Below are positions 1 to 64,000 of a stretch of 64,000 bases of DNA, piece after piece. Position numbers and translations under genes: made by a program. Every line of letters begins with the position of its first letter. Positions within the stretch are counted from its first letter, which is position 1. The notes below the pieces were generated by a model, which was not told where the DNA came from, ran no database searches, and saw only the letters and a program-made list of their open reading frames with translations. The DNA is taken from contig JAKLDD010000001.1 in NCBI GenBank assembly GCA_022703705.1, forward strand, positions 2,657-66,656. Direction: 5' to 3'. Source of the stretch: Nanobdellota archaeon. Lineage in GTDB: Archaea > Nanobdellota > Nanobdellia > Pacearchaeales > GW2011-AR1.

Positions 1-603
1 AATCCCCCTTTATTGTACATAACATGAATATGCCCTAATGCATAATAATCTGCTTTTGGTAGACGGTCGGGATTTATAGATTCCATTGGAAGACTACCGA
101 CAACTTTATCTATTGTTGTATGTAACATCAAAATTCTAAATAACCCCGGAGAATCATTTAATCTAACCCTTTTCAAATCTGCGATTTCCAATCCCGATTT
201 TTTCCCAGGATATCCATAAATTGCAACATTTCCATAAACAATTGGATTTAAAATAATAAGATTTTCTCTTTCTTCTGCATTAAAAACATTTTTACAAAAT
301 CCCGCCTTCTCTAAAACATCCAAGAAAGTTTTACCGGAAACAGAATAATCATGCGACCCTGCGATAATAAAACAAGGTATATTCGCTTCTTTTAATCTTC
401 TAAATTGTGAAAAGGTTTCCTTTAATATTTCAATTGGGGGATAAGCTGAATCAAATAAATCTCCTGCAAATAAAATAAAGTCGAGCTTTGAGTTTAAACA
501 AATGTCAATTGCTTTTTTAAAAGAATTAAAATTTAAATCCTGCATTTGCTGTTGTTTCCATCCCCCTAAATGAACATCGGCTATATGTGCAAATCTTACC
601 ATT
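1..603 (-). CDS. Mre11/SbcD-family metallophosphoesterase (DNA repair nuclease), 5' part only; apparent +1 frameshift about 25 codons after the start
   Basis: Reverse-strand ATG at 603 gives MVRFAHIADVHLGGWKQQQMQ then stops. The shifted frame continues DLNFNSFKKAIDICLNSKLDFILFAGDLFDSAYPPIEILKETF...ALGHIHVMYNKG, i.e. Mre11 motifs I-II and GHIH, and runs off the window start. The frame break sits at a CCC/GGG run at 538-540. Confidence 0.6.
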
Positions 604-676
604 TTTACATTATTTTTAATAAAAAAGTTTATAACAGCACGAAACTATTCCCATATATAAAATTAATTGTATTAAA

Positions 677-2158
677 ATGAGGTATAATATTCTTATAGGA
701 GGCGAAGCAGGGCAGGGACCCAATATATTGACACAAGTTCTTGGAGAGGGATTAGTTAAAAATGGGAATCACGTTTTTTATTCAAGAAATTATCAATCAT
801 TAATAAGGGGGGGGCACAATTTTAACATATTAACTTTTTCTGAAGAACCTGTATTGAGCAATGATTCAAAGATAGACATATTAGTATGTTTAGATAATAA
901 AACAGAAGAAATTCATAAAAAAAATTTAAAAAAAGAAGGAATAATCCTAAAAGGAAATGATAGCAATATGTATTACGCAGGAAGAATCTTTAAATTATTT
1001 TGTTTGGATTTCAAACTCCTTGAAAATAGATTAAAAGAAATTGGAAATAAATTTAAAGAAAATCTTTCTGAAGCAAAAAAGGGATATGAAGAAGAAACTA
1101 AAACTGTTTGTAAAATAAAAAAGCAGAGTGAAGATCACATATTTCTTAATGGAAATCAGGGCATTTCGGAAGGGGCTGTAAAATCAAATATAAAATTTTA
1201 TTATGCTTATCCAATGACCCCTGCAACACCTATAATGAATGAACTTGCATCTAAAAAAGATGTAAATGTTATTGAACTGGAAAATGAAATTGCTGTTATA
1301 AATGCAGGAATTGGAAGTTCAATTGTAGGAAAAAATGTTATGGTGGGAACGTCTGGAGGGGGATTTGATTTAATGACTGAAGCATTAAGTATGACTGGTG
1401 TTGCTGAAATCCCAATAGTGGTTTATCTTTCTCAAAGGCCAGGTCCGGGTACAGGAGTTGCAACATCTACTTCTCAGGGAGATTTAAATTTAGCGTTAAA
1501 TTTCGGACATGGAGAATTTTTTAGAATAGTTCTTGCACCAGGAGACCCAAAAGAAGCACAAGAATTAACTAATCAGGCATTTTATCTTTCTCAAAAATAT
1601 AAAACTCCTTCAATAATCTTAGGAGATAAACATCTTGCAGAAAGCTTTTATACAATTCACGAAAAATCTTCTTTTATTGAAATAAAAAATAAAACTCCTT
1701 TAACAAGGTATAATAGTTATGAAAAAGATGAATTTGGGAGTGCAACAGAAAATCCAGAAATTATTAAAAAAAATATTGAAAAAAGAAATGCAAAAGCAAA
1801 AGAAATTAAAATAGAAAGTAAAAAATTTCAAAATTATAAATTATTTGGAAAAAAAGATTCAAAAAATTTAATTGTTTCGTGGGGTTCTACAAAAGGAGCG
1901 ATAATTGATTCGATTAAAAATCTAAATTGTGGTTTTCTCCAGATTTTATATTTAGAACCTTTTTCTGAAAAAATAAAAGAGGAAATCTTAAATAAAAATT
2001 TAATTTTAATAGAAAATAATACATCTAGTCCGCTTTCAGAATTAATTGCAAAAAAAACAGGCATATTTATAGATGATAAAAATAAAATATTAAGATATGA
2101 TGGAAATCCCTTTTTTGCGGATGAATTAAAATATGAAATAGAAAAGAGGTTGAAATGA
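677..2158 (+). CDS. 2-oxoacid:ferredoxin oxidoreductase, fused gamma-alpha subunit
   Basis: N-terminal GGEAGQG gamma-subunit motif; alpha-subunit YAYPMTPATPIMNELA and GTSGGGFDLMTEALS motifs. Confidence 0.8.
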   Translation: MRYNILIGGEAGQGPNILTQVLGEGLVKNGNHVFYSRNYQSLIRGGHNFNILTFSEEPVLSNDSKIDILVCLDNKTEEIHKKNLKKEGIILKGNDSNMYYAGRIFKLFCLDFKLLENRLKEIGNKFKENLSEAKKGYEEETKTVCKIKKQSEDHIFLNGNQGISEGAVKSNIKFYYAYPMTPATPIMNELASKKDVNVIELENEIAVINAGIGSSIVGKNVMVGTSGGGFDLMTEALSMTGVAEIPIVVYLSQRPGPGTGVATSTSQGDLNLALNFGHGEFFRIVLAPGDPKEAQELTNQAFYLSQKYKTPSIILGDKHLAESFYTIHEKSSFIEIKNKTPLTRYNSYEKDEFGSATENPEIIKKNIEKRNAKAKEIKIESKKFQNYKLFGKKDSKNLIVSWGSTKGAIIDSIKNLNCGFLQILYLEPFSEKIKEEILNKNLILIENNTSSPLSELIAKKTGIFIDDKNKILRYDGNPFFADELKYEIEKRLK

Positions 2159-2526
2159 AAATAAAATTTCATACAAAGCAACAAATAACCTGGATTTTTT
2201 GGACAACAATTATAATGTGTATTGGATTGATTTTATTCAAATATATTCCAATGCATCTTTTTGGAGAAAATATCTTATATGATGCTTCTTCACACATAAT
2301 CTGGACTAGTTGGGGACTTTATGTTGCTTGGTTTTTCGTTGACCAAAAGAAATCCTGGAGAATTCCGTATTTTGTGCTTTGCGGGGCTGTCCTGATAGTT
2401 ATGAGCATTCAAAGAATATATGCGCAGCAGCATAACGAAATTGGGGTTTTCTTGGGACTATTAATAGCAGGAATTGCAATAGTGCTTCCAAGATGGAATG
2501 AATTTGAAAAGGAGATAAAATTCTAA
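2155..2526 (+). CDS. small polytopic membrane protein inserted between the OFOR alpha and beta genes
   Basis: 123 aa with about four hydrophobic segments; 4-nt overlap with the upstream stop and 2-nt gap to the beta gene. Confidence 0.45.
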   Translation: MKIKFHTKQQITWIFWTTIIMCIGLILFKYIPMHLFGENILYDASSHIIWTSWGLYVAWFFVDQKKSWRIPYFVLCGAVLIVMSIQRIYAQQHNEIGVFLGLLIAGIAIVLPRWNEFEKEIKF

Positions 2527-2527
2527 A

Positions 2528-3322
2528 ATGCCAATTAATCTTTCAACAAATACGAAACCAACCTGGTGCCCAGGTTGCTGGAATTTTCAAATACTTGCAG
2601 GAGTCAAAAATTTCTTAGCTAAAAAGATAAAGAATGAAGAAGACAAAAAAAATTATGCAATTGTTACAGGTATAGGTTGCCATGCTAAAATTTTTGATTA
2701 TATTAACTTAAATGGGATAAACTCCCTCCATGGAAGGGTTCTTCCAACTGCCCTTGGAATGAAAATTGGAAATCCAAAATTGAATATAATTGGATTTTCT
2801 GGAGATGGGGATGCATATGCAGAAGGCATGGAACATTTAGTTCATGCAGCAAGATACAATGCAAATATAAAATATCTTGTTCATAACAATCAGGTTTTTG
2901 CTCTTACTGTTGGGCAACCTACACCTGTAACTGAAACTGGATTTAAAGATAAAACAACCCCTCAAGGAGTTAAACTCTCCCCAATAAACCCTATAAAATT
3001 AATGCTTTCTGCAGGAGCAACTTTTGTAGCAAGAGTTTATGCAGATGCTAAACAGATTGAAGAAGTTTTAAATGAAGCATTCAAACATAATGGATTTGCA
3101 TTTATAGAAGTAATTCAACCCTGTTTAATTTTTCATCCAGATAAAAATTACAAAGAAAAAACTTATTTTCTAAAAGATAAAAAACACGACGATAAAAATT
3201 TTGAACAAGCAATGAAAAGAGCTCAGGAATTTGATTATTTAATCCCAACAAAAAAAACAAAAATACCTTTAGGAATATTTTACAGGGAAAAGAGAAAAGC
3301 TTTTGAGGAAAATATAAAATAA
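2528..3322 (+). CDS. 2-oxoacid:ferredoxin oxidoreductase beta subunit (TPP-binding)
   Basis: TWCPGCWNF, GIGCHAKI and GDGDAYAEGMEHLVHAARYN motifs typical of PorB/KorB. Confidence 0.85.
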   Translation: MPINLSTNTKPTWCPGCWNFQILAGVKNFLAKKIKNEEDKKNYAIVTGIGCHAKIFDYINLNGINSLHGRVLPTALGMKIGNPKLNIIGFSGDGDAYAEGMEHLVHAARYNANIKYLVHNNQVFALTVGQPTPVTETGFKDKTTPQGVKLSPINPIKLMLSAGATFVARVYADAKQIEEVLNEAFKHNGFAFIEVIQPCLIFHPDKNYKEKTYFLKDKKHDDKNFEQAMKRAQEFDYLIPTKKTKIPLGIFYREKRKAFEENIK

Positions 3323-3395
3323 TAATTTTTTATAATAATATTTATAAAACAGTAAGAAATCTTTATTTTAATAGAGGATTGTTCCTCTTCTTAAA

Positions 3396-4334
3396 ATGAT
3401 ATCCGAAATTGCATTATTTACATTAATTTCTCTTACTCCAGCTGAAAAAGGAACTATTAATAATCTTGAAAGAAGGTTGAAAAAAGAAGGACATGATATT
3501 TCAGAGTATATTAATGATTCCCGTTTTCAGATATACAAACCTGAAAAAGGAAAGAAAACAGTTAATTATGCTGACATAAAACAATCCTGGTATATGAGGC
3601 CTGATTCTATTGAAAAATGCGCTGATTTTATTGAAGAATATTATCATAATTTAGAAGTGATTCGTGCTAAATATGAAATCTCTCCAGAGCATATGGTCTC
3701 TCAGCTTCAGCTTGAAACAAGATTGGGGCAATATACGGGGGAAAAACCTCTGATAAATTCTTTTATTTCAATATATTTAAACAACCCAAGAAGAAGAGAA
3801 GAATTTTACAGATACCTCAAGGATTTCCTAGACTTATTTGAAAATAAAACAGATAATATAATCCTTTCAGAAGACATTTTTGAAATTAGAGGATCATGGG
3901 CAGGAGCATATGGTATTGCGCAAGCTATGCCAACCCTAATTAAAAAATACGGAAAAGATACAGATGGAAATGGAGATGGTATGTTTGACCTTATGAATAT
4001 GTTAGATGCAATGGAATTTATGGCAAGACATCTTTGTGATTTAGGATTTGGAAAAAATGCAAGAGCAACACAGGGATATAACAGGGGGGATAAGTTCTAT
4101 CAAAGTGCAATAGATAAGCATAAATTAGCATTAAGTGAAGTTATGAAAGAAAGAAGCAAAATTCCCCCTAAAAAAATAATTTATAATATAAAACCAATAA
4201 TACCAAATATTCAATATCCTCCAAGAACTAATATTCAAGAAACTAAAATCGTTGAAGTTGCACAACAACCTGCCCAAAGACAATTTTTCATAAAGAGAAT
4301 TATTCAAAATAGAAGGAATGGGAGAAGAGGGTAA
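3396..4334 (+). CDS. lytic murein transglycosylase-like protein (SLT_2/MltB family)
   Basis: QLQLETRLGQY (catalytic Glu region) and RGSWAGAYGIAQAMPT match the MltB-family GSWAGAMGQTQFMP signature; basic and Pro-rich C-terminal tail. Confidence 0.6.
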   Translation: MISEIALFTLISLTPAEKGTINNLERRLKKEGHDISEYINDSRFQIYKPEKGKKTVNYADIKQSWYMRPDSIEKCADFIEEYYHNLEVIRAKYEISPEHMVSQLQLETRLGQYTGEKPLINSFISIYLNNPRRREEFYRYLKDFLDLFENKTDNIILSEDIFEIRGSWAGAYGIAQAMPTLIKKYGKDTDGNGDGMFDLMNMLDAMEFMARHLCDLGFGKNARATQGYNRGDKFYQSAIDKHKLALSEVMKERSKIPPKKIIYNIKPIIPNIQYPPRTNIQETKIVEVAQQPAQRQFFIKRIIQNRRNGRRG

Positions 4335-4350
4335 TAAAATTTTAAAAAAA

Positions 4351-4905
4351 TTAAATAATTTTTAATTCCCAGACACACAATCTTTCAAAAAATAATTTTT
4401 CACATCCAATTTCTCTTGCTTTATATCCTAATTTTTCAAAATTTATATCCTCAGATAAACTGCTTGTAATTAAAAAAATTTCTCCATTTTTTTCAAGATA
4501 ATTTCTTGCTTCTTTTAAAAATTTTAAAACAATTTCATTTCCCTTTTTCCCTCCAGTTGTGTTTAATTTTGAATGGGGGGGTTCTCTTAAATCATCAGGT
4601 AAATAAGGCGGATTAAAAATTATTAAATCAAATTTTCCAGAAATATTTTTAAATAAATCAGAATGAATACAATTAAATCCAAGAATATTACAATGATTCA
4701 CTGAAGCCTTATTTATATCAGAGGAAAAAATATTTTCTTTTTTAACTCCTGAGACTTCTGCTGTTTGAAGATGAATTCCACTACCTGCTCCAATTTCTAA
4801 CAATTTTAAATTTATATTTTTATTTAAAAGCAAAGGGATTTGCTCTTTTAAAATTCTTGACATTAAATAAGAATCCTCTGCAGGCACGTATATACTTTTA
4901 TGCAT
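4351..4905 (-). CDS. HemK/Mtq2-family SAM-dependent methyltransferase (release-factor glutamine N5-MTase-like)
   Basis: LEIGAGSG motif I and DLIIFNPPY motif IV. Confidence 0.65.
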   Translation of the reverse strand: MHKSIYVPAEDSYLMSRILKEQIPLLLNKNINLKLLEIGAGSGIHLQTAEVSGVKKENIFSSDINKASVNHCNILGFNCIHSDLFKNISGKFDLIIFNPPYLPDDLREPPHSKLNTTGGKKGNEIVLKFLKEARNYLEKNGEIFLITSSLSEDINFEKLGYKAREIGCEKLFFERLCVWELKII

Positions 4906-4906
4906 T

Positions 4907-5809
4907 TTATGCTAAATTCCAAGCAGTAAATAATTCAATTAATTGGTCTTTAAACACAAATACTGAAATTAATGCTCCTAAGAAAAAGATAAATAATAAT
5001 ATAAGCAAAATAATTATTCCTTGTCCTGCTTGATTTGAAGGATCCTTAGATCCGTAATTAGAAACCCTTTGTATTGTTGATGCTGGCTTTCTTTCTGCCT
5101 CTAAGTTTATAATTTCTATTTTTGAAGGGAGCCTTATATTTCTCAATGTAGATATTGCTGATTCTATTCTATTATTTAAATCTTCAACAGATTCATCTGG
5201 TTCCCTGGAAGTTGAAACTATCTGAACAGATTTGGGTTGGGGTTTAGGTTGTGGTTTAGGTTCTGGTTTAATCTCTGGTTTTTCAATTTCTTCAATAAAT
5301 TCTGGCTCAGGTTCTGGTTTAGGTTCCGGTTTAGGTTGAGATATAGGTTTTAGTTTAGTCTTTGGTTTTTCAATTTCTTTAACAGGCTTTATTTCTTGTT
5401 CTTCTTTGGGTTTTGATTTAAACTTAGATTTTAATCTAGAAAAAAATCCTGGTTTTTTTTCTTTCTCTTCTTTTTTCTTGATTTCTTTTTTAATTTCGGG
5501 TTGTTCTTCATATTCAGGTGAAATCTTTGGTTTAAGATATGTTTCTGGAACAACTGGTTTTTCAGAATATTCAAGAGATTTATCTTGAACTTCTTTAGCT
5601 ACAATTGATTTTTCTATTTCTTGTGGAATTTTACTTGGATTTATTACTTTTTCGGCTTGCCCCCCAGTTTGTTTATATAATTCTCTAGCTGCCCCTTCTA
5701 TCTCCTGTTTATTATATCCTGCATTATAAAAAGAAAACATTGCACTTTGAAGAGATTCGCCTCTTGAAAGAGCCTCTATTAATCCATGAAAAATTGTTTC
5801 GTTTATCAT
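4907..5809 (-). CDS. tail-anchored membrane protein with a long Lys/Glu/Pro-rich (PEPK-repeat) linker
   Basis: Short N-terminal globular region, then EKPKTKLKPISQPKPEPKPEPEPE... low-complexity repeats and a single C-terminal TM segment. Confidence 0.5.
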   Translation of the reverse strand: MINETIFHGLIEALSRGESLQSAMFSFYNAGYNKQEIEGAARELYKQTGGQAEKVINPSKIPQEIEKSIVAKEVQDKSLEYSEKPVVPETYLKPKISPEYEEQPEIKKEIKKKEEKEKKPGFFSRLKSKFKSKPKEEQEIKPVKEIEKPKTKLKPISQPKPEPKPEPEPEFIEEIEKPEIKPEPKPQPKPQPKSVQIVSTSREPDESVEDLNNRIESAISTLRNIRLPSKIEIINLEAERKPASTIQRVSNYGSKDPSNQAGQGIIILLILLFIFFLGALISVFVFKDQLIELFTAWNLA

Positions 5810-5810
5810 T

Positions 5811-7154
5811 TTATAGTTTTATTACCTTTCCATTCGAAGAAAGATGAGCATTTTCTTGAAATTTATATCCTAATTCGCAGGATAATTCTATAAGAGGAGT
5901 TTCCTGTTGCAAAGAACCGTGTGCAGGAACTATGTGTTGTGGTTTAAGCATATCAATTAAATCTCTTAAATCCTCTCTTCCACCATGTCCTGAAACATGA
6001 ACATCTGTCTGCAATCTTACTCCCTGTTTTCTTAACTTACTATCCATTTTTTCACGAGCATTTATATTTACTGCAACTGGTATTATGCTTGATGAAAATA
6101 TAAGGTTATCTCCCATTTTAAACTTAAAGGGTGTTTCCCCTTTCACTATTCTATCCAGAATAGAACCCGGTTCTCCTTGATGTCCAGTACAAACTATTAA
6201 ATATTTTCCACGATTTCCTTCGAGTTTTTTCAAAAAAGAATTTATCTGCTTTCTAAATCTCATTATCTCAACCTTATTCCTAAACGGACATTGATTAACT
6301 TTTATTGCTGCCTCTACATATTTGTTTAAACTTCTACCAAGAAAAACAATTTTTCTATTTGTTTTTTGTCCAAATTCAACTATGCTCTTTAATCTTGCAA
6401 TATGGGAAGAAAAAGTAGTGATAAAAAGCGCAGAGTTCTTATCTCTTACTGTCCCAAGAGCATCTTCCACTAAATTTCTTGCAATTCGTTCACTTGCTGT
6501 TCTTCTATCTGTATCTGAATAAAGAGCGTCAACAACCAAACATTTAATTTTCATTTTTCCTAATTCTTTAAGTCGTTTATAATTTGTTGGAAGACCAATT
6601 ATTGGATGATTATCAAATTTAAAATCAAGAGCATAAAAAAAGATTCCTTCTTTTGAATGCCAAGCAATAAAAAAGCACTGAAGAGTTGAATGGGTTGTAT
6701 TTATAAATTCCATTTTTAAATTTCCATTTTTCCCCTTAATTAAATAAGTTGTATTTTCATTAACAACTTTCTTCTTGTTTCTAATTACAATTTTTTCATC
6801 TTTTAAAATTGAATCAAAAACAGCCATGGTAAATGGGCTTGCTATAATTTCTGCCTTCGGATATCTGTGAGCTAAATAAGGCAACCCCCCAACATGATCT
6901 AAATGTGCATGCCCAATTATAATTGCGCGAACCTTATCTGTCCATCCAAGCTTATCCAAAATTAAATCATCTGGAATTGCTTTTATTCCTCTTAACATTT
7001 TTTCAGTATATTGCTGCTGACTTTCATGTTCCTGAATTTCAACAACGGGTGGAAGAAAAATACCTGCATCAAAAATAATTACATCGTCTTCTACTTTTAC
7101 AGCAGTCATGTTTTTTCCTACCTCTTCATAACCCCCAATTGTACAAATTTCCAT
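5811..7154 (-). CDS. rnj: archaeal RNase J (metallo-beta-lactamase/beta-CASP ribonuclease)
   Basis: N-terminal IGGYEEVGKNM and GHAHLDHVGGLPYL motifs; about 447 aa with no KH domains. Confidence 0.8.
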   Translation of the reverse strand: MEICTIGGYEEVGKNMTAVKVEDDVIIFDAGIFLPPVVEIQEHESQQQYTEKMLRGIKAIPDDLILDKLGWTDKVRAIIIGHAHLDHVGGLPYLAHRYPKAEIIASPFTMAVFDSILKDEKIVIRNKKKVVNENTTYLIKGKNGNLKMEFINTTHSTLQCFFIAWHSKEGIFFYALDFKFDNHPIIGLPTNYKRLKELGKMKIKCLVVDALYSDTDRRTASERIARNLVEDALGTVRDKNSALFITTFSSHIARLKSIVEFGQKTNRKIVFLGRSLNKYVEAAIKVNQCPFRNKVEIMRFRKQINSFLKKLEGNRGKYLIVCTGHQGEPGSILDRIVKGETPFKFKMGDNLIFSSSIIPVAVNINAREKMDSKLRKQGVRLQTDVHVSGHGGREDLRDLIDMLKPQHIVPAHGSLQQETPLIELSCELGYKFQENAHLSSNGKVIKL

Positions 7155-7250
7155 TTATATTTAATATTTCCCTTTTTATATAAAAATAATGGTTTTTCAG
7201 TTTAAATATGTTTTCAGAAGTTTTTTATAATCGATTTTCTATATTAAAAT

Positions 7251-7529
7251 ATGAAACCATTAATACCCTCATCCAAGGAAAATAAAAGATATCTTTTTAT
7301 TTCTGGAAAAAATTTAAGGGAAAATATTGAAAAAGCAATTCTAGAATTTTCTGGTATTTTAGGTATGAGCAAGTGTGGATTGAGTTTTATTAAATCAGAA
7401 GAAGGAAAAACAATTATCTCTGTAAACAGAGAAACAGTTGATTTGGTAAGAGCAAGCTTGGCTGTTTTTCCTGAAAAAATGGAAGTTCTGAAGGTAAGTG
7501 GAACTTTAAAAGGATTGGAGAGAAAATAA
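7251..7529 (+). CDS. RNase P protein component Pop5/Rnp2-like (tentative)
   Basis: About 92 aa; KRYLFISG and VDLVRASL resemble the Pop5 RYIAFEV and VRAAL regions; weak similarity only. Confidence 0.4.
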   Translation: MKPLIPSSKENKRYLFISGKNLRENIEKAILEFSGILGMSKCGLSFIKSEEGKTIISVNRETVDLVRASLAVFPEKMEVLKVSGTLKGLERK

Positions 7530-7577
7530 CTTTTCGAGAAGAATAATTCTTATAAATATAAGAAATTATTTTGAAAT

Positions 7578-7844
7578 ATGGGTATTTCTTTACTAAAAAA
7601 AATATTATGTAGAAAAGATTTTGTAGAGCTTTTTGATTCAAAAATTCAGAGCGAGGATAAATTGACAATTAATTCTTATTTTGAAAAAATTCGTGCTGAA
7701 AAAGGAAAAATAATTAGTATAGAGAATATAGAAAGCCGGAGAAGTGAATTTGACGATGGAACATATACAGACAAGCCCGGCATATATACATATACAATCA
7801 ATAGCTACCTAATTCATTACAAATGCCATAAACAGATTTCTTAA
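7578..7844 (+). CDS. hypothetical protein
   Basis: ORF preceded by the AATAATTCTTATAAA promoter-like element about 28 nt upstream. Confidence 0.4.
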   Translation: MGISLLKKILCRKDFVELFDSKIQSEDKLTINSYFEKIRAEKGKIISIENIESRRSEFDDGTYTDKPGIYTYTINSYLIHYKCHKQIS

Positions 7845-7875
7845 TAGTAATTAAATTAAATCTTAAAAATTATAA

Positions 7876-8127
7876 TTAATCATAAACATTTTTTCTATGT
7901 CCTAACTTAAGAACCAAGAGAATTAATTCTTCGTGTTTAATCTGATAAATTGCACGATAATTCCCAAATCTTAAACTCCAAAGTCCTGCAAGATTTGCTG
8001 TCAGCGGTTTTCCTAGCTGAGGGTTTTTTTCTAATTCATTAAACTTCTTAACTATTCTTTCCTGCTCAACTTTTTCCAGCTTTCTAAAGAAATCTTCTGG
8101 TTTTTTCTCAAGTATTATCTTATACAT
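7876..8127 (-). CDS. RelE/ParE-family toxin
   Basis: 83 aa with a C-terminal LGHRKNVYD typical of RelE; overlaps the upstream antitoxin ORF by 8 nt. Confidence 0.6.
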   Translation of the reverse strand: MYKIILEKKPEDFFRKLEKVEQERIVKKFNELEKNPQLGKPLTANLAGLWSLRFGNYRAIYQIKHEELILLVLKLGHRKNVYD

Positions 8128-8389
8128 CTAAATTAAGCTCTTTTTTAAGTTTAGAAAATTCTATGCCTCTTCCTTTTTCATATTCCTCCAAGGACTGAGC
8201 AATATCCCTCATAGTCTGAGAGTCAGAAAGAATTTCAATAGTTTCTATTAAACTCTCTCTATCAACATTTTTAGGAGAGCAATTATTTAATATTCTAATA
8301 ATCACATCGTTATATGATTCTCTATAATGAATTTTAATCTTATCTAATTTATCTTTCACCTTTTCATCTAGTTGTATTGTTGTTACCAT
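8120..8389 (-). CDS. antitoxin partner of RelE (RelB/ribbon-helix-helix-like)
   Basis: 89-aa ORF immediately upstream of and overlapping the toxin; acidic C-terminus. Confidence 0.5.
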   Translation of the reverse strand: MVTTIQLDEKVKDKLDKIKIHYRESYNDVIIRILNNCSPKNVDRESLIETIEILSDSQTMRDIAQSLEEYEKGRGIEFSKLKKELNLDV

Positions 8390-8415
8390 AGTTTACTATA
8401 GATAACTATAGTTTA
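8388..8415. promoter_or_regulatory. palindromic candidate operator of the toxin-antitoxin operon
   Basis: TAGTTTACTATAG-ATAA-CTATAGTTTA inverted repeat abutting the antitoxin start codon, followed by TTTATAAAT. Confidence 0.35.
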
Positions 8416-8537
8416 TAAATATTTCTGCTGTAATACAACAAATTTTTCCACCGCAAAACTTAAAAACTTATAAAAACTGAAAATTTTAACGAGATAGAGA
8501 AAAAAATTAAACAAATTATAAAATTCTCTTATATAAA

Positions 8538-9257
8538 ATGGATATGCCAATAGATATGCACAACCAAGCAATGGGTTATGACAGAACATCAACTATGTTC
8601 TCTCCCGAAGGACATTTACTTCAGGTAGAATATGCTGAAAAAACAGTCAGACTTGGAAGCTCAAGCATTGGAATGGTTTGTTCAGACGGAGTTTTTATAA
8701 TTGCAGATAGAAAAATTGAAGACAAATTAATTGTAAAAGATTCTGCAAATAAAATATATGAAATTGATTCTCACATTATTGCTAGTGCTGCAGGAATTGT
8801 TTCTGATTCAAGAATCCTTATTGAAAAAGCACAACTTTTATGTCAGCAGCATAGAGTGACTTATGATTCTCCTATTGAACCTGAATTAGTAATCAAAGAA
8901 ATTGCAAATATGAAACAACAATTCACACAATATGGTGGTGCAAGACCTTTCGGAGTTTCAGTAATGATTGCAGGAATAAACAGCAAAAAACCAGAAATTT
9001 ATACAAGTGATGTCACTGGAAATTATTTCTCCTATTATGCAAATGCTATTGGAGAAAATGATGATAAGATAAAAGAAGAATTAAGAGAAAAATACAAGCA
9101 AAATCTTACAATAAAACAAGGAATAAAATTGGCTATAGAAATTCTTGAAAAAGTTCAAGGAAACAAATTCAATCTAAAAAGATGTGAACTAGTTTATGTT
9201 AATAAAGAAGATTCAAAATTAAAAAGAATTGAAGGGGAAAGTATTAAAGAATTATAG
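8538..9257 (+). CDS. psmA: proteasome alpha subunit
   Basis: YDRTSTMFSPEGHLLQVEYAEK N-terminal signature. Confidence 0.9.
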   Translation: MDMPIDMHNQAMGYDRTSTMFSPEGHLLQVEYAEKTVRLGSSSIGMVCSDGVFIIADRKIEDKLIVKDSANKIYEIDSHIIASAAGIVSDSRILIEKAQLLCQQHRVTYDSPIEPELVIKEIANMKQQFTQYGGARPFGVSVMIAGINSKKPEIYTSDVTGNYFSYYANAIGENDDKIKEELREKYKQNLTIKQGIKLAIEILEKVQGNKFNLKRCELVYVNKEDSKLKRIEGESIKEL

Positions 9258-9264
9258 AAAGAGA

Positions 9265-9936
9265 ATGGCAAACACAACTGCACGTATTAAAAAAACAGGA
9301 AAAAACTTTGAAATTATGGTTGATTTGGAAGATGCTTTAAAGTTCAAAAAAGGCTTGAGCACATTTATTCAGGCAGAAACTGAATTTATATTTAAGGATA
9401 TAAAAAAAGGTGAAAAGGCTTCTGAAAAAGAACTAAAAGATGCATTCAATACAATAGATATTAATGAGATTGTAAAAAAAATTGTAAAAGATGGAGATAT
9501 TCAAACAACTCAAGAGTATAGGGATGCTGAACAAGAAAAAAGATTCAAGCAAGTTGTTGATTTCTTAACAAAGAATGCTTATGACCCTCAAACAGGAAGA
9601 CCGCACACAGCCGAAAGAATTAAAAATGCTCTTGAACAAGCAAATGTGAATATCAAGAATACATCAATAGAAAACCAAATTACAGAAATTCTTGAAAAGA
9701 TAAGTCCACTTATCCCAATAAAACTCGAAACCAAAAGAGTAAGGGTAAAAATCCCTGCAATACATACAGGAAAAGCTTATGGGGTGGTCAACACATACAA
9801 AGAATCTGAAAATTGGATGAATGATGGAAGCTTGGAAGTAATTGTAAAAGTCCCCTCAGGAATGATTATGGATTTTTACGATAAATTAAATGGAGTGACG
9901 CACGGAAGTGCAATCACACAGGAAATTAAAGAATAA
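9265..9936 (+). CDS. sdo1: ribosome maturation protein SBDS/Sdo1
   Basis: SBDS-family N-terminus (KNFEIMVDLEDALKFKKG) in the conserved position after psmA; the ORF could start at 9229, but 9265 avoids the overlap. Confidence 0.8.
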   Translation: MANTTARIKKTGKNFEIMVDLEDALKFKKGLSTFIQAETEFIFKDIKKGEKASEKELKDAFNTIDINEIVKKIVKDGDIQTTQEYRDAEQEKRFKQVVDFLTKNAYDPQTGRPHTAERIKNALEQANVNIKNTSIENQITEILEKISPLIPIKLETKRVRVKIPAIHTGKAYGVVNTYKESENWMNDGSLEVIVKVPSGMIMDFYDKLNGVTHGSAITQEIKE

Positions 9937-9986
9937 AACGGGGTTCTTTAGAAAAGAACCTACGATGGTAGAAAAAACAAATTAAA

Positions 9987-10721
9987 ATGACAGAAGAACA
10001 ACATAAAAGACAAATTGTAATTCCAGGAGAGACAATTGTAGAAGGAGATAGCTATTTGCCTGGAGATGGAACAGAAAAACAAGGAAAGAAAATTGTTTCT
10101 ATGAGATACGGTTTAGCGGATGAATCAAATAAACTTGTAAAAGTAATTCCTTTATCTGGAGTTTATCAACCAAGAAGAGGAAATGTAGTTATAGGAAAAT
10201 GCAATTTAATCACATTTAATGGTTGGGTTATAGATATTGGAACAGCTGAAAATGCATTTCTACCTTTAACAGAAACACCAAGATTTGTCGCAAAAGACAG
10301 ATTAGATGAAGTAATAAAAATAGGAGACATTGTTGTTGCTCAAATCTTTGGAATAAACGGAAGAGGAATTGATTTAACAATAAAATCTAGAGGATTGGGA
10401 AAAATTGATGAAGGATTAATTTTCAAGATAAACCCCAATAAGGTTCCAAGAGTTATTGGAAAAGAGGGCAGCATGATTAAAATAATAAAAGATTACACAA
10501 ATTGCAATATTACAGTTGGACAAAATGGTTTTATCTGGATAAAGGGAGATAAAATTGAGGATGAACTTTTTGCAAAAAAAGCAATTGAATTTGTAAATGA
10601 AAAATCATTCATGGATGGTTTAACTGAAAAAGTTGAATCTTGGTTTGAAGAGCAAGGAGCAATAAAGAAAGAATCAAAAAAATATGAAAATAAAGGAGAA
10701 TTTGGGGAGGAAGGAGAATGA
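9987..10721 (+). CDS. rrp4: exosome complex RNA-binding protein Rrp4 (S1 + KH)
   Basis: S1 and KH domain architecture; position in the superoperon. Confidence 0.85.
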   Translation: MTEEQHKRQIVIPGETIVEGDSYLPGDGTEKQGKKIVSMRYGLADESNKLVKVIPLSGVYQPRRGNVVIGKCNLITFNGWVIDIGTAENAFLPLTETPRFVAKDRLDEVIKIGDIVVAQIFGINGRGIDLTIKSRGLGKIDEGLIFKINPNKVPRVIGKEGSMIKIIKDYTNCNITVGQNGFIWIKGDKIEDELFAKKAIEFVNEKSFMDGLTEKVESWFEEQGAIKKESKKYENKGEFGEEGE

Positions 10722-10936
10722 GTGAATATATAATTAAAACCATGAAAATTGAAGAGGGCAAATATAAACATGAAGTTTTTGATGAAAATGGGAATAGTAT
10801 TGCTCCTGAAACTATCCTTGAAAACAATAAACCTCTTTCAGATTATTTGTATTATTATACTGTTTCAATTGTTCCTTTTATGAGGACTGTTAAAACTGAT
10901 TCATTAGAAACAAAAGTGGAGATTATGAAAAAATGA
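10718..10936 (+). CDS. 72-aa hypothetical protein inserted between rrp4 and rrp41
   Basis: ATGA-type 4-nt overlaps at both ends (10718-10721 and 10933-10936) suggest translational coupling; no recognisable domain. Confidence 0.45.
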   Translation: MSEYIIKTMKIEEGKYKHEVFDENGNSIAPETILENNKPLSDYLYYYTVSIVPFMRTVKTDSLETKVEIMKK

Positions 10937-11646
10937 CAACAAAAGAAAAAGGGTATGTTAGAGAAGATGGAAGGAAAAATAACGAACTTAGAAGCCCAAT
11001 TAAAGCTGAAGTAGGAATTATTCCAAATGCAGATGGAAGTGCGATGTTTCAAATAGGAAAAACAATTGCTCTTGCTGCAGTTTATGGTCCAAAAAAAATG
11101 CATCCTCAGCATTCGCAGGATCCTGAAAAAGGAACATTAAGATGTACTTATAATATGAATAGCTTTTCAGTTGAAGAAAGAATAAGACCGGGACCCTCTA
11201 GAAGAAGCACTGAAATTTCAAAAATAACAGAATGGGCTTTGGAACCTGTTTTAATGCTAGATAAATTTCCAAATATGGTTGTGGATGTTCATATAAATAT
11301 TATTCAAGCAGATGCTGGAACAAGATGTGCAGGAATTAATGCTGCTGCAATGGCTCTTGCTCACGCAGGAATACCTATGAAAGATATGGTTTCAAGTATC
11401 TCTGTAGGAAAAATAGACAAAACACTTGTTTTGGATTTGGATAAATATGAAGATTCTGAATTTAAAGATGGAGAGGGTTCAACAGATATTCCAGTTTCAA
11501 TAACACATGCAGGAGAAATTACACATTTACAATTGGATGGAAAAATATCAAAAGAACAATTAATGGAAGTTATTGAAATGGCAAAAGAAGCTTGTGGAAA
11601 GATTTATGAAATTCAAAAGAAAGCTCTTAAGGAGGCAATCAAATGA
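10933..11646 (+). CDS. rrp41: exosome complex exonuclease Rrp41 (RNase PH-like)
   Basis: RNase PH fold motifs such as MFQIGKTIALAAVYGP. Confidence 0.9.
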   Translation: MTTKEKGYVREDGRKNNELRSPIKAEVGIIPNADGSAMFQIGKTIALAAVYGPKKMHPQHSQDPEKGTLRCTYNMNSFSVEERIRPGPSRRSTEISKITEWALEPVLMLDKFPNMVVDVHINIIQADAGTRCAGINAAAMALAHAGIPMKDMVSSISVGKIDKTLVLDLDKYEDSEFKDGEGSTDIPVSITHAGEITHLQLDGKISKEQLMEVIEMAKEACGKIYEIQKKALKEAIK

Positions 11647-12455
11647 GCGGAGAAGAAATTGAAGTAACACCAAAAGTAACTGCAGACAGAATAAAAAAAT
11701 ATTTAGAACAAGGAAAAAGATTTGATTCAAGAAAACTTGACGAATTCAGAGAATTAAAAATAGAGAAAGATATCTCAAAAAAAGCAGAGGGCTCTGTTAG
11801 AGTAAAACTTGGAAAAACAGAAGTTATTGTAGGAGTTAAAATGGATGCTTCAGAACCATATCCAGATTCTCCAAATGAAGGAAATCTTATGGTTACAGCA
11901 GAATTACTTCCGATGAGTTCACCAAGAATTGAATTAGGCCCCCCAAAATTTGATGCTATTGAACTTGGAAGGGTTATTGATAGGGGAATAAGAGAAAGCA
12001 AATTCATTGAACTTGATAAACTTTGCATAAAAGAAGGAGAAAAGGTGTGGACTGTTTTTGTAGATATTTATTCTATAAATGATGACGGTAATTTATTTGA
12101 CGCTGCTGGAATAGGGGCTGTTGCAGCATTAAAAATTGCTAAGATACCCGAATATGATGAAGAAAAAGGAAAAGTAATTTATGGGAAGCATGAAAAATCT
12201 TTGCCACTTAAAAAAATAAGTCCATTTGCGATAACTATTCACAAAATTGGGAACAATTTGATTGTTGATCCTACAAAAGAAGAAGAGGATGTTAGTAATA
12301 CTAGATTAACAATTGGAAGTTCAGATGGAACAATATTTTCAATGCAAAAGGGAGATTCAACCTCCATGAAAATAGAAGAAATTTCTAAAGCAATCGATGT
12401 TGTTGAAAAATCTTGGAAAGAATTGTTTAAAAAGGTTGAAGAACAATTAAAGTAA
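11643..12455 (+). CDS. rrp42: exosome complex component Rrp42 (inactive RNase PH-like)
   Basis: RNase PH-like fold immediately after rrp41. Confidence 0.85.
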   Translation: MSGEEIEVTPKVTADRIKKYLEQGKRFDSRKLDEFRELKIEKDISKKAEGSVRVKLGKTEVIVGVKMDASEPYPDSPNEGNLMVTAELLPMSSPRIELGPPKFDAIELGRVIDRGIRESKFIELDKLCIKEGEKVWTVFVDIYSINDDGNLFDAAGIGAVAALKIAKIPEYDEEKGKVIYGKHEKSLPLKKISPFAITIHKIGNNLIVDPTKEEEDVSNTRLTIGSSDGTIFSMQKGDSTSMKIEEISKAIDVVEKSWKELFKKVEEQLK

Positions 12456-12456
12456 A

Positions 12457-12846
12457 ATGACACAAGCACAAACATTCACAAAATATGAACGTGCAAGAAT
12501 TCTTGGTGCAAGAGCATTACAACTAGCTATGAATGCTCCTTTGTTAATTAAATTAAATACAGAAGATTTGGAAAAAATTAATTATGATGTCCTAAAAATA
12601 GCAGAAGTTGAATTAGACTCTGGAGTTTTACCAATTTCAATCAAAAAACCTTTCCCAGAAAGAAAAGAGGGAAAACTAAAGAGAGATGCTACTCCCAAAA
12701 TAAGTGATGAGAAGAAAGAAGATATAGAAGAAAATGAAGAAGAAAAAATTGAAGGAGAGGGAGAAATAATGGAACTTGCTAATCCTGAAGATGAAGATGA
12801 AGGAGCAGGTGAGAGTGATGAAGGTGGTGAAAGCTACGGGGAATAA
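12457..12846 (+). CDS. rpoK: DNA-directed RNA polymerase subunit K (Rpb6/omega family) with a roughly 60-aa acidic C-terminal tail
   Basis: KYERARILGARALQLAMNAPLL Rpb6 signature; C-terminus EDIEENEEEKIEGEGE...DEGAGESDEGGESYGE. Confidence 0.8.
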   Translation: MTQAQTFTKYERARILGARALQLAMNAPLLIKLNTEDLEKINYDVLKIAEVELDSGVLPISIKKPFPERKEGKLKRDATPKISDEKKEDIEENEEEKIEGEGEIMELANPEDEDEGAGESDEGGESYGE

Positions 12847-12855
12847 AAATAGTTA

Positions 12856-12877
12856 CATTACAATAATTCTTATAAAC
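12856..12877 (+). promoter_or_regulatory. promoter-like element CATTACAATAATTCTTATAAAC about 28 nt upstream of the ATG
   Basis: One member of the recurring AATAATTCTTAAAAA family; see findings. Confidence 0.4.
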
Positions 12878-12897
12878 TTGAAATAAATGCTCTGGCT

Positions 12898-13221
12898 ATG
12901 CCAAAAAAGTCAAAAACCCAAGTTGAGATTGTAAATGCAATGATAAAATCTGCTTTTGGTAAGGGATTTTCAGGCAATAATATAAAACTTGAAATACCAA
13001 AAAGAAATTATCTAATAAAGGGTTGTGGACTTGATGTTATTGTAAAAAAAGGGTTTTTATATATCCCACGATTGAATGAAAAATATCAAATTGCAGGAGA
13101 ATTTACTTCTGATGATGGTTCTGAAATAAAAGTTAGTGCAGAATATTTAAACAATGCTGAAAGATATAGAAAATTATACAAAACACACTTCAATAAAGAA
13201 GTATCAATTAAAATTAGATAA
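12898..13221 (+). CDS. hypothetical protein
   Basis: 107-aa ORF with the conserved upstream promoter element. Confidence 0.45.
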   Translation: MPKKSKTQVEIVNAMIKSAFGKGFSGNNIKLEIPKRNYLIKGCGLDVIVKKGFLYIPRLNEKYQIAGEFTSDDGSEIKVSAEYLNNAERYRKLYKTHFNKEVSIKIR

Positions 13222-13267
13222 AACAAAGTAAACAAAACCTTATAAAGAACTAATTTTTTCTTAATTA

Positions 13268-14440
13268 ATGGTTGTAATAAAGGAGGTCTCAGCCAAAAGT
13301 ATCCTTGATTCAAGAAAGGAGAAAACAATACTTATTTCCATCAAAATTAAATCAGGAAAGACTTTTTCAGCTTCTTCTCCTTCTGGAAAATCAACAGGAA
13401 AATATGAGGCAAAATCCTACAAAAAAAATCTTGAAGAAGATATAAACACCCTCAAAAAATTCAAGGAATATTTTTCTGAAGAAATAATTGAAGAATTCAG
13501 GGATTTAAAAAGAGTTGAAGATATCTTGGAAGGGCATGTTGGAGCAAACACTTTATTTGCATTTGAATCTGCTGTCCTGAAAGCAATTGCTTTTGAAAAG
13601 AAAAAAGAAATATGGGAAATAATTAATCCAGAAGCAAGAAAATTAAAAAAATTTCCAAGATTAGTTGGAAATTGCATAGGGGGTGGAAAACATTCTGAAA
13701 CAAATGGGAAGAAACCGGACTTTCAAGAATTTTTACTCATACCAGAAAATAGTTCACCTGAAAAATCCCTTAAAATTAATAAGGAAGCAAAAGAAAAAGT
13801 CGAATTTATTTTAAAAAAGAAAGATAAGTTATTTCAATCTAAAAAAAATGATGAAAATGCATGGATAACTTCTTTAAATGAAAAAGAAGTTCTTGATATA
13901 TTAAGTGAATTAAATATCCCCTTGGGAGTGGATGTTGCCTCATCCAGTTTTTATTCAAGAAAAAAATATTCCTATGAAAATCCTGTCTTAAAAAGAAACA
14001 AAGAAGAACAATTTGGATATGTTGCAAATTTAATAAAAAATTATAATCTGATATATATTGAAGATCCATTTGAAGAAGAAGATTTTGAGAGCCATTCTAA
14101 ATTATTAAAAAAATTTCCAAATTCATTTATTGTGGGGGATGATTTAATTGTAACAAACTCCAAAAGACTTCAAAAAGCAATTGAAATAAATGCAATTAAT
14201 GCTATAATAATAAAACCAAATCAATGCGGTTCTCTTCTTGAAGTTAAAAGAGTTTGTGAAATGGCAAAAGAAAATAATATCAAGATGGTATTTTCTCATA
14301 GAAGTGGAGAAACAGAAGAAACAATTCTTGCTGATTTAGCTTTTGGTTTCCAAGCAGATTTTTTAAAATGCGGAATAACTGGAAAAGAACGTGAAGCAAA
14401 AATTAAGAGACTAATTGAGATTGAGAAAAGTTTGAAATAA
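13268..14440 (+). CDS. eno: enolase (divergent)
   Basis: N-terminal ILDSR...SGKSTGKYEA and C-terminal IIKPNQCGSL...SHRSGETEETILADLA enolase signatures. Confidence 0.75.
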   Translation: MVVIKEVSAKSILDSRKEKTILISIKIKSGKTFSASSPSGKSTGKYEAKSYKKNLEEDINTLKKFKEYFSEEIIEEFRDLKRVEDILEGHVGANTLFAFESAVLKAIAFEKKKEIWEIINPEARKLKKFPRLVGNCIGGGKHSETNGKKPDFQEFLLIPENSSPEKSLKINKEAKEKVEFILKKKDKLFQSKKNDENAWITSLNEKEVLDILSELNIPLGVDVASSSFYSRKKYSYENPVLKRNKEEQFGYVANLIKNYNLIYIEDPFEEEDFESHSKLLKKFPNSFIVGDDLIVTNSKRLQKAIEINAINAIIIKPNQCGSLLEVKRVCEMAKENNIKMVFSHRSGETEETILADLAFGFQADFLKCGITGKEREAKIKRLIEIEKSLK

Positions 14441-14601
14441 AAAATAAATCTGATAACTTCAAATATTTTTGAACTCTAAAAAGCGTTTAAATAATTGATA
14501 TCTATTAATTAATTATGAAAAGTGCATTAATATTTATTGTATTGGCTGTAATTAAGATTATCCTCACACTTGTTATATTTGGTTTGGGAAAAATAATACT
14601 T

Positions 14602-14623
14602 TAAAATATAAATTCTTAAAAAG
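14602..14623 (+). promoter_or_regulatory. promoter-like element TAAAATATAAATTCTTAAAAAG
   Basis: A 20-nt stretch identical to the element at 15049-15071; 29 nt upstream of the ATG at 14644. Confidence 0.4.
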
Positions 14624-14643
14624 AACTTGTAATCATAATTAAT

Positions 14644-15051
14644 ATGAAAAATTTATTATCAAAGATATTTAGTAAAAGAGAAAGATTCAAAGGAGAAAAA
14701 TCAATTAAAGAAATAGGTGAAGCTCCTGAAATAAAATTGGGACAAAAATTTGATATTTATATTCATGTTTTAACTGGGAATGTGAGTAAAAAAGAGATTT
14801 TGGAAGTGAGGGGGACTAAAATATATCAGCATCTCCTAAAAGAAAAAAATTTTAGCAAAGGTAATTTCGTGATGCTTGATGGAATAAAAGGAGTTTTCAA
14901 AATTGAGGGGATGTATGAACTTGGGCATTCTGCACAATATAGGTTAGAACTAATAAGGGAAAATCTTCCAAAAGACTATAATAAGATGATTGAAAAAATA
15001 GAAAGTTATAGCACAAATTATCAAGATGATTCTTTTAATATAATGCCCTAA
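14644..15051 (+). CDS. hypothetical protein
   Basis: 135-aa ORF with the promoter element upstream. Confidence 0.45.
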   Translation: MKNLLSKIFSKRERFKGEKSIKEIGEAPEIKLGQKFDIYIHVLTGNVSKKEILEVRGTKIYQHLLKEKNFSKGNFVMLDGIKGVFKIEGMYELGHSAQYRLELIRENLPKDYNKMIEKIESYSTNYQDDSFNIMP

Positions 15052-15071
15052 AAATATAAATTCTTAAAAAC
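15049..15071 (+). promoter_or_regulatory. promoter-like element TAAAAATATAAATTCTTAAAAAC
   Basis: 28 nt upstream of the ATG at 15092; near-identical to 14602-14623. Confidence 0.4.
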
Positions 15072-15091
15072 TTTAACATTCTGAATGTAAA

Positions 15092-15457
15092 ATGTCTCTT
15101 GAAAAAATCAGTTTTAATGGAGAGCAAATTAGTGTAAGAAGGGCAAAAACAATTTATCAGTTAATGAAATTCGATTTGTATACTCCTGAATTAAATGATA
15201 AAGAAAAGATGCGATATCTTGAATGGTTTGAAAAAAACAGGCATGAAGAAGAGATTAATTTAAAACTAAGAGGAAAACCTTTCATAGTTTCGGTTAATGA
15301 AAGAGGATATCTTTTGATGAACTTGCGATTTGAGTTAATAACTAGAGGTTTTTTAAAATCTCTTAGGAAGTATGATGAAAAATATGGTCATTTGAACAAA
15401 CAAGGACAAATCAAGAATGTAAAATTCGGAGATTCGGAATCTAAAAAAATAAAGTAG
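15092..15457 (+). CDS. hypothetical protein
   Basis: 121-aa ORF with the promoter element upstream. Confidence 0.45.
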   Translation: MSLEKISFNGEQISVRRAKTIYQLMKFDLYTPELNDKEKMRYLEWFEKNRHEEEINLKLRGKPFIVSVNERGYLLMNLRFELITRGFLKSLRKYDEKYGHLNKQGQIKNVKFGDSESKKIK

Positions 15458-15544
15458 GGAATATACAATCCGTTTGAACTGGAAAAATAAATAGAATAAT
15501 TCTTAATTGAAAACCTTTAAAAACTAATTTTTCTCTAAATCCTC

Positions 15545-16402
15545 ATGCCAAGACAAAAAAAATCTGAAGAATCTGAAGAAAAAATAGTAGGTAAAGCACT
15601 AGGTGAAGAAGTTGAAGAACACCTTGAAGGAAAAGATTTAGAAAAAGCTGCTGAAGCAGAATCTTTGAAAACAGAAGAAATGGATGAAAAAAAGAAAAAA
15701 CTTCTTGAAAAAGCTGCAAAACTTAAAGAAAAAATTGATATTACCAGTACAGAAGAATTAAAAGAGCAAGTTAAAATAAAGAAAAAAACCGAAATGCTCA
15801 TTCCTCTTGAAGAGTATGTAAAGGCTGGAATTTATCTTGGGACAAAAGTTGTTACCCCCGAAATGAAACCTTTTGTTTATAGAAGAAGAGCAGATGGACT
15901 TGCCATTTTTAATACTGATTTAATAGATGAAAAATTAAAAGAAGGAATTGAATATTTATCTAAATTTAATCCTGAAGATATTATTCTTGTTTGTAAAAGA
16001 CAAGCAGGATGGAAATCTGCAGAAAAATTCTCAGAAATAACTGGAATAAGAGTATTTACAAAAAAATACCCTGCGGGAATTTTAACAAACACAGCTCTCC
16101 CTGACTTCTTTGAAAATGAATTGACTGTAATTTTTGATTCTTGGCTTGATAAAAACGCTTTAAATGATACTTTAAAAGTTAAGAAAGAAGTGTTAATGAT
16201 TTGTGATACAAATAATTTCTCAAAGGGGGCAGACAAAATAATTATTGGAAATAATAAAAGCCCAAAAAGTTTGGGGGTTATATTTTATATTCTTACAAGA
16301 GGGTACTGCAAAGAAAAAGGAATTGATGCAAACATTCCGGATTTAGAATGGTGGACAGGAGACTTGGAAGAAGCTGGCAGAGGTGCAAGCAAGGGTGTTT
16401 AA
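15545..16402 (+). CDS. rps2: 30S ribosomal protein uS2 with an ~85-aa Lys/Glu-rich N-terminal extension
   Basis: Core LEEYVKAGIYLGTKV...RRRADGLAIFNTD matches archaeal uS2; the N-terminal 85 aa are charged and low-complexity. Confidence 0.8.
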   Translation: MPRQKKSEESEEKIVGKALGEEVEEHLEGKDLEKAAEAESLKTEEMDEKKKKLLEKAAKLKEKIDITSTEELKEQVKIKKKTEMLIPLEEYVKAGIYLGTKVVTPEMKPFVYRRRADGLAIFNTDLIDEKLKEGIEYLSKFNPEDIILVCKRQAGWKSAEKFSEITGIRVFTKKYPAGILTNTALPDFFENELTVIFDSWLDKNALNDTLKVKKEVLMICDTNNFSKGADKIIIGNNKSPKSLGVIFYILTRGYCKEKGIDANIPDLEWWTGDLEEAGRGASKGV

Positions 16403-16403
16403 T

Positions 16404-16422
16404 CACAATAATTCTTAAAAAC
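16404..16422 (+). promoter_or_regulatory. promoter-like element CACAATAATTCTTAAAAAC
   Basis: 27 nt upstream of the ATG at 16443. Confidence 0.4.
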
Positions 16423-16442
16423 ATTAAGACATAAAATTAATC

Positions 16443-16643
16443 ATGGAAAAAAAACCAAAAAGAACAATTGAATTGTTAGCGAATAATACAAATGGAGCAT
16501 TAGAATTAAAAGAATCACTTGAAAAAAAAGGACTAAAAGTTGTTTATATTTATACTGGAGTCGATACCCCCATGGTAATCGACAACGGAAATTATTATTC
16601 TGGACTCGGGAATATTAGAGTAGTATATGAATTGTATAAATAA
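16443..16643 (+). CDS. hypothetical small protein
   Basis: 66-aa ORF with the promoter element upstream. Confidence 0.35.
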   Translation: MEKKPKRTIELLANNTNGALELKESLEKKGLKVVYIYTGVDTPMVIDNGNYYSGLGNIRVVYELYK

Positions 16644-16695
16644 AAAAAGTTAATTTTCCACTAATTTTATAAAAGAATTTTTCTTAAGATATAAT

Positions 16696-17106
16696 GTGGT
16701 AAAAAGAAAAGAGAGATTAAAAGATTTGAAAAATATTGCAAAGAAAAAAACAATTGAAAAAAAAACTATCAATATATTAAATGAAGATTCCAAAAAATTA
16801 AATTTTAATTTTAATCTTATAACTGGAATAATGATTTTTGTTCTCTTGATAGGGGCTTCTTTCAGCATGAGTGTGATCTTTGGAATTGCATTCAGTTTAT
16901 GCTTTATTATCTCGCTTTATAACAAAAATCTCAAAAATATGCCCTTTTTACCTTTAATCATTTTTTTATTAGGAATTTTAATAAGAGTGATATTTATTTT
17001 GGGATTCCCATCTATTTTTAAATCTATAATTTATTTGGACTTAACAATATCGTTGTTAATTTTAATAATTAGTTTTTCTATTAGTTTTAAAATTGGAAAG
17101 AAATAG
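16696..17106 (+). CDS. hypothetical membrane protein
   Basis: Basic N-terminus followed by several hydrophobic segments. Confidence 0.4.
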   Translation: MVKRKERLKDLKNIAKKKTIEKKTINILNEDSKKLNFNFNLITGIMIFVLLIGASFSMSVIFGIAFSLCFIISLYNKNLKNMPFLPLIIFLLGILIRVIFILGFPSIFKSIIYLDLTISLLILIISFSISFKIGKK

Positions 17107-17157
17107 ATTAATCTAAAACACAATAATAATTAAAAAGTCTCTATAATAAATTAAGAT

Positions 17158-17592
17158 ATGCGGGGCGTTCACAGTACAGATGCTATTCTTGAATCTTTTT
17201 CTGCATTTGCAAAATTCTGCATTGATAAAAATGAAGTGCCTTCTTTTAATGATGATTATTCTGCAAAAATGGATGGATTCTTCTATCGCATGAAAAAGAA
17301 ATATCCAAAAGAGTTTGAGATGGTCTGGTTTGATACAAATGGCGGCCCACAAACAAGTAAGACTATCAGTGAAGCCAGAAGCGATATGTTAAAATGCGGA
17401 TATTTGTATTCATTTTCACCAAGATTTAACCCCAATTTTATTTCAAAAGATATATTAAAAGATTTTAATAGATATAAGAAAGTAGAAGCTTATATGGATA
17501 TTGCTGAAAAATTTTATAATGAATTTGGGTGTGATCAAAGTGGAAATATTGGAAAGCATACAAAATTCACCAGCTTAGAGGAGATTCATTAA
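17158..17592 (+). CDS. hypothetical protein
   Basis: 144-aa ORF with protein-like composition. Confidence 0.4.
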   Translation: MRGVHSTDAILESFSAFAKFCIDKNEVPSFNDDYSAKMDGFFYRMKKKYPKEFEMVWFDTNGGPQTSKTISEARSDMLKCGYLYSFSPRFNPNFISKDILKDFNRYKKVEAYMDIAEKFYNEFGCDQSGNIGKHTKFTSLEEIH

Positions 17593-17882
17593 TCCTCATT
17601 TCCTTCTTCAATACTGCTTATAATGAGTGGAACATTTCGTATAAATATCTGTAATAGCTGTTTTTTTAACTTGCCTCTATTTTCTTTGTTTTCCTTAATC
17701 TTAACTATTTCGCTTATTGCAGCAACAGAATAAATTTTCATATTCCTTTGAATGTCTCTTGATTCAAATGTTTTAAGAAATTCCTTTATTATATTCTCGG
17801 TACTTGCATTTGGCTGTTTTATTAAATATTCAAGAGCATAATCTGCTGCATGCACCATTGCCACTTCTTTATCTTGTATCAT
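17589..17882 (-). CDS. hypothetical protein
   Basis: 97-aa ORF convergent with the previous ORF. Confidence 0.35.
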   Translation of the reverse strand: MIQDKEVAMVHAADYALEYLIKQPNASTENIIKEFLKTFESRDIQRNMKIYSVAAISEIVKIKENKENRGKLKKQLLQIFIRNVPLIISSIEEGNED

Positions 17883-17901
17883 TTTTATCTTATGATTTGA
17901 A

Positions 17902-18282
17902 ATGAATGTCCTCTTTTTAAAATTTATTGTATGGAGAGATATAAGTTATTTAATTATTTTTTGTATATTTAATTGCAATTATCTTTATAAACAAATTAAA
18001 AATATTAAGGTAATGGACAGGAAAGTAAGACATTACAAGTTAAATTTAGGTTTAGATTCAGTTAATAAAAGCAAGGATGAATCCTTGTATATAATGGTTA
18101 AAGAGGATAAAACATTATGGATTGTCAAAGAAGCCACTGAAGGCAATCCAAAAATAATTTTAAGATCTGTATTAAAAGAACTTACTTCAAGGGAATATAC
18201 TGAAAGCGTAAATACAATGATGAATCAATATATAGCAAGTCCAGTCAGTTTAGAAACAAGAATAGAAAACATGAAGGAATAA
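17902..18282 (+). CDS. hypothetical protein
   Basis: 126-aa ORF. Confidence 0.35.
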   Translation: MNVLFLKFIVWRDISYLIIFCIFNCNYLYKQIKNIKVMDRKVRHYKLNLGLDSVNKSKDESLYIMVKEDKTLWIVKEATEGNPKIILRSVLKELTSREYTESVNTMMNQYIASPVSLETRIENMKE

Positions 18283-18283
18283 A

Positions 18284-18553
18284 ATGGAAGGGTTCACAGA
18301 CAGCGATAATAATGAACTTGAAAAAAGATTCTATAAATGGGGTAATGATATATTTTATTTCACAGGAAATTATGATCCACAGGGTTTTCCGCTATTTTAT
18401 ATTGAAAATGATTCCAAGGAAACAATCTACCATATTTACAAGCCATTAGTTAAAGAATTAAAAGCATTATGCAAAGAAGATCTCGAAAAAATAATACAGG
18501 GATCTCCTGAAAAAAAGGGCTGGATTGAAAGAATAATCTCTATTTCTATATAG
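18284..18553 (+). CDS. hypothetical protein, first copy of a tandem paralogue pair
   Basis: Shares FYFTGNYD...P(L/I)F(Y/E)IE...WIER with the next ORF. Confidence 0.45.
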   Translation: MEGFTDSDNNELEKRFYKWGNDIFYFTGNYDPQGFPLFYIENDSKETIYHIYKPLVKELKALCKEDLEKIIQGSPEKKGWIERIISISI

Positions 18554-18584
18554 TAATTAATATAAATAAGAATAAGTCTATCGA

Positions 18585-18854
18585 ATGATGGAAAATTTTT
18601 TGGATTACGATGATAAAAAGATAAAACAAGGATTTTATAATCATTATGAATGTGATATATTATTTTATTTTACAGGAAAATATGATATAGAAGATCTCCC
18701 GATATTCGAGATTGAGGGAGAAGAAAAGAAAAGACGTTCTCTTTATCCGAATTTAGTTCAGCAACTATTGAGTATAGATAGGGAAAAACTAAATGAAAAA
18801 ATGAATCAATCCGAAGAAAGAAGAAGCTGGATTGAAAGAAGATTGAAGAAATAA
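18585..18854 (+). CDS. hypothetical protein, second copy of a tandem paralogue pair
   Basis: Same length (89 aa) and same motifs as the ORF at 18284-18553. Confidence 0.45.
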   Translation: MMENFLDYDDKKIKQGFYNHYECDILFYFTGKYDIEDLPIFEIEGEEKKRRSLYPNLVQQLLSIDREKLNEKMNQSEERRSWIERRLKK

Positions 18855-19139
18855 TTGTTATGTATTTTGAAAGATAATTATACTTATAAAGAATTAAAAA
18901 TACTTGAGTTAATGACAAACGAAGCAGAGTCTGGTTCAAACAGGTTTTTCTATGGGGCTTTAACAAGTGTAATATTAATGGGAATAATAAGCATGTTTAA
19001 TGTTAAATATGCTGTGGATAAAACTAAATCTGTTATTGAATCTAAAATTGAAAAAATAATTAATGATTCTACAATAGCAGATACTACAAAATATAAAGAG
19101 ATGACAAATTATTTTGATTTAATCAACTATAAAAAATAA
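18855..19139 (+). CDS. hypothetical membrane protein
   Basis: 94 aa with one hydrophobic segment. Confidence 0.35.
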   Translation: MLCILKDNYTYKELKILELMTNEAESGSNRFFYGALTSVILMGIISMFNVKYAVDKTKSVIESKIEKIINDSTIADTTKYKEMTNYFDLINYKK

Positions 19140-19417
19140 ATAATTTTTTCCCCTCGATGATCTTCTATTTTATTATCGAAAACCTCCGCGAAAGGTTTAT
19201 AAAGCTCATTTTTTTGGTGTATTCTGTTAATTAAGATGAGTGCCTTAACAATATACAAAAATTCTAAGGTATGAAGTATGTAGAAGCAGTCATCTATTTG
19301 TAATTTTTATCAACCAATTTTTATGTTCAAAGCCGATAGTTAGGAATAATGTGTGAAGTGATTTCTTTTCTTATATAGAAATCGCGTAAATTCGATTTAT
19401 AGTCGATATTTATCTAA

Positions 19418-20862
19418 ATCCAGTTGATCCTGCTGGCGGCTGCGGCTCTCTGGTTTGCGTTTAGACATGCAAGTCTTTTTGTTTCTTCGGAAGTGAAAGG
19501 CGAACTGCTCAGTAACACGTAGCTAACCTGCCCTTAAGTCAAGGATACTCTCGGGAAACTGAGGTTAATACTCGATAGGAGATGTACCCTGGAATGATTC
19601 ATCTCTCAAACTCGTGCTTAAGGATGGGGCTGCGGCGGATTAGGTTGTTGGCGGGGTAATGGCCCACCAAGCCAATGATCCGTAAGGGCTCTTAGCGGAG
19701 AGGCCCTGAGAGGGAATCTTAGACACTATTCCCAGCCCTACGGGGTGCAGCAGTTAGGAATCTTCTGCAATGCGCGCAAGCGTGACAGATTGAGCCAGAG
19801 TGCTTTTCAATTGAAAAGCTTTTGTCAAATGTAAAAAGTTTGACGAATAAGGACTGGGTAAGACGAGTGCCAGCCGCCGCGGTAATACTCGCGGTCCAAG
19901 TCGCAGCCATCTTTATTGGGTATAAAACATCCGTAGCTTGCTTAATAAGTTTCTTGTGAAATTTCATATCTCAAATATGGAGCGTGCAAGAAGTACTGTT
20001 GAGCTAGAGACTGGAAGACGTAAGAAGTACGTTTGGAGTAGCGGTAAAATGTGTTAATCCCAGACGGACTAACAACAGCGAAGGCATCTTACGAGGACAG
20101 TTCTGACAGTAAGGGATGAAGGCTAGGGGCGCGAAACGGATTAGATACCCGTGTAGTCCTAGCAGTAAACACTGCACACTAAACATTAGTACCTCCTCGA
20201 GAGGTATTAGTGCTGAAGAGAAGTCGAAGAGTGTGCTACCTGGGAAGTATAGTCGCAAGGCCGAAACTTAAAGGAATTGGCGGGGAGACACTACAACGGG
20301 TGACGCGTGCGGTTCAATTAGATTCTACACCGTGAACCTCACCAGGAGCGACAGCAGAATGAAGGTCAGTCTAAAGGGCTTACCTGACACGCTGAGAGGA
20401 GTTGCATGGCCGACGTCAGCCTGTGCCGTGAGGTGACCTGTTAAATCAGGTAACAGGCGAGACCCACATACATATTTACTATTTGTACAATATGTAGATT
20501 GCCGTGGTAACATGGATGAAAGTGTGGGCTACGTTAGGTGAGTACAGCCTGAATCCCCTGGGCAACACGCGCGCGTCAACGGTGGATACAACGGGATGCA
20601 ACTCTGTAAAGAGAAGCCAATCCCTTAAAGTCCATCTCAGTCTAGATTGAGGTTTGAAACCCAGCCTCATGACACCGGAATCCGTAGTAATCGTTTGTTA
20701 TCAGCGAACGGTGAATATGTCACGGTCTCTTGCACACACTGCCCGTCAAACCAACCGAGTTATGTTATGGTGAAACTTTTCGAAGGAGAACCTTGACATG
20801 ACAAGGTAGGTTAAGTCGTCACAAGGTAACTGTAGGGGAACCTGCAGTTGGATTACCTCCTA
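19418..20862 (+). rRNA. rrs: 16S ribosomal RNA
   Basis: 5' ATCCAGTTGATCCTGCTGGC; internal GTGCCAGCCGCCGCGGTAATAC; 3' GGATTACCTCC anti-SD end. Confidence 0.9.
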
Positions 20863-20967
20863 TATTTATTATTAAAATTGGCAAATTCAAATTGACTTTC
20901 TACATACTCATCTTATTACAGAAAACTTAAAAAACCCATGCGGGCTAAAATAAATGTATGCGGTTTT

Positions 20968-21003
20968 CATAATTTCCGTCGGAGGCAATGAGAGAAATTA
21001 TCT
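20968..21003 (+). other. ITS hairpin with a CGTCGGAGGCAATGAGAG loop
   Basis: ATAATTTC...GAAATTAT inverted repeat preceded by GGTTTT; a paralogous hairpin lies at 21530-21563. Confidence 0.4.
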
Positions 21004-21053
21004 TTCGGTGTCTAGAGGGAAGCTTACAAAAAGAAACCGCAAGGTGTCTTTTG

Positions 21054-21124
21054 GGGCTCTTAGTCCAACGGTAGAACACTTGCCTTGCACGCATGAGATC
21101 CGGGTTCGACTCCCGGAGAGTCCA
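21054..21124 (+). tRNA. tRNA-Ala (anticodon TGC) in the 16S-23S spacer
   Basis: Cloverleaf folded by hand: acceptor GGGCTCT/AGAGTCC, T-arm CCGGG-TTCGACT-CCCGG, anticodon loop CTTGCAC; CCA not encoded. Confidence 0.85.
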
Positions 21125-21529
21125 TTCAAACAAAAGTTTTCTGTATAAGATTAATTAACTGACAATAATCAAACAAACACAACGGAGAAAAACAAAATGA
21201 CAAAAACAATGTTAGAAAAAATCAAAGGAATGAATATTCCAGTTGGAGCTCCAATTGAAATTACTAATAAAGATGGAAATAAGGAATTAAGATATTTTGG
21301 GGGGTTTACAAGTCATGATGATACCATTTGGGCTGGATTAAAAAATAATAGATATAATCCACTAAAACTATCAAATTTAGAAAATATAGATAGGCGATAT
21401 TACAAAAAATAAATCACAATCACAAATCATATTCACATCACGTGAAAAATCAGCTGATAAAATATCAGCACTGGTTCCGAAGCAACTTTCGGAATCAATT
21501 TGAGAATAAGCAAAACAATTCAAGGTTTT

Positions 21530-21563
21530 GCGATTTCCTTCGGAGGCAACTCCAGAAATCGCT
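21530..21563 (+). other. ITS hairpin with a CTTCGGAGGCAACTCCA loop
   Basis: GCGATTTC...GAAATCGC inverted repeat preceded by GGTTTT; paralogue of the hairpin at 20968-21003. Confidence 0.4.
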
Positions 21564-21684
21564 GTTCAGCGATTAGAGGAAAATCGAAAAAAACCAGCAG
21601 GTTGTTTTCATATTCAATGAAATAAGTAACAGAAAATCCCACTTAATAATAATGAAAATTATAATTTAATTTTCAGGCATACTA

Positions 21685-24483
<2,799 letters not shown>

Positions 24484-24585
24484 CATTTTTAGTATACCTG
24501 AAAATTGGATTTTCTGTTACTTATTTATTTGATTTTTATTTCTGATATAATAATACTTAAATACTATTTTTTTATTTTATATATC

Positions 24586-24873
24586 ATGAAAAGACTTGAA
24601 CAAAAAATTCTACTTCAAATAAAACTTAATAGTTTATGTTATCCAATCATAGATTATCAAAAAAAATATGGAAAAGATGACCCCACAATTAACTTGGCAA
24701 AAGGGGAAATTGAAAAGTTTAATTTTGCAGGGGGAAATAGTAGACTACATGTGGGGGGGAGAGTAAACAAAATAACTTGGGAAGGTGAACTGGAATATGG
24801 CACCATCTGGGTACAACTTGGAGGAGATTATTTTAAGCAAATTTCAAAAGTTGAGGATTCAAGAACCTGTTAA
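24586..24873 (+). CDS. hypothetical protein
   Basis: Internal Met of the 24505 ORF chosen to avoid overlap with the 23S 3' end. Confidence 0.3.
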   Translation: MKRLEQKILLQIKLNSLCYPIIDYQKKYGKDDPTINLAKGEIEKFNFAGGNSRLHVGGRVNKITWEGELEYGTIWVQLGGDYFKQISKVEDSRTC

Positions 24874-25001
24874 TGTCTCTTACTTATTTATTTGATTTCT
24901 AAAAATATATTTTAACATTACTAATAAAGACTAAGATATGTTGTTATCAAAAAGAGGTAACAAATAGAAAGATTTAAATAGATTAAATTGATTGATTTGT
25001 T

Positions 25002-25241
25002 ATGGAAAACAAAGAATCTTATACCTACAATGAAGTCAAGGAAATGTTTAATCTCTATAAAGAATTAGATCAAAATCTTTCAATTGTATCTGCAGTTAAT
25101 TCTGGAGATCCACGATTTGATTGCGAAAATGAGAAAAAAAGACTAAAGGAACTCATGCCTCTTTACAAAAAAACATTTACTAAAGAACTTAGAAAAATAT
25201 TAGGTATCAATTTAAAAGATTTAGAAGCATTAATAAGATAA
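25002..25241 (+). CDS. hypothetical protein
   Basis: 79-aa ORF. Confidence 0.35.
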   Translation: MENKESYTYNEVKEMFNLYKELDQNLSIVSAVNSGDPRFDCENEKKRLKELMPLYKKTFTKELRKILGINLKDLEALIR

Positions 25242-25248
25242 ATTCCTT

Positions 25249-25413
25249 TTAAACCTTTTCAATTATTATTTTTTCTTTCTCTGTTCTAATAAATAAATCT
25301 TCTCCTTCTTTAAATCCTACTTCTTTAATTTTATTTTCTGGTATTATAATAACATATTTTGAATATTCTTTTTTCCCAACTTTTCTGCTCACCTGTTTTT
25401 GTAATTTAGCCAT
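25249..25413 (-). CDS. AbrB/MazE/SpoVT-like small DNA-binding protein (54 aa); candidate controller of the adjacent R-M genes
   Basis: Hand translation MAKLQKQVSRKVGKKEYSKYVIIIPENKIKEVGFKEGEDLFIRTEKEKIIIEKV fits the swapped-hairpin IPK.IR..LGI.EGD.L pattern; divergent from the methyltransferase gene; below the ORF-track length cutoff. Confidence 0.4.
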   Translation of the reverse strand: MAKLQKQVSRKVGKKEYSKYVIIIPENKIKEVGFKEGEDLFIRTEKEKIIIEKV

Positions 25414-25467
25414 AATTATATTGTAGGTACCAAATATTTATAAACCTTTGGGTATTATTAAAATAAA

Positions 25468-26454
25468 ATGAAAATAGCATCTTTCTTTTCTGGAGCAGGG
25501 GGATTAGATTTAGGTTTTACTAATGCGGGATTTAAATTAGCTTTTGCGAACGATAATTGGGGTGGTTGCTGGGAAACATTTGAAAAAAATCATGGAATAA
25601 CTATTAATAAAAAATCTATTACAGATTTAAGTTCAGAAGAGATTCCAGAAGTTGTTGGATTTGTTGGTGGACCTCCTTGTCAAAGTTGGAGTTTAGCAGG
25701 AAGAATGGAAGGAATAAAAGACCCAAGAGGTCAGTTATTTTATAATTATATAAAGTTAATAAAAGAAAAGCAACCCTTATTTTTCCTTGCCGAAAATGTT
25801 GCAGGTATTCTTTCTCCAAAACATTATCCAGAATTTATGAAGATTATTAAAGAATTTGAAAAAATTGGTTACAAGGTATCATATAAACTTCTTGATGCAA
25901 AATTCTTTAATGTACCTCAAGAAAGAAAAAGGGTTATTGTTGTAGGATACCACCATAAACTTGGTAAAGAATTTGAATTTCCTAAAGCAAGTTTAAGATT
26001 GTTTACATTAAAAGAAGCAATAGGTGATTTATCAAAACCAATTCCTGCAAGTGAAAGAAATAAGTCTAATGGAAAATTAAGTGTTCCAAATAACGAATAT
26101 ATGAATGGGGGATTTTCAACAATCTATATGTCAAGAAATCGTGTAAGAGGATGGAATGAACAGTCATTTACTATACAAGCAGGGGGAAGACATGCACCAA
26201 TACATCCTCAAGCACCTAAGATGAAATTTATAGAGCAGAATAAGAGGGAGTTTGTAAAAGGAAGTGAACACCTATATAGAAGATTATCCGTTAGAGAATG
26301 TGCAAGGATACAAACTTTCCCAGATGATTTCATTTTTTATTATACTGATATTGCAGACGGATACAAAATGATTGGTAATGCTGTTCCTGTAAAGTTTGCA
26401 GAAGTAATTGCAAAAAAGATTATGGAAGATTTAAAAGAATTAAAAGCTAAATGA
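25468..26454 (+). CDS. DNA (cytosine-5)-methyltransferase
   Basis: Motif I FSGAGGLDLGF, motif IV GGPPCQSWS and motif VI ENV. Confidence 0.9.
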   Translation: MKIASFFSGAGGLDLGFTNAGFKLAFANDNWGGCWETFEKNHGITINKKSITDLSSEEIPEVVGFVGGPPCQSWSLAGRMEGIKDPRGQLFYNYIKLIKEKQPLFFLAENVAGILSPKHYPEFMKIIKEFEKIGYKVSYKLLDAKFFNVPQERKRVIVVGYHHKLGKEFEFPKASLRLFTLKEAIGDLSKPIPASERNKSNGKLSVPNNEYMNGGFSTIYMSRNRVRGWNEQSFTIQAGGRHAPIHPQAPKMKFIEQNKREFVKGSEHLYRRLSVRECARIQTFPDDFIFYYTDIADGYKMIGNAVPVKFAEVIAKKIMEDLKELKAK

Positions 26455-27294
26455 GATTAATTTTGCATCTATATTCTTTGCAGTATCATTAGGATTTGAT
26501 ATTGCTATGTCTTTAATCTGAATAGATTTATTGATTTCAATTCTTTTTCTGTCCTCTGATGGAAAAGAGTTATATTTTTCTTTTTCCATTATAACAAATA
26601 GAGAAAATTCTTTTGTAGCATCAAAGTCTATAGTTTTAGAGAAAACTTCTTTTGGATTCTCTATGTTCCACATACCTCTTATTCTTAAAGAAGTTATACC
26701 AAGAGGGTCAACCTTATCAACACCCCCTAATTCTACAGTCTCTTTACTTTTTAGTTTATTTTTTGAAAGAACTTCTTCTATTTCCTTTTTCAAGGAACTA
26801 TGGAGATTATCATAAACAGAATGATTTGCACAATAACATTTACCTTGAACAAAGAAGAGATATTTCATTTTCTGTGTTTTATCTACAGAACCAACGATAT
26901 AGAAAATATCCTTTTCTTTCCAATTCTCTTCACATTTTCTACATTCTGAGGTTAATCTTGGGTCTGTAATAAGGAGTGTACTTTTTGGAGGAGAACTATT
27001 TAATGCAAGAGAACTGTTAATTCCTTCTATCTTCTTTGTTTCAAAGGCATCTCCTCCTCTTATTATCAAATCAGGAGGATTGTTTTGACTTCCTTGCCAA
27101 GAGAATATTCTCTTATACTCTGCTTCTTTTTCTTGTTGGGTCTTTCTGAAAGTTCCCGCAATTGCATCCAAGACATAAAACTCTAATTTATCTCCCACAG
27201 CATTTATTCTGATAAGGTATTTAGTAGCATACTTTTTTAGGTTATTTTCCCTAAAAGAAGCAATGTTATCAATTGCTTTGAGGATATTTGGCAT
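26440..27294 (-). CDS. putative type II restriction endonuclease
   Basis: Convergent with the m5C methyltransferase with a 15-nt 3' overlap; PPDLIIRGGDAFETKK resembles a PD-(D/E)XK core. No confident family assignment. Confidence 0.45.
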   Translation of the reverse strand: MPNILKAIDNIASFRENNLKKYATKYLIRINAVGDKLEFYVLDAIAGTFRKTQQEKEAEYKRIFSWQGSQNNPPDLIIRGGDAFETKKIEGINSSLALNSSPPKSTLLITDPRLTSECRKCEENWKEKDIFYIVGSVDKTQKMKYLFFVQGKCYCANHSVYDNLHSSLKKEIEEVLSKNKLKSKETVELGGVDKVDPLGITSLRIRGMWNIENPKEVFSKTIDFDATKEFSLFVIMEKEKYNSFPSEDRKRIEINKSIQIKDIAISNPNDTAKNIDAKLISFSF

Positions 27295-27529
27295 AAAAAA
27301 CTTAAGAACTACATATTTTTAACCCTTTACTTTTCGGACACTATTCGGATAAAAGAAAAACTATCCGTTTACTTTGAAACTATTCGGACTGTATTTTCTT
27401 TCTGCAAACATTTAAAAACAATCATTTTTAATTTATTTTAGACATAGAATGGTAGATTCAGTGATTTAATGTGATTTCGCGGTTCGCTAATTCTAAGTTA
27501 TATATGAATGTAAGGAGGATATAATAAAA

Positions 27530-27889
27530 ATGAAAGTATATGTAGGAAATCTGCCTTTCAGCGTTGACGATGAAAAACTAAGAGAATTATTCTCATCTTA
27601 TGGTGAGATAGAAGAATCTTCAGTTATCAAAGACAAATTTTCCGGAAGATCAAAGGGATTTGGTTTCGTAACATTCAAAAACGACGATGAAGCTAAAAAA
27701 GCAATTGAAGCTATGAATGAGAAAGAAGTTGAAAGTAGAGCTCTAAAGGTTAATGAAGCTAAACCTCTTGACCCAGACGCACCAAGACCTCCAAGAAGAA
27801 ATTTCGGAGGAAATAATAGAAGAGGCGGTTTTGGCGGTGGGCAAAGAAGAGATTTTGGAAACAGTGGCGGAAATAGAAGAAGATTTTAA
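27530..27889 (+). CDS. glycine/arginine-rich RNA-binding protein with one RRM domain
   Basis: RNP-2 VYVGNL and RNP-1 KGFGFVTF; C-terminal RRNFGGNNRRGGFGGGQRRDFGNSGGNRRRF; AAGGAGG Shine-Dalgarno 12 nt upstream. Confidence 0.8.
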   Translation: MKVYVGNLPFSVDDEKLRELFSSYGEIEESSVIKDKFSGRSKGFGFVTFKNDDEAKKAIEAMNEKEVESRALKVNEAKPLDPDAPRPPRRNFGGNNRRGGFGGGQRRDFGNSGGNRRRF

Positions 27890-27996
27890 TTAGAAATCAA
27901 TTCTGTCCAAAATCAAATAAATTTATTTTTTTATTTTTAAAATATTAACTTTAATCACAATAATTCTTTTAAAAGAAGTATTGCAAAATGATTTAA

Positions 27997-28350
27997 ATGA
28001 TACGAGATAGCATCCTCAAAACAAAATATGGAGATTCTTACATAGTAAGAGAATATAATAATGGGGAGATTGTTTTTGTCCTTAATGAAAGTCTATCTTT
28101 TATTCTTAGAAAATATGATGATGAAATCTTAAAGAAATTTAAGAGGATGCATGATTGCTTAAATGAATTAATGGATATATTCGAGAATCCAACTATAGGT
28201 GATGTTACAATGCCGGGGTTTGAATTGCTTTTGCAAAAAACAAACAAGGCATTAGAGCGCTATGAGAGATTTGTTCCTGAAGAATTTAGAGAGAAATTAT
28301 GTTTTGATAAAAATAAACTAGAAGATTTAATATTATCTATCAAAAAATAA
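27997..28350 (+). CDS. hypothetical protein
   Basis: 117-aa ORF with the ATCACAATAATTCTTTTAAAAG element upstream. Confidence 0.4.
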   Translation: MIRDSILKTKYGDSYIVREYNNGEIVFVLNESLSFILRKYDDEILKKFKRMHDCLNELMDIFENPTIGDVTMPGFELLLQKTNKALERYERFVPEEFREKLCFDKNKLEDLILSIKK

Positions 28351-28364
28351 TTTTATAATGGTTG

Positions 28365-28559
28365 TTAATTTAACTTAAAAACATCCTCAATCTTTTTTTG
28401 TTTGAGGGCATTAGTTATTTTATGAGCAAGTAATAAAGAAGGATTATATTTTCCCTGTTCAAGAACAAGAATTGTTTGTCTTGTTACTCCAACTAGTTCT
28501 GCGAGCTCTTCCTGAGTTATATTTAACTTTTTTCTGTAGAATGCAATCTTGGTTTTCAT
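28365..28559 (-). CDS. XRE-family helix-turn-helix transcriptional regulator
   Basis: [31 protein letters not shown] Cro/C1-type HTH. Confidence 0.75.
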
Positions 28560-28563
28560 GTTA

Positions 28564-28953
28564 TTAGATTTTCTTATAATAGTAATATTTGAACAAAATT
28601 ACATAAAGAAAGAGCAGACTGCATCCAAGATAAGACAAAACATAGCCTGTTATCAAATATTGAGGATATGCTTCTCTTAATGCAATTAAAACCATTCCTG
28701 CTAATGCCATTAATATTACCGATATTGTAAAAACAGCTTTTGAGGCATTTCCAGCAACAATCTCTATTCTTTCGTCTGTAAGGGTTGCATCTACATTCTT
28801 TTTAAGAAAAAACATTAAAACAATAGCCACTAAAAATGCTGCTAAAGGTATTAAAAAATTCCCTGCTGTAACAAAGCTGCCTACTATACTTGCTAAAAGC
28901 ATGACTATAAGTAACTTGTATATTCTGTATTGTCTATACTTTATTTTCTTCAT
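28564..28953 (-). CDS. membrane protein (DUF2178-like) paired with the XRE regulator
   Basis: Four predicted TM segments; immediately upstream and co-directional with the HTH gene. Confidence 0.45.
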
Positions 28954-29051
28954 GTAAGAAATATATTACATCAACTATTTAAATGTTTCTATTTATGTAA
29001 GAAATATGTTACATTAAAAAAATTAATAAAAAAGAAAAAGTGTATTTAGGA

Positions 29052-29273
29052 TTATTTTCTCTTCCTGTAAGTGTAATTTCTTATCAATTTTGCTACACCT
29101 ATTGCAAGTACTGCTAATGCAATAACCCAAGCTGCCCAAGTATCTGAAAGACTTATCAAGGCAACTCCTGGTGCAGCCAATACAAGCAATAAACCTAACA
29201 AAGTTACGAGCAATGCTGTTATTTTTGCCATATTTTTAACCTCCTTTTTTTCTCTTTTTTGATTATGGAACAA
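29052..29273 (-). CDS. small hydrophobic protein
   Basis: 73 aa with two TM segments. Confidence 0.3.
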   Translation of the reverse strand: MFHNQKREKKEVKNMAKITALLVTLLGLLLVLAAPGVALISLSDTWAAWVIALAVLAIGVAKLIRNYTYRKRK

Positions 29274-29302
29274 GGTAAATAGGATATAAAAAGCTTATTA
29301 AA

Positions 29303-29806
29303 TTAACCAAAAGCGACAAGAATATTAAGGATTGAAGCAAAAGCCACCCATATTAGATAAGGCAATAATAACCAAGAAGATTTTTTGCTTATTTTATTTA
29401 CTCCAACAATAATTGCAAGAATAGAGAACCATAACAAAATTATCTCAAAAAATGCTATCTGAGTAAATTTCAGTTCAAAAAACAAAATGCTCCATAAAAT
29501 ATTTAGAATAAAATTTATACCAAATAATAACCCAACTAATTTCTTCTGTTTTTTATTCTTTGTCTCAATCCAAGCATAATACAAGGAAAAAGTTATAAGA
29601 ATAAATAAAATATTCCAGACAACTGGGAAAACCCAATTTGGGGGAGTTATACTTGGTTTTATTGTATAATACCAAAGAGTATCTGTATTTTTAGCAGTAA
29701 ATAGACTTCCAATTCCCCCCAACAAAAGAAAAACAGCCATGAAACAAAATAAAAAAACAATTCTATTATATTTTCTTTTGTTTTTTTTCTTATATTTTAT
29801 TTTCAT
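29303..29806 (-). CDS. tspO: TspO/MBR-family tryptophan-rich sensory protein
   Basis: KPSITPPNWVFPVVWNILF and LLPYLIWVAFASILN match the TspO PxWxPPxWVF and LPYLIW signatures. Confidence 0.75.
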   Translation of the reverse strand: MKIKYKKKNKRKYNRIVFLFCFMAVFLLLGGIGSLFTAKNTDTLWYYTIKPSITPPNWVFPVVWNILFILITFSLYYAWIETKNKKQKKLVGLLFGINFILNILWSILFFELKFTQIAFFEIILLWFSILAIIVGVNKISKKSSWLLLPYLIWVAFASILNILVAFG

Positions 29807-29823
29807 AGCTTAAGTTTATTTGT

Positions 29824-30006
29824 TTATTTTCTTTTGAATATCTTTGTTATTGCAAAAAGAAGAAATCCAATACCCATTCCAATGAAAAGCCCAGCAACAA
29901 GATCACCAAATAAAAATCCAAAACCCATTCCCAAAAAAATTCCTGCTGGAATAAACAATGCCCCAAATTCCTCTTTTTTCTTTTTTTCTAAAGTTTTTTT
30001 TACCAT
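29824..30006 (-). CDS. small membrane protein
   Basis: 60 aa with two TM segments. Confidence 0.3.
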   Translation of the reverse strand: MVKKTLEKKKKEEFGALFIPAGIFLGMGFGFLFGDLVAGLFIGMGIGFLLFAITKIFKRK

Positions 30007-30047
30007 TTTATCCCCTTTTTAATAAATAAATTAGCAAAATCTTCTTT

Positions 30048-32744
30048 TTAATTTTTTCCATTAGGCTTATCTTTATATTTAAAAAATTTATAGATTTCTC
30101 CAAATACAAGAACAGAAGAACTAATTAAAATAACTAAACCCATCTCCTTAAAAGACAACGGAACAAATTCGAAGACTCTTGCTAAAAAAGGTATGTAAAG
30201 AACACACAAAAGTGCAATTACAGATGCTGATAATGCATAAATTACCCATTTATTTGAAAGAATTTTTATTTTAAAAATTGATTTATGCAGGGAACGCATA
30301 TTAAAAACATTAAAAAATTGAAAAAATGACATAGATACAAATGCAATTGTTCTTGCTTTATCTACCCCCTGATGAAGAAAATTATTAAACAAAGGTATTG
30401 TTCCAACAGCCATTAAACCTGCCATTAAAAGTAAGAAAAATACAAGTTCTTTATTTAGTATTTTTTCTTCTTTTTTCCTTGGAGGCTCATTTAAAACATC
30501 ATGATGTCCGGGCTCCATTGCCAAAGAGATTCCAGTAAATGCATCTGTTACAAGATTCAAGTAAAGCAATTGAATTGGAAGCATAGGGAGTGGGAGGCCC
30601 AAGGATAATGAAGAAATAATTGTAACATCTTCAGCAACATTAGTTGTTACAAGATAGAAGCTTGTTTGTCTTATATTTTGAAATACAACTCTTCCCTCTT
30701 CTATAGCATTTACAATAGAAGAAAAATTATCATCTGCTAAAACAATTTCAGAAGAATCTCTTGCAACATCTGTACCAATAACACCCATTGAAATTCCAAT
30801 GTCTGCTTTTTTAAGTGCAAGTGCATCATTAACCCCATCTCCAGTCATTGCAACAATTTCTCCTTGTTCCTGAAGAACTTCAACAATTTTTATCTTCATT
30901 TTAGGAGTCATTCTAGCAAAAATATTTGAATCTCTAACCGCATTTTTAAATTCTGTTTCATTCATCTTTCTCAATTCTTCTTCTGTAAATGCAGGAATTT
31001 TTCCCATATCCAACCCAATTTCTTTAGCAATCGCGATTGCTGTTTCTCTATGATCTCCTGTCTGCATTATAATCCTTATACCTGCGTTTTTTGCTTTTTG
31101 AACTGCTTCCTTAACTTCTTTTCTTGGAGGATCTTTCATACCAATTAAGCCAAGAAAAATCATTCCCCCAACAAGCTTTTCAGAAACAGAAGTTGTTCCT
31201 CTTGGAACATCTCTATAAGAAAATGCCAAAATTCTCATTCCTTGCTTTGCCAAATTAACTGCTTTTGTAAGCAGGATTTTTTTATCTTTATCTGTAAGAG
31301 TTATTTTTTTATCTTTATCCAAGTAATAAGAAGAGCGTTTCAAAATAGCTTCAAATGCTCCTACTGAAATTAAACTTTTTTTACCGCTTTTATTTTCTAC
31401 TAATGTTGCTCTGAATTTAAATTCAGAATTGAATGGCAAATCATCCAAGACCTTTTCAGGCATATTTTCTTTTTTTAAACCTGCTTTTTTAGCCAAAACT
31501 AAAAGAGAAACTTCTGTTGGATCTCCAACTATTTCATATTTTCCATCTTCTTTTATCAAAAGATTTCCTTTATTGCAAAGCGCAGATGAACCCAATAATC
31601 TTTTCAAAATTGGAAAAGATAGTGGATTTAATTCTTTGTTTTTCTGATAAAACTTTCCAATTGGTTCCCATCCATCTCCGCTCACTTCAAACTCTCCTTC
31701 AGAAGTTATTATTTTCTGCACTGTAATTGAATTTTTAGTTAAAGTTCCTGTTTTATCTGTTGCAATAATTGTAGCAACACCCAAAGTCTCAACTGCAGGT
31801 AGATGTCTTATGATTGCTTTTCTCTTAGCCATTCTTCTTGCACCAATTGCAAGAACAATAATTAACACAGCAGGCAAACCTTCTGGGATTCCTGAAACTA
31901 AAGAAGCAACTGTAAATAAAAACATATCAATAAAAGCCATTCCCCTTATGAAAAAACCAATTATGAATGTTAAAAGAGCTCCAATAACAGCAACAACTCC
32001 CATTTGCATTGATAGTTGAGCCACTTTTTTACTAAAATGTGTTTTTGGTTGAACAATTTCCTGGATGGATTTTGCAACTTGCCCAATTTGAGTTTTATTT
32101 GCAGTAAAAACCACAATTGCTTTTGCTTCTCCAGATACAACCATGGTACCCATAAAAACCATATTTGTCCTATCTGTTATAGAAGTGCTCTCTGGAAGAA
32201 TTTTTATATTCTTTTCTTGGGGGAATGATTCTCCTGTTAATGAAGCTTCTTGTGTTTTAAGATTATTAATTTCGATTAAACGAGCATCTGCAGGAACTTT
32301 ATCTCCCTCTTCTAAAAAAATAACATCTCCTGGGACAATTTGTGAAGAAGGAACTTTTATTAATTCACCATCCCTATAAACTTTTGCATAAGAAACAATC
32401 ATGGTTTTAAGGAGATTTATTGCTTTCTCTGCTTTTCTTTCCTGAAAAAAACCAACAATTGCATTTATAATTACAACAACAAAAATAACAATTGCATCAA
32501 CTAAATGATTAATTAAAATAGAAATTATTGTTGCAAAAATAAGAATATATACTAATGGGCTATGAAACTGCTTAAAAAACTTAAAAATTAAAGGTTTTTT
32601 CTTTTTTTCTGAAATTACATTCAAACCCCTCTCAGCAAGAACTCTTTTATATCTTTCAGTTGTTAACCCTTTTTCAGAGGAATTTAGTTCTTTAAAAATC
32701 TGGGATAGAGATTTTGAATGATGATTATTAGTCACCTCAACCAT
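30048..32744 (-). CDS. P-type cation-transporting ATPase (type II, Ca2+-ATPase-like)
   Basis: DKTGTLT phosphorylation site, TGDGVNDALALKKADIGISMG hinge, PEGLPAV in TM4; 898 aa. Confidence 0.9.
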   Translation of the reverse strand: MVEVTNNHHSKSLSQIFKELNSSEKGLTTERYKRVLAERGLNVISEKKKKPLIFKFFKQFHSPLVYILIFATIISILINHLVDAIVIFVVVIINAIVGFFQERKAEKAINLLKTMIVSYAKVYRDGELIKVPSSQIVPGDVIFLEEGDKVPADARLIEINNLKTQEASLTGESFPQEKNIKILPESTSITDRTNMVFMGTMVVSGEAKAIVVFTANKTQIGQVAKSIQEIVQPKTHFSKKVAQLSMQMGVVAVIGALLTFIIGFFIRGMAFIDMFLFTVASLVSGIPEGLPAVLIIVLAIGARRMAKRKAIIRHLPAVETLGVATIIATDKTGTLTKNSITVQKIITSEGEFEVSGDGWEPIGKFYQKNKELNPLSFPILKRLLGSSALCNKGNLLIKEDGKYEIVGDPTEVSLLVLAKKAGLKKENMPEKVLDDLPFNSEFKFRATLVENKSGKKSLISVGAFEAILKRSSYYLDKDKKITLTDKDKKILLTKAVNLAKQGMRILAFSYRDVPRGTTSVSEKLVGGMIFLGLIGMKDPPRKEVKEAVQKAKNAGIRIIMQTGDHRETAIAIAKEIGLDMGKIPAFTEEELRKMNETEFKNAVRDSNIFARMTPKMKIKIVEVLQEQGEIVAMTGDGVNDALALKKADIGISMGVIGTDVARDSSEIVLADDNFSSIVNAIEEGRVVFQNIRQTSFYLVTTNVAEDVTIISSLSLGLPLPMLPIQLLYLNLVTDAFTGISLAMEPGHHDVLNEPPRKKEEKILNKELVFFLLLMAGLMAVGTIPLFNNFLHQGVDKARTIAFVSMSFFQFFNVFNMRSLHKSIFKIKILSNKWVIYALSASVIALLCVLYIPFLARVFEFVPLSFKEMGLVILISSSVLVFGEIYKFFKYKDKPNGKN

Positions 32745-32794
32745 AAAAAATAATATTCAGCAAACCTTAAAAACCCTTTTATATCTATATTTTA

Positions 32795-33220
32795 GTAAGT
32801 CAGGTAGTTAACATCGGAGTTCAGCTCTTAAATGAGTAAATGTCGATAATATAACGATATTGAATTCTGAGGAAGGTCCGGACACCCTTAACAATTAGTT
32901 AAGAAAAAGTTGTTGGAGAAATTCCAATTGTCGCGAGGCAAAGCTCTGGTATAGAGACGAGCGTATTAAGTTACGGTGGAACGAGCATCTCAACTGGTGC
33001 AAGTCTAAATGACGCATAGTGGAATGTTAACACGAACTGTCTGTCTTGAAAAAGAAACAAAGTTCGACAGAATCTGGCCTATTCCTGACTTACAAAAGAC
33101 CCCTTCTGGTTTCTTTTGTAAACTTCCTCAAAGCACTGAAAAACAATTTCCAAATGCCTCCTGTGAAATTGTAGAAAATATTTTATTGAGCAGATTCAGA
33201 ATCCTATTCGTAATTCTGAA
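32795..33220 (+). ncRNA. rnpB: candidate RNase P RNA
   Basis: GAGGAAGGTCCGGACACCC at 32869-32887 resembles CR-I GAGGAAAGUCCGGGCUC; CGACAGAATCTGGCCTATTCC at 33065-33085 resembles CR-V ACAGAANCCGGCUUA, and the two can pair as P4. Multiple hairpins (CTTAAC..GTTAAG, TTGGA-GAAA-TTCCAA, CGAACT..AGTTCG) in an ORF-free region that is more GC-rich than the flanking sequence. The 3' boundary is uncertain. Confidence 0.5.
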
Positions 33221-33222
33221 GA

Positions 33223-33294
33223 TGGGGATCCCGGGAGTCGAACCCGGCACACCATGATCTTCAGTCATGTGCTCTCCCGCTGAGCTAGACCCCC
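33223..33294 (-). tRNA. tRNA-Phe (anticodon GAA)
   Basis: Reverse complement folds as GGGGGTC-TA-GCTC..GAGC-A-CATGA-CTGAAGA-TCATG-GTGTG-CCGGG-TTCGACT-CCCGG-GATCCCC-A. Confidence 0.85.
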
Positions 33295-33419
33295 AAGAAA
33301 CGGTGTTTCTAAAAAAACAAATATCGAGTGTTTTTTAAAACTATTGTATTAGAAAAATATTTCAAAACATTTATAAAACTAAATAGATTAAATTAAATAT
33401 ACTAATAAAAGAGGATAAA

Positions 33420-34010
33420 ATGAGAAATATTATCAAAAAAGAAAATAAAAGAGCTGCAATGGAGATGAGTGTTGGGACTATTGTAACAATTGTTTTATTG
33501 ATGGCTACCCTAGTTATTGGATTATATTTTATAAGTAAATTAAAAATTTTTGGGGGAGATGCTCTAGAAAATGTTAATAGCCAAATTCAAAATGAAATGA
33601 CAAAGATGTTCGAAGATGAAGGGGCAAAATTAGTTGTATATCCTTCTTCAAGAGAAATAACCTTAAAGAAAAAACAGGATACACCAAAAGGATTTGCGTT
33701 TGCAGTAAGGAATAATGGAGTTAGTACCAAAACATTTTCTTACGTTGTTTATGTTCAAGATGTTACAAATTGTGGTTCATTCACAAAACAAAAAGCAAAT
33801 TCTATTTTGTTGGGTGCTTCTGGAAGTTTCTCATTAAATTCTGGTGAAGATACTATTGATAATAAGGACATGGTTAAATTCTTGATGAATGAAGAAGTTC
33901 CATTATGTACCATGATATATAGAATAAAAGTATGTGAAGGAAATTCCTGCACAGAGCAAAGCACTCAAAATGTTTACGAATCAACAACAATATTTGTTAC
34001 AATTAAATAA
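33420..34010 (+). CDS. secreted or pilin-like protein with an N-terminal class III-like signal/TM segment
   Basis: Basic N-terminus KKENKRAAMEM followed by the hydrophobic SVGTIVTIVLLMATLVIGLY; function unknown. Confidence 0.4.
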   Translation: MRNIIKKENKRAAMEMSVGTIVTIVLLMATLVIGLYFISKLKIFGGDALENVNSQIQNEMTKMFEDEGAKLVVYPSSREITLKKKQDTPKGFAFAVRNNGVSTKTFSYVVYVQDVTNCGSFTKQKANSILLGASGSFSLNSGEDTIDNKDMVKFLMNEEVPLCTMIYRIKVCEGNSCTEQSTQNVYESTTIFVTIK

Positions 34011-34046
34011 ACCAATTTTTTTAAACTCCATTTTCTTGAATAATTA

Positions 34047-35375
34047 ATGGCTTTGAAATTGTATAACACTCTTACAAGAAAGAAAGAAATCTTCAAACCA
34101 ATTAAAAAAAAGAAAGTAAACATGTATGTTTGCGGCCCCACTGTAAATGATGTTCCACATTTAGGGCATGCCCGGGCTCAAATTACATTTGATGTTTTAA
34201 GAAGATATTTAATTTATTCTGGAAATAAAGTTCAATTTGTATCTAATATTACTGATATAGAAGACAAAATAATTAACAAGGCAAAAGAATTAAACGAATC
34301 GATAGAAAGCTTAACTAAAAGAAATACTTTAGAACATTTAGAAGATTATAAAAAAATAGGAGTAAACCCCCCAGATATTCAACCTAAAGCAACAGAATAT
34401 GTTAAACAAATGATTGAACTGATTAAATTATTGGATAATAAAGGATATGTTTACATTATTCCAGAAGATGGTGTTTATTATGATGTTTCAAAATTTAAAG
34501 AATATGGAAAGCTTTCTCATCAAAAAATAGAAAACTTAAAATCTGGTGCAAGAATAAAGTCCAAAGAGGAAAAGAAAAACAAAGAAGATTTTGTTCTTTG
34601 GAAATTTTCAAAAGAAGGAGAGCCATTTTGGGATTCTCCATGGGGAAAAGGAAGACCTGGATGGCATATAGAATGTTCTGCAATGAGCCATTCAATTTTG
34701 GGGTTGCCAATTGATATCCATGGAGGAGGGCAAGATTTAATTTTTCCACATCATGAAGATGAGATTGCTCAAAGTGAAGCAGGGTATGGAAAAAAATTTG
34801 CTAATTTTTGGATACATAATGGAATGGTAAATATTGACAAAATCAAAATGTCAAAATCTCTTGGAAATTTTAAAACAATAAAAGATTTATTAAATGAATT
34901 TCCTGGCGAAGTTATAAGATATTTTATAATATCAAACCATTACAGAAAACCAATTGACTTTTCAAAATCCGGACTTCAAGATGCAAACAATTCCTATGTT
35001 AGATTAAAAAATATTCTTTCTGAATTAAATGATGATAAAAAAATAAATTCAGAATATCTTAAAGAATTTGAAGATGCAATGGATGATGATTTAAACACTC
35101 CAAAAGCGCTTTCTATTTTATGGAGTTTATTAAGAGATAAACTTGCCTATGGAAAAATAAGAACAATAAGAAAAATGGATGAAAGTTTTGGATTAAACTT
35201 ATTAAAAAAAGAAAGAGTTGAAATTCCTGTAGAAGTTGAGAAACTTGCTAAAGAACGAGAAAAAGCAAGAAAAAATAAAGATTGGAAAAAATCAGATGAA
35301 TTGAGAGATAAGATTAATAAATTGGGTTTTATTATTAATGATAAAATTGATGGATATGAAATAAAAAAGAGATAA
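34047..35375 (+). CDS. cysS: cysteinyl-tRNA synthetase
   Basis: YVCGPTVNDVPHLGHAR (HIGH) and KMSKSLGN motifs. Confidence 0.9.
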   Translation: MALKLYNTLTRKKEIFKPIKKKKVNMYVCGPTVNDVPHLGHARAQITFDVLRRYLIYSGNKVQFVSNITDIEDKIINKAKELNESIESLTKRNTLEHLEDYKKIGVNPPDIQPKATEYVKQMIELIKLLDNKGYVYIIPEDGVYYDVSKFKEYGKLSHQKIENLKSGARIKSKEEKKNKEDFVLWKFSKEGEPFWDSPWGKGRPGWHIECSAMSHSILGLPIDIHGGGQDLIFPHHEDEIAQSEAGYGKKFANFWIHNGMVNIDKIKMSKSLGNFKTIKDLLNEFPGEVIRYFIISNHYRKPIDFSKSGLQDANNSYVRLKNILSELNDDKKINSEYLKEFEDAMDDDLNTPKALSILWSLLRDKLAYGKIRTIRKMDESFGLNLLKKERVEIPVEVEKLAKEREKARKNKDWKKSDELRDKINKLGFIINDKIDGYEIKKR

Positions 35376-35899
35376 TGAAAATCAAAGAAATCCTCTTAGG
35401 TATTGCAATAGCAATAATCTTCTTAATGTTCTGCGTATTTGGGATGAAATTAATTTATGATGCCCCTAAATATGAAGATTATTGTGATTATAACAAAATA
35501 ACTCCTGTTACATACGATAAAATAAATTTAAATGATTCTGAACTGCAAGAACAAGCACAAGCTCAACAGGAAGAATATGAAAAATGCTCTAAATTATATG
35601 ATGAAGCAAATAAAAACTACTCAAAAAATATGTTTATAATAAGTTTAATATTTGGAGTATTGCTTATTGCGGGTTGTACAATTTTTATAGAAATAAGCTC
35701 AATATCTGGAGGATTAATGTTCGGTAGTTTAATGTTTATTATATATGGTACAGGAAGATATTGGGATTATATGGATGATTTTATGAGGTTTATAATTGTG
35801 GGAATTGCATTAGGAATTCTTATTTATGTTGCTTACTGGACCAACAAAAGAATGAATTCTAAAAAGACAGATAAAAATAAAAAGTTGAAGAAAAAATAG
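35375..35899 (+). CDS. hypothetical membrane protein
   Basis: TM segments at the N-terminus and middle; basic C-terminus. Confidence 0.4.
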   Translation: MKIKEILLGIAIAIIFLMFCVFGMKLIYDAPKYEDYCDYNKITPVTYDKINLNDSELQEQAQAQQEEYEKCSKLYDEANKNYSKNMFIISLIFGVLLIAGCTIFIEISSISGGLMFGSLMFIIYGTGRYWDYMDDFMRFIIVGIALGILIYVAYWTNKRMNSKKTDKNKKLKKK

Positions 35900-35905
35900 A
35901 ATTCT

Positions 35906-36091
35906 ATGGAAGAAGAGGATTATCCTTTTTTTGATGAAGAAAATAAAAAAAGCAAGAAAAAAAATGACAAACCTACAACATTCAATCCAAAATGCAGATG
36001 CCCTGAATTAAAATGTCCAAGACATTCTAATTGTAAAGAATGTAAAGCATTTCATAATAAAAAATTAGAATTAACTTATTGTGGAAAATGA
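35906..36091 (+). CDS. small Cys-rich (zinc-ribbon-like) protein
   Basis: CRCPELKCPRHSNCKECKAFHNKK. Confidence 0.35.
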   Translation: MEEEDYPFFDEENKKSKKKNDKPTTFNPKCRCPELKCPRHSNCKECKAFHNKKLELTYCGK

Positions 36092-36135
36092 GAATTTAAA
36101 AACTAAAAGATTCTAATAATTTTAAGAGGTTAAAA

Positions 36136-37407
36136 ATGAAAAACAAATTTCTAAATTTAAATTATAAACCCAAGAAAACAGATGTTATTTGTCAATATAA
36201 AATAACTCCTGCAAAAGGATATAGTTTAAAAAAAGTTTCTGAAGAAGTTGCGGGGGAAAGTTCAATAGGGACATGGACAAGTATTGGAACAATGGATAAA
36301 AAAATTACTGAAAAATTGGCTCCAAAAATATATTATATAAGTGAAAAAGATAAAAGAGTCAGAATAGCTTACCCTCTTGAATTGTTTGAATTAGGAAATC
36401 TCCCAGAAATCCTTTCAAGTGTTGGAGGAAATATATATGGAATGAAATCAGTTAAAGGGATTATGTGGGAAGATTTGAGAATTCCTGAAAAAATGCTGAA
36501 AAGTTTTAAGGGACCTAAATATGGAATTCCTGGTTTAAGAAAATTAATGAAAATTCCAAAAAGACCCTTAATGGGAACAATAATAAAACCTAAGGTTGGA
36601 CTTGATGAAAAAAATCATGCAAGAGTTGCTTATGAAGCATGGATTGGGGGATGCGACATTGTTAAAGATGATGAAAATTTAACATCACAGAATTTTAATA
36701 ATTTTAAAAAAAGATTTTTACTTACAATAAAGGCGTGTAAAAAAGCAGAAAAAGAAACTGGTGAAAAAAAATTATATCTTGTAAATTGTACTGCTGAATC
36801 CGAAGAAATGAAAAAAAGAATAAAGTTTGTTGAAGAAAATGGGGGAAATTGTATTATGCTTGATATTTTAACATTAGGATGGGGGGCATTGCAGACTGCA
36901 AGAAATTTCACAAAACTTCCAATTCATGCACATAGAGCAGGACATGCAATGTATGATAGAAACCCAAATCATGGAATGTCTATGGAAGTTATTGCACAAT
37001 TAGCAAGAATGGTTGGAGTAGATACATTGCATATTGGAACAATATATGGGAAAATGACAGGAGACAAAAAAGAAGTTCTACATATACAAGAAGAAATTGA
37101 AACTCAATTTACTCCCAAAACAAAAAAGAATTTAGAACAAAGATGGTACAATATAAAACCTGTTATGGGTGTTGCATCTGGAGGAGTTTATCCTGGAATT
37201 GTGCCAAAGATGCTAAAAGCAATGGGAAATAATATTGTGATTCAGGCAGGGGGAGGAGTTCATGGACATCCGGATGGAACAATTGCTGGAGCAAAAGCAA
37301 TGAGACAAGCAATAGATGCGTTCATAAAAAGAAAAAGTTTAAAAGAATATTCAAATAATAATGAAGAATTAAAAAGAGCATTAGAAAACTGGAAAAAAAT
37401 AAAATGA
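36136..37407 (+). CDS. rbcL: ribulose-1,5-bisphosphate carboxylase large-subunit homologue (form III or II/III)
   Basis: VAGESSIGTWT, GGCDIVKDDENL and GGGVHGHPDG motifs; 423 aa. Confidence 0.85.
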   Translation: MKNKFLNLNYKPKKTDVICQYKITPAKGYSLKKVSEEVAGESSIGTWTSIGTMDKKITEKLAPKIYYISEKDKRVRIAYPLELFELGNLPEILSSVGGNIYGMKSVKGIMWEDLRIPEKMLKSFKGPKYGIPGLRKLMKIPKRPLMGTIIKPKVGLDEKNHARVAYEAWIGGCDIVKDDENLTSQNFNNFKKRFLLTIKACKKAEKETGEKKLYLVNCTAESEEMKKRIKFVEENGGNCIMLDILTLGWGALQTARNFTKLPIHAHRAGHAMYDRNPNHGMSMEVIAQLARMVGVDTLHIGTIYGKMTGDKKEVLHIQEEIETQFTPKTKKNLEQRWYNIKPVMGVASGGVYPGIVPKMLKAMGNNIVIQAGGGVHGHPDGTIAGAKAMRQAIDAFIKRKSLKEYSNNNEELKRALENWKKIK

Positions 37408-37721
37408 TAAAAAAATTAACAAAAGAACAGATACTTAAATTAGAAAGAATAAAACCTCAGGTAATACATGAAAGAGCAAAAAAAGAAGCCCATAGTTTTA
37501 AAAAAGAATTTAAAAAACAAATGAATACTGCAATATTAGCTGCTTTTGGTTTTTTAATTGCTCTTGTTTGGAAAGATGTTATAACTACGGCAGTAGAAAA
37601 AATATCTGATAAAGCCCCTTTCGGAGGAGCAATTGTAAGTGCTTTGCTTGTAACAACTATTTGTGTTGTTGGAATTATGTTCTTTTCAAGGATACTTAAA
37701 AATGAAGAAGATAAAAAATAA
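37404..37721 (+). CDS. small membrane protein
   Basis: 105 aa with two TM segments. Confidence 0.4.
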   Translation: MIKKLTKEQILKLERIKPQVIHERAKKEAHSFKKEFKKQMNTAILAAFGFLIALVWKDVITTAVEKISDKAPFGGAIVSALLVTTICVVGIMFFSRILKNEEDKK

Positions 37722-38181
37722 TCTAAAAAAAAGAAAATACAGAAAAGCTGTTTTTGGGGTTGTATACTCAAAAGACCCTCTTGGAAAAATCGAATATCTG
37801 ATTTTAAAAAGAAAAAAACATTGGAAAGGTTGGGAATTTCCAAAAGGGAAAATTGAAAACAAAGAAACAAAGAGGATAGCTGTAAGAAGAGAAGTTCATG
37901 AAGAAACAGGATTAAAAATTACAAGCATAAAATCATTCAATGAAAAAGGAAAGTATATTTATAAAAAAATATTAGCAGACAGGCCTAAAATTATTGGGCA
38001 AACTTATTCTCTTTTTGGAGTCCAAGTAAAAAAAGGAAAAGTAAAGATAGACAAAATAGAGCATAATGGGCATAGATGGGTTTCATTTGAAGAAGCATAT
38101 AAAAAATTAACTTGGCCAAATCAGAGAAAATGCCTTAAGATGATTAACAATTGGATAAAAGATAAGTCTAAAAATAAATAA
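37702..38181 (+). CDS. NUDIX hydrolase
   Basis: Nudix box GKIENKETKRIAVRREVHEETGL; start moved to 37702 to reduce overlap with the upstream ORF. Confidence 0.75.
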   Translation: MKKIKNNLKKRKYRKAVFGVVYSKDPLGKIEYLILKRKKHWKGWEFPKGKIENKETKRIAVRREVHEETGLKITSIKSFNEKGKYIYKKILADRPKIIGQTYSLFGVQVKKGKVKIDKIEHNGHRWVSFEEAYKKLTWPNQRKCLKMINNWIKDKSKNK

Positions 38182-38195
38182 TCTTTATTTTATTT

Positions 38196-38585
38196 ATGAA
38201 ACAAAGAGAAATTATCTTAAATTCTAAAACTAAAATACTTTTAGGAAAAAATTCTGAAGGTAATGACGAATTAATAGAATCTTATAAAGGAAGATCAAAT
38301 ATTATTCTTCACACAGCAAAACCCGGAAGTCCTTTTTGTGTTATTGATAAGCTCAAACCAACAAAAGAAGAAATAAAAGAAGCTGCAATTATATGTGCAT
38401 CAAAAAGTCAGGATTGGAGGGATAATAAAAAGGATGTTGCTTTGCATATTTTTACTGGAAAAGAGGTTCATAAGGAAAAATTAATGAAAATTGGGACATG
38501 GGGGTTGAAAAAAAAACCGAAGGTAATCATAATAAAAAAAGAGGAGATTGAAAATCTGTTAAAGGAGATTAAATCTAATTTATAA
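38196..38585 (+). CDS. hypothetical protein (possible NFACT-R/DUF814-like RNA-binding domain)
   Basis: SNIILHTAKPGSPFCV weakly resembles the DUF814 D.W.H...GSHV region. Confidence 0.3.
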   Translation: MKQREIILNSKTKILLGKNSEGNDELIESYKGRSNIILHTAKPGSPFCVIDKLKPTKEEIKEAAIICASKSQDWRDNKKDVALHIFTGKEVHKEKLMKIGTWGLKKKPKVIIIKKEEIENLLKEIKSNL

Positions 38586-39502
38586 TGTGGTTTGATGTAT
38601 TTGTAATTATTCTGGGATTGTGCGTATTTGAAATTATAACCAGTGTTGATAATGCAATAATCAATGCGCATGTTTTGAAAACCATGTCCCAAAAATATAG
38701 AAGAATATTTTTATTTTGGGGGATTTTATTTGCCGTCTTCGTTGTTAGAGGTGTTTTGCCATTTATTATTGTCTGGCTCGCAAATCCAACACTTAATTTA
38801 GGGGAGATAATTATATTAGCTTTCTCCCAGTCACCACAAATTGCAGAATATGCTTCTCAATCAAAAGCAATATTATTGGTCGGTGGAGGAACCTATTTAT
38901 TTTTAATTTTCTTTTCCTGGATATTTTTAGAAGAAAAAAAGTATGCATTTTCATTAGAAAAATTCATTCACAAACAATTTGTATGGTTTTATGCCTTCTC
39001 TTCTTTATTCCTAACAGTAATTGTTTATTTGTGTCTGAAATATAATTCAACTTTGGCATTCTCTGCCATAATTGGAGCAACAGCTTTTTTTATAACAGAC
39101 AGCTTCAAAAAGAATGCAGAAGAAAAAGGAAAATCCCTTTCAAATGAGAAAATAAGTGGGTGGAGCAAAATATTTTATTTGGAAGTTCTTGATATGTCTT
39201 TCTCAATTGATGGAGTTATTGGAGCTTTTGCATTCACTACTTCTGTTCTTTTAATAATAATCGGAAATGGTCTTGGAGCTTTTGTAGTTAGAAAATTAAC
39301 TATTAAAGGAATTGATAAAATATCTAAATATGCTTATTTAAAAAACGGTGCAATGTATTCTATAGGAGTTCTTGGATTAATAATGATCTTAGAAAGTTTT
39401 GGGCAAGAGATTCCTTTCTGGTTCTCTCCCCTAAATATGTTTTTAATTCTTGCGATATTTCTCTTCTTATCATATAGGGAGATTAAAAAAAAGGAAAAAT
39501 AA
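38585..39502 (+). CDS. TerC/DUF475-family integral membrane protein
   Basis: N-terminal EIITSVDNAIINA motif; about eight TM segments. Confidence 0.5.
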   Translation: MWFDVFVIILGLCVFEIITSVDNAIINAHVLKTMSQKYRRIFLFWGILFAVFVVRGVLPFIIVWLANPTLNLGEIIILAFSQSPQIAEYASQSKAILLVGGGTYLFLIFFSWIFLEEKKYAFSLEKFIHKQFVWFYAFSSLFLTVIVYLCLKYNSTLAFSAIIGATAFFITDSFKKNAEEKGKSLSNEKISGWSKIFYLEVLDMSFSIDGVIGAFAFTTSVLLIIIGNGLGAFVVRKLTIKGIDKISKYAYLKNGAMYSIGVLGLIMILESFGQEIPFWFSPLNMFLILAIFLFLSYREIKKKEK

Positions 39503-39560
39503 AGGGAAAGATTGATAAAGAAACATTAAAGATAAATACTTATAAAAGTATAAATAAAAA

Positions 39561-39836
39561 ATGCCTACAATAAGACAATTGCAATTAGGGAAAAACGGAC
39601 TTACAGAAGATTTTATCTGTAATCTTAAACATCACTTTGATAAAACCAAAAATGTAAAGATTTCTGTATTGAAAAGTTGTTGCAGAGATAGAGAAGAATT
39701 AAAGAAGATAAATGAAGAAATAATACAGAAACTTGGGAATCATTACACATCAAGAATAATAGGCTATACAATTACTGTCAAAAAATGGAGAAGAGAGATG
39801 AGAGAAGATATTGCAGAACAGGATATAAATCCTTAA
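39561..39836 (+). CDS. CRM-domain (YhbY-like) RNA-binding protein
   Basis: LQLGKNGLTEDFICNLKHHF...KVKISVL matches the YhbY IGKNGLTEGVLAEIEQAL..ELIKVKI region. Confidence 0.6.
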   Translation: MPTIRQLQLGKNGLTEDFICNLKHHFDKTKNVKISVLKSCCRDREELKKINEEIIQKLGNHYTSRIIGYTITVKKWRREMREDIAEQDINP

Positions 39837-39860
39837 AAATAAGAATAATTCTCTAGTGAG

Positions 39861-40199
39861 ATGTTAAAATTAGAATTAAAGGTTAATCATCTAGAAAAAA
39901 GTAAATTCAAAGAAATTTCAAAGTATCTAAACTCAGCAGAATTTCAAAAAGATTTTCCTCATGGACATTGGGAGAAAGGAAAAGGATATTCAGGTAAAAT
40001 ATTAACCATTACAGGAGAACCAATAGTTAAAACTACTACATATATAAATGTGACAATTAAATTAGCAGAAGAGGTTAGAGAAGATGAGGGGTTAGACTAT
40101 AGTATAATCAGAAAGAACATTAAAAAGTTAGGCAAACATTATAAAACTATAACAGGTATATTATTTTCTGGACCAGCAGATAATTTAAGATTTCAATAA
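39861..40199 (+). CDS. hypothetical protein
   Basis: 112-aa ORF with an AATAATTCT element 9-17 nt upstream. Confidence 0.4.
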   Translation: MLKLELKVNHLEKSKFKEISKYLNSAEFQKDFPHGHWEKGKGYSGKILTITGEPIVKTTTYINVTIKLAEEVREDEGLDYSIIRKNIKKLGKHYKTITGILFSGPADNLRFQ

Positions 40200-40248
40200 G
40201 GACACCCAATACTTTATAAACCCTCTTTAATCATAATTTTTAGGCAAA

Positions 40249-40728
40249 TTGTCTTTAATTAGACAAATCTATTATCGTAAGATAAGCTCAACAATAAAAA
40301 TGGAAAATTCAATTTACGAGATAAACCCGCAAGAGTATAACTTAAAATTAGCTGAAGCCCTAAAAAAAATACCTGAATTTGAAGAACCAGAATGGGTTAA
40401 GTTTGTAAAATCAAGTTCTGCAAAAGAAAGGCCTATAGATGACCCTGATTTTTGGCATAAAAGGGCTGCTTCTGTTTTAAGAAATATTTACAAAAAAGGT
40501 TCTATAGGAGTTAATCGATTAAAAACAAAATATGGCTCTAAAAAAAATAGAGGATTTAAACCGGAAAAATTCAAAAAAGGTTCAGGAAAAATATTAAGAG
40601 TTATTCTTCAACAATCTGATAAAGCAGGTTTTACAGAAATCCAAAAACCAATTAGGGGAATTAAAAGTAAAAAACCCGGAAGAATACTAACTGATAAGGG
40701 AAAGAAATTTCTGGAGGAAATAAAATGA
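40249..40728 (+). CDS. rps19e: 30S ribosomal protein eS19
   Basis: WVKFVKSSSAKERPIDDPDFWHKRAASVLRNIY eS19 signature. Confidence 0.85.
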   Translation: MSLIRQIYYRKISSTIKMENSIYEINPQEYNLKLAEALKKIPEFEEPEWVKFVKSSSAKERPIDDPDFWHKRAASVLRNIYKKGSIGVNRLKTKYGSKKNRGFKPEKFKKGSGKILRVILQQSDKAGFTEIQKPIRGIKSKKPGRILTDKGKKFLEEIK

Positions 40729-41018
40729 AAAAATATATTGAATACAAAGTACTTGGGAAAAATAATCTCCCTGTAACTTTTGAAGATTTTAAGAATATTA
40801 GTGAATCTGTAAAGGCAATATTTAATGAAACAGACAGAGTTCACTTAGGAGAAGGATTAAGAACAACTTTTGGTGTAAATGGCGAGCAATTTCATTTAAT
40901 ATATGGTTATATGGGACCAAGTCTGATTATTCCGAATACTCATTATGGTGAAAAAATTAAAAAAACAATAAAAGACTTAGATAATAAACTAGAATTTAGG
41001 AGAGTACAATGCCAATAA
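40725..41018 (+). CDS. hypothetical protein between the eS19 and eL39 genes
   Basis: 97-aa ORF coupled to both neighbours by 4-nt and 10-nt overlaps. Confidence 0.4.
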   Translation: MKKYIEYKVLGKNNLPVTFEDFKNISESVKAIFNETDRVHLGEGLRTTFGVNGEQFHLIYGYMGPSLIIPNTHYGEKIKKTIKDLDNKLEFRRVQCQ

Positions 41019-41212
41019 AAAATACAAAGAAAAAAGAAAAGCTTGCAGTTCATGGAAGAAGAACAAAATGGGCACCTGTTTGGGCAGTATTAAAAAAATT
41101 TGGAACAGGAAAAAGAATCCATCCTTCAGCTATGACTAAACATAGACGTTCATGGAAAAGAACTAAACTACATGTTAAACCCTATAAAAGGAGGAAGTCA
41201 CACTTCGGTTAA
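41009..41212 (+). CDS. rpl39e: 50S ribosomal protein eL39
   Basis: HPSAMTKHRRSWKRTKL matches the eL39 RRHWRRTKL region. Confidence 0.7.
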   Translation: MPIKNTKKKEKLAVHGRRTKWAPVWAVLKKFGTGKRIHPSAMTKHRRSWKRTKLHVKPYKRRKSHFG

Positions 41213-41214
41213 AA

Positions 41215-41652
41215 ATGAAAGAAAATAAATCTTTAAAAAATGAAGAAAACGAAGATTCAATTTCAGAACAAAGAAATACTCCAGTGATGCACAAAATATT
41301 TTATAGTTCTGGAAAATATGATTTTCATAAATTGGAAGACAAATGGAAATTACTTAGCTATGTTCCCCAAATAAATGATATTTGTCATCATGAAACTCCA
41401 TTAAAGAATATTTACAAAAAAGAAATTTGGGATGATGAAATCCGAGTTTATAAAGATAATCGAGCTATAACTGTAATTTATTCAAATCCTCAAACACTTT
41501 TAAATAAATTTGAAATAAATCTTTTAAATTATTCTGACGATAATTTAGATATTGTTAGAAAAACAAAATCTATGCTTGAAGAAATATTGGGGTGTGAATT
41601 AAATGATGAAGATAATGATTTAATGTCTAATTTAGATATAGAAAAAAACTAA
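41215..41652 (+). CDS. hypothetical protein
   Basis: 145-aa acidic protein. Confidence 0.4.
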   Translation: MKENKSLKNEENEDSISEQRNTPVMHKIFYSSGKYDFHKLEDKWKLLSYVPQINDICHHETPLKNIYKKEIWDDEIRVYKDNRAITVIYSNPQTLLNKFEINLLNYSDDNLDIVRKTKSMLEEILGCELNDEDNDLMSNLDIEKN

Positions 41653-41653
41653 A

Positions 41654-42232
41654 ATGGCAAACAAAAATAAAGATAAAAAAGAAACTGAAAGAGAATATAC
41701 TATACCTTTAAGAGAAAAAACCAGAAGTGCGGTAAGATATAAAAAAACTCCAAAAGCAATTAAATCAATAAAAGAATTTATTGCAAAACATATGAAAATT
41801 GAAAACAGAGATTTGAATAAAGTAAAGCTCAGCATTTACTTAAATCAATTTATGTGGGCAAGAGGAATAAAAAATCCCCCTTCAAAAATAAAAGTAAAAG
41901 TAACTCAAAAAGGTGAAAATGTTCTTGTAGATTTAGTAAACTATCCTAATAAACTCAAGTTCAGCAAAGCAAGAGCAGAAAAGCAAGGAAAAGAAGCATT
42001 GGAAACAATTGAAAATAAAAAGTCTATGATGAAAAAAATGAAAGAAAGCTTGCAAAAGCCAAAAGAAGAAACAGAAGAAGATAAAGAAAAAGCAAAAGAA
42101 GCTGAAGAAAAAGCTAAAACAAGTGCAGAATCAACAAAAGAACTTGAAAAAGCCCAGGCAAAACAAGCAAAACATCAAACTGAAAAACCAAAAAAATCAG
42201 CTAAACCAATGAGAGTAGCTTTACAAAAGTAA
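41654..42232 (+). CDS. rpl31e: 50S ribosomal protein eL31 with an ~100-aa Lys/Glu-rich C-terminal extension
   Basis: EREYTIPLREKTRSAVRYKKTPKAIKSIKEFIAKHMK matches the eL31 core; charged low-complexity tail. Confidence 0.75.
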   Translation: MANKNKDKKETEREYTIPLREKTRSAVRYKKTPKAIKSIKEFIAKHMKIENRDLNKVKLSIYLNQFMWARGIKNPPSKIKVKVTQKGENVLVDLVNYPNKLKFSKARAEKQGKEALETIENKKSMMKKMKESLQKPKEETEEDKEKAKEAEEKAKTSAESTKELEKAQAKQAKHQTEKPKKSAKPMRVALQK

Positions 42233-42361
42233 GCTTATTATCCAAGTAAAATCATAACCTTGCTCAACTATTAATCATATTTATTAATCAGTTTAAAAAA
42301 ATTTACAGATAACTATTATTAGGAAATACTTATATAAAAAGAGAAAAATTATTAATTTAAG

Positions 42362-42793
42362 ATGGTAAGAATAAACATAATTAATCCCAAGTTTTTGGCA
42401 GACCAGCATTTAATAGCAGAATATAATGAAACATTAATGTTATTAGGATATGTTAAAAAAAATCCTGAATTAGGTATAAAAAATATTCCTGAAAATTATA
42501 AGTTGGGCCCAGGACATATGCTATTTTTTAAAAATAAATTAAAATATCTTAATAAAAGGTTTATTATCATAAAAGAAGAAATGACTAAAAGAGGTTTTTC
42601 AAATAATATTAACATTGATTTAAACATCTTCAATAAAAACCTGATTAATGATTGGGAAGCAACAAATGAAGACAAAAAGATTATCAAAAAAAGACTTATT
42701 TACAAAATAAATTTAAAACCAGAATATTACAGATATTATAAAGAGAAAAAATCTAAAAAGTTTTTTATAGATATGATTGAAAATGCTGAATGA
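42362..42793 (+). CDS. pyrimidine dimer DNA glycosylase (T4 endonuclease V / DenV family)
   Basis: [23 protein letters not shown] aligns closely with T4 endoV [31 protein letters not shown] matches GAGHVTFF. Confidence 0.8.
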   Translation: [143 protein letters not shown]

Positions 42794-43490
42794 ACTAAAA
42801 AAAGAAATTGAAGAGGCTAAAAATCCTGAACAAGCTAAAATACTTCAAAGATTCTTTAAAACAGGAAAGGGAGAGTATGGAGAAGGAGATATTTTTTTAG
42901 GGATAAAAGTTCCAACACAAAGAAAAATTGCAAACAAATATACAGATTTGCTTTTTTCAGATTTACAGATTCTTCTAAATAGTAAAAAACATGAAGAAAG
43001 ATTAATTGCTTTGATAATACTCACAAACAAATACAAAAAAAGCAAAAAAGATTCTGTAAAAAAAAGAAATATCTTTGAATTTTATTTAAAAAATACCCAA
43101 AATATCAATAATTGGGATTTAGTTGATTTAAGTGCTCCCAATATCGTGGGGGATTTTTCAAGCATAGACGGAACAGAGATAATAAGATTTCTTGCAAAGT
43201 CCAAGAATATTTGGGAAAGAAGAATTGCTATTGTCTCAACTCATACATTTATAAGAAAAAGAATTTTTGGAGAGACTCTTTCTATTGCAGATATGCTCCT
43301 TAAAGATGAACATGATTTAATTCATAAAGCAGTAGGATGGATGTTAAGAGAAGTTGGAAAAAGAAACCAAGAAGTTTTAGAAATATTTCTTAAAGAAAGA
43401 TACAAGGAAATGCCCAGAACTATGTTAAGGTATTCTATTGAAAAATTTCCTGAGGAAAAGAGAAAAAAATATCTTAAGGGAGAAATATAA
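42777..43490 (+). CDS. DNA alkylation repair protein (AlkD/AlkC-like HEAT-repeat glycosylase family)
   Basis: EQAKILQRFFKTGKGEYGEGDIFLGIKVPTQRKIA N-terminal signature of the DNA_alkylation family. Confidence 0.7.
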   Translation: MKMLNELKKEIEEAKNPEQAKILQRFFKTGKGEYGEGDIFLGIKVPTQRKIANKYTDLLFSDLQILLNSKKHEERLIALIILTNKYKKSKKDSVKKRNIFEFYLKNTQNINNWDLVDLSAPNIVGDFSSIDGTEIIRFLAKSKNIWERRIAIVSTHTFIRKRIFGETLSIADMLLKDEHDLIHKAVGWMLREVGKRNQEVLEIFLKERYKEMPRTMLRYSIEKFPEEKRKKYLKGEI

Positions 43491-43495
43491 CTCAA

Positions 43496-44380
43496 CTATT
43501 TTACAATTTTAGGTCTTCTTCTTTTAATAACTCCCCCTTCTATTTCGCTTATTTTCTCTTCAATTATTAAAGCATGACTATCTATCTTTTCTATCTCACT
43601 TTTTATTCTTACAACCTCTAATCGAGTTACTATGGTAAATAAAATATCCATATCTTTCTTTTCTTTCTCTTCAGAATACCCTTTAGTTCCCTTGTAAATT
43701 GTAACCCCGTTTCCTAATTCAATAAGTTTTTTTCTTATTTCTTTGTTTTTATCTGAAATTATTGTTAAGCCAGTGTATTCTTCTATTCCATGTGAAATAA
43801 AATCAACAGACTTAGATGCTACCAGATAAGTTAAAAGAGAATACAATGCTGCCTCTATTCCAAGCAATATTGCTGCAAAAGAAAAAACTATAATATTTAT
43901 AAAAAAGATTATCTCTCCCATGCTAAATCCTGTTTTTCTGTTTAAATAAACTGAAAGTATTTCTGTACCATCTAAAACACTTCCTCCTCTAACAGAAAAT
44001 CCTATTCCTGCACCTAATAAAAACCCCCCAAATACTGCAACTAAAAGTTTATCATGTGTTATTATTGGGTAATTTATAAAGTGCAAAACAATAGAAAGAA
44101 TAATTATTGCGAAGAAAGTTTTAATCGCGAATATCTTTCCTATTTGCTTTCTTGCAAGAAAAATAAAAGGCAAATTAATTACAAACAATAAAAAAGAAAT
44201 GCTTAATGGAGTTAAAAAATGAACTAAAAGTGATATCCCTGTAACTCCCCCATCTATAAATCCTGCAGGAATCAAAAATCCTTTAAGTGCAAATCCTGCA
44301 AATCCTATTCCAACAAATATAAAGAAAAATTCTTTGAGGGTATTAAAAACTGAAGAATACCTCCTTTTTTTATTAATCAT
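43496..44380 (-). CDS. YitT-family membrane protein (DUF161 + DUF2179)
   Basis: GFLIPAGFIDGGVTGISLLV motif; multiple TM segments; C-terminal soluble domain. Confidence 0.6.
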   Translation of the reverse strand: MINKKRRYSSVFNTLKEFFFIFVGIGFAGFALKGFLIPAGFIDGGVTGISLLVHFLTPLSISFLLFVINLPFIFLARKQIGKIFAIKTFFAIIILSIVLHFINYPIITHDKLLVAVFGGFLLGAGIGFSVRGGSVLDGTEILSVYLNRKTGFSMGEIIFFINIIVFSFAAILLGIEAALYSLLTYLVASKSVDFISHGIEEYTGLTIISDKNKEIRKKLIELGNGVTIYKGTKGYSEEKEKKDMDILFTIVTRLEVVRIKSEIEKIDSHALIIEEKISEIEGGVIKRRRPKIVK

Positions 44381-44448
44381 AAGTAAATTATAAAAAATTT
44401 GTTTAAAAATCTAACTAAATTAAAAACCCAATTAGATTATATCTCAAA

Positions 44449-44841
44449 CTACTCCTCATCTTCTTTGTTCATTTTTATCATTTCAATAGCAAATTCTATG
44501 TTCTCTTTTGTAATTTCGTCTTTTTTAGGGCCATAGATTTCGAGCTTGCTTCCATTCAATCCATTGTCATATCTCCCATGAATATGATTGTTTTTCTGAA
44601 GAACTTCAATCCCAGAAGAAGTTATCTCAAAATTATACTTAAGGGGGGTTTTTATGTTCCATTCAAGATTAAAATAATAACCTGAAAATTCATTGTCCCA
44701 TTTGGACAAACTAACCTCTCCAAGTTCTTTATAGCATATTGCTATTTCTCCAGAGATTATTTCTCCCTTGGAAATCTTCTCTAATTCCCCTTCTTCAAGA
44801 ACAATATCGCTATTCCAGTTACTGTGAATTATAGCCTTCAT
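44449..44841 (-). CDS. hypothetical protein
   Basis: 130-aa ORF. Confidence 0.4.
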   Translation of the reverse strand: MKAIIHSNWNSDIVLEEGELEKISKGEIISGEIAICYKELGEVSLSKWDNEFSGYYFNLEWNIKTPLKYNFEITSSGIEVLQKNNHIHGRYDNGLNGSKLEIYGPKKDEITKENIEFAIEMIKMNKEDEE

Positions 44842-44962
44842 CCTATTTCAAAATAACAGTCATTTAAAAAAGGATATATGCAGCGAAATATCTTCTAAAT
44901 AATATATAATACAAAATATATGATATAGAATATACTTTATAAAAATAGATTAATCTTTTAAA

Positions 44963-45868
44963 TTGTCAAGAATTAAGATTTTTATGAATATTGAAGAAAT
45001 AAAACAAAAAAGATCTATTAAAGAACTCCTTGAATTTGGAATAATTAATATTGACAAGCCTTCTGGACCAACAAGTTTTAGTGTTTCAGAATTTGTATGT
45101 AAACGATTAAAATTGAGGAAAACTTCTCATTTTGGAACTCTGGATCCAAAAGTAACTGGGGTTTTGCCTGTTGCTCTCAATAGAGCATGTAAATTAACAG
45201 GATATTTTTTGGGAGAAAACAAAGAGTATATTGGAGTTATGAGGCTTCATGAAGATATTAATGTAGATAAGATAAAACAAACAATAAACGAGAATTTTTT
45301 AGGAAAAATAATGCAAATGCCCCCAGTCAAATCAAGAGTTAAAAGACAAAATAGAGAAAGAGAAATATATTCTTTTGAATTACTGGAGAAAAGAGATAAA
45401 GATGTCCTGTTCAAAGTAAAATGTGAGGGGGGAACGTACATAAGAAAGTTAATTGATGATTTGGGAAAAGAGCTTAAAATTGGAGCACATATGTTAGAAT
45501 TAAGAAGAATTAGAGCGGGTATTTTTAAAGAAGAAAATCAAGGAGATTCTTCAGTAGATATGTATAAATTTGAAAAAGCGGCTGAAGAATTTGAAAAAGG
45601 AAATGATAAATTATTAAGAAATATAATTATACCTGCAGAGGTTGTTGGCAAAGTATACTCTGTTGCAAATATAAAAGAAGATAATTTAAAACAAATATTG
45701 ACAGGAAAACCAATTTACAAAAAAGACTTAATAAAAGACGAGGGATGGAAAAAAGATTCAATCATCTCTGTTTTTTTAGATGAAAGATTTATAGGCATTT
45801 ATAAGATTTTTAGAGGAAAAGAAATATTTGCTAAACCAGAATTTGTTATGCAAGAGATGAGAGGATAA
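44963..45868 (+). CDS. cbf5: H/ACA RNP pseudouridine synthase Cbf5 (TruB family with PUA domain)
   Basis: NIDKPSGPTSFSV and HFGTLDPKVTGVLPVAL catalytic-Asp motifs. Confidence 0.85.
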   Translation: MSRIKIFMNIEEIKQKRSIKELLEFGIINIDKPSGPTSFSVSEFVCKRLKLRKTSHFGTLDPKVTGVLPVALNRACKLTGYFLGENKEYIGVMRLHEDINVDKIKQTINENFLGKIMQMPPVKSRVKRQNREREIYSFELLEKRDKDVLFKVKCEGGTYIRKLIDDLGKELKIGAHMLELRRIRAGIFKEENQGDSSVDMYKFEKAAEEFEKGNDKLLRNIIIPAEVVGKVYSVANIKEDNLKQILTGKPIYKKDLIKDEGWKKDSIISVFLDERFIGIYKIFRGKEIFAKPEFVMQEMRG

Positions 45869-45869
45869 C

Positions 45870-46469
45870 ATGCGCCAATTTGTATATTTTTCAAGTTCAG
45901 CGGCAACATCTGGAAATGCTTTATCCAAATATTCTGGGGGGGAGGGGAATTTAATGAAAGCTGGAAGGATGGATATTGCAATACATAGTTTTATCCAGGG
46001 GGTCTTCTTATCACATGATTTCAGGAAAGATGTTGTTTTTCATTTTATATTCTATGGACAACCTGACCCTCCAAAGCATATTGAAATTCAAGTTAAAGAT
46101 GAAACACAAATATCAAAAAAAGATGTTGGAAATATAATAAAAAAAATATTATATAAATATAAAGGGGGGGAAAAGACAGAAGTTCTTCCAGGTTGTTTTA
46201 TTGAGAAAAAAAGTTTTCTTGGAGTTATTGAAGAATTAATAAAAGAAGGAAATGAAATTTTTATATTAGATAAAAAAGGAGAAGATATAAGAAAAACCAG
46301 TATTCCTAAAGATTGTGTGTTTATACTTGGGGACCATGAGGGGCTTCCTCAAAAAGAACTCAAAAGATTAAAGAGTTATTGCAAATCTGTTTCTGTTGGA
46401 AATAAAATGTATTTTGCTTCGCAAACAGTTGCAGTGGTTAATAATGAATTAGATTACAGAGGAATTTAA
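45870..46469 (+). CDS. SPOUT-class methyltransferase, TrmY-like (tRNA pseudouridine-N1 MTase family, tentative)
   Basis: GRMDIAIHSF...FIFYGQPDPPKHIEI resembles the DUF358/TrmY signature; 2-nt gap after cbf5. Confidence 0.45.
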   Translation: MRQFVYFSSSAATSGNALSKYSGGEGNLMKAGRMDIAIHSFIQGVFLSHDFRKDVVFHFIFYGQPDPPKHIEIQVKDETQISKKDVGNIIKKILYKYKGGEKTEVLPGCFIEKKSFLGVIEELIKEGNEIFILDKKGEDIRKTSIPKDCVFILGDHEGLPQKELKRLKSYCKSVSVGNKMYFASQTVAVVNNELDYRGI

Positions 46470-46491
46470 AATCTTATTCGTTATCTAGAAT

Positions 46492-46716
46492 TTAATCTTT
46501 CTTAACTTTTGATTCTATTGTAAGTCTCCCTGTTTCTGAGTCATAAACAACATCTCCCAATCTTTCTCCTGAAGGTTTTATTGGATTATTTTTTGAAGCA
46601 ACATAATCAGGATTATGGTCTTGACAATAATATGCCTCATCAGACAGTCCTAATTCAAATTGGGCATACCAAGAATCATTTAAACTCTCTCTTGTGGGCA
46701 TAATAATTACAACCAA
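46492..46716 (-). CDS. hypothetical protein
   Basis: 74-aa ORF. Confidence 0.3.
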   Translation of the reverse strand: MVVIIMPTRESLNDSWYAQFELGLSDEAYYCQDHNPDYVASKNNPIKPSGERLGDVVYDSETGRLTIESKVKKD

Positions 46717-46787
46717 ATAATATTTTTAAGCATTTAGATAATAATAACTAACAAAATCTTTAATAAGATGTTTTAATATATATAAAT

Positions 46788-47063
46788 ATGAAAAAATCAA
46801 TTAGATTGTATATTTCGGGAACTGTTCAAGGAATGTTTTTTAGAGGATTTGTAAAAGAAAATGCTGAAAAATATAATGTTAAAGGATTTGTAAGAAATCT
46901 TGATGATGGAAGAGTAGAAATTTTTCTTGAGGGAGACAATAAAGATATAGAAAAAATGGTTGAATTATGCAAAAAAGGTCCAAAACATGCTGAGATACGA
47001 AGCATCGAATTCAAAGAAGAAAAATTCCAAGATTTCAAGACATTCAAAATACTGCATATTTAA
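46788..47063 (+). CDS. acyP: acylphosphatase
   Basis: ISGTVQGMFFRGFV...GFVRNLDDGRVEIFLEG matches the acylphosphatase signatures. Confidence 0.8.
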   Translation: MKKSIRLYISGTVQGMFFRGFVKENAEKYNVKGFVRNLDDGRVEIFLEGDNKDIEKMVELCKKGPKHAEIRSIEFKEEKFQDFKTFKILHI

Positions 47064-47566
47064 TCTTTAAAGAAAACTGCAAAGTGATCAAAAACTTCTT
47101 TACTTTTAAAATCTACGTCATGTGCAACTAAATGAAGTGTTTCATAATTCATTGATTTTATTTTTCCATCATATGGATCATAATAAAATATCTGCTCTTT
47201 TCTTGTATCATAACCGGTTAGAACATCATAATGTCCAAAGGCAGTTTCTATTAACCAATTTTTAACTTTTTTATTGGGCCAACCCTGAACAGATAGAAGT
47301 GCGGGATTTCCTTTGTCTATTGAGTTTATTAAATCAGGTATGGAATAATTATATTTCTTGGTGTAATCCAAATCAAATTTATCTGCAATTCTTAACATAT
47401 TTTCAATAGGTGTTCCTTTTCTAGAAGTATTTGCTATCTTGATTAAATCCATCTCTGGAACTTCTATCCCTTTTTTATAGAGAATTAGCTTCTGCATGGC
47501 CTTGGTTCCACATGAAGCTATGTGATATTGTTTATCTCCATCAGGAAATTTTAATATTTTCTTCAT
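47060..47566 (-). CDS. peptidase C39-like cysteine peptidase domain protein
   Basis: ASCGTKAMQKLIL (Cys region) and GHYDVLTGYD (His region) resemble the Peptidase_C39_2 family. Confidence 0.45.
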   Translation of the reverse strand: MKKILKFPDGDKQYHIASCGTKAMQKLILYKKGIEVPEMDLIKIANTSRKGTPIENMLRIADKFDLDYTKKYNYSIPDLINSIDKGNPALLSVQGWPNKKVKNWLIETAFGHYDVLTGYDTRKEQIFYYDPYDGKIKSMNYETLHLVAHDVDFKSKEVFDHFAVFFKD

Positions 47567-47628
47567 TTCATCAATAAAAGAAAAGTATTTAATATTGTTT
47601 TATAAATCTTATGTATAATTAAGACAAT

Positions 47629-48060
47629 ATGATATATACTAATTCAGATGGAGGTGCAAGGGGAAACCCCGGACCAGGTGCAATTGGGGTAGTTATAAGA
47701 AAAGAAGAAGAAATTCTTACAAAATACAGCCAGTTTATTGGGAGAAATGTTACAAATAATATTGCAGAATATGAAGCTTTAATAAAAGCCCTTGAACTTG
47801 CTTCAAAATTCACAAAAGAAGAAATTACCTGTATATTGGATTCAGAACTTGTTGTAAATCAGCTTCTTGGAAAATACAAAGTAAAAAACACTCAATTAAT
47901 GGAATTATTTTTAAAAGTTCAAAAATTGCAGGAAAATTTTAAAAAAATAAAATATTTGCATGTAAACAGAATGAACAAATATCAACAAATAGCAGATGAA
48001 ATCTTAAATGAAGAATTAGATAAAGAAGTTGGACCAAGAAAAAAATTTTATAGAAGATAA
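47629..48060 (+). CDS. rnhA: ribonuclease HI (type 1 RNase H)
   Basis: IYTNSDGGARGNPGPGAIGVVI and NNIAEYEALIKALELA motifs. Confidence 0.75.
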   Translation: MIYTNSDGGARGNPGPGAIGVVIRKEEEILTKYSQFIGRNVTNNIAEYEALIKALELASKFTKEEITCILDSELVVNQLLGKYKVKNTQLMELFLKVQKLQENFKKIKYLHVNRMNKYQQIADEILNEELDKEVGPRKKFYRR

Positions 48061-48150
48061 ATAATGAATATGTTATTACTATAAAGTTAAAAATATTAGA
48101 AACTTTTAAATAGTCAAATTATGACCTATGTTCAAGGATAAATTTAAAAA

Positions 48151-49746
48151 ATGAAAACCCTTGAACGAGTAATGGAAGAAAGTGAAAGAATGTACTGGGC
48201 AGATTCTATTGCGTCTAATTTGATTCGTTCGAATCCAAAGCAAAAAAAATTTACGTGTGCTGCTGGAATTAGTCCATCCGGAATAATACATATTGGAAAT
48301 TTTAGAGATATCATAACGTCTGATTTAGTTTGTCGTTCTTTAAGGGATAAAGGGTATGAAGCAGAATTAATCTTTTCTTGGGATGAATACGATAGATTAA
48401 GAAAGATTCCAAAAGGAGTGCCAGAGAAATTTAGTAAATATTTAGGAATGCCCCTAGCTGAAGTTCCTGATCCAGATAAATGTCATAAATCTTATGCTAA
48501 GCATTTTCAGGCACCATTTGAAGAAGCAATACCCCAACTTATAACATCAATAAAATTTTTATATCAAGCAGAAAAATACAAAAATAATGAATATTATGAG
48601 GGAATTAAAACAGCAATGCAAAAAAGAAAGCAGATAGCAGAGATATTGGCGGAATTCAAGACTCAGGGCATGACAGAAAAAGAAATGGAAGAATATTACC
48701 CCTTACAGGTTTACTGTAGAAAATGCAATAAAGGAACAACTACAAAAATAATCGATTATGATGGAGAGGATAAGGTAATTTACAAGTGCGAATGTGGCAA
48801 TAAAGAAACTGTAGATATTTCAAAAGAGAATATAGGAAAGCTCGATTGGAAGGTTGACTGGCCTATGAGATGGAAACATGAAGGAGTAAGTTTTGAACCG
48901 GGAGGGGAAGATCATGCAACCCCCGGAGGTAGTTTTGATGTTGCAAGTAGAATTGCTAAAAAAATTTATGGTATCGAACCCCCTTATTTTCAAGGATATG
49001 GCTTCGTTGGGGTAGAAGGAGCTTCTAAGATGTCTGGATCAAAGGGAACAGGAATTGCTCCAAAAGATTTACTTGAAATCTATGAGCCAGAGCTATTAAG
49101 ATGGTTATTCACAAGAGTTAATCCTATGAAAGTATTAACACTATTTTTTGATTCTCAGATAATAAGACAGTATGATGAATTTGATAGAGAAGTTATAAAT
49201 TATTATGAAAACAAACTTCAATCAACTGAAAAAAGAGCCCTAGAACTTGCTACTGTAAATCCCAAAAAGCCTTTGGTCAAGGAAAGAGTTCCGTTCAGAC
49301 AGGCTGGTTCATTCGGACAAGTCGCTCAAGGAAATTTCAAAGAACTTAAAAGTATTTATAAAAGAATAGGAGAAAAATATTCGGATGAGATCTTAAAACA
49401 GAGATTAGTAAAATCTCAAAATTGGATAGATAAATTTGCTCCAGAACTAAAAATTAATGTAAGAGAAATTCCAAACGATAATTATTACAAAAAACTAACA
49501 AAAAAAGAGAAAGAACAAATAGATAAATTTAAAGAAGGGTTCGAGAAACACTGGAATTTGGAAGATCTTACAACTTTTGTATATTCGGTCCCAAAAAAAC
49601 CTGAAATGACTGAAAATGAAAAGAAGATAGAACAAAGAAATTTCTTTAAAAATGTTTATCAGATGCTTATAGATGCAGACACTGGCCCAAGATTGCCAAC
49701 ATTTTTACTTGCATTGGGAAAAGAAAAAGTAAAAAAGCTGTTATAG
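48151..49746 (+). CDS. lysK: lysyl-tRNA synthetase, class I
   Basis: GIIHIGNFRD (HIGH variant), Cys-rich insertion CRKCNKG...CECGNKE, KMSGSKG (KMSKS). Confidence 0.9.
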   Translation: MKTLERVMEESERMYWADSIASNLIRSNPKQKKFTCAAGISPSGIIHIGNFRDIITSDLVCRSLRDKGYEAELIFSWDEYDRLRKIPKGVPEKFSKYLGMPLAEVPDPDKCHKSYAKHFQAPFEEAIPQLITSIKFLYQAEKYKNNEYYEGIKTAMQKRKQIAEILAEFKTQGMTEKEMEEYYPLQVYCRKCNKGTTTKIIDYDGEDKVIYKCECGNKETVDISKENIGKLDWKVDWPMRWKHEGVSFEPGGEDHATPGGSFDVASRIAKKIYGIEPPYFQGYGFVGVEGASKMSGSKGTGIAPKDLLEIYEPELLRWLFTRVNPMKVLTLFFDSQIIRQYDEFDREVINYYENKLQSTEKRALELATVNPKKPLVKERVPFRQAGSFGQVAQGNFKELKSIYKRIGEKYSDEILKQRLVKSQNWIDKFAPELKINVREIPNDNYYKKLTKKEKEQIDKFKEGFEKHWNLEDLTTFVYSVPKKPEMTENEKKIEQRNFFKNVYQMLIDADTGPRLPTFLLALGKEKVKKLL

Positions 49747-49795
49747 AGATAAAAAGACTGCACATTCAAAGTAGATGCAGAATATATTATAACCT

Positions 49796-49870
49796 GGACC
49801 GGTAGCTCAGCAAGGTAGAGCGCTAAGGTTTTTATTTTGGAGGAGAGATGTTCAAATCATCTCCGGTCCA
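49796..49870 (+). tRNA. tRNA-Lys (anticodon TTT), slightly irregular anticodon arm
   Basis: Hand fold: acceptor GGACCGG/CCGGTCC, D-arm GCTC..GAGC, T-arm AGATG-TTCAAAT-CATCT, anticodon region CTAAG-GTTTTTAT-TTTGG. The loop is either 7 nt with U37 or 8 nt. Confidence 0.6.
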
Positions 49871-49875
49871 TCATA

Positions 49876-51225
49876 ATGAACAAGAAATTCAAATATAAGA
49901 TAGAAGAGTATGCTGAGAAAGCCATAGAACAAGCAAAAAAAATTGGAGAGCCTGTTACTTGCAGATGTGGTGAAACTCCTGGAGGAACAAAGCATATAGA
50001 AAATTTTAATGATAACATCAGAAGTTACTTTATCTATCTTGCAGTAAAAGAAAAAGGTTATCCTGCGAGGCATATACAAACTAGAGATAATATGGACCCA
50101 TTTAGAAAACTTCCATCGGGGTTCTTTGATTTAAATAAAAAATGGCACACATCTTCTTTAAAATTAATTAAAGAGTATAATAAATATGTTGGAACCCCTC
50201 TTTATTTTATCCCAGACCCGCTGGGATGTTGTGAAAATTATGCTGAACATTTCAGAAAAATCTATGAAAGCGAATGTGATTTGATGGGATTAAAAGACAC
50301 CCAGTACTTTAGCACTGAAGACCTATATAGAACAGGAAAATTTAATCCGTATCTTAAAAAAATATTTGAAAAAGCAGAATTAGCAAGAGAGATAGATTTG
50401 AATATAGAGAATACAAAGCCCAAAGATTATATTCCCGTGTGAGTTATATGTGAAAAATGTAAAAAGATAACTGGCAGAATAAAACATATAAATCTTAAAA
50501 AAGAAACTGTAGAATATGTCTGCACTGGAAGAAATTTGACTTCAAAGTATCCTGCAAGGGGGTGTGGAAACACTGGAACTATTGATTGGAAGAATGGAAA
50601 TACGAAAATGGATTGGGAATTTGAATGGCCTGCTCAAATGCTAATATTTAAAACAACCTTAGAACCTTTTGGAAAAGAACATTTTATTGGTTCTTGGCCT
50701 TTTGCAAAACAAGTAATACTTAAGATATATAAAAAAGAGCTCCCATTAGTGTTTTTTTATGAATATTTTCTGGTTAATAAGCAAAAAATGGCGACTAGAC
50801 ATGGTAATGTAACTCCCCTTTCTACTTTATTAAAAGTCCTTGAACCAGAAGTTATCCGTTACTTATATACTAAGCGCCCAAGAAAACAAAGAAACCTTAC
50901 TCCTCAAAATATAATTAACTTAGTTAATGAATTTGATTCTGCTGAAAAAATCTGGTTTAATTTAAAGAAGGCAAAAAATGAAAAAGAGTTTGAAAAAATA
51001 AAGAAAAATTATGAGTTTGCATTCTTAAAAAATGTTCCAAAAAAATTTCCAAATAGAATTTCTTATCCAAGATTGATTAAACTTTTAAATAGATTTTCTA
51101 ACAATAAAGTAAAAGATATTGTTTCAAGAGAAAAAAACTTGGAAGAAATAGATTATAGCTTAAAAAGAATTGAATTAATAAAAAATTGGATAAAACTATT
51201 CTCTTCACAAAGTTTTAAAAAATAA
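49876..51225 (+). pseudogene. degenerate class I LysRS paralogue whose frame continues through one in-frame TGA (50440-50442)
   Basis: VTCRCGETPGGTKHIENFND vs FTCAAGISPSGIIHIGNFRD; KMDWEFEWPAQM vs KLDWKVDWPMRW; LEPFGKEHFIGSWPF vs FEPGGEDHATPGGSF; KMATRHG replaces KMSGSKG. ORFs 49837-50442 and 50536-51225 share a frame, and homology runs across the stop. Confidence 0.55.
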
Positions 51226-51343
51226 AAGATGAAATGGAGCAATTATCTTGGTATTTGCAATTGATTTTCTTGTAGATAAGTTAATTAATTAATTTTTAGG
51301 TTATATACAAAACTTTAATAAATTCTGTTTAATTAATTTAATT

Positions 51344-51529
51344 ATGGCACTAATAATAAAATCTAATATAAGAAAAGTTGTAAAAGATTTAGATAAAGAA
51401 AACTCTGTCTCTAGTGTTGCAGATGAAGTTGAAATGACTCTTGAAAGAAAAGTAGAAGATATTTTAATTGAAGGAATAAAAAGAGCAAAAGCAAATGGAA
51501 GGAGGACTTTGCAGGCTAGGGACTTGTAA
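51344..51529 (+). CDS. archaeal histone (HMf-family histone fold)
   Basis: LIIKSNIRKVVKDL...VSSVADEVEMTLERKVEDILIEGIKRAKANGRRTLQARDL aligns with HMfB IGRIIKDAG...VSDDARITLAKILEEMGRDIASEAIKLARHAGRKTIKAEDI. Confidence 0.65.
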   Translation: MALIIKSNIRKVVKDLDKENSVSSVADEVEMTLERKVEDILIEGIKRAKANGRRTLQARDL

Positions 51530-51547
51530 ATTTAATGATAAAACAAA

Positions 51548-51736
51548 ATGCCTATACATAGATATCATAGAACAACTTACAGAAGAAAATTTCCCACATT
51601 AGGAGTAATTCTTTTAGTATTTGCAACACTTTGGCTTTTAAGAGAATTGAATGTAATTAATTTTTATGCTCCATGGTTACCAATTGTTCTTATTATCATT
51701 GCTATTGGAATAATCTTTAATAGATTATTTAGTTAA
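51548..51736 (+). CDS. small membrane protein
   Basis: 62 aa with two TM segments. Confidence 0.35.
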   Translation: MPIHRYHRTTYRRKFPTLGVILLVFATLWLLRELNVINFYAPWLPIVLIIIAIGIIFNRLFS

Positions 51737-51765
51737 ATATTTAAATTCAGGAAACATATAATAAT

Positions 51766-52107
51766 ATGGAAAAAGAGGATAAAAAAGAAACAAAAGAGAA
51801 GAAAGGGTTAATCAAAGAATTCCTTGAATTTTTAAAAGAATATAAAGTAGTTGGACTTGCAATAGCTTTTATAATGGGTGTTGCTGCTACTGCTTTAGTA
51901 AAATCTCTTGTTGATAACATTATTATGCCTTTAATTACTCCATTTATTGCAGATGGAGCATGGAAAACAGCAACATTCACTCTTGGCCCATTTGTAATTG
52001 GTTGGGGAGCTTTTTTAGGCGAGGCGATAAATTTTGTGATAATTGCTTTAGTAATTTTCTTCATAGCAAAAGCAGTTCTTAAAGAAGAAAAAGTTACAAA
52101 GAAATAA
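51766..52107 (+). CDS. mscL: large-conductance mechanosensitive channel MscL
   Basis: LIKEFLEFLKEYKVVGLAIAFIMGVAATALVKSLVDNIIMPLI aligns with E. coli MscL [43 protein letters not shown]. Confidence 0.8.
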   Translation: MEKEDKKETKEKKGLIKEFLEFLKEYKVVGLAIAFIMGVAATALVKSLVDNIIMPLITPFIADGAWKTATFTLGPFVIGWGAFLGEAINFVIIALVIFFIAKAVLKEEKVTKK

Positions 52108-52166
52108 AATTACAATTTCTAAATAATCCTAAAAAATAATATAAAGTCTTTCTTCTGATTATATTT

Positions 52167-52781
52167 ATGGAAATAGAAATAAAAAATAAACCCAATTTTT
52201 CCAAACAAGGAAAGAAAAATCGTGCTGCAGGCATAAGATTTGAAGCGAAAGTCAGAGAAAATCTTGAAAAGATGGGTTGGATTGTTGACAAATGGACAAA
52301 TACAGTAGATTATAATCGGGAAGGAAATATCGGCAAAGTAGTTCCTGCAAAAAGAAAATACAATCCATTCAAAAAAATAATGGTTCTTGGAACAGGGTTT
52401 CCTGATTTTATTGCTTTTAGGACTAATAAAAAAGAGAATTCAAAGTTTCCATTAATGAAAGGTTTTTGTGAAAATTGCAAAAGAGAATCTTTGGGTTATG
52501 ATGAAATTAAGGGATTTATCTCCTGCAACTTTTGTGGAGAGCATATAATATCTACATCAATTGAAAAAGAAGAAAAATTTAAAGAAAATCAAACGAAAAT
52601 TATTGGTGTCGAGGTAAAAAGTAAGGGGTATCTTGACGAAATTGAAAGAGATATGTGCCGATGGCTTATAAAAAATAATATCTTTTCAGAGATATTAATA
52701 GCAAAAAAAGGAAAGAAAAGAGGGGAAATTGAGTATATTAATTTCTCTGACAAATATAAAGAAGATTTTACAGCACAATAA
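52167..52781 (+). CDS. Hjc-like PD-(D/E)XK nuclease with an inserted CxxC...CxxC zinc ribbon
   Basis: GIRFEAKVRENLEKMGW, GTGFPDFIAF and IIGVEVKSKG match Hjc motifs G..ER...L...G, PDIIA and IE.KS; insertion CENCKRES...CNFCGEH. Confidence 0.5.
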   Translation: MEIEIKNKPNFSKQGKKNRAAGIRFEAKVRENLEKMGWIVDKWTNTVDYNREGNIGKVVPAKRKYNPFKKIMVLGTGFPDFIAFRTNKKENSKFPLMKGFCENCKRESLGYDEIKGFISCNFCGEHIISTSIEKEEKFKENQTKIIGVEVKSKGYLDEIERDMCRWLIKNNIFSEILIAKKGKKRGEIEYINFSDKYKEDFTAQ

Positions 52782-52792
52782 TTCTTAAAATA
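52774..52792 (+). promoter_or_regulatory. promoter-like element CACAATAATTCTTAAAATA
   Basis: 28 nt upstream of the ATG at 52813. Confidence 0.4.
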
Positions 52793-52812
52793 AAAGAATT
52801 TCTTAATAATTA

Positions 52813-53373
52813 ATGAAAAAAAGGATATTAATCCTATTTTTATTTGCAATTGTTCTTTCTCAAGTTTATGCATTATGCAATAATGAGCAAATAGACTTGA
52901 ATACTGCTTCTATTGAAGAATTAGATAAATTATCAGGTATTGGCCCAGTAAAGGCGCAAGCAATAATTGATTCTCGCCCATTTAATTCTATTGACGAATT
53001 AATAAATGTAAATGGAATAGGTGAAGTAACTCTTACAAATATAAAACAGCAAGGACTTGCATGTGTAGGAAAGGAAGATGAAGAAGAATCAGAAGAAGAT
53101 ATTGAAGAACAAGAAAAAGAAGAGAGCATTGAAACAGAAAAAGAGGATATTGAAGAATTAATCAATGTTTCAGCAGAGAAATTTACAAAAACAACAAAAG
53201 AAGAAATTAAACCAATTACTCTTATGTCAAATGCGCAAAATATAAAAAGTGAAGATATCAAACAATTAGATAAAAGCAAACTGTCAATTTATGGGATTAT
53301 AACATTTTGTCTTTTGCTTATTACCTTATTTATGGTTAAAAAGGATAAATATAAAAAAAATGAGTTCAGATAA
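52813..53373 (+). CDS. ComEA-like helix-hairpin-helix DNA-binding protein; signal peptide, acidic linker and C-terminal TM anchor
   Basis: IDLNTASIEELDKLSGIGPVKAQAIIDSRPFNSIDELINVNGIGEVTL is a ComEA-type double HhH. Confidence 0.65.
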   Translation: MKKRILILFLFAIVLSQVYALCNNEQIDLNTASIEELDKLSGIGPVKAQAIIDSRPFNSIDELINVNGIGEVTLTNIKQQGLACVGKEDEEESEEDIEEQEKEESIETEKEDIEELINVSAEKFTKTTKEEIKPITLMSNAQNIKSEDIKQLDKSKLSIYGIITFCLLLITLFMVKKDKYKKNEFR

Positions 53374-53860
53374 AGAAACAAAAAACATTCGTGCTTCAAT
53401 AATTCTAGAAATAATTGGAATGCCCCCAGAACATTTATTAGAAACACTGGAAGATATAATAAAAAATATTGACAATGAAAAGGGGGTTTCTGTTAAAAGC
53501 AAAAAAATAAATGAACCTGTTCTAATTAAAGAACAAGAAAAATTTTATACAACTTTTGCAGAAGTTGAAATTGAAGTAGATGACATTTTATATCTTGCAA
53601 TAATAATGTTCAAATATATGCCTGCTCATGTGGAAGTTATTGAGCCTGAATTAATTGCTTTAACAAACAATGGATGGACAGACATTCTTAGTGAACTTGC
53701 AAGAAGACTTCATGGATATGAAGAAGTTGCACGTGTTTTACAAATTAAAAATTCGCAGATGGAGAAAAAATTTAGAGAACTTCTCCCTGAAGAAAATAAG
53801 AGTAAAGAGATAAATTTACAAGAAGAAACAGAAAAGAAGAAAAGAAAAAAGAAAAAATAA
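53360..53860 (+). CDS. hypothetical acidic protein with a poly-Lys C-terminus
   Basis: 166-aa ORF overlapping the ComEA-like gene by 14 nt. Confidence 0.4.
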   Translation: MSSDKETKNIRASIILEIIGMPPEHLLETLEDIIKNIDNEKGVSVKSKKINEPVLIKEQEKFYTTFAEVEIEVDDILYLAIIMFKYMPAHVEVIEPELIALTNNGWTDILSELARRLHGYEEVARVLQIKNSQMEKKFRELLPEENKSKEINLQEETEKKKRKKKK

Positions 53861-53868
53861 TTTATCTT

Positions 53869-55206
53869 TTATTTTTTTCCATCAAGAACAGTATCTTTAG
53901 TTTTTTTAGTTTTCTTAAATTTCATTATAAAAAACCAGAAAATCAGGATACCAATAACCAAGATTATTATCCAGCCAATCAATTTACTATTTGGGTTTCC
54001 CCCACTTTCTTTACAATTTGAAAGGCAGCAATTAGCATCTTTTGTAGTAACAGTGTTGTTTGCACAAACTTGTCCTTGCGGGCAAATTGTTCCATTTATC
54101 TCTGCACAAGTTTTAGTTATAATACTTCCAGAAGATTTAGTGCAGGTTCCATTTGTTTGACAAATCTCTCCTGAAGAACAATCTCCACAATCAGTTATTT
54201 TACCACAAATTGTTCTGTTTCCACAAGAATATTTTAATGAAGTACAAGTATCTGCACAAGGAGTAATAGTGCAAGAACCGTTTGTTTGACAAATCTCTCC
54301 TGAAGAACAATCTCCACAATCAGTTATTTTACCACAAATTGTTCTGTTTCCACAAGAATATTTTAATGAAGTACAAGTGTCAGTGCAATTTGTTTCTTTA
54401 CACCCAAATAATTTTGTAAACCAAGTACAATTAGTAGAAGAAGTTTCATTTGTATTAGTTTCGTTTGTAGGGTTTATTGTTTCATTTGTATTATTTGTTT
54501 GAGTTCCATTGGTGTTATTTGTTATGTTTGTATTATTGTAATTGCTTTCGTTTAAAATAATATAGACTGGAATTTTGTAATTTAAATTGCTTGTTGAAAA
54601 AGTTATTTCTCTAACAGTTGTTCCTGCAAAATTATCTAATCCTATATTAATATATTTTGCTTGTCCGGAAGGTAAATTTATGGAGTTTTCAACTTCTTCT
54701 CCCCCATATTCAAAAATAAATGAGCCAATTGGATTTCCTGAGATTAATTCTTCACTGAATTCAATTTCAACATTACTTCCAATTAAATTTTGTAGCTTTA
54801 ATGAAAAATCTTCTTCAGTGATTATAAATCCATTTGAAACTGAAAAATCTGCAACTTCTCCAATTATTTCAAAACTTTTTGAAATTTGCTGATTTAAAAT
54901 TTGAGAACCTTCCAAATAACGAACACCAGTAATATTTATTGAATAATTATTTGGAGATTTCCCTGCAGACTGAAAATAAATGTAATATGTTTCTCCTATT
55001 TTTGCAACTTTTGGGTCAAAAGAAGTTCTTACATGATTTCTATAAAATTGAATATTATCTGTAGTTATTGGGTCCAAAAAATTTCCTGAAGCAGATGCTA
55101 TTATAGTCTGTCCTTGAAAAAATTGAGAATTCATTTCCAATTCTAATGCAGAAATAACTGGAAAAATAAAAAACAATACAAAAAACAAAGCACCTATTTT
55201 TTTCAT
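53869..55206 (-). CDS. cell-surface protein: signal peptide, Asn/Thr-rich N-glycosylation stretch, duplicated Cys-rich module, C-terminal TM anchor
   Basis: NNTNITNNTNGTQTNNTNETINPTNETNTNETSSTN sequon-rich stretch; CxDTCTSLKYSCGNRTICGKITDCGDCSSGEICQTNG repeated twice; TM plus KKTKKTK tail. Confidence 0.6.
   Translation of the reverse strand: MKKIGALFFVLFFIFPVISALELEMNSQFFQGQTIIASASGNFLDPITTDNIQFYRNHVRTSFDPKVAKIGETYYIYFQSAGKSPNNYSINITGVRYLEGSQILNQQISKSFEIIGEVADFSVSNGFIITEEDFSLKLQNLIGSNVEIEFSEELISGNPIGSFIFEYGGEEVENSINLPSGQAKYINIGLDNFAGTTVREITFSTSNLNYKIPVYIILNESNYNNTNITNNTNGTQTNNTNETINPTNETNTNETSSTNCTWFTKLFGCKETNCTDTCTSLKYSCGNRTICGKITDCGDCSSGEICQTNGSCTITPCADTCTSLKYSCGNRTICGKITDCGDCSSGEICQTNGTCTKSSGSIITKTCAEINGTICPQGQVCANNTVTTKDANCCLSNCKESGGNPNSKLIGWIIILVIGILIFWFFIMKFKKTKKTKDTVLDGKK
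54152..54378. repeat. tandem direct repeat, ~129-bp unit with a 98-bp identical core (54152-54249 and 54281-54378)
   Basis: Read directly from the sequence; encodes the duplicated 43-aa Cys-rich module. Confidence 0.85.
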
Positions 55207-55259
55207 GTTAAAAGAAAGAAAAAATACTTAATAAAGTTTATTGGAAGATACTTAAAAAA

Positions 55260-57605
55260 TTAATTATTTCCCATCTCCTTAAGTTTTTTTAGAACCTCAT
55301 CCAATTCTCCTTTTTTAGATTCTTCTGGTTTTTTTACTGCAGGGCGCTGGATTGGCGCAGGCCTTCTTACTGGGGGTTTTGCAGGAGAAGGAAGTATTCT
55401 TCTAGGCATTAATCTTGATTGAGGACGATTAGAAAGAGGAATTATTGAAGTTGAAGGCATTCCAACTTTATTTCCTGTATTTTGTTTTTTTCCTCCAAGT
55501 TTAGATTTTAATTTAAACCAAAATGGTTTTAATTTATCCTTAAATACAATTGCTATTAAAGAAATTAAAATTAAAATTATTAAAACCAAAATAAGCCACA
55601 TCCCACTTTTTTTAGGAAGGCAACATGTTTTTCCAGAACCGCAAGTATAATCAGAAGTAGATTTTTCTTTTGTTCCACAAGTTGATTTGCAAGTTCCTTC
55701 ATGAGAATTGCAGGTATAAGTCCCACTACTAACACAAGAACCGCCTACACAATTTTCATCTGAAGAACAAGCTGGAGTGCATATCTCTGAAGAAGATTGA
55801 CATTCTGCTCCAACACAACAAATATCTCCTACAGCAACATCAGAAGCATCTCTACTTGTTCCAGTTAATGGACAAGATTCACCCATATTAGAATAACATA
55901 TATTTCCCCCTTGACTTTCACATGTTCCAACAGTAGGTTCTTTAGTACAACAAACAAAAGTCCCTCCTTCTGAACAAGAATATTTACTCTCTGCTAAATT
56001 ATTATCTGCACATTTTGAGCCCAAAACACAAAAATAACCAGATTCTTCACAATCAATAATATCTGAAAGAAAACATTCTCCAGAATCATCGCAATCGTAT
56101 CCTGTGGGACAATCCCGGAAACCATCACACGGCCCTATTTGGTCTGAACACTCTCCATAACTACATTTTTCACTATTTGAACAAGTCTCAATTGTCTTTG
56201 GTGTTTTCTCTTCAATACAAACCCTGTTCTTGCACACGCCCTCTATAACCTCCTGTAAAACCTTGGTTTTATCATCAGAACAATAATAATTCTGAGTTGA
56301 ATCTAAATAATCACAATCATCATTTGAAGAACATTGATTTTCACCTACACCACAATCATTATCATTTATATAAGTACAACCCACCCCACAACACCCATCT
56401 CCATCTTTGCATTCTGTTAAAGAATCATACAAGCAAACCCCATTAACACAGGAAGCTACCTGACAATCATACTGAATACAATTACTGGAAAACAAACAAG
56501 TTCCCAACGGAGAAGGGCCCTTTGGCCAAATTGAATATAAAATAAACGCAGTATCTTTTAAATTTCCCCCATTCCAACATCCGCTTTCTTCTTGAACTCT
56601 CAAAAGCCATTCCTTAGAGTATCCTTTTTCATATGGAGCTTCATAACGAAAGGGCCATAATGCCAAAGCAGTATCATAATATTTATTTCCAGACTCGTCC
56701 CAGTATAATTGAGCTTTTTGCTTTAATAATAATTCTGTTCCAAATTTATTTGTTAAAGAATATAAAAAAGATTCTGGGATATATTTTTTATTTTCTTCCA
56801 TCCCGGTTATTAAATAAGGTATAAATTTTGAAATTTGACTTGCATTATGATTTAAAGAATATAAAACAAATGTTGCCCATAAACTGCCTTCATAATTGCA
56901 TCCTGATCCATCTGAAAAACATAAGGAATCTACAATCTCTTTTGTTGTTCCTCCAGAAGAAGCAGAATGAGCAATATTTGAAACATGGATTGCCTGAGAA
57001 TCTTTTTTCTTAAATAATAATGTTGTCATAAAATTCGTATTTGAAGTGCCTGTATTGCACGAAATTCTTATTTCTTTATTGTAACATGATGGAGAAATTT
57101 TAATCCAATAATTATCTTGGGCCAAACTTAGACAACTTCCTAAACTTGAAGAAGAAAGAGTTTTGTTTTCCAATAATTTTAAGGAATATGTTGTATCTGA
57201 ATAAATTATTGTGCATAATGCAGAAGAAGAACTTTCTATTTCCAAAAACCAATCAATATCAGAAGGTACAGAAGTTTTTGAAAGAAGCCAGTTTTCAGAA
57301 GATTTTAAATCTGCTTTTCCGTCCAAGGCAAGCATTGCCTGAGAAGTTGACTTTATTGTGCAACCTGATTTTGGCCAGCATTGATTTGAAAGATTATCCG
57401 ATATGATTTCATTTTTACAATTGCCTGTTGCAAGCAAAGAAAAAACTTTTTCTTCAAAAGCAAGAGAAGAGCATTTGCTTGAATTTATTTTTGCTTCCAA
57501 ACAAGAATATGCTTTTTCAACTTGAGCAAGTTCATCTGCAACTACTATTGGAAATAATAGAATTAACACAAAGAACAATATGAATATAAAAACTCCTCTC
57601 TTCAT
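55260..57605 (-). CDS. large Cys-rich type I membrane/surface protein with a Pro/Arg-rich cytoplasmic tail
   Basis: Signal peptide; a region with prenyltransferase/alpha-alpha-toroid-like repeats (CWNGGNLKDTAFILYSIW); over 80 Cys in an EGF-like stalk; single TM; cytoplasmic tail RPQSRLMPRRILPSPAKPPVRRPAPIQRPAVKKPEE. Confidence 0.6.
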   Translation of the reverse strand: MKRGVFIFILFFVLILLFPIVVADELAQVEKAYSCLEAKINSSKCSSLAFEEKVFSLLATGNCKNEIISDNLSNQCWPKSGCTIKSTSQAMLALDGKADLKSSENWLLSKTSVPSDIDWFLEIESSSSALCTIIYSDTTYSLKLLENKTLSSSSLGSCLSLAQDNYWIKISPSCYNKEIRISCNTGTSNTNFMTTLLFKKKDSQAIHVSNIAHSASSGGTTKEIVDSLCFSDGSGCNYEGSLWATFVLYSLNHNASQISKFIPYLITGMEENKKYIPESFLYSLTNKFGTELLLKQKAQLYWDESGNKYYDTALALWPFRYEAPYEKGYSKEWLLRVQEESGCWNGGNLKDTAFILYSIWPKGPSPLGTCLFSSNCIQYDCQVASCVNGVCLYDSLTECKDGDGCCGVGCTYINDNDCGVGENQCSSNDDCDYLDSTQNYYCSDDKTKVLQEVIEGVCKNRVCIEEKTPKTIETCSNSEKCSYGECSDQIGPCDGFRDCPTGYDCDDSGECFLSDIIDCEESGYFCVLGSKCADNNLAESKYSCSEGGTFVCCTKEPTVGTCESQGGNICYSNMGESCPLTGTSRDASDVAVGDICCVGAECQSSSEICTPACSSDENCVGGSCVSSGTYTCNSHEGTCKSTCGTKEKSTSDYTCGSGKTCCLPKKSGMWLILVLIILILISLIAIVFKDKLKPFWFKLKSKLGGKKQNTGNKVGMPSTSIIPLSNRPQSRLMPRRILPSPAKPPVRRPAPIQRPAVKKPEESKKGELDEVLKKLKEMGNN

Positions 57606-57649
57606 TAAAGAAACATGTCAAAGTTGTTTATAAATATTTTTATAAAATT

Positions 57650-58912
57650 CTATTTCTTGTTTTCTTTAAGGTTTTTTCTAATAATATAATTTGTCGGATT
57701 TTTTATTAATTTGCAAAAAGCATTTGGTTCGCAAACCCCAATTCCCAAATAAAATTCCTTGCAATTTGGAGGCATTATAATTTTATTTCTATAAGACCAG
57801 AGAATTTGTGATTGGATATATCCTTCTCTTAAAGGAACTTCATTTTTTTTATTCCATTCGTAAATTCTTTTTTCAAGTTCATCCTTATCCATTCCTATTG
57901 AACGAAATAAATTTATTAAAACAAACAAAGCTCTTTTTTTACCATCTGAAAGTCCTTTAAGGATATTTTTTATGCAGGGGGGAAAATGTGCATCAGAAAG
58001 ATTGGTAAGTTTAATCTGACTAAAAACCCTTTCTTCTCTTTTTTCATCTTTATTTGTTTCTTTATACCAATCCAATGCCTGAATTAAAAGTTCTGAAGCC
58101 TCTTCTTCTTTTGAATTTGGAAAAAAACTTAGAATGTTTTTTTCAGATAATTTAATTGGATTTGCATTCTTCATATCAAAAGTTTCTATTTCTTCTGGTT
58201 TTAAAACAACACTTGCCAAAGAAGTTTTTTCATGAAGAGAATAGGGCATTCTAAACAAATGCCTTGGTGAAACTAAGACTAAATCCGGAACAACTTCTTT
58301 TGGAGCAGAATAATCTTTAATATATTTGTTTGGTCTTTCTAGCTCAGAAATTTTTTCAATTAATTTATTCTTAGTCTGCTCTATAAGATACTTAATTAAA
58401 ATTCTTGGCCATTCTGGGAATTTATCAGAAGTTTTTACACCATTAATTTCTTTTGGAAATGCCTTCCAGGGAATTATTAAATGGAAACCTTTTGAACCCG
58501 AGAATTTTATTCCTACGTTTTTTACCCCGTGAAATTTTAATACTTTTAAAATTTCTATTGCCATAATCTTACTATAATCTATATACTTGCTATCAATATC
58601 AATAAGAAAATCCCAACCGCATCTTAATTCATTAAGTTGCTTTTCATTCATTCCTGTTTGTATTTTAAGAGGATCTTTCCAAAACTCTTCCGAACAATGA
58701 AAAGAAGTTGCACCTTTTTTTACTAATTCAAAAATATCTCCTGGATATTCAAATGTATCTGGGCGTTTCCCAAATCCTTCAAAATATCTCGGACAAATTT
58801 CCCGATTTTTTGAAAATTCAAAAATAATTTTTTGAATTTCTGGTCTTGAATAATAAAGACTTGTTATTTTTCTTATTCTTTGTTCATTTACAGAAACAGC
58901 TCTTTTTTCCAT
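57650..58912 (-). CDS. DNA primase, fused PriS catalytic domain plus PriL-like C-terminal 4-Cys domain
   Basis: PriS motifs FLIDIDS, FSGSKGFHLII and FRMPYSLHEKT; the C-terminal HFPPC...PPNC...GVC...AFC four-Cys cluster resembles the PriL Fe-S domain. Confidence 0.65.
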   Translation of the reverse strand: MEKRAVSVNEQRIRKITSLYYSRPEIQKIIFEFSKNREICPRYFEGFGKRPDTFEYPGDIFELVKKGATSFHCSEEFWKDPLKIQTGMNEKQLNELRCGWDFLIDIDSKYIDYSKIMAIEILKVLKFHGVKNVGIKFSGSKGFHLIIPWKAFPKEINGVKTSDKFPEWPRILIKYLIEQTKNKLIEKISELERPNKYIKDYSAPKEVVPDLVLVSPRHLFRMPYSLHEKTSLASVVLKPEEIETFDMKNANPIKLSEKNILSFFPNSKEEEASELLIQALDWYKETNKDEKREERVFSQIKLTNLSDAHFPPCIKNILKGLSDGKKRALFVLINLFRSIGMDKDELEKRIYEWNKKNEVPLREGYIQSQILWSYRNKIIMPPNCKEFYLGIGVCEPNAFCKLIKNPTNYIIRKNLKENKK

Positions 58913-58997
58913 ACCTTAAATTAAATTGAGAGATTTATATAATTATTCTATACTTTAGAACAGTAATGCTTAAATAAACAACTTTTCTTGAAGGTTT

Positions 58998-59717
58998 ATG
59001 AAGATTAAACTTGAAAATTCTGTTTCATTGTATAAGGCAATTGAACTTGTTTCCGAGCTTGTAACTGAAGTAAGAATAAAAATAGATGACTTTGGATTAA
59101 GCATAACTGCAATTGACCCTGCAAATGTTGCAATGGTTCATTTTAGAATCCCTAAAAGTGGATTTTCCCAATTTGAATCTGGAAAAGAAATTTTAGGAGT
59201 TAATTTAGATAGTTTAAAAAAAATATTGAGAAGAAGTTCTGATTCAGTTGTATTGGAGAAAAAAGAAAATTTTTTGGAAATTGAAATGCAAGATAGAATA
59301 AGCAGAAAATTTACATTATGTTTAATGGAAATAGAAGGAGAGGAAAAAGAAATGCCTTCTCTTGAATTTAGTTCAAGAATTGAAATGAATTCTTCAGATT
59401 TTATTGATTCAATCGAAGATTGTGCTGTTGTTGATGATGCTTGCTCTTTTATAATAAAAGAAGGAAAATTCATAATAGAAGCAAGGGGTTTAAATTCTGC
59501 AAGGAGCGAATTTTCTGGAGATGAAGCAAAAATAAATGCAGAATCATGCAAATCAAAATATAGTTTGGAATACTTGCAAAAATTTGCAAAAGCCTCAAAA
59601 TTATCAAATAAAACAATCTTAAATTTTGCAGATGACCATCCTTTGAGAATGGATATAAGAACAGACAGCATGGAACTATCTTTTCTTTTAGCCCCAAGAG
59701 TTGAAACCGAAGATTAG
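58998..59717 (+). CDS. pcn: DNA polymerase sliding clamp PCNA
   Basis: 239 aa; the N-terminus aligns with archaeal PCNA (KAIELVSELVTEVRIKIDDFGLSITAIDPANVAMVHF). Confidence 0.85.
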   Translation: MKIKLENSVSLYKAIELVSELVTEVRIKIDDFGLSITAIDPANVAMVHFRIPKSGFSQFESGKEILGVNLDSLKKILRRSSDSVVLEKKENFLEIEMQDRISRKFTLCLMEIEGEEKEMPSLEFSSRIEMNSSDFIDSIEDCAVVDDACSFIIKEGKFIIEARGLNSARSEFSGDEAKINAESCKSKYSLEYLQKFAKASKLSNKTILNFADDHPLRMDIRTDSMELSFLLAPRVETED

Positions 59718-59879
59718 TAATTTAAAGATAATTTTAATACAAATTATATAAATTAAATTACTTGTCTGAGTAGAAGATTAAAACAAAATGCTCTAAAAAA
59801 AGTTCTATATCACAGAGTTAAACCATATTTGTCATTTTGATATAGTAACATTTAAATACTTCTTATTCTTATATTTTTT

Positions 59880-60698
59880 ATGAAAAATCTTGCTGATAAA
59901 GTAAAAAAAACAATAGGAGCAGGGTTAGTTGGGGCTATTCTTGCTGGTACTCCTGGATGCGGAACAATGACTCCTGCACAGAAAACTGCCTTGGTTGGAA
60001 ATGCATTAACTATTTTGGGTTCAACAAATCTTCCAGGAAGCAACACTATTGAAGGAGAAAGAGCAAAAGAAATTTTGAAAGCTTCTGGAAATGTTGTTTC
60101 AAATCAAGCTCAAATGAAAGCTAATTTAGAATATGCAAATGCTGGAAAAACAGATATAACTGTCAATAATAATCCTAATTCTAAAGATAATTATAATGAA
60201 AGTAAATTAAGCAATTTTGATATGGTTGAAGCATTACTTACAAATGAAAAAGAACTTGAACTCTCTCAAACTTCAAATTTAGATAATCCTTTCAAACCAA
60301 ATGCGTATTTTATTGTTGCTAGAAACTATGTAGATTTTAATAGAAACGGACTAGTAGGATATTCAGAATTTATTGATGCTTCTAAATATGCTTATGTTGT
60401 TAGTAAATCAAATCCATTGAAGTTTTATCTTATTAGAGAAACAAGTGTTTATAGCAATAGAATAACAAATATTGCAATTTATGACTTACTGGAGAATGGC
60501 AAAGAAGTAAAAAACTCTCCTGCAACAACTTTAGGAAAAGCTCCTTTAAAAGAAATTATATTAAATGATGAATATTTTCCTAAAACATCAAACTATAGAG
60601 TGGTTCTTAATATAGAAGGGAAGAAAAGTCTTTTTTTAGATGTTGCAGTTGTAACTGAAAAAGATTATAAAGAACTTTCAGAATCCAATAAGGAATAA
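59880..60698 (+). CDS. putative lipoprotein or secreted protein
   Basis: N-terminal hydrophobic segment ending in the lipobox-like LAGTPGCG. Confidence 0.45.
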   Translation: MKNLADKVKKTIGAGLVGAILAGTPGCGTMTPAQKTALVGNALTILGSTNLPGSNTIEGERAKEILKASGNVVSNQAQMKANLEYANAGKTDITVNNNPNSKDNYNESKLSNFDMVEALLTNEKELELSQTSNLDNPFKPNAYFIVARNYVDFNRNGLVGYSEFIDASKYAYVVSKSNPLKFYLIRETSVYSNRITNIAIYDLLENGKEVKNSPATTLGKAPLKEIILNDEYFPKTSNYRVVLNIEGKKSLFLDVAVVTEKDYKELSESNKE

Positions 60699-60784
60699 GA
60701 TAAAAAAATTATTTCTTTTGTATAATAGAATAAAAATAATCTGATTTAAGAAATGTTTTTAAACGACTGTAACTTTAAAAAGAA

Positions 60785-61588
60785 ATGACTAAGAAAGAGG
60801 AGAAAAGAGGCAAGCTAAATCTTTTTTTAAAAAACTTTAAAGGACAAGTAACCATTTTTATAATAATTGCTTTAATCATTGTTGCCCTTGCCATTCTTTT
60901 TTATTTTCTCCTTAGAAAACCTCCTGTTGGACCTGTTGTAACAGAAAATCCTGCTGTTTATATTGAAACATGTATGAAAGAAAAAATTGAAGACACTGTT
61001 ACGAATTTATCTCTTCGAGGAGGAAGTGTAATTCCCTCAAATGGATATTATCTTTATCAAAATAATACAATAGAATATTTGTGTTATACAAATGAGTATT
61101 ATGCGCCTTGCGTTGTTCAACAACCGATGCTTGCTCAACATATTCAGGAAGAAATCTTAAATAATATTGAAGACGACGTTATTCTTTGCTTTAATTCTAT
61201 GAAAGATAATTATGAAAAAGAAGGATATGAGGTAATTATGAAGTCTGGAAATACTAGTGTTGATTTATTGCCTGAAAGAATTGTAACTACATTTGGGTAT
61301 GAAGTTACATTAACAAAAAGCAGTACAAATAAATATGAAAATTTCCAAATTGTAATTCCAAGGGATACTTACAGATTTGCTTCAATTGCAAGCAGCATAA
61401 TTCAATGGGAAACTCTTTATGGAGATGCTGAAGTTACAACATATATGAATTATTATCATGATTTAAAAGTTGAAAAGAAAAAACAAATTGATGAAACTTC
61501 TATTTATATTTTAACAAACAGAGATACTGGAGAAAAATTCCAGTTTGCATCTAGAAGTTATGCTTTCCCCCCAGGAGTAATAGTTTAA
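60785..61588 (+). CDS. membrane-anchored extracellular protein
   Basis: N-terminal TM segment (VTIFIIIALIIVALAILFYFLL), then a soluble domain. Confidence 0.45.
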   Translation: MTKKEEKRGKLNLFLKNFKGQVTIFIIIALIIVALAILFYFLLRKPPVGPVVTENPAVYIETCMKEKIEDTVTNLSLRGGSVIPSNGYYLYQNNTIEYLCYTNEYYAPCVVQQPMLAQHIQEEILNNIEDDVILCFNSMKDNYEKEGYEVIMKSGNTSVDLLPERIVTTFGYEVTLTKSSTNKYENFQIVIPRDTYRFASIASSIIQWETLYGDAEVTTYMNYYHDLKVEKKKQIDETSIYILTNRDTGEKFQFASRSYAFPPGVIV

Positions 61589-63235
61589 ATGAACAAAAAA
61601 ATATTTATTAATTTTGGAATTATTTTTTTAATTGGAATTTTATCTATTAATTTTATTATTGCAGAAAGCTCTTACTGCTGTGAAAGATTAGCAAGCGGGC
61701 AATGGTGTCAAAATGCCCCTCAAGGACAATGCGCAACTGGAATAAATCCCTTTTCAAATCAGCAATATACTACGCCTGTTGCAACTTCTTGTCAATTAAC
61801 TTCATATTGCAAATTAGGAACATGTGTAGATTCTAAATCTGGAACATGCACAGCAAACACCCCATTAACAGTATGCAATAATCGTGGAGGAGTTTGGAAA
61901 GCAGAAGAAGTAGGGGATTTACCTGAATGCCAATTAGGATGTTGTCTTCTTGGAGATTCAGCAGCATTTACAACACAAGTTCAATGTAAGAAATTATCTT
62001 CAGATTATGGTTTAACCACTAATTATAGGGCAGATATAACCAATGAATTAGAATGCATTGCAAGCATAACCTCTGACGAAATTGGAGCGTGTGTTTTTGA
62101 AGAAGAATATCAAACAACTTGCAGAATGATAAGTCAAAAAGATTGCAGTGAAATAAATGGGGGTGAATTTCATAGTGGATTTTTATGTTCTGCACAACAG
62201 CTTGCTACTAATTGCGGACCGCGAGGGGGAACACTTTGTCATCAAGAAAGCGTATATTTTTTAGATACTTGCGGAAATATTGCAAATATTTATGATTTTT
62301 CTAAATTAAATGACAATAATTATTGGACATATATTCAAGAACCTTCATGCGATAATGGAATGGGAAACAAAAATTCAAAAACCTGTGGGTCTTGTGATTA
62401 TTTTTCTGGAAGTGTATGTACAATATATCAAAGAGGGGAAACAATAAAACCAGATTATGGAGATTATTTTTGTGGAAGTCTAGATTGTAAAGAGGTTGGA
62501 AAACTTCATGGAGAAACTTGGTGTGAAGAAAATAGTATTACAAGTGTAAAAGGACAAAATTTACCTGGAAGTAGATATTATAGATTTATGTGTTATAATG
62601 GAGAAGTTAGTATTGAACCTTGTTCAGAGTTTAGAAATGAAATTTGTATTGAAGATGAGGTTAATGATTTCAGTGTTGCGGGATGTGTTTTAAATAAATG
62701 GCAGGATTGTGTAAGTCAAACAAACAAAACAGAATGCGAAAATACTTACTTAAGAGATTGCAAATGGATAAGCGGATATAGTGTTTTAAAAAATGAAGAT
62801 GGAGAAAACCTTGCATTTACTGAAACAGAAGATAACAAAATACCTGGAACTTGTGTTCCAAAATATGCTCCTGGTTTTGATTTCTATGCTGAAACTGGAA
62901 ATGGAGCAGAAGTTTGCAGTTTGGGAACACAAGCTTGTGTTGTGAGATATGAAATTGGAATTCTTGCAAGTAAAAAGAAATTATCACAAAAAGATTGGGA
63001 TGAAAAAATGGGAAAATGTGTTGAAAACTGCTATTGCATTCCAGGATATACAAGCGGAAAAGCAAAAGATAAATATGAAAACAATAAACCCTCCTGGCAT
63101 CCAAAAAGTTATGATGAATGGGTTAAATTAGCAAATGAAATATGCACAGCATTTGGAGATTGTGGAACAAAGAAAAATTATCTTGGAGGTTCAGGAGATA
63201 TTAAAGAAATATTCACAAGCGAATTTACAAAATGA
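61589..63235 (+). CDS. secreted Cys-rich protein
   Basis: Signal peptide plus more than 40 Cys over 548 aa; start immediately follows the upstream stop. Confidence 0.5.
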   Translation: MNKKIFINFGIIFLIGILSINFIIAESSYCCERLASGQWCQNAPQGQCATGINPFSNQQYTTPVATSCQLTSYCKLGTCVDSKSGTCTANTPLTVCNNRGGVWKAEEVGDLPECQLGCCLLGDSAAFTTQVQCKKLSSDYGLTTNYRADITNELECIASITSDEIGACVFEEEYQTTCRMISQKDCSEINGGEFHSGFLCSAQQLATNCGPRGGTLCHQESVYFLDTCGNIANIYDFSKLNDNNYWTYIQEPSCDNGMGNKNSKTCGSCDYFSGSVCTIYQRGETIKPDYGDYFCGSLDCKEVGKLHGETWCEENSITSVKGQNLPGSRYYRFMCYNGEVSIEPCSEFRNEICIEDEVNDFSVAGCVLNKWQDCVSQTNKTECENTYLRDCKWISGYSVLKNEDGENLAFTETEDNKIPGTCVPKYAPGFDFYAETGNGAEVCSLGTQACVVRYEIGILASKKKLSQKDWDEKMGKCVENCYCIPGYTSGKAKDKYENNKPSWHPKSYDEWVKLANEICTAFGDCGTKKNYLGGSGDIKEIFTSEFTK

Positions 63236-63244
63236 TAATTAATA

Positions 63245-64000
63245 TGAGAAAAAAATATAACAACCGAAAAGAAAAAGCAGAAGCATTATTTCAAATATTA
63301 ATTTTAGTAATTGGAATTATTGCAATTTCTTGGATGATTGGAAGTGAAATTGATGTTGTGAGTGCAGAAGATAAAACAAATACCCCTCCTAAATCCATAG
63401 AAAGAGAAAAATTAATACCAAAAGATACAATTTCTAATATTGCTTCAGGAATTACAATAACTGAAAAAAGTGTAGAAACATATAATAAATTAGCTAAAGT
63501 TTCCACAAGCGAAACAGCATCTAAAGGAGAGATTTTAAGTAAATTAAAAGAATTAGGACTTAATAGTCCATGGCTTCTTGGAGGAGAAACTATCGTAGGA
63601 AGTGCTATTGCAATTTCTGCTTGGGCTGCAATTGCATTTCTTGTTGGAAGATATGTTCTAGGACCATTATTTGGATTAAATGTCCAGCAATCTCAATCTT
63701 TAGGTTATGCACTCGCTGGGGGAACAGCTGCCGGATTGCTTGCAACATCTGAAGCAATTTTTGGAACTAGTGCAGTTGGAGGTCCAGTAGGAATTTTAAT
63801 TGGTGCAGCAGTAGCATTTGTTATATTTGTTGCTCTTGCTAAAAAATCCTCAACAGATTTAATTCAATTAACCTGCTATGAATGGGATTCTCAAAGTGGT
63901 GCTGGATTAACAGAAACACAAATGAAAGAAAGATGCGAAGCATGCAACAAACAAGAAAATTTTGGTTGCACAGAATATCAATGTAGAAGTTTGGGACAAG
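63245..64000 (+). CDS. membrane protein (3'-truncated by the window end)
   Basis: Hand-translated open frame from the ATG at 63245 (MRKKYNNRKEKAEALFQILILVIGIIAISW...) with TM segments and a C-terminal Cys-rich stretch; no stop before the window end. Confidence 0.5.

Follow-up and report, generated by a model that had tools for sequence, protein, structure and literature searches.

Background

RNase P is the enzyme that trims the front (5') ends of tRNAs. In a 64,000-nt stretch of archaeal DNA (hereafter the window), a sequence-only reading had proposed that an unannotated structured RNA at 32795-33220, lying between a P-type ATPase gene and a tRNA-Phe gene, bears signatures of the RNA subunit of this enzyme. 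A scan of the whole window against Rfam at gathering thresholds reported 16S rRNA, tRNA-Ala, 23S rRNA and tRNA-Phe and no RNase P. The locus thus raises the question of whether the interval encodes an RNase P RNA, where such a gene would begin and end, and how its product would compare with the described types of this RNA.

Here we report that window positions 32795-33093 (plus strand) very probably, at a probability of about 0.95, encode the catalytic RNA of a ribonucleoprotein RNase P, the host being a DPANN archaeon of the Woesearchaeota type, a reading based on comparative sequence analysis. The proposed identity was borne out by a full-length match to the archaeal RNase P family of Rfam (RF00373), by 18 homologues and by covariation. 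The gene is an ordinary, essential housekeeping gene that encodes a structural variant of specialist interest.

Results and discussion

The interval between the P-type ATPase and tRNA-Phe genes

Both flanking genes are real, and the 476-bp gap between them holds every motif quoted in the sequence-only reading. The main features of the locus are the following.

30048-32744, minus strand: P-type ATPase gene, confirmed; diverges from the RNase P RNA
32795-33093, plus strand: predicted RNase P RNA gene, 299 nt from the P1 5' end to the P1 3' end (RF00373, 18 homologues, covariation, model R1)
33009-33257, plus strand: 82-aa ORF overlapping the RNA 3' end, antisense to tRNA-Phe
33221-33295, minus strand: tRNA-Phe (GAA) gene (ARAGORN; Rfam tRNA, 61.1 bits); convergent with the RNase P RNA

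As had been noticed, the stretch is richer in G+C than its surroundings, with 40.1% in the RNA against 30.6% in the window and 31.3% in the ATPase gene. The minimum free energy computed for 32797-33093 (297 nt, the RNA minus its first two bases) is -83.2 kcal/mol, compared with an average of -64.7 kcal/mol for shuffled sequences (z = -3.83), none of the 200 shuffles being as stable as the native sequence.

The archaeal RNase P search that had been suggested was run as a permissive E-value Rfam scan limited to 32600-33320, and it returned a full-length match to RF00373 (model positions 1-288) at 32836-33093, with 65.3 bits and an E-value of 8e-18, a score that does not reach the RF00373 gathering score of 84. 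We take this 65-bit match as real and the cut-off as conservative, because with the RF00373 model real archaeal RNAs have been found to score 53.6-228.6 bits and random genomes at most 14.3 bits (Chan et al. 2012, PMC3579882). Ten of the 18 homologues pass the gathering score (85-123 bits) and eight fail it; the sequences below 84 bits are the window copy and its eight closest relatives. In the alignment of the window RNA to the model, the RNA skips 43 positions of P12 and 35 of P15-P17, insertions occur after P5 and before CR-V, and the P3a/P3b hairpins, the hairpin at the P5.1 position and P19 are handled as insertions. We rejected the 5' boundary of the match, 32836, at which P1 and P2 are forced onto the P3a/P3b hairpins, whereas covariation places P1 and P2 at 32795-32812. 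The low score is attributable to the P12 and P15-P17 deletions, the insertions and the mis-aligned 5' end, and not to decay of the core; the gene is missing from standard annotation because lineage-specific extra hairpins lower its RF00373 score below the cut-off.

Homologues and covariation

When 185,579 species-representative genomes were scanned with a pattern of the core motifs, 76 loci emerged, 18 of which could be aligned end to end with the window RNA, at 60-89% identity to it. These homologues come from metagenome-assembled genomes (MAGs) mostly labelled Woesearchaeota, Pacearchaeota or Nanoarchaeota. The 23S rRNA of the window is 96.5-97.4% identical to that of two Ca. Woesearchaeota MAGs, members of a phylum placed in the kingdom Nanobdellati, i.e. 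DPANN, and by this rRNA identity the host is assigned to the DPANN archaea.

The proposed structure, including the P4 pseudoknot, was scored on the alignment of the window RNA with its 18 homologues (19 sequences). In total, 94.4% of the pair cells are paired, against 31-45% when the 3' partners are shifted by 1-3 columns; both sides change in 65 of the 92 pairs, some of them in the P4 pseudoknot, and none of 500 column shuffles matched any observed measure. Given the alignment alone, RNAalifold returned the same P1, P3 junction, P4, P7, P8, P9, P15 and P19, in a structure with 49 of 70 pairs compensated. As read from the alignment, compensatory substitutions across 18 other species show purifying selection on all helices.

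A covariance model (R1) built from the 19-sequence family alignment found exactly one match in the window, at 32795-33093, so that the gene is present there in a single copy. Family members score 223-317 bits with R1, and every other RNase P RNA retrieved scores at most 99 bits.

DPANN-style archaeal RNase P RNAs were also met in six MAGs labelled Paceibacterota, 'bacterium' or Methanosarcinales (L044, L073, L012, L027, L053 and L062), which suggests mislabelled or contaminated public bins; the RNAs of L044 and L073 are full members of the 19-sequence family.

Catalytic domain

The elements of the catalytic domain, together with P5 and the hairpin after it, all on the plus strand, are listed in the order of their first base.

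32795-32804, plus strand: P1 5' strand, GTAAGTCAGG, pairing with CCTGACTTAC at 33084-33093
32807-32812 and 33026-33031, plus strand: P2 strands, GTTAAC/GTTAAC, 6 bp
32816-32868, plus strand: enlarged P3, a three-way junction with basal stem 32816-32823/32861-32868
32824-32837, plus strand: P3a hairpin with conserved loop UUAAAU (covariation)
32840-32860, plus strand: P3b hairpin (covariation)
32869-32883, plus strand: CR-I, GAGGAAGGTCCGGAC (GAGGAAGGUCCGGAC), by exact-string search; invariant in 19/19
32874-32876 and 32878-32882, plus strand: P4 5' strand, with a bulged U at 32877
32883-32886 and 32996-32999, plus strand: P5 strands, 97% paired
32887-32903, plus strand: optional hairpin at the P5.1 position, present in 11/19 (window included), absent in 8/19
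33000-33002, plus strand: P5-P15 linker CAA ('A anchor'), 3 nt
33003-33013, plus strand: mini P15 hairpin, 3 bp and a 5-nt loop
33014-33025, plus strand: CR-IV/J15-2, GCAUAGUGGAAU, aligning to RF00373
33033-33066, plus strand: hairpin at the P19 position, between P2' and CR-V, GAAA-capped in the window
33067-33093, plus strand: CR-V, ACAGAATCTGGCCTAT (33067-33082), also ACAGAAUCUGGCCUAU, with the P1 3' strand region (RF00373, alignment, exact-string search)
33073-33080, plus strand: P4 3' strand, within CR-V

All five universal conserved regions (CR-I to CR-V) are present in the window RNA, its P1-P4 core fold is supported by compensatory changes in the 18 homologues, and P1, P2 and P3 enclose the catalytic domain, as in the universal core. 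Both P1 (10 bp) and P2 (6 bp) are 100% paired, with both-side changes in six and three pairs, respectively. The 8-bp P3 is 85.5% paired, and both sides have changed in 6 of its 8 pairs, in all four pairs of P3a and in all six of P3b; the three-way junction formed by these stems was predicted independently by RNAalifold. P1 and CR-I are 65-80 nt apart in the family, compared with about 26-45 nt in most other RNase P RNAs retrieved.

It had been suggested that the CR-I-like and CR-V-like strings pair as P4. This pairing holds and covaries, both in the 19 sequences and in the 76 loci: the pseudoknot comprises 8 bp, 99.3% paired in the 19 sequences, with U32877 bulged, and its two variable pairs are CG:9/GC:9/UA:1 and AU:13/CG:3/GC:2. 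The third A of GAGGAAA is a G in this lineage (GAGGAAGGUCC), a change always matched by U-to-C in GGCCUA; over the 76 loci this pair is A-U in 55, G-C in 21 and mixed in none.

The sequence CAAG (C206 A207 A208 G209) is invariant in the 19 sequences, and the short P15 is 100% paired, with both-side changes in two pairs. In the outer stem of P19 (alignment columns 299-304/329-334) all six pairs change on both sides, and inner pairs alternate as UA:9/CG:9 and UA:11/CG:7; RF00373 aligns this stretch as a 31-nt insertion. For the inner P19 stem the RNAalifold register, at columns 307-309/326-328, was adopted in place of an earlier one that was 63% paired. L15, P16 and P17 are not present in the window RNA, where the RF00373 alignment has its 35 deleted model positions, and by inspection of the window RNA no complementary segment was seen for P6. 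A P6-like or loop-loop pairing of the P5.1-position hairpin was considered and discarded, as no conserved complementarity was apparent by eye and the hairpin is missing in 8/19 sequences.

Specificity domain

Besides P5, listed above, five elements, again on the plus strand, were assigned to this domain.

32908-32912, plus strand: P7 5' strand (covariation)
32913-32927, plus strand: P8 hairpin with GAAA loop, TTGGAGAAATTCCAA (exact-string search; covariation)
32928-32941, plus strand: P9 hairpin with GCGA loop (covariation)
32942-32995, plus strand: specificity-domain core, comprising P10/P11, CR-II, P12, CR-III and P11'/P10'/P7' (RF00373 columns)
32962-32975, plus strand: minimal P12, 4 bp plus a 6-nt loop

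P7, P8 and P9 are 97-100% paired, with both-side changes in 5/5, 5/5 and 4/5 pairs, respectively; P8 corresponds to the TTGGA-GAAA-TTCCAA hairpin with a GNRA loop singled out by the sequence-only reading. CR-II (AUAGAGACGA) and CR-III (UGGAACGA) align to the CR-II/CR-III columns of RF00373, and their residues are invariant in 19/19. To judge from this alignment, the two regions would form the interleaved T-loop modules expected within a specificity domain bounded by P7 and P10-11. In 16 of the 19 members P12 consists of 4 bp and a 6-nt loop; a 4-bp P12 leaves no room for a K-turn extension, and no K-turn was seen by eye elsewhere in the window RNA.

Gene boundaries and the 3' spacer

Candidate signals were found on both sides of the RNA, together with two further elements downstream.

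32767-32773, plus strand: TATA-like box TTAAAAA, starting at -28 from the P1 5' end and preceded by an A-rich, BRE-like aaaCC
33090-33099 and 33112-33121, plus strand: hairpin TTACAAAAGA/TCTTTTGTAA around the T-rich run (folding)
33109-33117, plus strand: first T-rich run after the gene, GTTTCTTTT, starting at +16; likely transcription stop
33191-33220, no strand assigned: spacer element CAGATTCAGAATCCTATTCG, adjoining the tRNA-Phe 3' end and outside the RNase P RNA
33195-33202 and 33213-33220, no strand assigned: hairpin TTCAGAAT/ATTCTGAA within the spacer element (folding)

The 5' end proposed earlier, 32795, coincides with the first base of the P1 5' strand, and the 3' end moves from 33220 to 33093. 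All 19 members have a TATA-like box, reading TTAAAAA, TTTATAA or TTAAATA, whose first base falls between -28 and -31 and which follows A-rich sequence; 16 of the boxes were found by regular expression, and the remaining three have TTAAATA in the same place. By the archaeal TATA/BRE spacing rule, the -28 box would act as promoter. At the other end, 17/19 members have a T-rich 8-mer beginning no more than 2 nt from the P1 3' end; in the window it begins at +16, where the run at 33109-33117 is a putative terminator. Because the T-runs come after P1, the gene ends at 33093, or at about 33117 at the latest, and not at 33220; the window RNA may possibly carry a short 3' trailer, reaching 33117 at most. 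With the box at about -28 on one side and the putative T-rich stop on the other, the gene is predicted to be its own transcription unit, and 33094-33220 is spacer, outside the RNA.

A second copy of a CR-V-like string had been thought to blur the 3' boundary. The string, CAGAATCCTATTC, is indeed present, at 33197-33209 by exact-string search and within the span 33195-33216 quoted for it, and the boundary nevertheless resolves to 33093: as an alternative CR-V or 3' end the second CAGAATC copy was rejected, as it is without the GGCC of the P4 3' strand and the relatives all end at P1. No second P1 3' strand exists anywhere in the window.

One relative has three copies of TATTCCTGACTTACA, the final 15 nt of the RNase P RNA gene (L009:2100-2460, minus strand), as part of a tandem unit of about 106 nt that also has a CAGATTC...ACAGAATCTTATTCG element, found once in the window (33191-33210). 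These repeats could be att-like scars of integration or duplication at the RNA 3' end, or an assembly artefact, the latter considered because the scaffold has an N gap there.

The adjoining tRNA-Phe gene and the overlapping ORF

The tRNA-Phe gene, whose window copy does not encode CCA, is presumed to yield a substrate of the adjoining RNase P. tRNA-Phe(GAA) adjoins the RNase P RNA, downstream of it, in 14 of the 18 relatives, down to about 60% RNA identity (L010, L006, L054, L011, L013, L073, L038, L022, L019, L065, L061, L044, L009 and L035). It lies on the strand of the RNA in 13 relatives, the gap measuring 48-212 nt in eight of these and about 850-1200 nt in the other five, and is convergent with it in L035 and the window, where it appears to have been inverted.

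Such conserved adjacency, together with the fact that the region fills the intergenic gap between ATPase and tRNA-Phe, is what could be expected if one of the flanking genes had its 5' leader, UTR or a cis-regulatory structure here. This explanation seems to us extremely improbable, as the ATPase is divergent on the opposite strand, is not a conserved neighbour and is replaced by varying upstream sequences among the relatives, and in the window the tRNA is convergent. The RNA is preceded by its own box at -28, and in co-oriented relatives a T-run directly follows it and the tRNA has a separate TATA-like box. The same observations, with T-runs following P1, led us to reject a joint transcript of RNase P RNA and tRNA-Phe, and the two genes seem to have separate promoter boxes.

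The stretch had also been described as ORF-free. Mechanical ORFs of 40-82 aa do overlap it, and no frame is conserved in the relatives. The longest of them, the 82-aa ORF at 33009-33257 (plus strand), has been annotated as a gene in three public assemblies for this organism (L001, L002), and the region could accordingly be read as coding sequence. We consider a protein product hardly credible here: the ORF shares just the final 85 nt of the RNA and then crosses the 3' half of tRNA-Phe in antisense, the longest open stretches in the relatives vary in strand, frame and length, and the substitutions are of the RNA type, with paired compensatory changes. The 82-aa ORF is probably a spurious gene call, as judged from the relatives' sequences.

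An rRNA operon (16S, tRNA-Ala, 23S) at 19417-24498 lies on the strand of the RNase P RNA, 8.3 kb upstream, and in L009, L019, L022 and L061 such an operon is found upstream on the same strand, 1-4.4 kb from the RNA; 5S rRNA was not detected at Rfam thresholds anywhere in the window. The class I lysyl-tRNA synthetase is represented by two ORFs, 49837-50442 (profile positions 5-172) and 50536-51225 (profile positions 199-355), which could reflect a frameshift, an element lying between them or a gene that is truly split. Just upstream of them, at 49795-49872, ARAGORN reported a 'tRNA-???' with a 2-nt anticodon. The RRM_1 domain is uncommon in archaea; a 119-aa protein with a eukaryote-type RRM_1 is encoded at 27530-27889 (plus strand), according to the Pfam annotation precomputed for L001, the identical public contig.

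Protein partners and proposed mode of action

One protein subunit is encoded in the window.

7251-7529, plus strand: Pop5 (RNase P protein component 2), 92 aa; PF01900, 28.1 bits (cut-off 23)

The Pop5-like gene noted earlier is confirmed by this PF01900 score and by its best PDB match, 6k0a_A, RNase P component 2 of M. jannaschii (E 1e-3). It heads the otherwise canonical archaeal exosome/proteasome superoperon, with PsmA, SBDS, Rrp4, Rrp41, Rrp42 and Rpb6 downstream. Rpp30, Rpp29, Rpp21 and L7Ae are absent among the roughly 40 ORFs scanned in the 64-kb window, which makes Pop5 the single hit of the four or five subunits expected, in a scan that covered these 64 kb and has no bearing on the rest of the genome; Rpp30, Rpp29 and Rpp21 are presumably encoded elsewhere in the genome. 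The 88-aa ORF at 7578-7844, beside Pop5, was considered as a further reduced RNase P subunit and dismissed, having no Pfam and no meaningful PDB match. A ParE-family toxin and a VapB/DUF7557-like antitoxin (7876-8389, minus strand) lie between Pop5 and PsmA in the superoperon.

Nanoarchaeum equitans has lost RNase P and transcribes leaderless tRNAs. By this precedent, the locus might be the decaying relic of an RNase P RNA in an archaeon whose tRNA 5' ends arise through a protein-only enzyme or leaderless transcription, and both the score below the Rfam gathering threshold and the heavily reduced substrate-binding periphery (no L15/P16/P17, a tiny P12) could be taken in this sense. We judge such decay very improbable: every helix is kept by compensatory substitutions in 19 species at 60-89% identity, the residues of CR-I to CR-V are invariant, and the low score arises from insertions and the mis-aligned 5' end rather than from a decayed core. 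The putative promoter and terminator and Pop5 are retained as well, and HARP, the protein-only alternative, has been reported absent from all DPANN genomes surveyed (PMC6380272).

For a functional RNase P RNA, the M. jannaschii holoenzyme structure (PMC6565675) suggests how the window RNA might act. The pre-tRNA would be held between the 'T-loop anchor' of CR-II/III, on whose T-loops the tRNA elbow would stack, and the middle A of the P5-P15 linker, on which the acceptor end would stack, and its 5' leader would be cleaved at the P4 metal site. No pairing with CCA is expected, because L15 is absent. Proteins would compensate for the missing RNA periphery, and the lineage-specific P3 three-way junction and P19 helix may stabilise the catalytic domain. 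The authors of that structure contend that a P19 stem would get in the way of the (RPR)2 dimer (Wan et al., PMC6565675), and on this analogy we speculate that the enzyme with a P19-bearing RNA may be monomeric and not a dimer of the type-M kind.

Implications for annotation and genome-reduction surveys

Because threshold-based Rfam searches miss the gene and a probably spurious 82-aa ORF is called over it, surveys of genome reduction in DPANN could list this lineage, in error, as devoid of RNase P RNA; with the family alignment and model R1 the gene is recovered cleanly. The locus shows what a small-genome archaeon has lost from this RNA (L15/P16/P17/P6 and the K-turn arm of P12) and what it has gained (a branched P3 and P19), and it is relevant to the exchange of roles between RNA and proteins in the evolution of RNase P, overturning nothing.

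Comparison with known RNase P RNA types

A paper of August 2026 lists only types A, M and T (PMC13462272). Type M is without L15, P16, P17, P6 and, classically, P8, which a variant in Archaeoglobaceae retains (PMC3579882). The window RNA shares with type M the CR-I to CR-V core, the P4 pseudoknot, the 3-nt P5-P15 linker, a P15 reduced to a short hairpin and the lack of L15, P16, P17 and P6. Unlike classical type M it has P8, as has the Archaeoglobaceae variant, and its P8 covaries; it adds the P19-position helix and the three-way-junction P3, to which about half of its family adds the P5.1-position hairpin. With type A it has P8 in common, and it lacks the L15, P16, P17 and P6 pseudoknot of that type. 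In types A and M, P12 is long and carries a double K-turn to which L7Ae binds (PMC5499556), and a K-turn extension beyond P12 is conserved in the majority of RNase P RNAs from archaea (PMC6565675), in contrast to the 4 bp and 6-nt loop of the window RNA. In type T (Thermoproteaceae) the greater part of the specificity domain is gone and P2 has 3 bp, whereas the window RNA keeps the specificity-domain core and a 6-bp P2.

The type-M holoenzyme of M. jannaschii (6K0A/6K0B, PMC6565675) resembles the system described here in its Pop5 homologue and small P15 terminal loop and, as predicted, in its T-loop and A anchors and the absence of RCCA pairing. Its RNA differs in being without P8 and P19 and in having a P12.1/P12.2 K-turn extension bound by L7Ae and Rpp21, and its Pop5 counts 134 aa against 92 aa in the window. 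Another trimmed DPANN RNase P RNA, that of Nanopusillaceae (Ca. Nanobsidianus; PMC12974513, supplement), lacks P2 and P3, whereas in the window RNA P2 is intact and P3 enlarged. A mini-P15 together with a hairpin before ACAGAA also occurs in Iainarchaeia, other Woesearchaeota, Nanoarchaeales and one Nanohaloarchaeon among the 76 loci, a combination for which the spacing of the search pattern itself selected.

Eukaryotic nuclear RNase P RNAs (human H1, yeast RPR1) likewise have P19 between P2 and P4, and share with the window RNA an elaborated P3, a reduced P15, the lack of L15 and proteins of the Pop5 family (PMC6565675, PMC12974513). The eukaryotic P3 is, however, a helix-internal loop-helix (ES3.1/P3a) and not a three-way junction, and the window RNA, unlike its eukaryotic counterparts, keeps an A anchor and P5 of the archaeal/bacterial style; the extra elements of the two are equivalent in position only.

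Each single element of the window RNA is already known and has a precedent: P19 in archaea and the loss of P16/P17 are on record (PMC12974513), and P3a and P5.1 are catalogued as expansion positions (PMC12974513, main text and supplement). In the open-access literature we found no description of their combination, that is of the P3 junction with a K-turn-less P12, nor of any specific DPANN or Woesearchaeota RNase P RNA structure. That the 19-member Woese-/Pacearchaeal family, with its M-like catalytic domain plus P8 and P19, its P3 junction with a UUAAAU loop and its K-turn-less P12, constitutes a distinct architectural type outside A/M/T is a tentative proposal that we hold to be rather unlikely. 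If it were correct, the P3 junction would be a new platform for protein binding or tertiary contacts, and if the P19 argument of Wan et al. also held, the enzyme would be a monomeric, L7Ae-independent, eukaryote-like minimal archaeal RNase P. In its architecture the window RNA combines an M-like catalytic domain with an A-like P8 and the P12 of neither type, and it is an exact fit to none of A, M and T.

Follow-up and report, generated by a model that had tools for sequence, protein, structure and literature searches.

Several described systems resemble parts of the locus reported here. Some aminoacyl-tRNA synthetase (aaRS) paralogues lack an anticodon-binding domain, among them GluQRS (YadB) and PoxA/EpmA (reviewed in PMC9437257). 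They are truncated proteins that keep the adenylate-forming core and deliver an amino acid to a nonstandard acceptor, either the wobble base of tRNA-Asp or EF-P, and no tRNA gene is dedicated to them. That 2022 review (PMC9437257) does not list any class I LysRS paralogue. In the PylRS/tRNAPyl pair, the tRNA gene lies directly upstream of the gene for its dedicated synthetase (pylT-pylS), and recognition of tRNAPyl by PylRS is independent of the anticodon (PMC9499178). However, PylRS is a class II enzyme, and tRNAPyl decodes UAG with a CUA anticodon that has stayed functional. Bacillus cereus tRNAOther is a nontranslational tRNA-like RNA that can be lysylated in vitro, and its host has two LysRS enzymes (PMC3399842, PMC2916919). 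Its Trp anticodon is normal, its gene borders a genomic island, it is only poorly charged, and these papers do not describe it as linked to the LysRS gene (PMC3399842, PMC2916919).

We analyzed a 64,000-nucleotide stretch of archaeal DNA (the window) that contains two class I LysRS (LysRS-I) homologues separated by a tRNA-like gene, here called tRNA*. The second, accessory LysRS shares with LysRS-I (Pyrococcus horikoshii 1IRX; TIGR00467/PF01921) its fold, the HIGN and KMxxxxGN loops, the Zn-knuckle cysteines, and core alignment columns. In contrast to the Methanocella/Halobacteria-type LysRS-I enzymes, most accessory members lack the PF19269 domain, and they coexist with a housekeeping LysRS and are tied to a tRNA without a usable anticodon loop. 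Unlike tRNAOther, tRNA* is derived from tRNA-Lys, has a hypervariable anticodon arm, and is followed immediately, in each locus, by the gene for its presumed enzyme. It also differs from the PylRS/tRNAPyl pair: the tRNA* loop is incapable of decoding, the partner is a class I enzyme, and ordinary lysine is presumably the amino acid used. The literature that we searched in full text contained no description of a LysRS paired with a degenerate-anticodon tRNA.

Two class I LysRS genes flank a tRNA-like gene

All three genes are on the plus strand, in the order intact class I LysRS (48151 to 49746), tRNA* (49796 to 49870), and second LysRS-I (49876 to 51225). This agrees with the initial annotation, which had placed an intact class I LysRS 5' of a tRNA and a second homologue. 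The upstream gene encodes a full-length housekeeping enzyme of the Pyrococcus-type subfamily (531 amino acids), including the C-terminal region, with both HIGN and KMSGSKG present. Its product scored 461.1 bits against TIGR00467 (cutoff, 147.55), covering model positions 1 to 509 of 515, and 394.7 bits against PF01921. It is 97% identical to its counterpart in a sister strain, with a dN/dS of 0.048. This enzyme would carry translation in the window strain.

The second gene runs to a stop codon at 51223 to 51225 and is interrupted by one in-frame TGA at 50440 to 50442. The two open reading frame (ORF) pieces had been reported to share one frame and to be split only by this TGA, which we confirmed, and LysRS homology spans the stop. 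The TTG at 49837 that opens the first piece overlaps the tRNA. Therefore, the ATG at 49876, which follows tRNA* by five bases, is the true start. When read through, the product scored 244.7 bits against PF01921 (cutoff, 27) and 191.8 bits against TIGR00467 (cutoff, 147.55), and it is 29% identical to the upstream LysRS. An AF2 model of a close homologue (P0001; pLDDT 88.4, pTM 0.88) has a Rossmann-fold class I architecture, and its top Foldseek match was 1IRX (E = 4e-28; TM 0.78 to 0.79). The scores above threshold and the 1IRX-like fold bear out the assignment of the gene as a second class I LysRS homologue.

The accessory LysRS family appears to be functional

About 20 uninterrupted homologues of the paralogue were found, 444 to 462 amino acids long and with 55 to 82% identity. 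A neighbor-joining tree placed the accessory LysRS within the Methanocella/Halobacteria-type subfamily (subfamily bootstrap, 100). The KMSKS-equivalent loop of the window copy, KMATRHG (50785 to 50805), had been read as a decayed motif. However, KMATRHGN is the normal form in the tRNA*-linked clade, where by far the most members carry it, and KMSTRHGN occurs in the housekeeping LysRS of Methanocella (P0078) and Halobacteria (P0092).

We also compared the clade with 28 housekeeping LysRS-I sequences, in which 48 columns are at least 93% conserved. The accessory clade retains 35 of the 48, and four others fall in its truncated C terminus. The HIGH, KMSKS-loop, W218, H240, and Y268 equivalents are all retained, and the Zn-knuckle cysteines are common to the clade and LysRS-I. 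For the lysine pocket, we used the residues reportedly identified in the 2002 structure paper on 1IRX, together with the conservation counts. In most loci, conservation of the paralogue equals or exceeds that of the neighboring housekeeping LysRS. These observations argue that the accessory LysRS family is functional and keeps its catalytic core. The proposal that the paralogue is a degenerate pseudo-synthetase does not hold for the family, because the relatives retain HIGN and the catalytic-core columns and the gene is under strong purifying selection (dN/dS, 0.078).

In long forms (P0024, P0012, and P0078), the C-terminal anticodon-binding domain PF19269 occupies residues ~460 to 553. Short forms stop at approximately residue 445 to 450, so that exactly the PF19269 portion is missing. 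Most accessory enzymes, including the one encoded in the window, are short.

tRNA* retains a tRNA-Lys body with an aberrant anticodon arm

tRNA* is derived from tRNA-Lys(UUU). The family model (R1) scored 93.6 bits on the window copy, and the tRNA* model scored 83.7 bits on a genuine archaeal tRNA-Lys(UUU), 51 on a tRNA-Lys(CUU), and 40 on tRNA-Phe. The window gene matched the general tRNA model (Rfam RF00005) at 47.6 bits, with a 1-nucleotide insertion in its anticodon arm, and ARAGORN labeled it 'tRNA-???'. Pairing in the acceptor, D, and T stems is complete (100%) across 16 orthologues. These stems show compensatory changes, and 15 of 21 stem pairs have changed on both sides.

The anticodon arm is different. 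In the window it has 18 nucleotides (CUAAGG-UUUUUA-UUUUGG) and can be drawn as 6 bp with a 6-nucleotide loop or as 5 bp with an 8-nucleotide loop. The sixth pair, which closes the UUUUUA loop, covaries among orthologues (G.U, A-U, and G-C). Across the family, the arm ranges from 15 to 22 nucleotides and the loop from 4 to 8, including UUAA, UUUU, UUUUA, and UGUUCCAU. A 5-bp stem with a 7-nucleotide loop presenting U33-UUU-A37 was not found in tRNA*. Long-form enzymes are paired with loops of 7 or 8 nucleotides, and short forms are paired with aberrant arms.

The initial annotation had called this gene a tRNA-Lys(UUU) with an unusual anticodon arm, having either U37 or an 8-nucleotide loop. The arm is indeed abnormal. 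However, tRNA* is not an ordinary tRNA-Lys(UUU), since arm length and loop vary freely in the family. We also rejected an 8-nucleotide loop, or a quadruplet decoder, as a general model because of the loop-size range and the covarying sixth pair.

tRNA* and the accessory LysRS form a conserved module with a housekeeping LysRS

tRNA* is immediately upstream of the accessory LysRS in 16 of the 16 loci with upstream sequence present. The distance between the two is 5 to 40 nucleotides overall, and in most loci only 5 to 12 nucleotides separate tRNA* from the ATG, and most of these spacers lack a Shine-Dalgarno sequence. Wherever the flanking sequence extends far enough, a housekeeping LysRS is found next to the module. 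Three kinds of this enzyme occur; most loci have a class I LysRS, and one (L008) has a class II enzyme. All-against-all ORF clustering of 26 loci showed that this housekeeping LysRS is the only constant neighbor of the module. The only separate tRNA-Lys seen nearby is a tRNA-Lys(CUU), in L035. Judged from sequence, the unit of housekeeping LysRS, tRNA*, and second class I LysRS is a module conserved in Woesearchaeota/Nanoarchaeia-type DPANN archaea.

The ORF clustering of the 26 loci found no linked acceptor enzyme of the Fem, MprF, or CDPS-like type. An Amidohydro_2 gene lies 3' of the paralogue, but only in four lineages, two of these copies are just 22% identical, and PDB and NCBIfam searches gave no informative match. 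A linked acceptor enzyme was rejected.

Two G-to-A transitions distinguish the window copy

The window copy breaks only two clade-invariant columns. One is in the HIGN signature, where GAA (Glu) stands in place of GGA (Gly) at 49999 to 50001 (G42E), so that HIEN is encoded at 49993 to 50004. The change from HIGH to HIEN had been noted before, and it is present in this allele, but it is a strain-level polymorphism rather than a family trait. Gly occupies the position in 30 of 30 aligned homologues, and this strain alone has Glu. The codon is GGA in L046, L001, L011, L012, L007, and L037. The other is the TGA at 50440 to 50442, which codon comparison shows to replace the TGG of a conserved Trp (W189). 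Trp is invariant here in the close clade, with TGG in L046, L001, L011, L012, and L007. Both lesions are single G-to-A transitions (TGG to TGA and GGA to GAA). The product ending at the TGA has 188 amino acids. The intact sister gene (P0043, locus L046) encodes 452 amino acids and is 95% identical to the window paralogue at the amino acid level. A functional split enzyme was considered and rejected, because the first in-frame restart (TTG, 50536) skips three invariant Zn-knuckle cysteines and the N-terminal piece has HIEN.

Between the window and sister copies of the paralogue, dN/dS is 0.078 and dS is 0.30, which indicates that the inactivation is recent. Polarized changes number four in the window lineage and three in the sister. 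Therefore, relaxed selection on the window copy was rejected, and its decay has barely begun. The suggestion of a freshly inactivated gene thus stood up, with TGG in all close homologues and an uninterrupted gene in the sister strain. We take the window paralogue to be a young pseudogene of a gene that is predicted to be functional elsewhere.

The broken allele is real, and the TGA is best read as a nonsense mutation

An assembly or sequencing error, with a true sequence of TGG and GGA and an intact gene, could have produced both changes as single G-to-A transitions, and a near-identical contig does have G at position 50000 (L037, 99.97% identical to the window over 3,049 nucleotides, with GGA in HIGN as the sole difference). 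However, the exact 188-amino-acid product, which can arise only if E42 and the stop are both present, occurs on 11 contigs. We retrieved seven, from seven different assemblies made in different projects with different assemblers (ENA and JGI). Six of the seven are 100% identical to the window at the nucleotide level. The other (L043) is 99.8% identical, with five mismatches clustered at the contig end within the upstream LysRS gene, and all seven match the window exactly across the paralogue region that they cover. The comparison with related loci that had been proposed did find TGG in all close homologues and uninterrupted relatives, but the sequencing error that was to explain this outcome is excluded by an identical allele in at least seven independent assemblies. 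The chance that the gene is really intact is very small.

The in-frame TGA with homology running across it is what genome-wide reassignment of TGA (to Trp or Gly) or selenocysteine insertion would produce. However, 7 of the 34 ORFs of at least 200 amino acids in the window terminate with TGA, and these ORFs contain 104 TGG codons, so TGA is an ordinary stop here and genome-wide recoding is unlikely, as initially annotated. The paralogue alone has a long in-frame continuation past a TGA, apart from a spurious ORF (31651 to 32019) that overlaps a 902-amino-acid gene on the opposite strand. The homologous residue is Trp and not Cys or selenocysteine. No SECIS element turned up in two Rfam E-value scans that covered the TGA and the sequence downstream of it, which answers the suggestion of a SECIS-like hairpin downstream of 50442, and a search for tRNA-Sec found none. 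We give reassignment and selenocysteine insertion virtually no credence. Leaky or programmed readthrough, yielding some full-length enzyme, has more in its favor. UGA is the leakiest stop codon, and decoding as Trp, by near-cognate tRNA-Trp or by a dedicated mechanism, would restore the ancestral residue. Past the TGA the ORF has no further break, and the allele occurs in a widespread population. Nevertheless, a lesion this young would leave the frame beyond it intact in any case, and no relative has the TGA, not even the sister strain at 95% identity. There is no conserved or significant structure 3' of the TGA (z = -0.84 for a fold of 136 nucleotides spanning the TGA and its 3' sequence), and other genes in the window use TGA as a normal stop. 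The allele also carries G42E, at a HIGH-motif position that is invariant in all aligned LysRS-I sequences, and any readthrough product would therefore probably be inactive. We regard readthrough as quite unlikely, and the earlier idea of a programmed readthrough or selenocysteine site is not supported. The TGA appears to be an ordinary nonsense mutation at Trp189.

Discussion

The most likely reading of these sequences is that an anticodon-blind LysRS is paired with a nondecoding tRNA. tRNA* keeps the acceptor, D, and T arms but has no usable anticodon loop, and the accessory LysRS has lost its C-terminal anticodon-binding domain in most lineages. We infer that no anticodon is read when the enzyme attaches lysine, or an analogue very close to it, to tRNA*, and that the charged tRNA* would serve something besides codon reading. 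In the window strain, the Trp189 stop and the HIGH-motif Glu probably disabled the accessory enzyme very recently. Taken as a whole, we consider it likely that this is a three-gene module in which an anticodon-blind LysRS and a putative nondecoding tRNA* are joined with a housekeeping LysRS, and in which the accessory enzyme has here been newly knocked out by a nonsense mutation.

An alternative is that tRNA* and the short LysRS have no function of their own, either because they are the slowly decaying remnant of an ancestral LysRS and tRNA-Lys pair that gave way to a newly acquired LysRS or because tRNA* merely marks the mRNA that follows it for processing by RNase P/Z. A remnant would account for the degeneration of both the anticodon arm and the anticodon-binding domain. 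The three kinds of neighboring housekeeping LysRS suggest repeated displacement, and the pair is knocked out here at no apparent cost. A plausible ancestral state is seen in L021, where a related long-form LysRS adjoins a normal tRNA-Lys(UUU). However, neutral decay is at odds with 55 to 83% identity, retained catalytic-core columns, and a dN/dS of 0.08 across such depth, and compensatory changes in three tRNA stems are unexpected under neutrality. The short spacer between tRNA* and the ATG, mostly without a Shine-Dalgarno sequence, fits a processing signal, but a conserved D arm and a tRNA-Lys-like sequence would be needless for that role. We therefore think it unlikely that the pair lacks a function of its own.

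If the anticodon-blind pair is active, what it supplies is a matter for more tentative suggestion. These archaea may keep a natural anticodon-independent class I LysRS:tRNA pair that provides lysyl-RNA, or a lysine derivative made on RNA, to a nonribosomal process, with the lesions described here as a natural knockout. We find this conceivable but put it at somewhat below even chances. The knockout persists in a widespread clonal strain, so there must be at least some conditions in which the module is not essential. The broken allele and the intact sister strain offer a ready-made comparison.

For the window itself, the TGA is probably a young nonsense mutation, and the seemingly degenerate KMSKS is the usual motif of a large LysRS subfamily whose enzymes are functional. 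For the family, a synthetase and a tRNA appear to have shed anticodon recognition together, with both under purifying selection beside a housekeeping LysRS. If active, they would provide a testable model for the co-degeneration of synthetase-tRNA recognition elements, and an anticodon-blind class I pair might interest those who engineer the genetic code. In organisms with minimal genomes, where each gene that is kept should have its justification, they would also be a rare natural aaRS:tRNA pair that has left decoding and been retained for a different role.

A class I LysRS gene interrupted by point mutation

The window is archaeal (30.6% G+C), with a complete archaeal rRNA operon at 19417-24498 (16S, 19417-20861; tRNA-Ala(UGC), 21054-21124; 23S, 21676-24498). 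The initial annotation described a LysRS gene, a tRNA gene, and a LysRS homologue split by a TGA, an anatomy that ORF calls, translations, and scans against family models bear out. On the forward strand, a housekeeping class I LysRS of 531 aa (48151-49746; TIGR00467, 461 bits; PF01921, 395 bits) precedes a tRNA-like gene, here called tRNA* (49796-49870; Rfam tRNA, 47.6 bits), which has one inserted base in its anticodon arm and was labelled "tRNA-???" by ARAGORN. The second LysRS-I homologue (the paralogue) begins with an ATG at 49876, five bases past tRNA*, and ends at 51225, with one in-frame TGA at 50440-50442. Translated through the TGA, it scored 245 bits against PF01921 and was 29% identical to the upstream LysRS.

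Used as a database query, the read-through protein retrieved approximately 20 uninterrupted homologues of 444 to 462 aa (55 to 82% identity) and deeper relatives of 535 to 565 aa; the named relatives are one Woesearchaeota MAG and one Nanoarchaeia MAG. The stop aligns with a Trp (PVWVICE) that is invariant across the close clade, and the Glu of HIEN aligns with a Gly found in 30 of 30 aligned sequences. KMATRHG, which had been taken for a decayed KMSKS, is the clade consensus, and KMSTRHGN occurs within the subfamily of annotated Methanocella and Halobacteria LysRS. A cluster look-up identified a sister protein, P0043 (452 aa, 95% identical to the window paralogue), which has both HIGN and the Trp; its contig, L046, is syntenic with the window. 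The codon changes are TGG to TGA and GGA to GAA, each one G-to-A transition. By sequence comparison, both the TGA and the Glu of HIEN are point mutations specific to this strain.

The interrupted allele is real and recent

Several explanations of the TGA were weighed. The initial annotation considered genome-wide recoding unlikely, and we agree: TGA ends 7 of the 34 window ORFs of at least 200 aa, which together contain 104 TGG codons, making TGA recoding close to inconceivable. A long in-frame continuation past the stop was seen for the paralogue only, apart from one spurious ORF that lies opposite, and overlaps, a 902-aa gene. Rfam scans detected no SECIS or other Rfam family around the TGA, and the RNA fold around and 3' of the stop was no better than that of shuffles (z = -0.84). 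With these ordinary terminators, neither recoding nor selenocysteine nor a conserved readthrough site is therefore supported, and the TGG-encoded Trp of close relatives also argues against the readthrough or selenocysteine site that had been proposed. As a recoding candidate, this is an ordinary finding, a nonsense mutation. Low-level UGA readthrough by tRNA-Trp is quite unlikely. Sequencing error, also raised earlier, is highly improbable: the exact 188-aa truncated product, which needs both Glu42 and the stop, is encoded by 11 contigs, and the 7 retrieved each come from a different ENA or JGI assembly.

Six of these seven contigs were 100% identical to the window over 1.4 to 5.4 kb; L043 was 99.8% identical, with all five of its mismatches grouped at the end of the contig, within the upstream LysRS gene. 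A Logan contig, L037 (SRR29243427), was 99.97% identical over 3,049 nt. Its sole difference is a G at window position 50000 (L037 position 4453), which gives HIGN; the contig stops short of the TGA site. Between the window and L046, the paralogue had a dS of 0.30 and a dN/dS of 0.078 (0.048 for the housekeeping LysRS). Polarised with four outgroups, four changes were window specific (G42E, E149D, W189stop, and G362N) and three sister specific. Purifying selection therefore acted on the paralogue until very recently, and decay has hardly begun, in line with the suggestion that it was freshly inactivated. The window allele is real and lost its function recently; in all relatives, the gene is intact and under constraint. 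That it carries two loss-of-function hits and almost no other change could be a hint that loss was selected.

We also considered a working split enzyme. This is unlikely because the first in-frame restart (TTG, 50536) omits three invariant Zn-knuckle cysteines.

The paralogue belongs to a LysRS-I subfamily

A motif table and neighbor-joining (NJ) tree resolved two large LysRS-I subfamilies. The Pyrococcus-like one (1IRX), with GNFR[DE], GCH, DWPMR, and KMSGSKG, includes the upstream LysRS of the window. The second, comprising the annotated LysRS of Methanocella, Halobacteria, Micrarchaeota, and Aenigmarchaeota, has GNLND, FGCC, FEWPAQ, EPFGKDH, and KMSTRHGN or KMSASKGN. The window paralogue is nested within it (NJ bootstrap, 100) and forms a clade with the homologous proteins P0020 and P0021 (NJ bootstrap, 100). 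Among 28 housekeeping enzymes drawn from both subfamilies, 48 alignment columns showed at least 93% conservation. The clade linked to tRNA* retains 35 of them, 4 more lie within its truncated C terminus, and most of the remainder are conservative changes. All equivalents of HIGH, the KMSKS loop, and W218, H240, and Y268 (1IRX numbering) are kept; we take these three residues, from the 2002 structure paper, to line the lysine pocket. The AlphaFold model of the homologue P0001 (pLDDT, 88.4) matches 1IRX with a TM score of 0.79. The paralogue gene is a member of a bona fide LysRS-I subfamily, and its family is, as predicted from sequence and model, a working type of LysRS-I.

tRNA* is a constrained tRNA-Lys derivative

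A single tRNA gene lies 5 to 40 nt (most often 5 to 12 nt) upstream of the paralogue on the same strand, at every locus whose paralogue is short or clade internal and whose upstream sequence extends far enough (16 distinct sequences). Pairing is complete (100%) in the acceptor (7 bp), D (4 bp), and T (5 bp) stems, with two-sided changes in 15 of 21 pairs (shuffles, mean of 8.4; slid controls, at most 8). The anticodon arm varies from 15 to 22 nt, and its loops include UUUUUA, UUAA, UUUUA, UUUU, UUUAU, UUAAUUG, GUAUUAU, GUAUUAA, GUGUUUAA, and UGUUCCAU. An extra closing pair covaries in the seven UUUUUA members (G.U, A-U, and G-C), so the window arm is best read as 6 bp with a 6-nt loop. The unusual arm reported initially was genuine, with a 1-nt insertion, and this reading is preferred to the suggested 8-nt loop. 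Such aberrant arms cannot offer a standard anticodon, so tRNA* is not the decoding tRNA-Lys(UUU) it was first taken for. It is a structurally constrained tRNA-Lys derivative with an unconstrained anticodon arm, tied to the paralogue.

A covariance model built from the tRNA* sequences scored its own members at 73 to 97 bits, a tRNA-Lys(CUU) at 51 bits, and the window tRNA-Phe at 40 bits. The Thermoprotei-type tRNA-Lys(UUU) of contig L021 scored 83.7 bits, within the family range, and this similarity supports descent of tRNA* from tRNA-Lys(UUU). L021 carries the long-form P0020 (labelled Thermoprotei) at 154-1776 (+) and this normal tRNA approximately 250 nt downstream at 2027-2100 (-), which may reflect how enzyme and tRNA were linked ancestrally. 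Contig L035 has a normal tRNA-Lys(CUU) 7 kb from tRNA*.

Other features of the RNA gene were recorded. In the variable loop (window 49840-49844, AGGAG), G48 lies opposite G15 in the window subclade, giving no standard Levitt pair; G15-C48 is retained in L016, L017, L018, and L032. The gap between the 3' end of tRNA* and the paralogue ATG is only 5 to 12 nt (window 49871-49875; L001, L007, L011, L012, L014, L015, and L018), so RNase Z processing would yield a nearly leaderless mRNA. Most loci lack a Shine-Dalgarno motif there; L017 differs, with GGAGGT in its spacer. Between the LysRS stop and tRNA* (window 49750-49790) are a short inverted repeat, CTGCA...TGCAG, and no well-placed archaeal TATA box; L001 has TTTAAATA approximately 28 nt upstream of tRNA*. 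Transcription units may differ from strain to strain. The 47.6-bit score came from scanning the region alone (Rfam threshold, 29); the whole-window gathering-threshold scan missed the gene. Rfam speed filters discard tRNA*, so genes of this kind may routinely escape detection.

Truncation and gene neighborhood

The anticodon-binding domain (PF19269) occupies residues ~460 to 553 of long forms, a segment missing from the short forms (444 to 462 aa). Three clade members, on L008 (546 aa), L015 (542 aa), and L020 (555 aa), keep it and pair with tRNA* of 7- to 8-nt loops; the short forms pair with aberrant arms. Enzyme and RNA appear to have degenerated together.

A housekeeping LysRS adjoins the tRNA*-paralogue pair wherever flanks allow, and paralogue conservation is at least that of this neighbor across most loci. 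The neighbor is a Pyrococcus-type class I LysRS in the window, L001, L046, L007, L011, L012, L014/L033, L015, L018, and L020. L017 (5140-6768, -) and L035 (12354-13967, -) have a divergent LysRS-I, 41% identical to that of the window and without Zn-knuckle cysteines (PISLYSRFT), which suggests that the housekeeping gene was repeatedly replaced beside a stable accessory pair. On L008, the Nanoarchaeia MAG contig, tRNA* and the long-form paralogue precede a B12-binding-type radical SAM gene (3526-5202, +) and then a bacterial-type class II LysRS (5199-6671, -; TIGR00499, 513 bits), a housekeeping partner of the other synthetase class. Radical SAM genes recur near the module; the window has none. 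An Amidohydro_2 gene (PF04909) lies directly downstream of the paralogue in four lineages (L011, 3420-4277; L012, 3929-4921; L014, 5329-6174, equivalent to L033, 11350-12195; and L035, 11370-12374); in L014/L033 and L035, the two genes overlap at the paralogue stop. Identity between the versions in L014 and L035 is just 22%, and the window, L001, and L046 have none.

A candidate accessory pair

We propose that the short enzyme would charge tRNA* with lysine without reading the anticodon, and that the charged tRNA* may serve something outside codon reading. That the pair is instead a decaying remnant, or tRNA* a processing signal, is unlikely. In our judgment, only this alternative and the tRNA-Trp readthrough remain in play.

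Among the nearest precedents is Bacillus cereus tRNAOther, a pseudo-tRNA lysylated in vitro and active outside translation (PMC3399842, PMC2916919). The arrangement also resembles pylT-pylS, where recognition is anticodon independent (PMC9499178), and GluQRS and PoxA are related precedents as truncated synthetase paralogues (PMC9437257). None of these joins a class I LysRS to a tRNA-Lys derivative of its own whose anticodon arm is free-running, in fixed linkage with the housekeeping LysRS, and a full-text literature search found no description of such a combination. The locus points to a conserved accessory pair of a LysRS and a nondecoding tRNA in DPANN archaea, which merits follow-up.

Follow-up and report, generated by a model that had tools for sequence, protein, structure and literature searches.

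On balance, two adjacent genes of a tiny DPANN archaeon labelled Candidatus Pacearchaeota, here termed A and B, are best read as part of the core genome in Pacearchaeota-type DPANN archaea and as encoding two conserved type I cell-surface glycoproteins that probably function together. These archaea are abundant and uncultured, and to our knowledge almost nothing is known of their cell surface or of how they make contact with other cells. Within the window, by which we mean the whole 64,000-nucleotide stretch of DNA that was analysed, gene A (53869-55206; 445 aa) and gene B (55260-57605; 781 aa) are confirmed open reading frames on the minus strand, the strand of all of their features given below. 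Hydropathy yields two hydrophobic segments for each protein and no more (aa 1-26 and 404-433 in A; aa 1-30 and 660-695 in B), which bears out the first-pass annotation of both as type I membrane proteins with a signal peptide and a single C-terminal transmembrane anchor. TATA-like boxes lie upstream of both genes and, the genome being 30% GC, carry no evidential weight.

Distribution, gene order and conservation

Relatives of B form more than 919 clusters at 90% identity and 885 at 50% identity, all of them unnamed, and occur in at least 415 species-representative genomes. Judged by its sequences the family is large and DPANN-only: the 80 species genomes listed are labelled DPANN or plain 'archaeon', except for two mis-binned contigs, and no homologue of either protein turned up in free-living archaea. 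The 62 homologues of A lie on contigs that also carry homologues of B. There is a single locus, in the same place between replication genes, in 80 of the 80 species genomes inspected, the order at these loci being PCNA in one direction, primase, B and A in the other, and then MJ0538 and a ComEA-like gene again in the direction of PCNA. Primase, B and A follow one another in 47 of the 48 species loci with a short B, while A is absent from seven of the eight with a long B and so is dispensable in that clade. In genomes this small a stable gene order could simply mean that rearrangements are few, and need not indicate a functional link, and the lengths of the B stalk and the A linker show no clear co-variation (Spearman 0.24, p = 0.08, without correction for phylogeny). 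Median identity is 50% for the N-terminal head of B, compared with 68% for PCNA, 65% for primase, 59% for the MJ0538-like protein and 33-47% for the other neighbours.

These levels of conservation bear on the possible, if unlikely, alternative that the two proteins are host-attachment adhesins, in which the head of B or the Ig-like domains of A would attach to a host-cell surface and thereby mediate episymbiosis. Both proteins are predicted to be stalked and surface-exposed, their families are found in DPANN-labelled genomes only and their spacer regions are hypervariable, all of which speaks for this alternative; the putative binding domains, however, are the conserved parts, and a head better conserved than most of its neighbours is unlike a fast-evolving host-specificity factor. 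The locus is likewise a fixed core block instead of a variable island, domain searches gave neither adhesins nor lectins nor any other domain with a known binding role, and these organisms have no known host.

Our searches of the literature on DPANN and Pacearchaeota surface proteins did not find the A and B families described. There is a parallel with the lineage-specific membrane and extracellular families of Pacearchaeota and Woesearchaeota which, in the sections of Castelle et al. 2021 (PMC8204110) that deal with them, are unannotated and treated collectively, those of Pacearchaeota being proposed as symbiosis-related, a proposal that favours attachment. The same sections tie to attachment the class of protein to which an SLT_2 lytic transglycosylase encoded in our window belongs. 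A and B are similarly DPANN-restricted, unannotated and predicted to be membrane or extracellular proteins, although the collective account in those sections of PMC8204110 does not describe an architecture, synteny, tail motif or repeat dynamics such as theirs.

Architecture of protein A and of the stalk and tail of protein B

The ectodomain of A (54553..55146; aa 21-218) consists of two Ig-like beta-sandwiches, as assigned from a tandem-Ig structural match (AF2 mean pLDDT of A, 80). A profile of A searched against the PDB gave a cohesin-like match only, which was insignificant (E = 0.17), and a PDB sequence search produced no significant match for either A or B. The identity implied by a JGI label on one homologue of A (P0123), the membrane-bound lysozyme inhibitor MliC, found no support, since neither Pfam nor NCBIfam returned that family for A (E <= 1 or <= 0.1). 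The ectodomain is followed by a low-complexity linker (54394..54552; aa 219-271), where pLDDT falls below 50 and which holds 10 of the 19 N-x-S/T sequons of A (at aa 219-259). As shuffled sequences contain 9.1 +/- 2.6 sequons, with none of 2000 reaching 19, and as the density of 4.3 per 100 aa is the maximum in the window (median 0.42), the dense sequon tract first described in A is upheld, together with the prediction of a glycosylation-type linker; orthologues of A also have N/T-rich linkers, of variable length. The sequon richness claimed for B does not hold, since it has four sequons where 7.3 would be expected. Beyond the linker of A come two copies of a cysteine module (copy 1, 54265..54393, aa 272-314; copy 2, 54136..54264, aa 315-357), each with eight Cys within 39 aa, then a juxtamembrane module (54001..54123; aa 362-402) whose six Cys are all invariant among 46 homologues, and lastly a transmembrane helix (53914..53991; aa 406-431, from AF2 and hydropathy) with a 14-aa basic tail.

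Protein B carries its head on a stalk of two parts. The first is variable (56055..56519; aa 363-517, 22 Cys), its length varying between 9 and 437 aa and its Cys count between 0 and 64 across 40 homologues; AF2 confidence is low at aa 364-423, more generally in parts of the stalk, and in the tail. The second consists of conserved membrane-proximal Cys modules (55608..56054; aa 518-666, 22 Cys), in which 18 Cys are invariant family-wide, and includes a module (aa 558-606) homologous to the juxtamembrane module of A (hhalign Prob 96.4%, E = 1.4e-9). This profile comparison alone was significant, BLASTP detecting no significant domain similarity between A and B or between B and a third Cys-rich protein of the window (61589-63235). 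The stalks of both proteins are, as first proposed, predicted to be disulphide-rich, although B has 56 Cys (12 in the head and 44 in the stalk) rather than more than 80, and the description of its stalk as EGF-like has to be given up. The EGF pattern comprises six Cys spaced C-x7-C-x4-5-C-x10-13-C-x-C-x8-C, and at E <= 1 no EGF family HMM matched either protein, the isolated B stalk or homologues rich in modules; the only EGF-related signal was a weak Foldseek similarity (E = 6e-4, prob 0.33, rmsd 23 A) to an 'EGF-like domain protein' of a Pithovirus.

The transmembrane helix of B (55545..55607; aa 667-687 by hydropathy, with an AF2 helix at 669-687) leads into a cytoplasmic tail (55263..55544; aa 688-781) defined from composition and the alignment of 40 homologues. 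With 13 P, 7 R and 17 K in 94 aa, it fits its earlier description as Pro/Arg-rich, and it is made up of a basic juxtamembrane helix, a Pro/Arg linker with a PRRILP motif and a C-terminal helix, ending in the near-invariant ELDDVLKKLKEMGK. The C-terminal motif itself, ELDEVLKKLKEM (55272..55307), is followed by three residues and the stop codon. A scan of about 1 Mb of related DNA with the pattern [DE][LIVM]D[DE]VLKKLK[DE]M gave 58 occurrences. No locus has more than one; each lies 2-5 residues upstream of a stop codon and on the same strand as the B match, and all but two, which sit in broken frames, belong to reading frames of the size of B. A C-terminal peptide of comparable kind is the MIM1 of ESCRT-III, a ligand of MIT domains with the consensus (D/E)xxLxxRLxxL(K/R), and the C-terminus of B, KGELDEVLKKLK, keeps four of its six positions, namely the three Leu and the final Lys. 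Val or Ile replaces the conserved Arg and position 1 lacks the conserved acidic residue, so that identity with MIM1 was rejected and, because the consensus Arg is missing, the likeness serves as a lead only.

Set against this architecture, it appears improbable to us that the pair forms an S-layer or surface coat in the manner of two-gene S-layer systems with a stalked membrane anchor. There is a resemblance to archaeal C-terminally anchored S-layer and surface glycoproteins, SlaA/SlaB for example, in the signal peptide, large ectodomain and single transmembrane anchor, in the N-glycosylation sequons (enriched in A only), in the two adjacent genes on one strand and in the Ig-like domains of A, a fold that also builds some archaeal S-layers; the presence of a single locus in each of the 80 species genomes inspected would also suit a coat. 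S-layer proteins are typically Cys-poor, however, whereas A and B are very rich in Cys (5.4% in A and 7.2% in B, where the window median is 1.1%), the head of B is far more conserved than is usual for such proteins, and a lattice would have no use for a cytoplasmic tail of 94 aa that is strictly conserved and carries a terminal peptide motif. Nor does either protein match an S-layer family in Pfam or NCBIfam or show a sequence or HMM relationship to any such family.

The head of protein B

The head (56520..57536; aa 24-362, 12 Cys) is predicted by AF2 to contain about 14 helices, arranged as a helical region (25-109), a beta-sandwich (117-231) and a second helical region (238-359), with pLDDT mostly above 90, compared with a mean of 75 for B as a whole. 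Among 22 diverse sequences 45 columns are invariant, and the invariant positions include many Trp and Tyr as well as polar residues (K85, T87, K148, E223, E239, D311, T312 and Q338). Pfam and NCBIfam searches with the head gave no match. In the PDB, a head profile matched only squalene-hopene and other class II terpene cyclases (the former being 3sqc, 2sqc, 1gsz and 8pak), with a weak E of 0.003 that reflects repeat similarities below family thresholds; the matches run through WL..Q...G.W and DTA..AL repeats, and individual stretches are not significant. A repeat of the QW type (aromatic-L-x3-Q-x3-G-x-W) is present at aa 333-344, WLLRVQEESGCW, where it aligns with the cyclase QW repeats, and across 40 homologues W333, Q338 and G342 are invariant and C343 and W344 nearly so. 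Foldseek against the PDB found nothing below E = 0.03, neither a toroid nor any other fold. Of the alpha-alpha-toroid-like repeat domain originally proposed for B, the helical repeats are supported, with a weak link to cyclases.

The alpha-alpha repeat fold is also that of the thioester domains of complement and alpha-2-macroglobulin, a candidate rejected because the CGEQ motif is missing from B. Catalysis of the DxDD type was rejected as well, the position of cyclase residue 377 being occupied by YYDTA and the sole D.DD string of B (DCDD) lying in the stalk.

It is doubtful, at best a minor possibility, that the head is an extracellular enzyme or scavenging receptor, the cyclase- or prenyltransferase-like cavity of which would bind or process an isoprenoid lipid or glycan from the surroundings or a host. 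The restriction of PDB sequence matches to terpene cyclases points this way, as do the enzyme-like level of conservation and the invariant aromatic and polar residues, which would fit a pocket, and the succession DTA..AL ... W-L-x3-Q-x3-G-x-W is indeed shared with the alpha-alpha repeats of class II terpene cyclases and prenyltransferases. Unlike those enzymes, the head has a beta-sandwich inserted mid-domain, lacks the DxDD acid motif and is extracellular and, by prediction, disulphide-bonded; the weakness of the repeat matches, the absent DxDD motif, the empty Pfam search and the lack of a toroid match in Foldseek speak against such a role.

The tandem repeat in protein A

The two Cys modules of A form a tandem repeat with a period of 129 nt (43 aa). 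The identical 98-nt DNA core reported at the outset is present (54152-54249 = 54281-54378), but the duplication is not perfect over 43 aa, the units sharing 39 of 43 aa and 116 of 129 nt around a perfect core of 35 aa. Although an exact 98-nt core free of synonymous differences could suggest an artefact of assembly or one very recent duplication, that explanation is largely refuted and has next to no chance of being right, since two independent assemblies (ENA k141 contig L085, covering all of 53000-58000, and JGI contig L086, covering about 4.4 kb of it) are 100% identical to the window where they overlap, both copies included, and two-copy orthologues exist in at least six genomes (the window and P0122-P0126), with position-specific edges in the three whose DNA was compared. 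The exact core is moreover shorter than the k of 141 implied by the contig name and so would presumably not confuse that assembler.

The duplication, first thought to be very recent, is shared by relatives with no more than 60-80% identity in A and retains conserved copy-specific edges (checked at DNA level in three genomes), which argues for an old duplication followed by gene conversion. Within a genome the copies are 90, 89 and 83% identical in DNA, with exact cores of 98, 79 and 46 nt, against 71-81% between genomes; the nearest relative of each copy is its sister in the window, P0122 and P0123, and the orthologous copy in P0125 and P0126. Sister copies closer than orthologues in several genomes point to recurrent conversion, and paralogous copies more alike than orthologous ones, after a duplication that predates the split, are what defines concerted evolution. 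Variation in repeat number, first suggested as ongoing, was seen as 0 to 4 copies among more distant relatives. In about 1 Mb of related DNA, a regular expression located the 8-Cys module in A orthologues of the window's own clade only, and a profile of it found nothing in an index of 5.8 billion proteins, the query being too short for a database of that size. Other surface repeats under concerted evolution likewise have within-genome copies closer than orthologous ones and varying copy number; A differs in having two copies only and conversion tracts of 46-98 nt confined to the module core. The 129-nt unit would thus be a spacer element, duplicated in the ancestor of the window's clade, with a core probably homogenised over and over by gene conversion and a copy number that may shift between relatives through unequal recombination.

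Proposed mechanism and significance

Returning to a co-functioning surface pair, B appears to be built as a transmembrane receptor or anchor, in which a strongly constrained head of terpene-cyclase-like helical repeats around a beta-sandwich would be held off the membrane by a rigid stalk of small, putatively disulphide-bonded knots that varies in length by lineage. A single transmembrane helix would connect this to the conserved cytoplasmic tail, where the basic juxtamembrane helix, the PRRILP motif and the helix of the terminal ELDDVLKKLKEMGK most likely serve to dock a partner in the cytoplasm. Protein A would act with B as an accessory subunit, presenting two Ig-like domains on a linker whose sequons are probably glycosylated, above its lineage-specific 8-Cys spacer modules and the 6-Cys juxtamembrane module homologous to that of B.

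A bolder version, to which we attach little weight, sees in the pair a two-subunit transmembrane receptor that resembles the integrins and is shared by all Pacearchaeota-type DPANN archaea, with the terpene-cyclase-like head capturing a conserved external ligand. By analogy only, B would correspond to the integrin-type subunit with a head, a stalk of disulphide-rich modules and a short conserved tail, and A to the second subunit, with Ig-like sandwiches and a very short basic tail; unlike integrins, A and B match no VWA/beta-I, propeller or EGF model, and the head of B is based on helical repeats. DPANN archaea are thought to be unable to make isoprenoid lipids themselves and, were this version true, the putative ligand might be, for example, an isoprenoid lipid or an envelope component of a host. 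The invariant C-terminal helix of B, with its MIM1-like spacing of leucines, would then link the state of the ligand or of a contact to machinery in the cytoplasm, and the whole would be an outside-in system for signalling or anchoring, of a type not so far described in archaea.

The analysis also defines several unnamed domain families, namely the head of B, the juxtamembrane module with six Cys and the spacer module with eight, and the repeat of A provides a clean, small case of a protein spacer homogenised by gene conversion. For the organisms themselves, the A/B pair is a core component, encoded at a single locus, of at least 415 species genomes, and its highly conserved domain outside the cell and peptide inside it offer an obvious experimental handle.

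A neighbouring pair of surface proteins

The window is an archaeal genome fragment (30% GC, with an rRNA operon at 19417-24498) in which two genes on the minus strand, A at 53869-55206 and B at 55260-57605, both confirmed as open reading frames, encode proteins of 445 and 781 aa, respectively. The exact A protein is on deposit as a hypothetical protein from a 'Candidatus Pacearchaeota archaeon' MAG, and we found no description of either protein in the papers searched; Castelle et al. 2021 (PMC8204110) describe lineage-specific Pacearchaeota families as unannotated and often membrane-bound or extracellular. Apart from an N-terminal signal sequence and a single C-terminal TM helix, neither protein has a hydrophobic segment, which agrees with the first-pass annotation. 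The cysteines of the two (24 in A and 56 in B, rather than the more than 80 once credited to B) are even in number and lie entirely within the ectodomains. The accompanying description of both as rich in glycosylation motifs holds for A, with 19 sequons against 9.1 +/- 2.6 in shuffled sequences and the highest density in the window, but not for B, where the count shows no enrichment over expectation.

Architecture of A and B

The AF2 model of A (mean pLDDT 80) opens with two Ig-like sandwiches at aa 21-218, which match tandem Ig modules in Foldseek (E = 5e-8). These are followed by a disordered sequon-rich linker, two 8-Cys knots, a juxtamembrane 6-Cys module (none of its cysteines varies across 46 homologues) and finally the TM helix with a basic tail of 14 aa. 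In B (mean pLDDT 75), a head spanning aa 24-362, with pLDDT mostly above 90, is built from helices (25-109), a beta-sandwich (117-231) and further helices (238-359), and leads into a Cys-rich stalk, the TM helix and a 94-aa tail. The head directly follows the signal peptide in all homologues, and across 40 of them the stretch between head and proximal modules varies from 9 to 437 aa.

Neither A, B nor 40 B homologues gave any Pfam or NCBIfam match save sporadic hits of the stalk to DUF7107 or defensin-like families, which leaves the earlier assignment of an EGF-like stalk unsupported. Against the PDB, a profile of the B head matches only squalene-hopene and other class II terpene cyclases, weakly (E = 0.003), through DTA..AL ... 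WL...Q...G.W repeats that include one QW-type repeat of textbook form at aa 333-344 (WLLRVQEESGCW). Motif scans of B found neither the cyclase DxDD nor the thioester CGEQ motif, and Foldseek returned no PDB match for the head, such that the label 'alpha-alpha-toroid-like' is reasonable, given the profile matches and the repeat, but unproven.

The whole B family shares a conserved cytoplasmic tail, in which a basic juxtamembrane helix (FRDKLR..W.K.KSKF) is followed by a Pro/Arg linker containing PRRILP and, at the C-terminus, by [DE][LIVM]D[DE]VLKKLK[DE]M-G-K. The [DE][LIVM]D[DE]VLKKLK[DE]M part was found in 58 of 87 sequences (the window and 86 loci), at most once in each, and always 2-5 residues ahead of the stop, on the same strand as the B match and in B-sized frames, two broken frames excepted. 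A peptide so conserved and so placed points to a binding partner in the cytoplasm. In the spacing of its leucines it resembles an ESCRT-III MIM1 helix, but it lacks the consensus arginine, and we therefore keep a MIM1-like reading only as a lead. In addition, homology links the juxtamembrane module of A with the second proximal module of B (hhalign Prob 96.4%, E = 1.4e-9, 37 columns), which, together with the fixed adjacency of the two genes, is the main, indirect argument that A and B belong together. Both the conservation of the tail and the shared module are new relative to the first-pass annotation.

A tandem repeat shaped by gene conversion

The two 8-Cys modules of A form a tandem repeat with a period of 129 nt (43 aa), which had been described as a perfect and very recent duplication. 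An exact core of 98 nt does exist (54152-54249 = 54281-54378), but the whole units are identical at only 116/129 nt and 39/43 aa. The repeat is real rather than the artefact of one assembly, as two other assemblies, from ENA and JGI, are 100% identical to the window across the covered parts of 53000-58000 (the JGI contig covers ~4.4 kb of it). Its recent origin was not borne out, since the same two modules occupy the same position in close relatives of A (60-80% identity).

In the three genomes for which DNA was available, the two copies within a genome share 90, 89 and 83% DNA identity, with exact cores of 98, 79 and 46 nt, and copies compared between genomes share only 71-81%. The edges of the modules differ by copy and are common to these genomes, xNC opening copy 1 and TPC opening copy 2. 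At the protein level, the sister copy is the nearest relative of each copy in the window and in two homologues (P0122 and P0123). For the copies in P0125 and P0126, the closest is the orthologous one of the other genome. Nearest-sister copies with shared copy-specific edges are the signature of a duplication that is ancestral and was later subject, in some lineages, to repeated gene conversion over short tracts. The suggestion of variable repeat number fared better, as three module matches occur in each of P0127 and P0128 (the P0127 alignment suggests more than three copies) and four in the 772-aa P0158; more distant homologues of A lack the module and have an N/T-rich linker or a third beta domain in its place. 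In ~1 Mb of related DNA, the module was found only in A orthologues of the window's clade.

Distribution and gene neighbourhood

B is a large family, with more than 919 clusters at 90% identity and 885 at 50%, and at least 415 loci in GTDB species representatives carry a relative. The homologue search named beforehand found relatives of A and B only in DPANN-labelled genomes and none outside them, the 80 inspected loci bearing Pace-, Woese-, Nano- or Diapherotrites/Iainarchaeum-type labels, or plain 'archaeon', plus two Patescibacteria-labelled short contigs. These two (L019 and L022, labelled 'Patescibacteria group bacterium' at NCBI) hold whole loci, primase-B(-A), on 2.7-3.0 kb and are probably mis-binned archaeal contigs, since the gene offsets of L019 exactly equal those of the archaeal locus L018.

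The same neighbourhood recurs in the 80 inspected loci: PCNA, divergent from a fused PriS-PriL primase that is followed on its own strand by B and then A, towards which converge genes for an MJ0538-like protein, a ComEA-like protein and an Hjc-like nuclease. Where B is short or medium, A follows it in 47 of 48 loci; where B reaches ~1000-1116 aa, with more than 60 Cys in the stalk, A is absent from seven of eight. In the long-B loci (L007, L009-L012, L014, L017 and L064), the stalk is ~430 aa, and where A is missing the MJ0538-like gene comes directly after B. In such species, the longer B may functionally replace A. Compared with the window proteins, the B head has a median identity of 50% and the A Ig domains one of 37%; PCNA reaches 68%, the primase 65% and the MJ0538-like protein 59%, and the remaining neighbours lie at 33-47%.

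In the window, the primase, a single chain with small- and large-subunit domains (57650-58912, minus), lies directly upstream of B, 44 nt away; the primase gene of one relative (L004, 3423-6098) contains an intein. An MJ0538-family conserved cytoplasmic protein (53360-53860, plus) converges on the end of A, and beyond it, conserved two genes downstream of A, is a ComEA-like HHH DNA-binding protein (52813-53373, plus; HHH_3 8e-17, TIGR01259 3.8e-15) with a signal peptide and a C-terminal TM helix. This protein could be a surface DNA receptor in what is presumably a nucleotide-scavenging organism. Further out lies a 204-aa protein (52167-52781, plus), whose positional counterpart in L004 is annotated as an Hjc resolvase. 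Genes for DNA replication and repair thus surround the pair. A third Cys-rich secreted protein (548 aa; 61589-63235, plus) has 43 Cys (7.8%, the window maximum) and a signal peptide without a C-terminal TM helix; it matches no Pfam or NCBIfam family and is not similar to B by BLASTP, and it adjoins PCNA in 43 of 80 species loci, which makes it a member of the same conserved block.

Other genes in the window

A lytic transglycosylase (3396-4334, plus; SLT_2, 1e-26) is encoded in this archaeal genome, the kind of murein-degrading protein that Castelle et al. 2021 (PMC8204110) tie to possible bacterial hosts of Pacearchaeota. The RuBisCO large subunit (36136-37407, plus; 3e-90) agrees with the form II/III or III-like RuBisCO described in Pacearchaeota, which the same paper ties to the metabolism of scavenged nucleotides. 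Just downstream of the rRNA operon, a restriction-modification pair on opposite strands (25468-27294) consists of a C-5 cytosine methylase (1e-91) and an NgoPII-type endonuclease (1e-83). At 48151-51225 (plus), a complete class I lysyl-tRNA synthetase (531 aa) precedes two ORFs of 201 and 229 aa with partial tRNA-synt_1f matches in the contig annotation, the latter confirmed by our own scan, and both look like duplicated or fragmented copies.

A core, probably receptor-like surface pair

Host attachment, the role first put forward, may apply to families that are predicted to be surface-exposed and are confined to DPANN-labelled genomes, but is less likely; it is exactly the putative binding domains that are conserved, and the genes sit in an invariant core block, which makes the pair unlike typical host-specificity factors. 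The B head may instead act as an enzyme or in scavenging, an attractive but less favoured view that draws on weak cyclase-like repeats. The high Cys content, the conserved B tail and the strongly conserved head speak against an S-layer role.

On present evidence, A and B are best read as a surface pair that belongs to the core genome and resembles a receptor. B would connect its constrained external head with an internal docking peptide through a stalk whose length is adjustable, and A would be an accessory Ig-domain subunit on a spacer predicted to be glycosylated and disulphide-knotted, of which the tandem repeat would form a part that evolves by conversion and unequal recombination.
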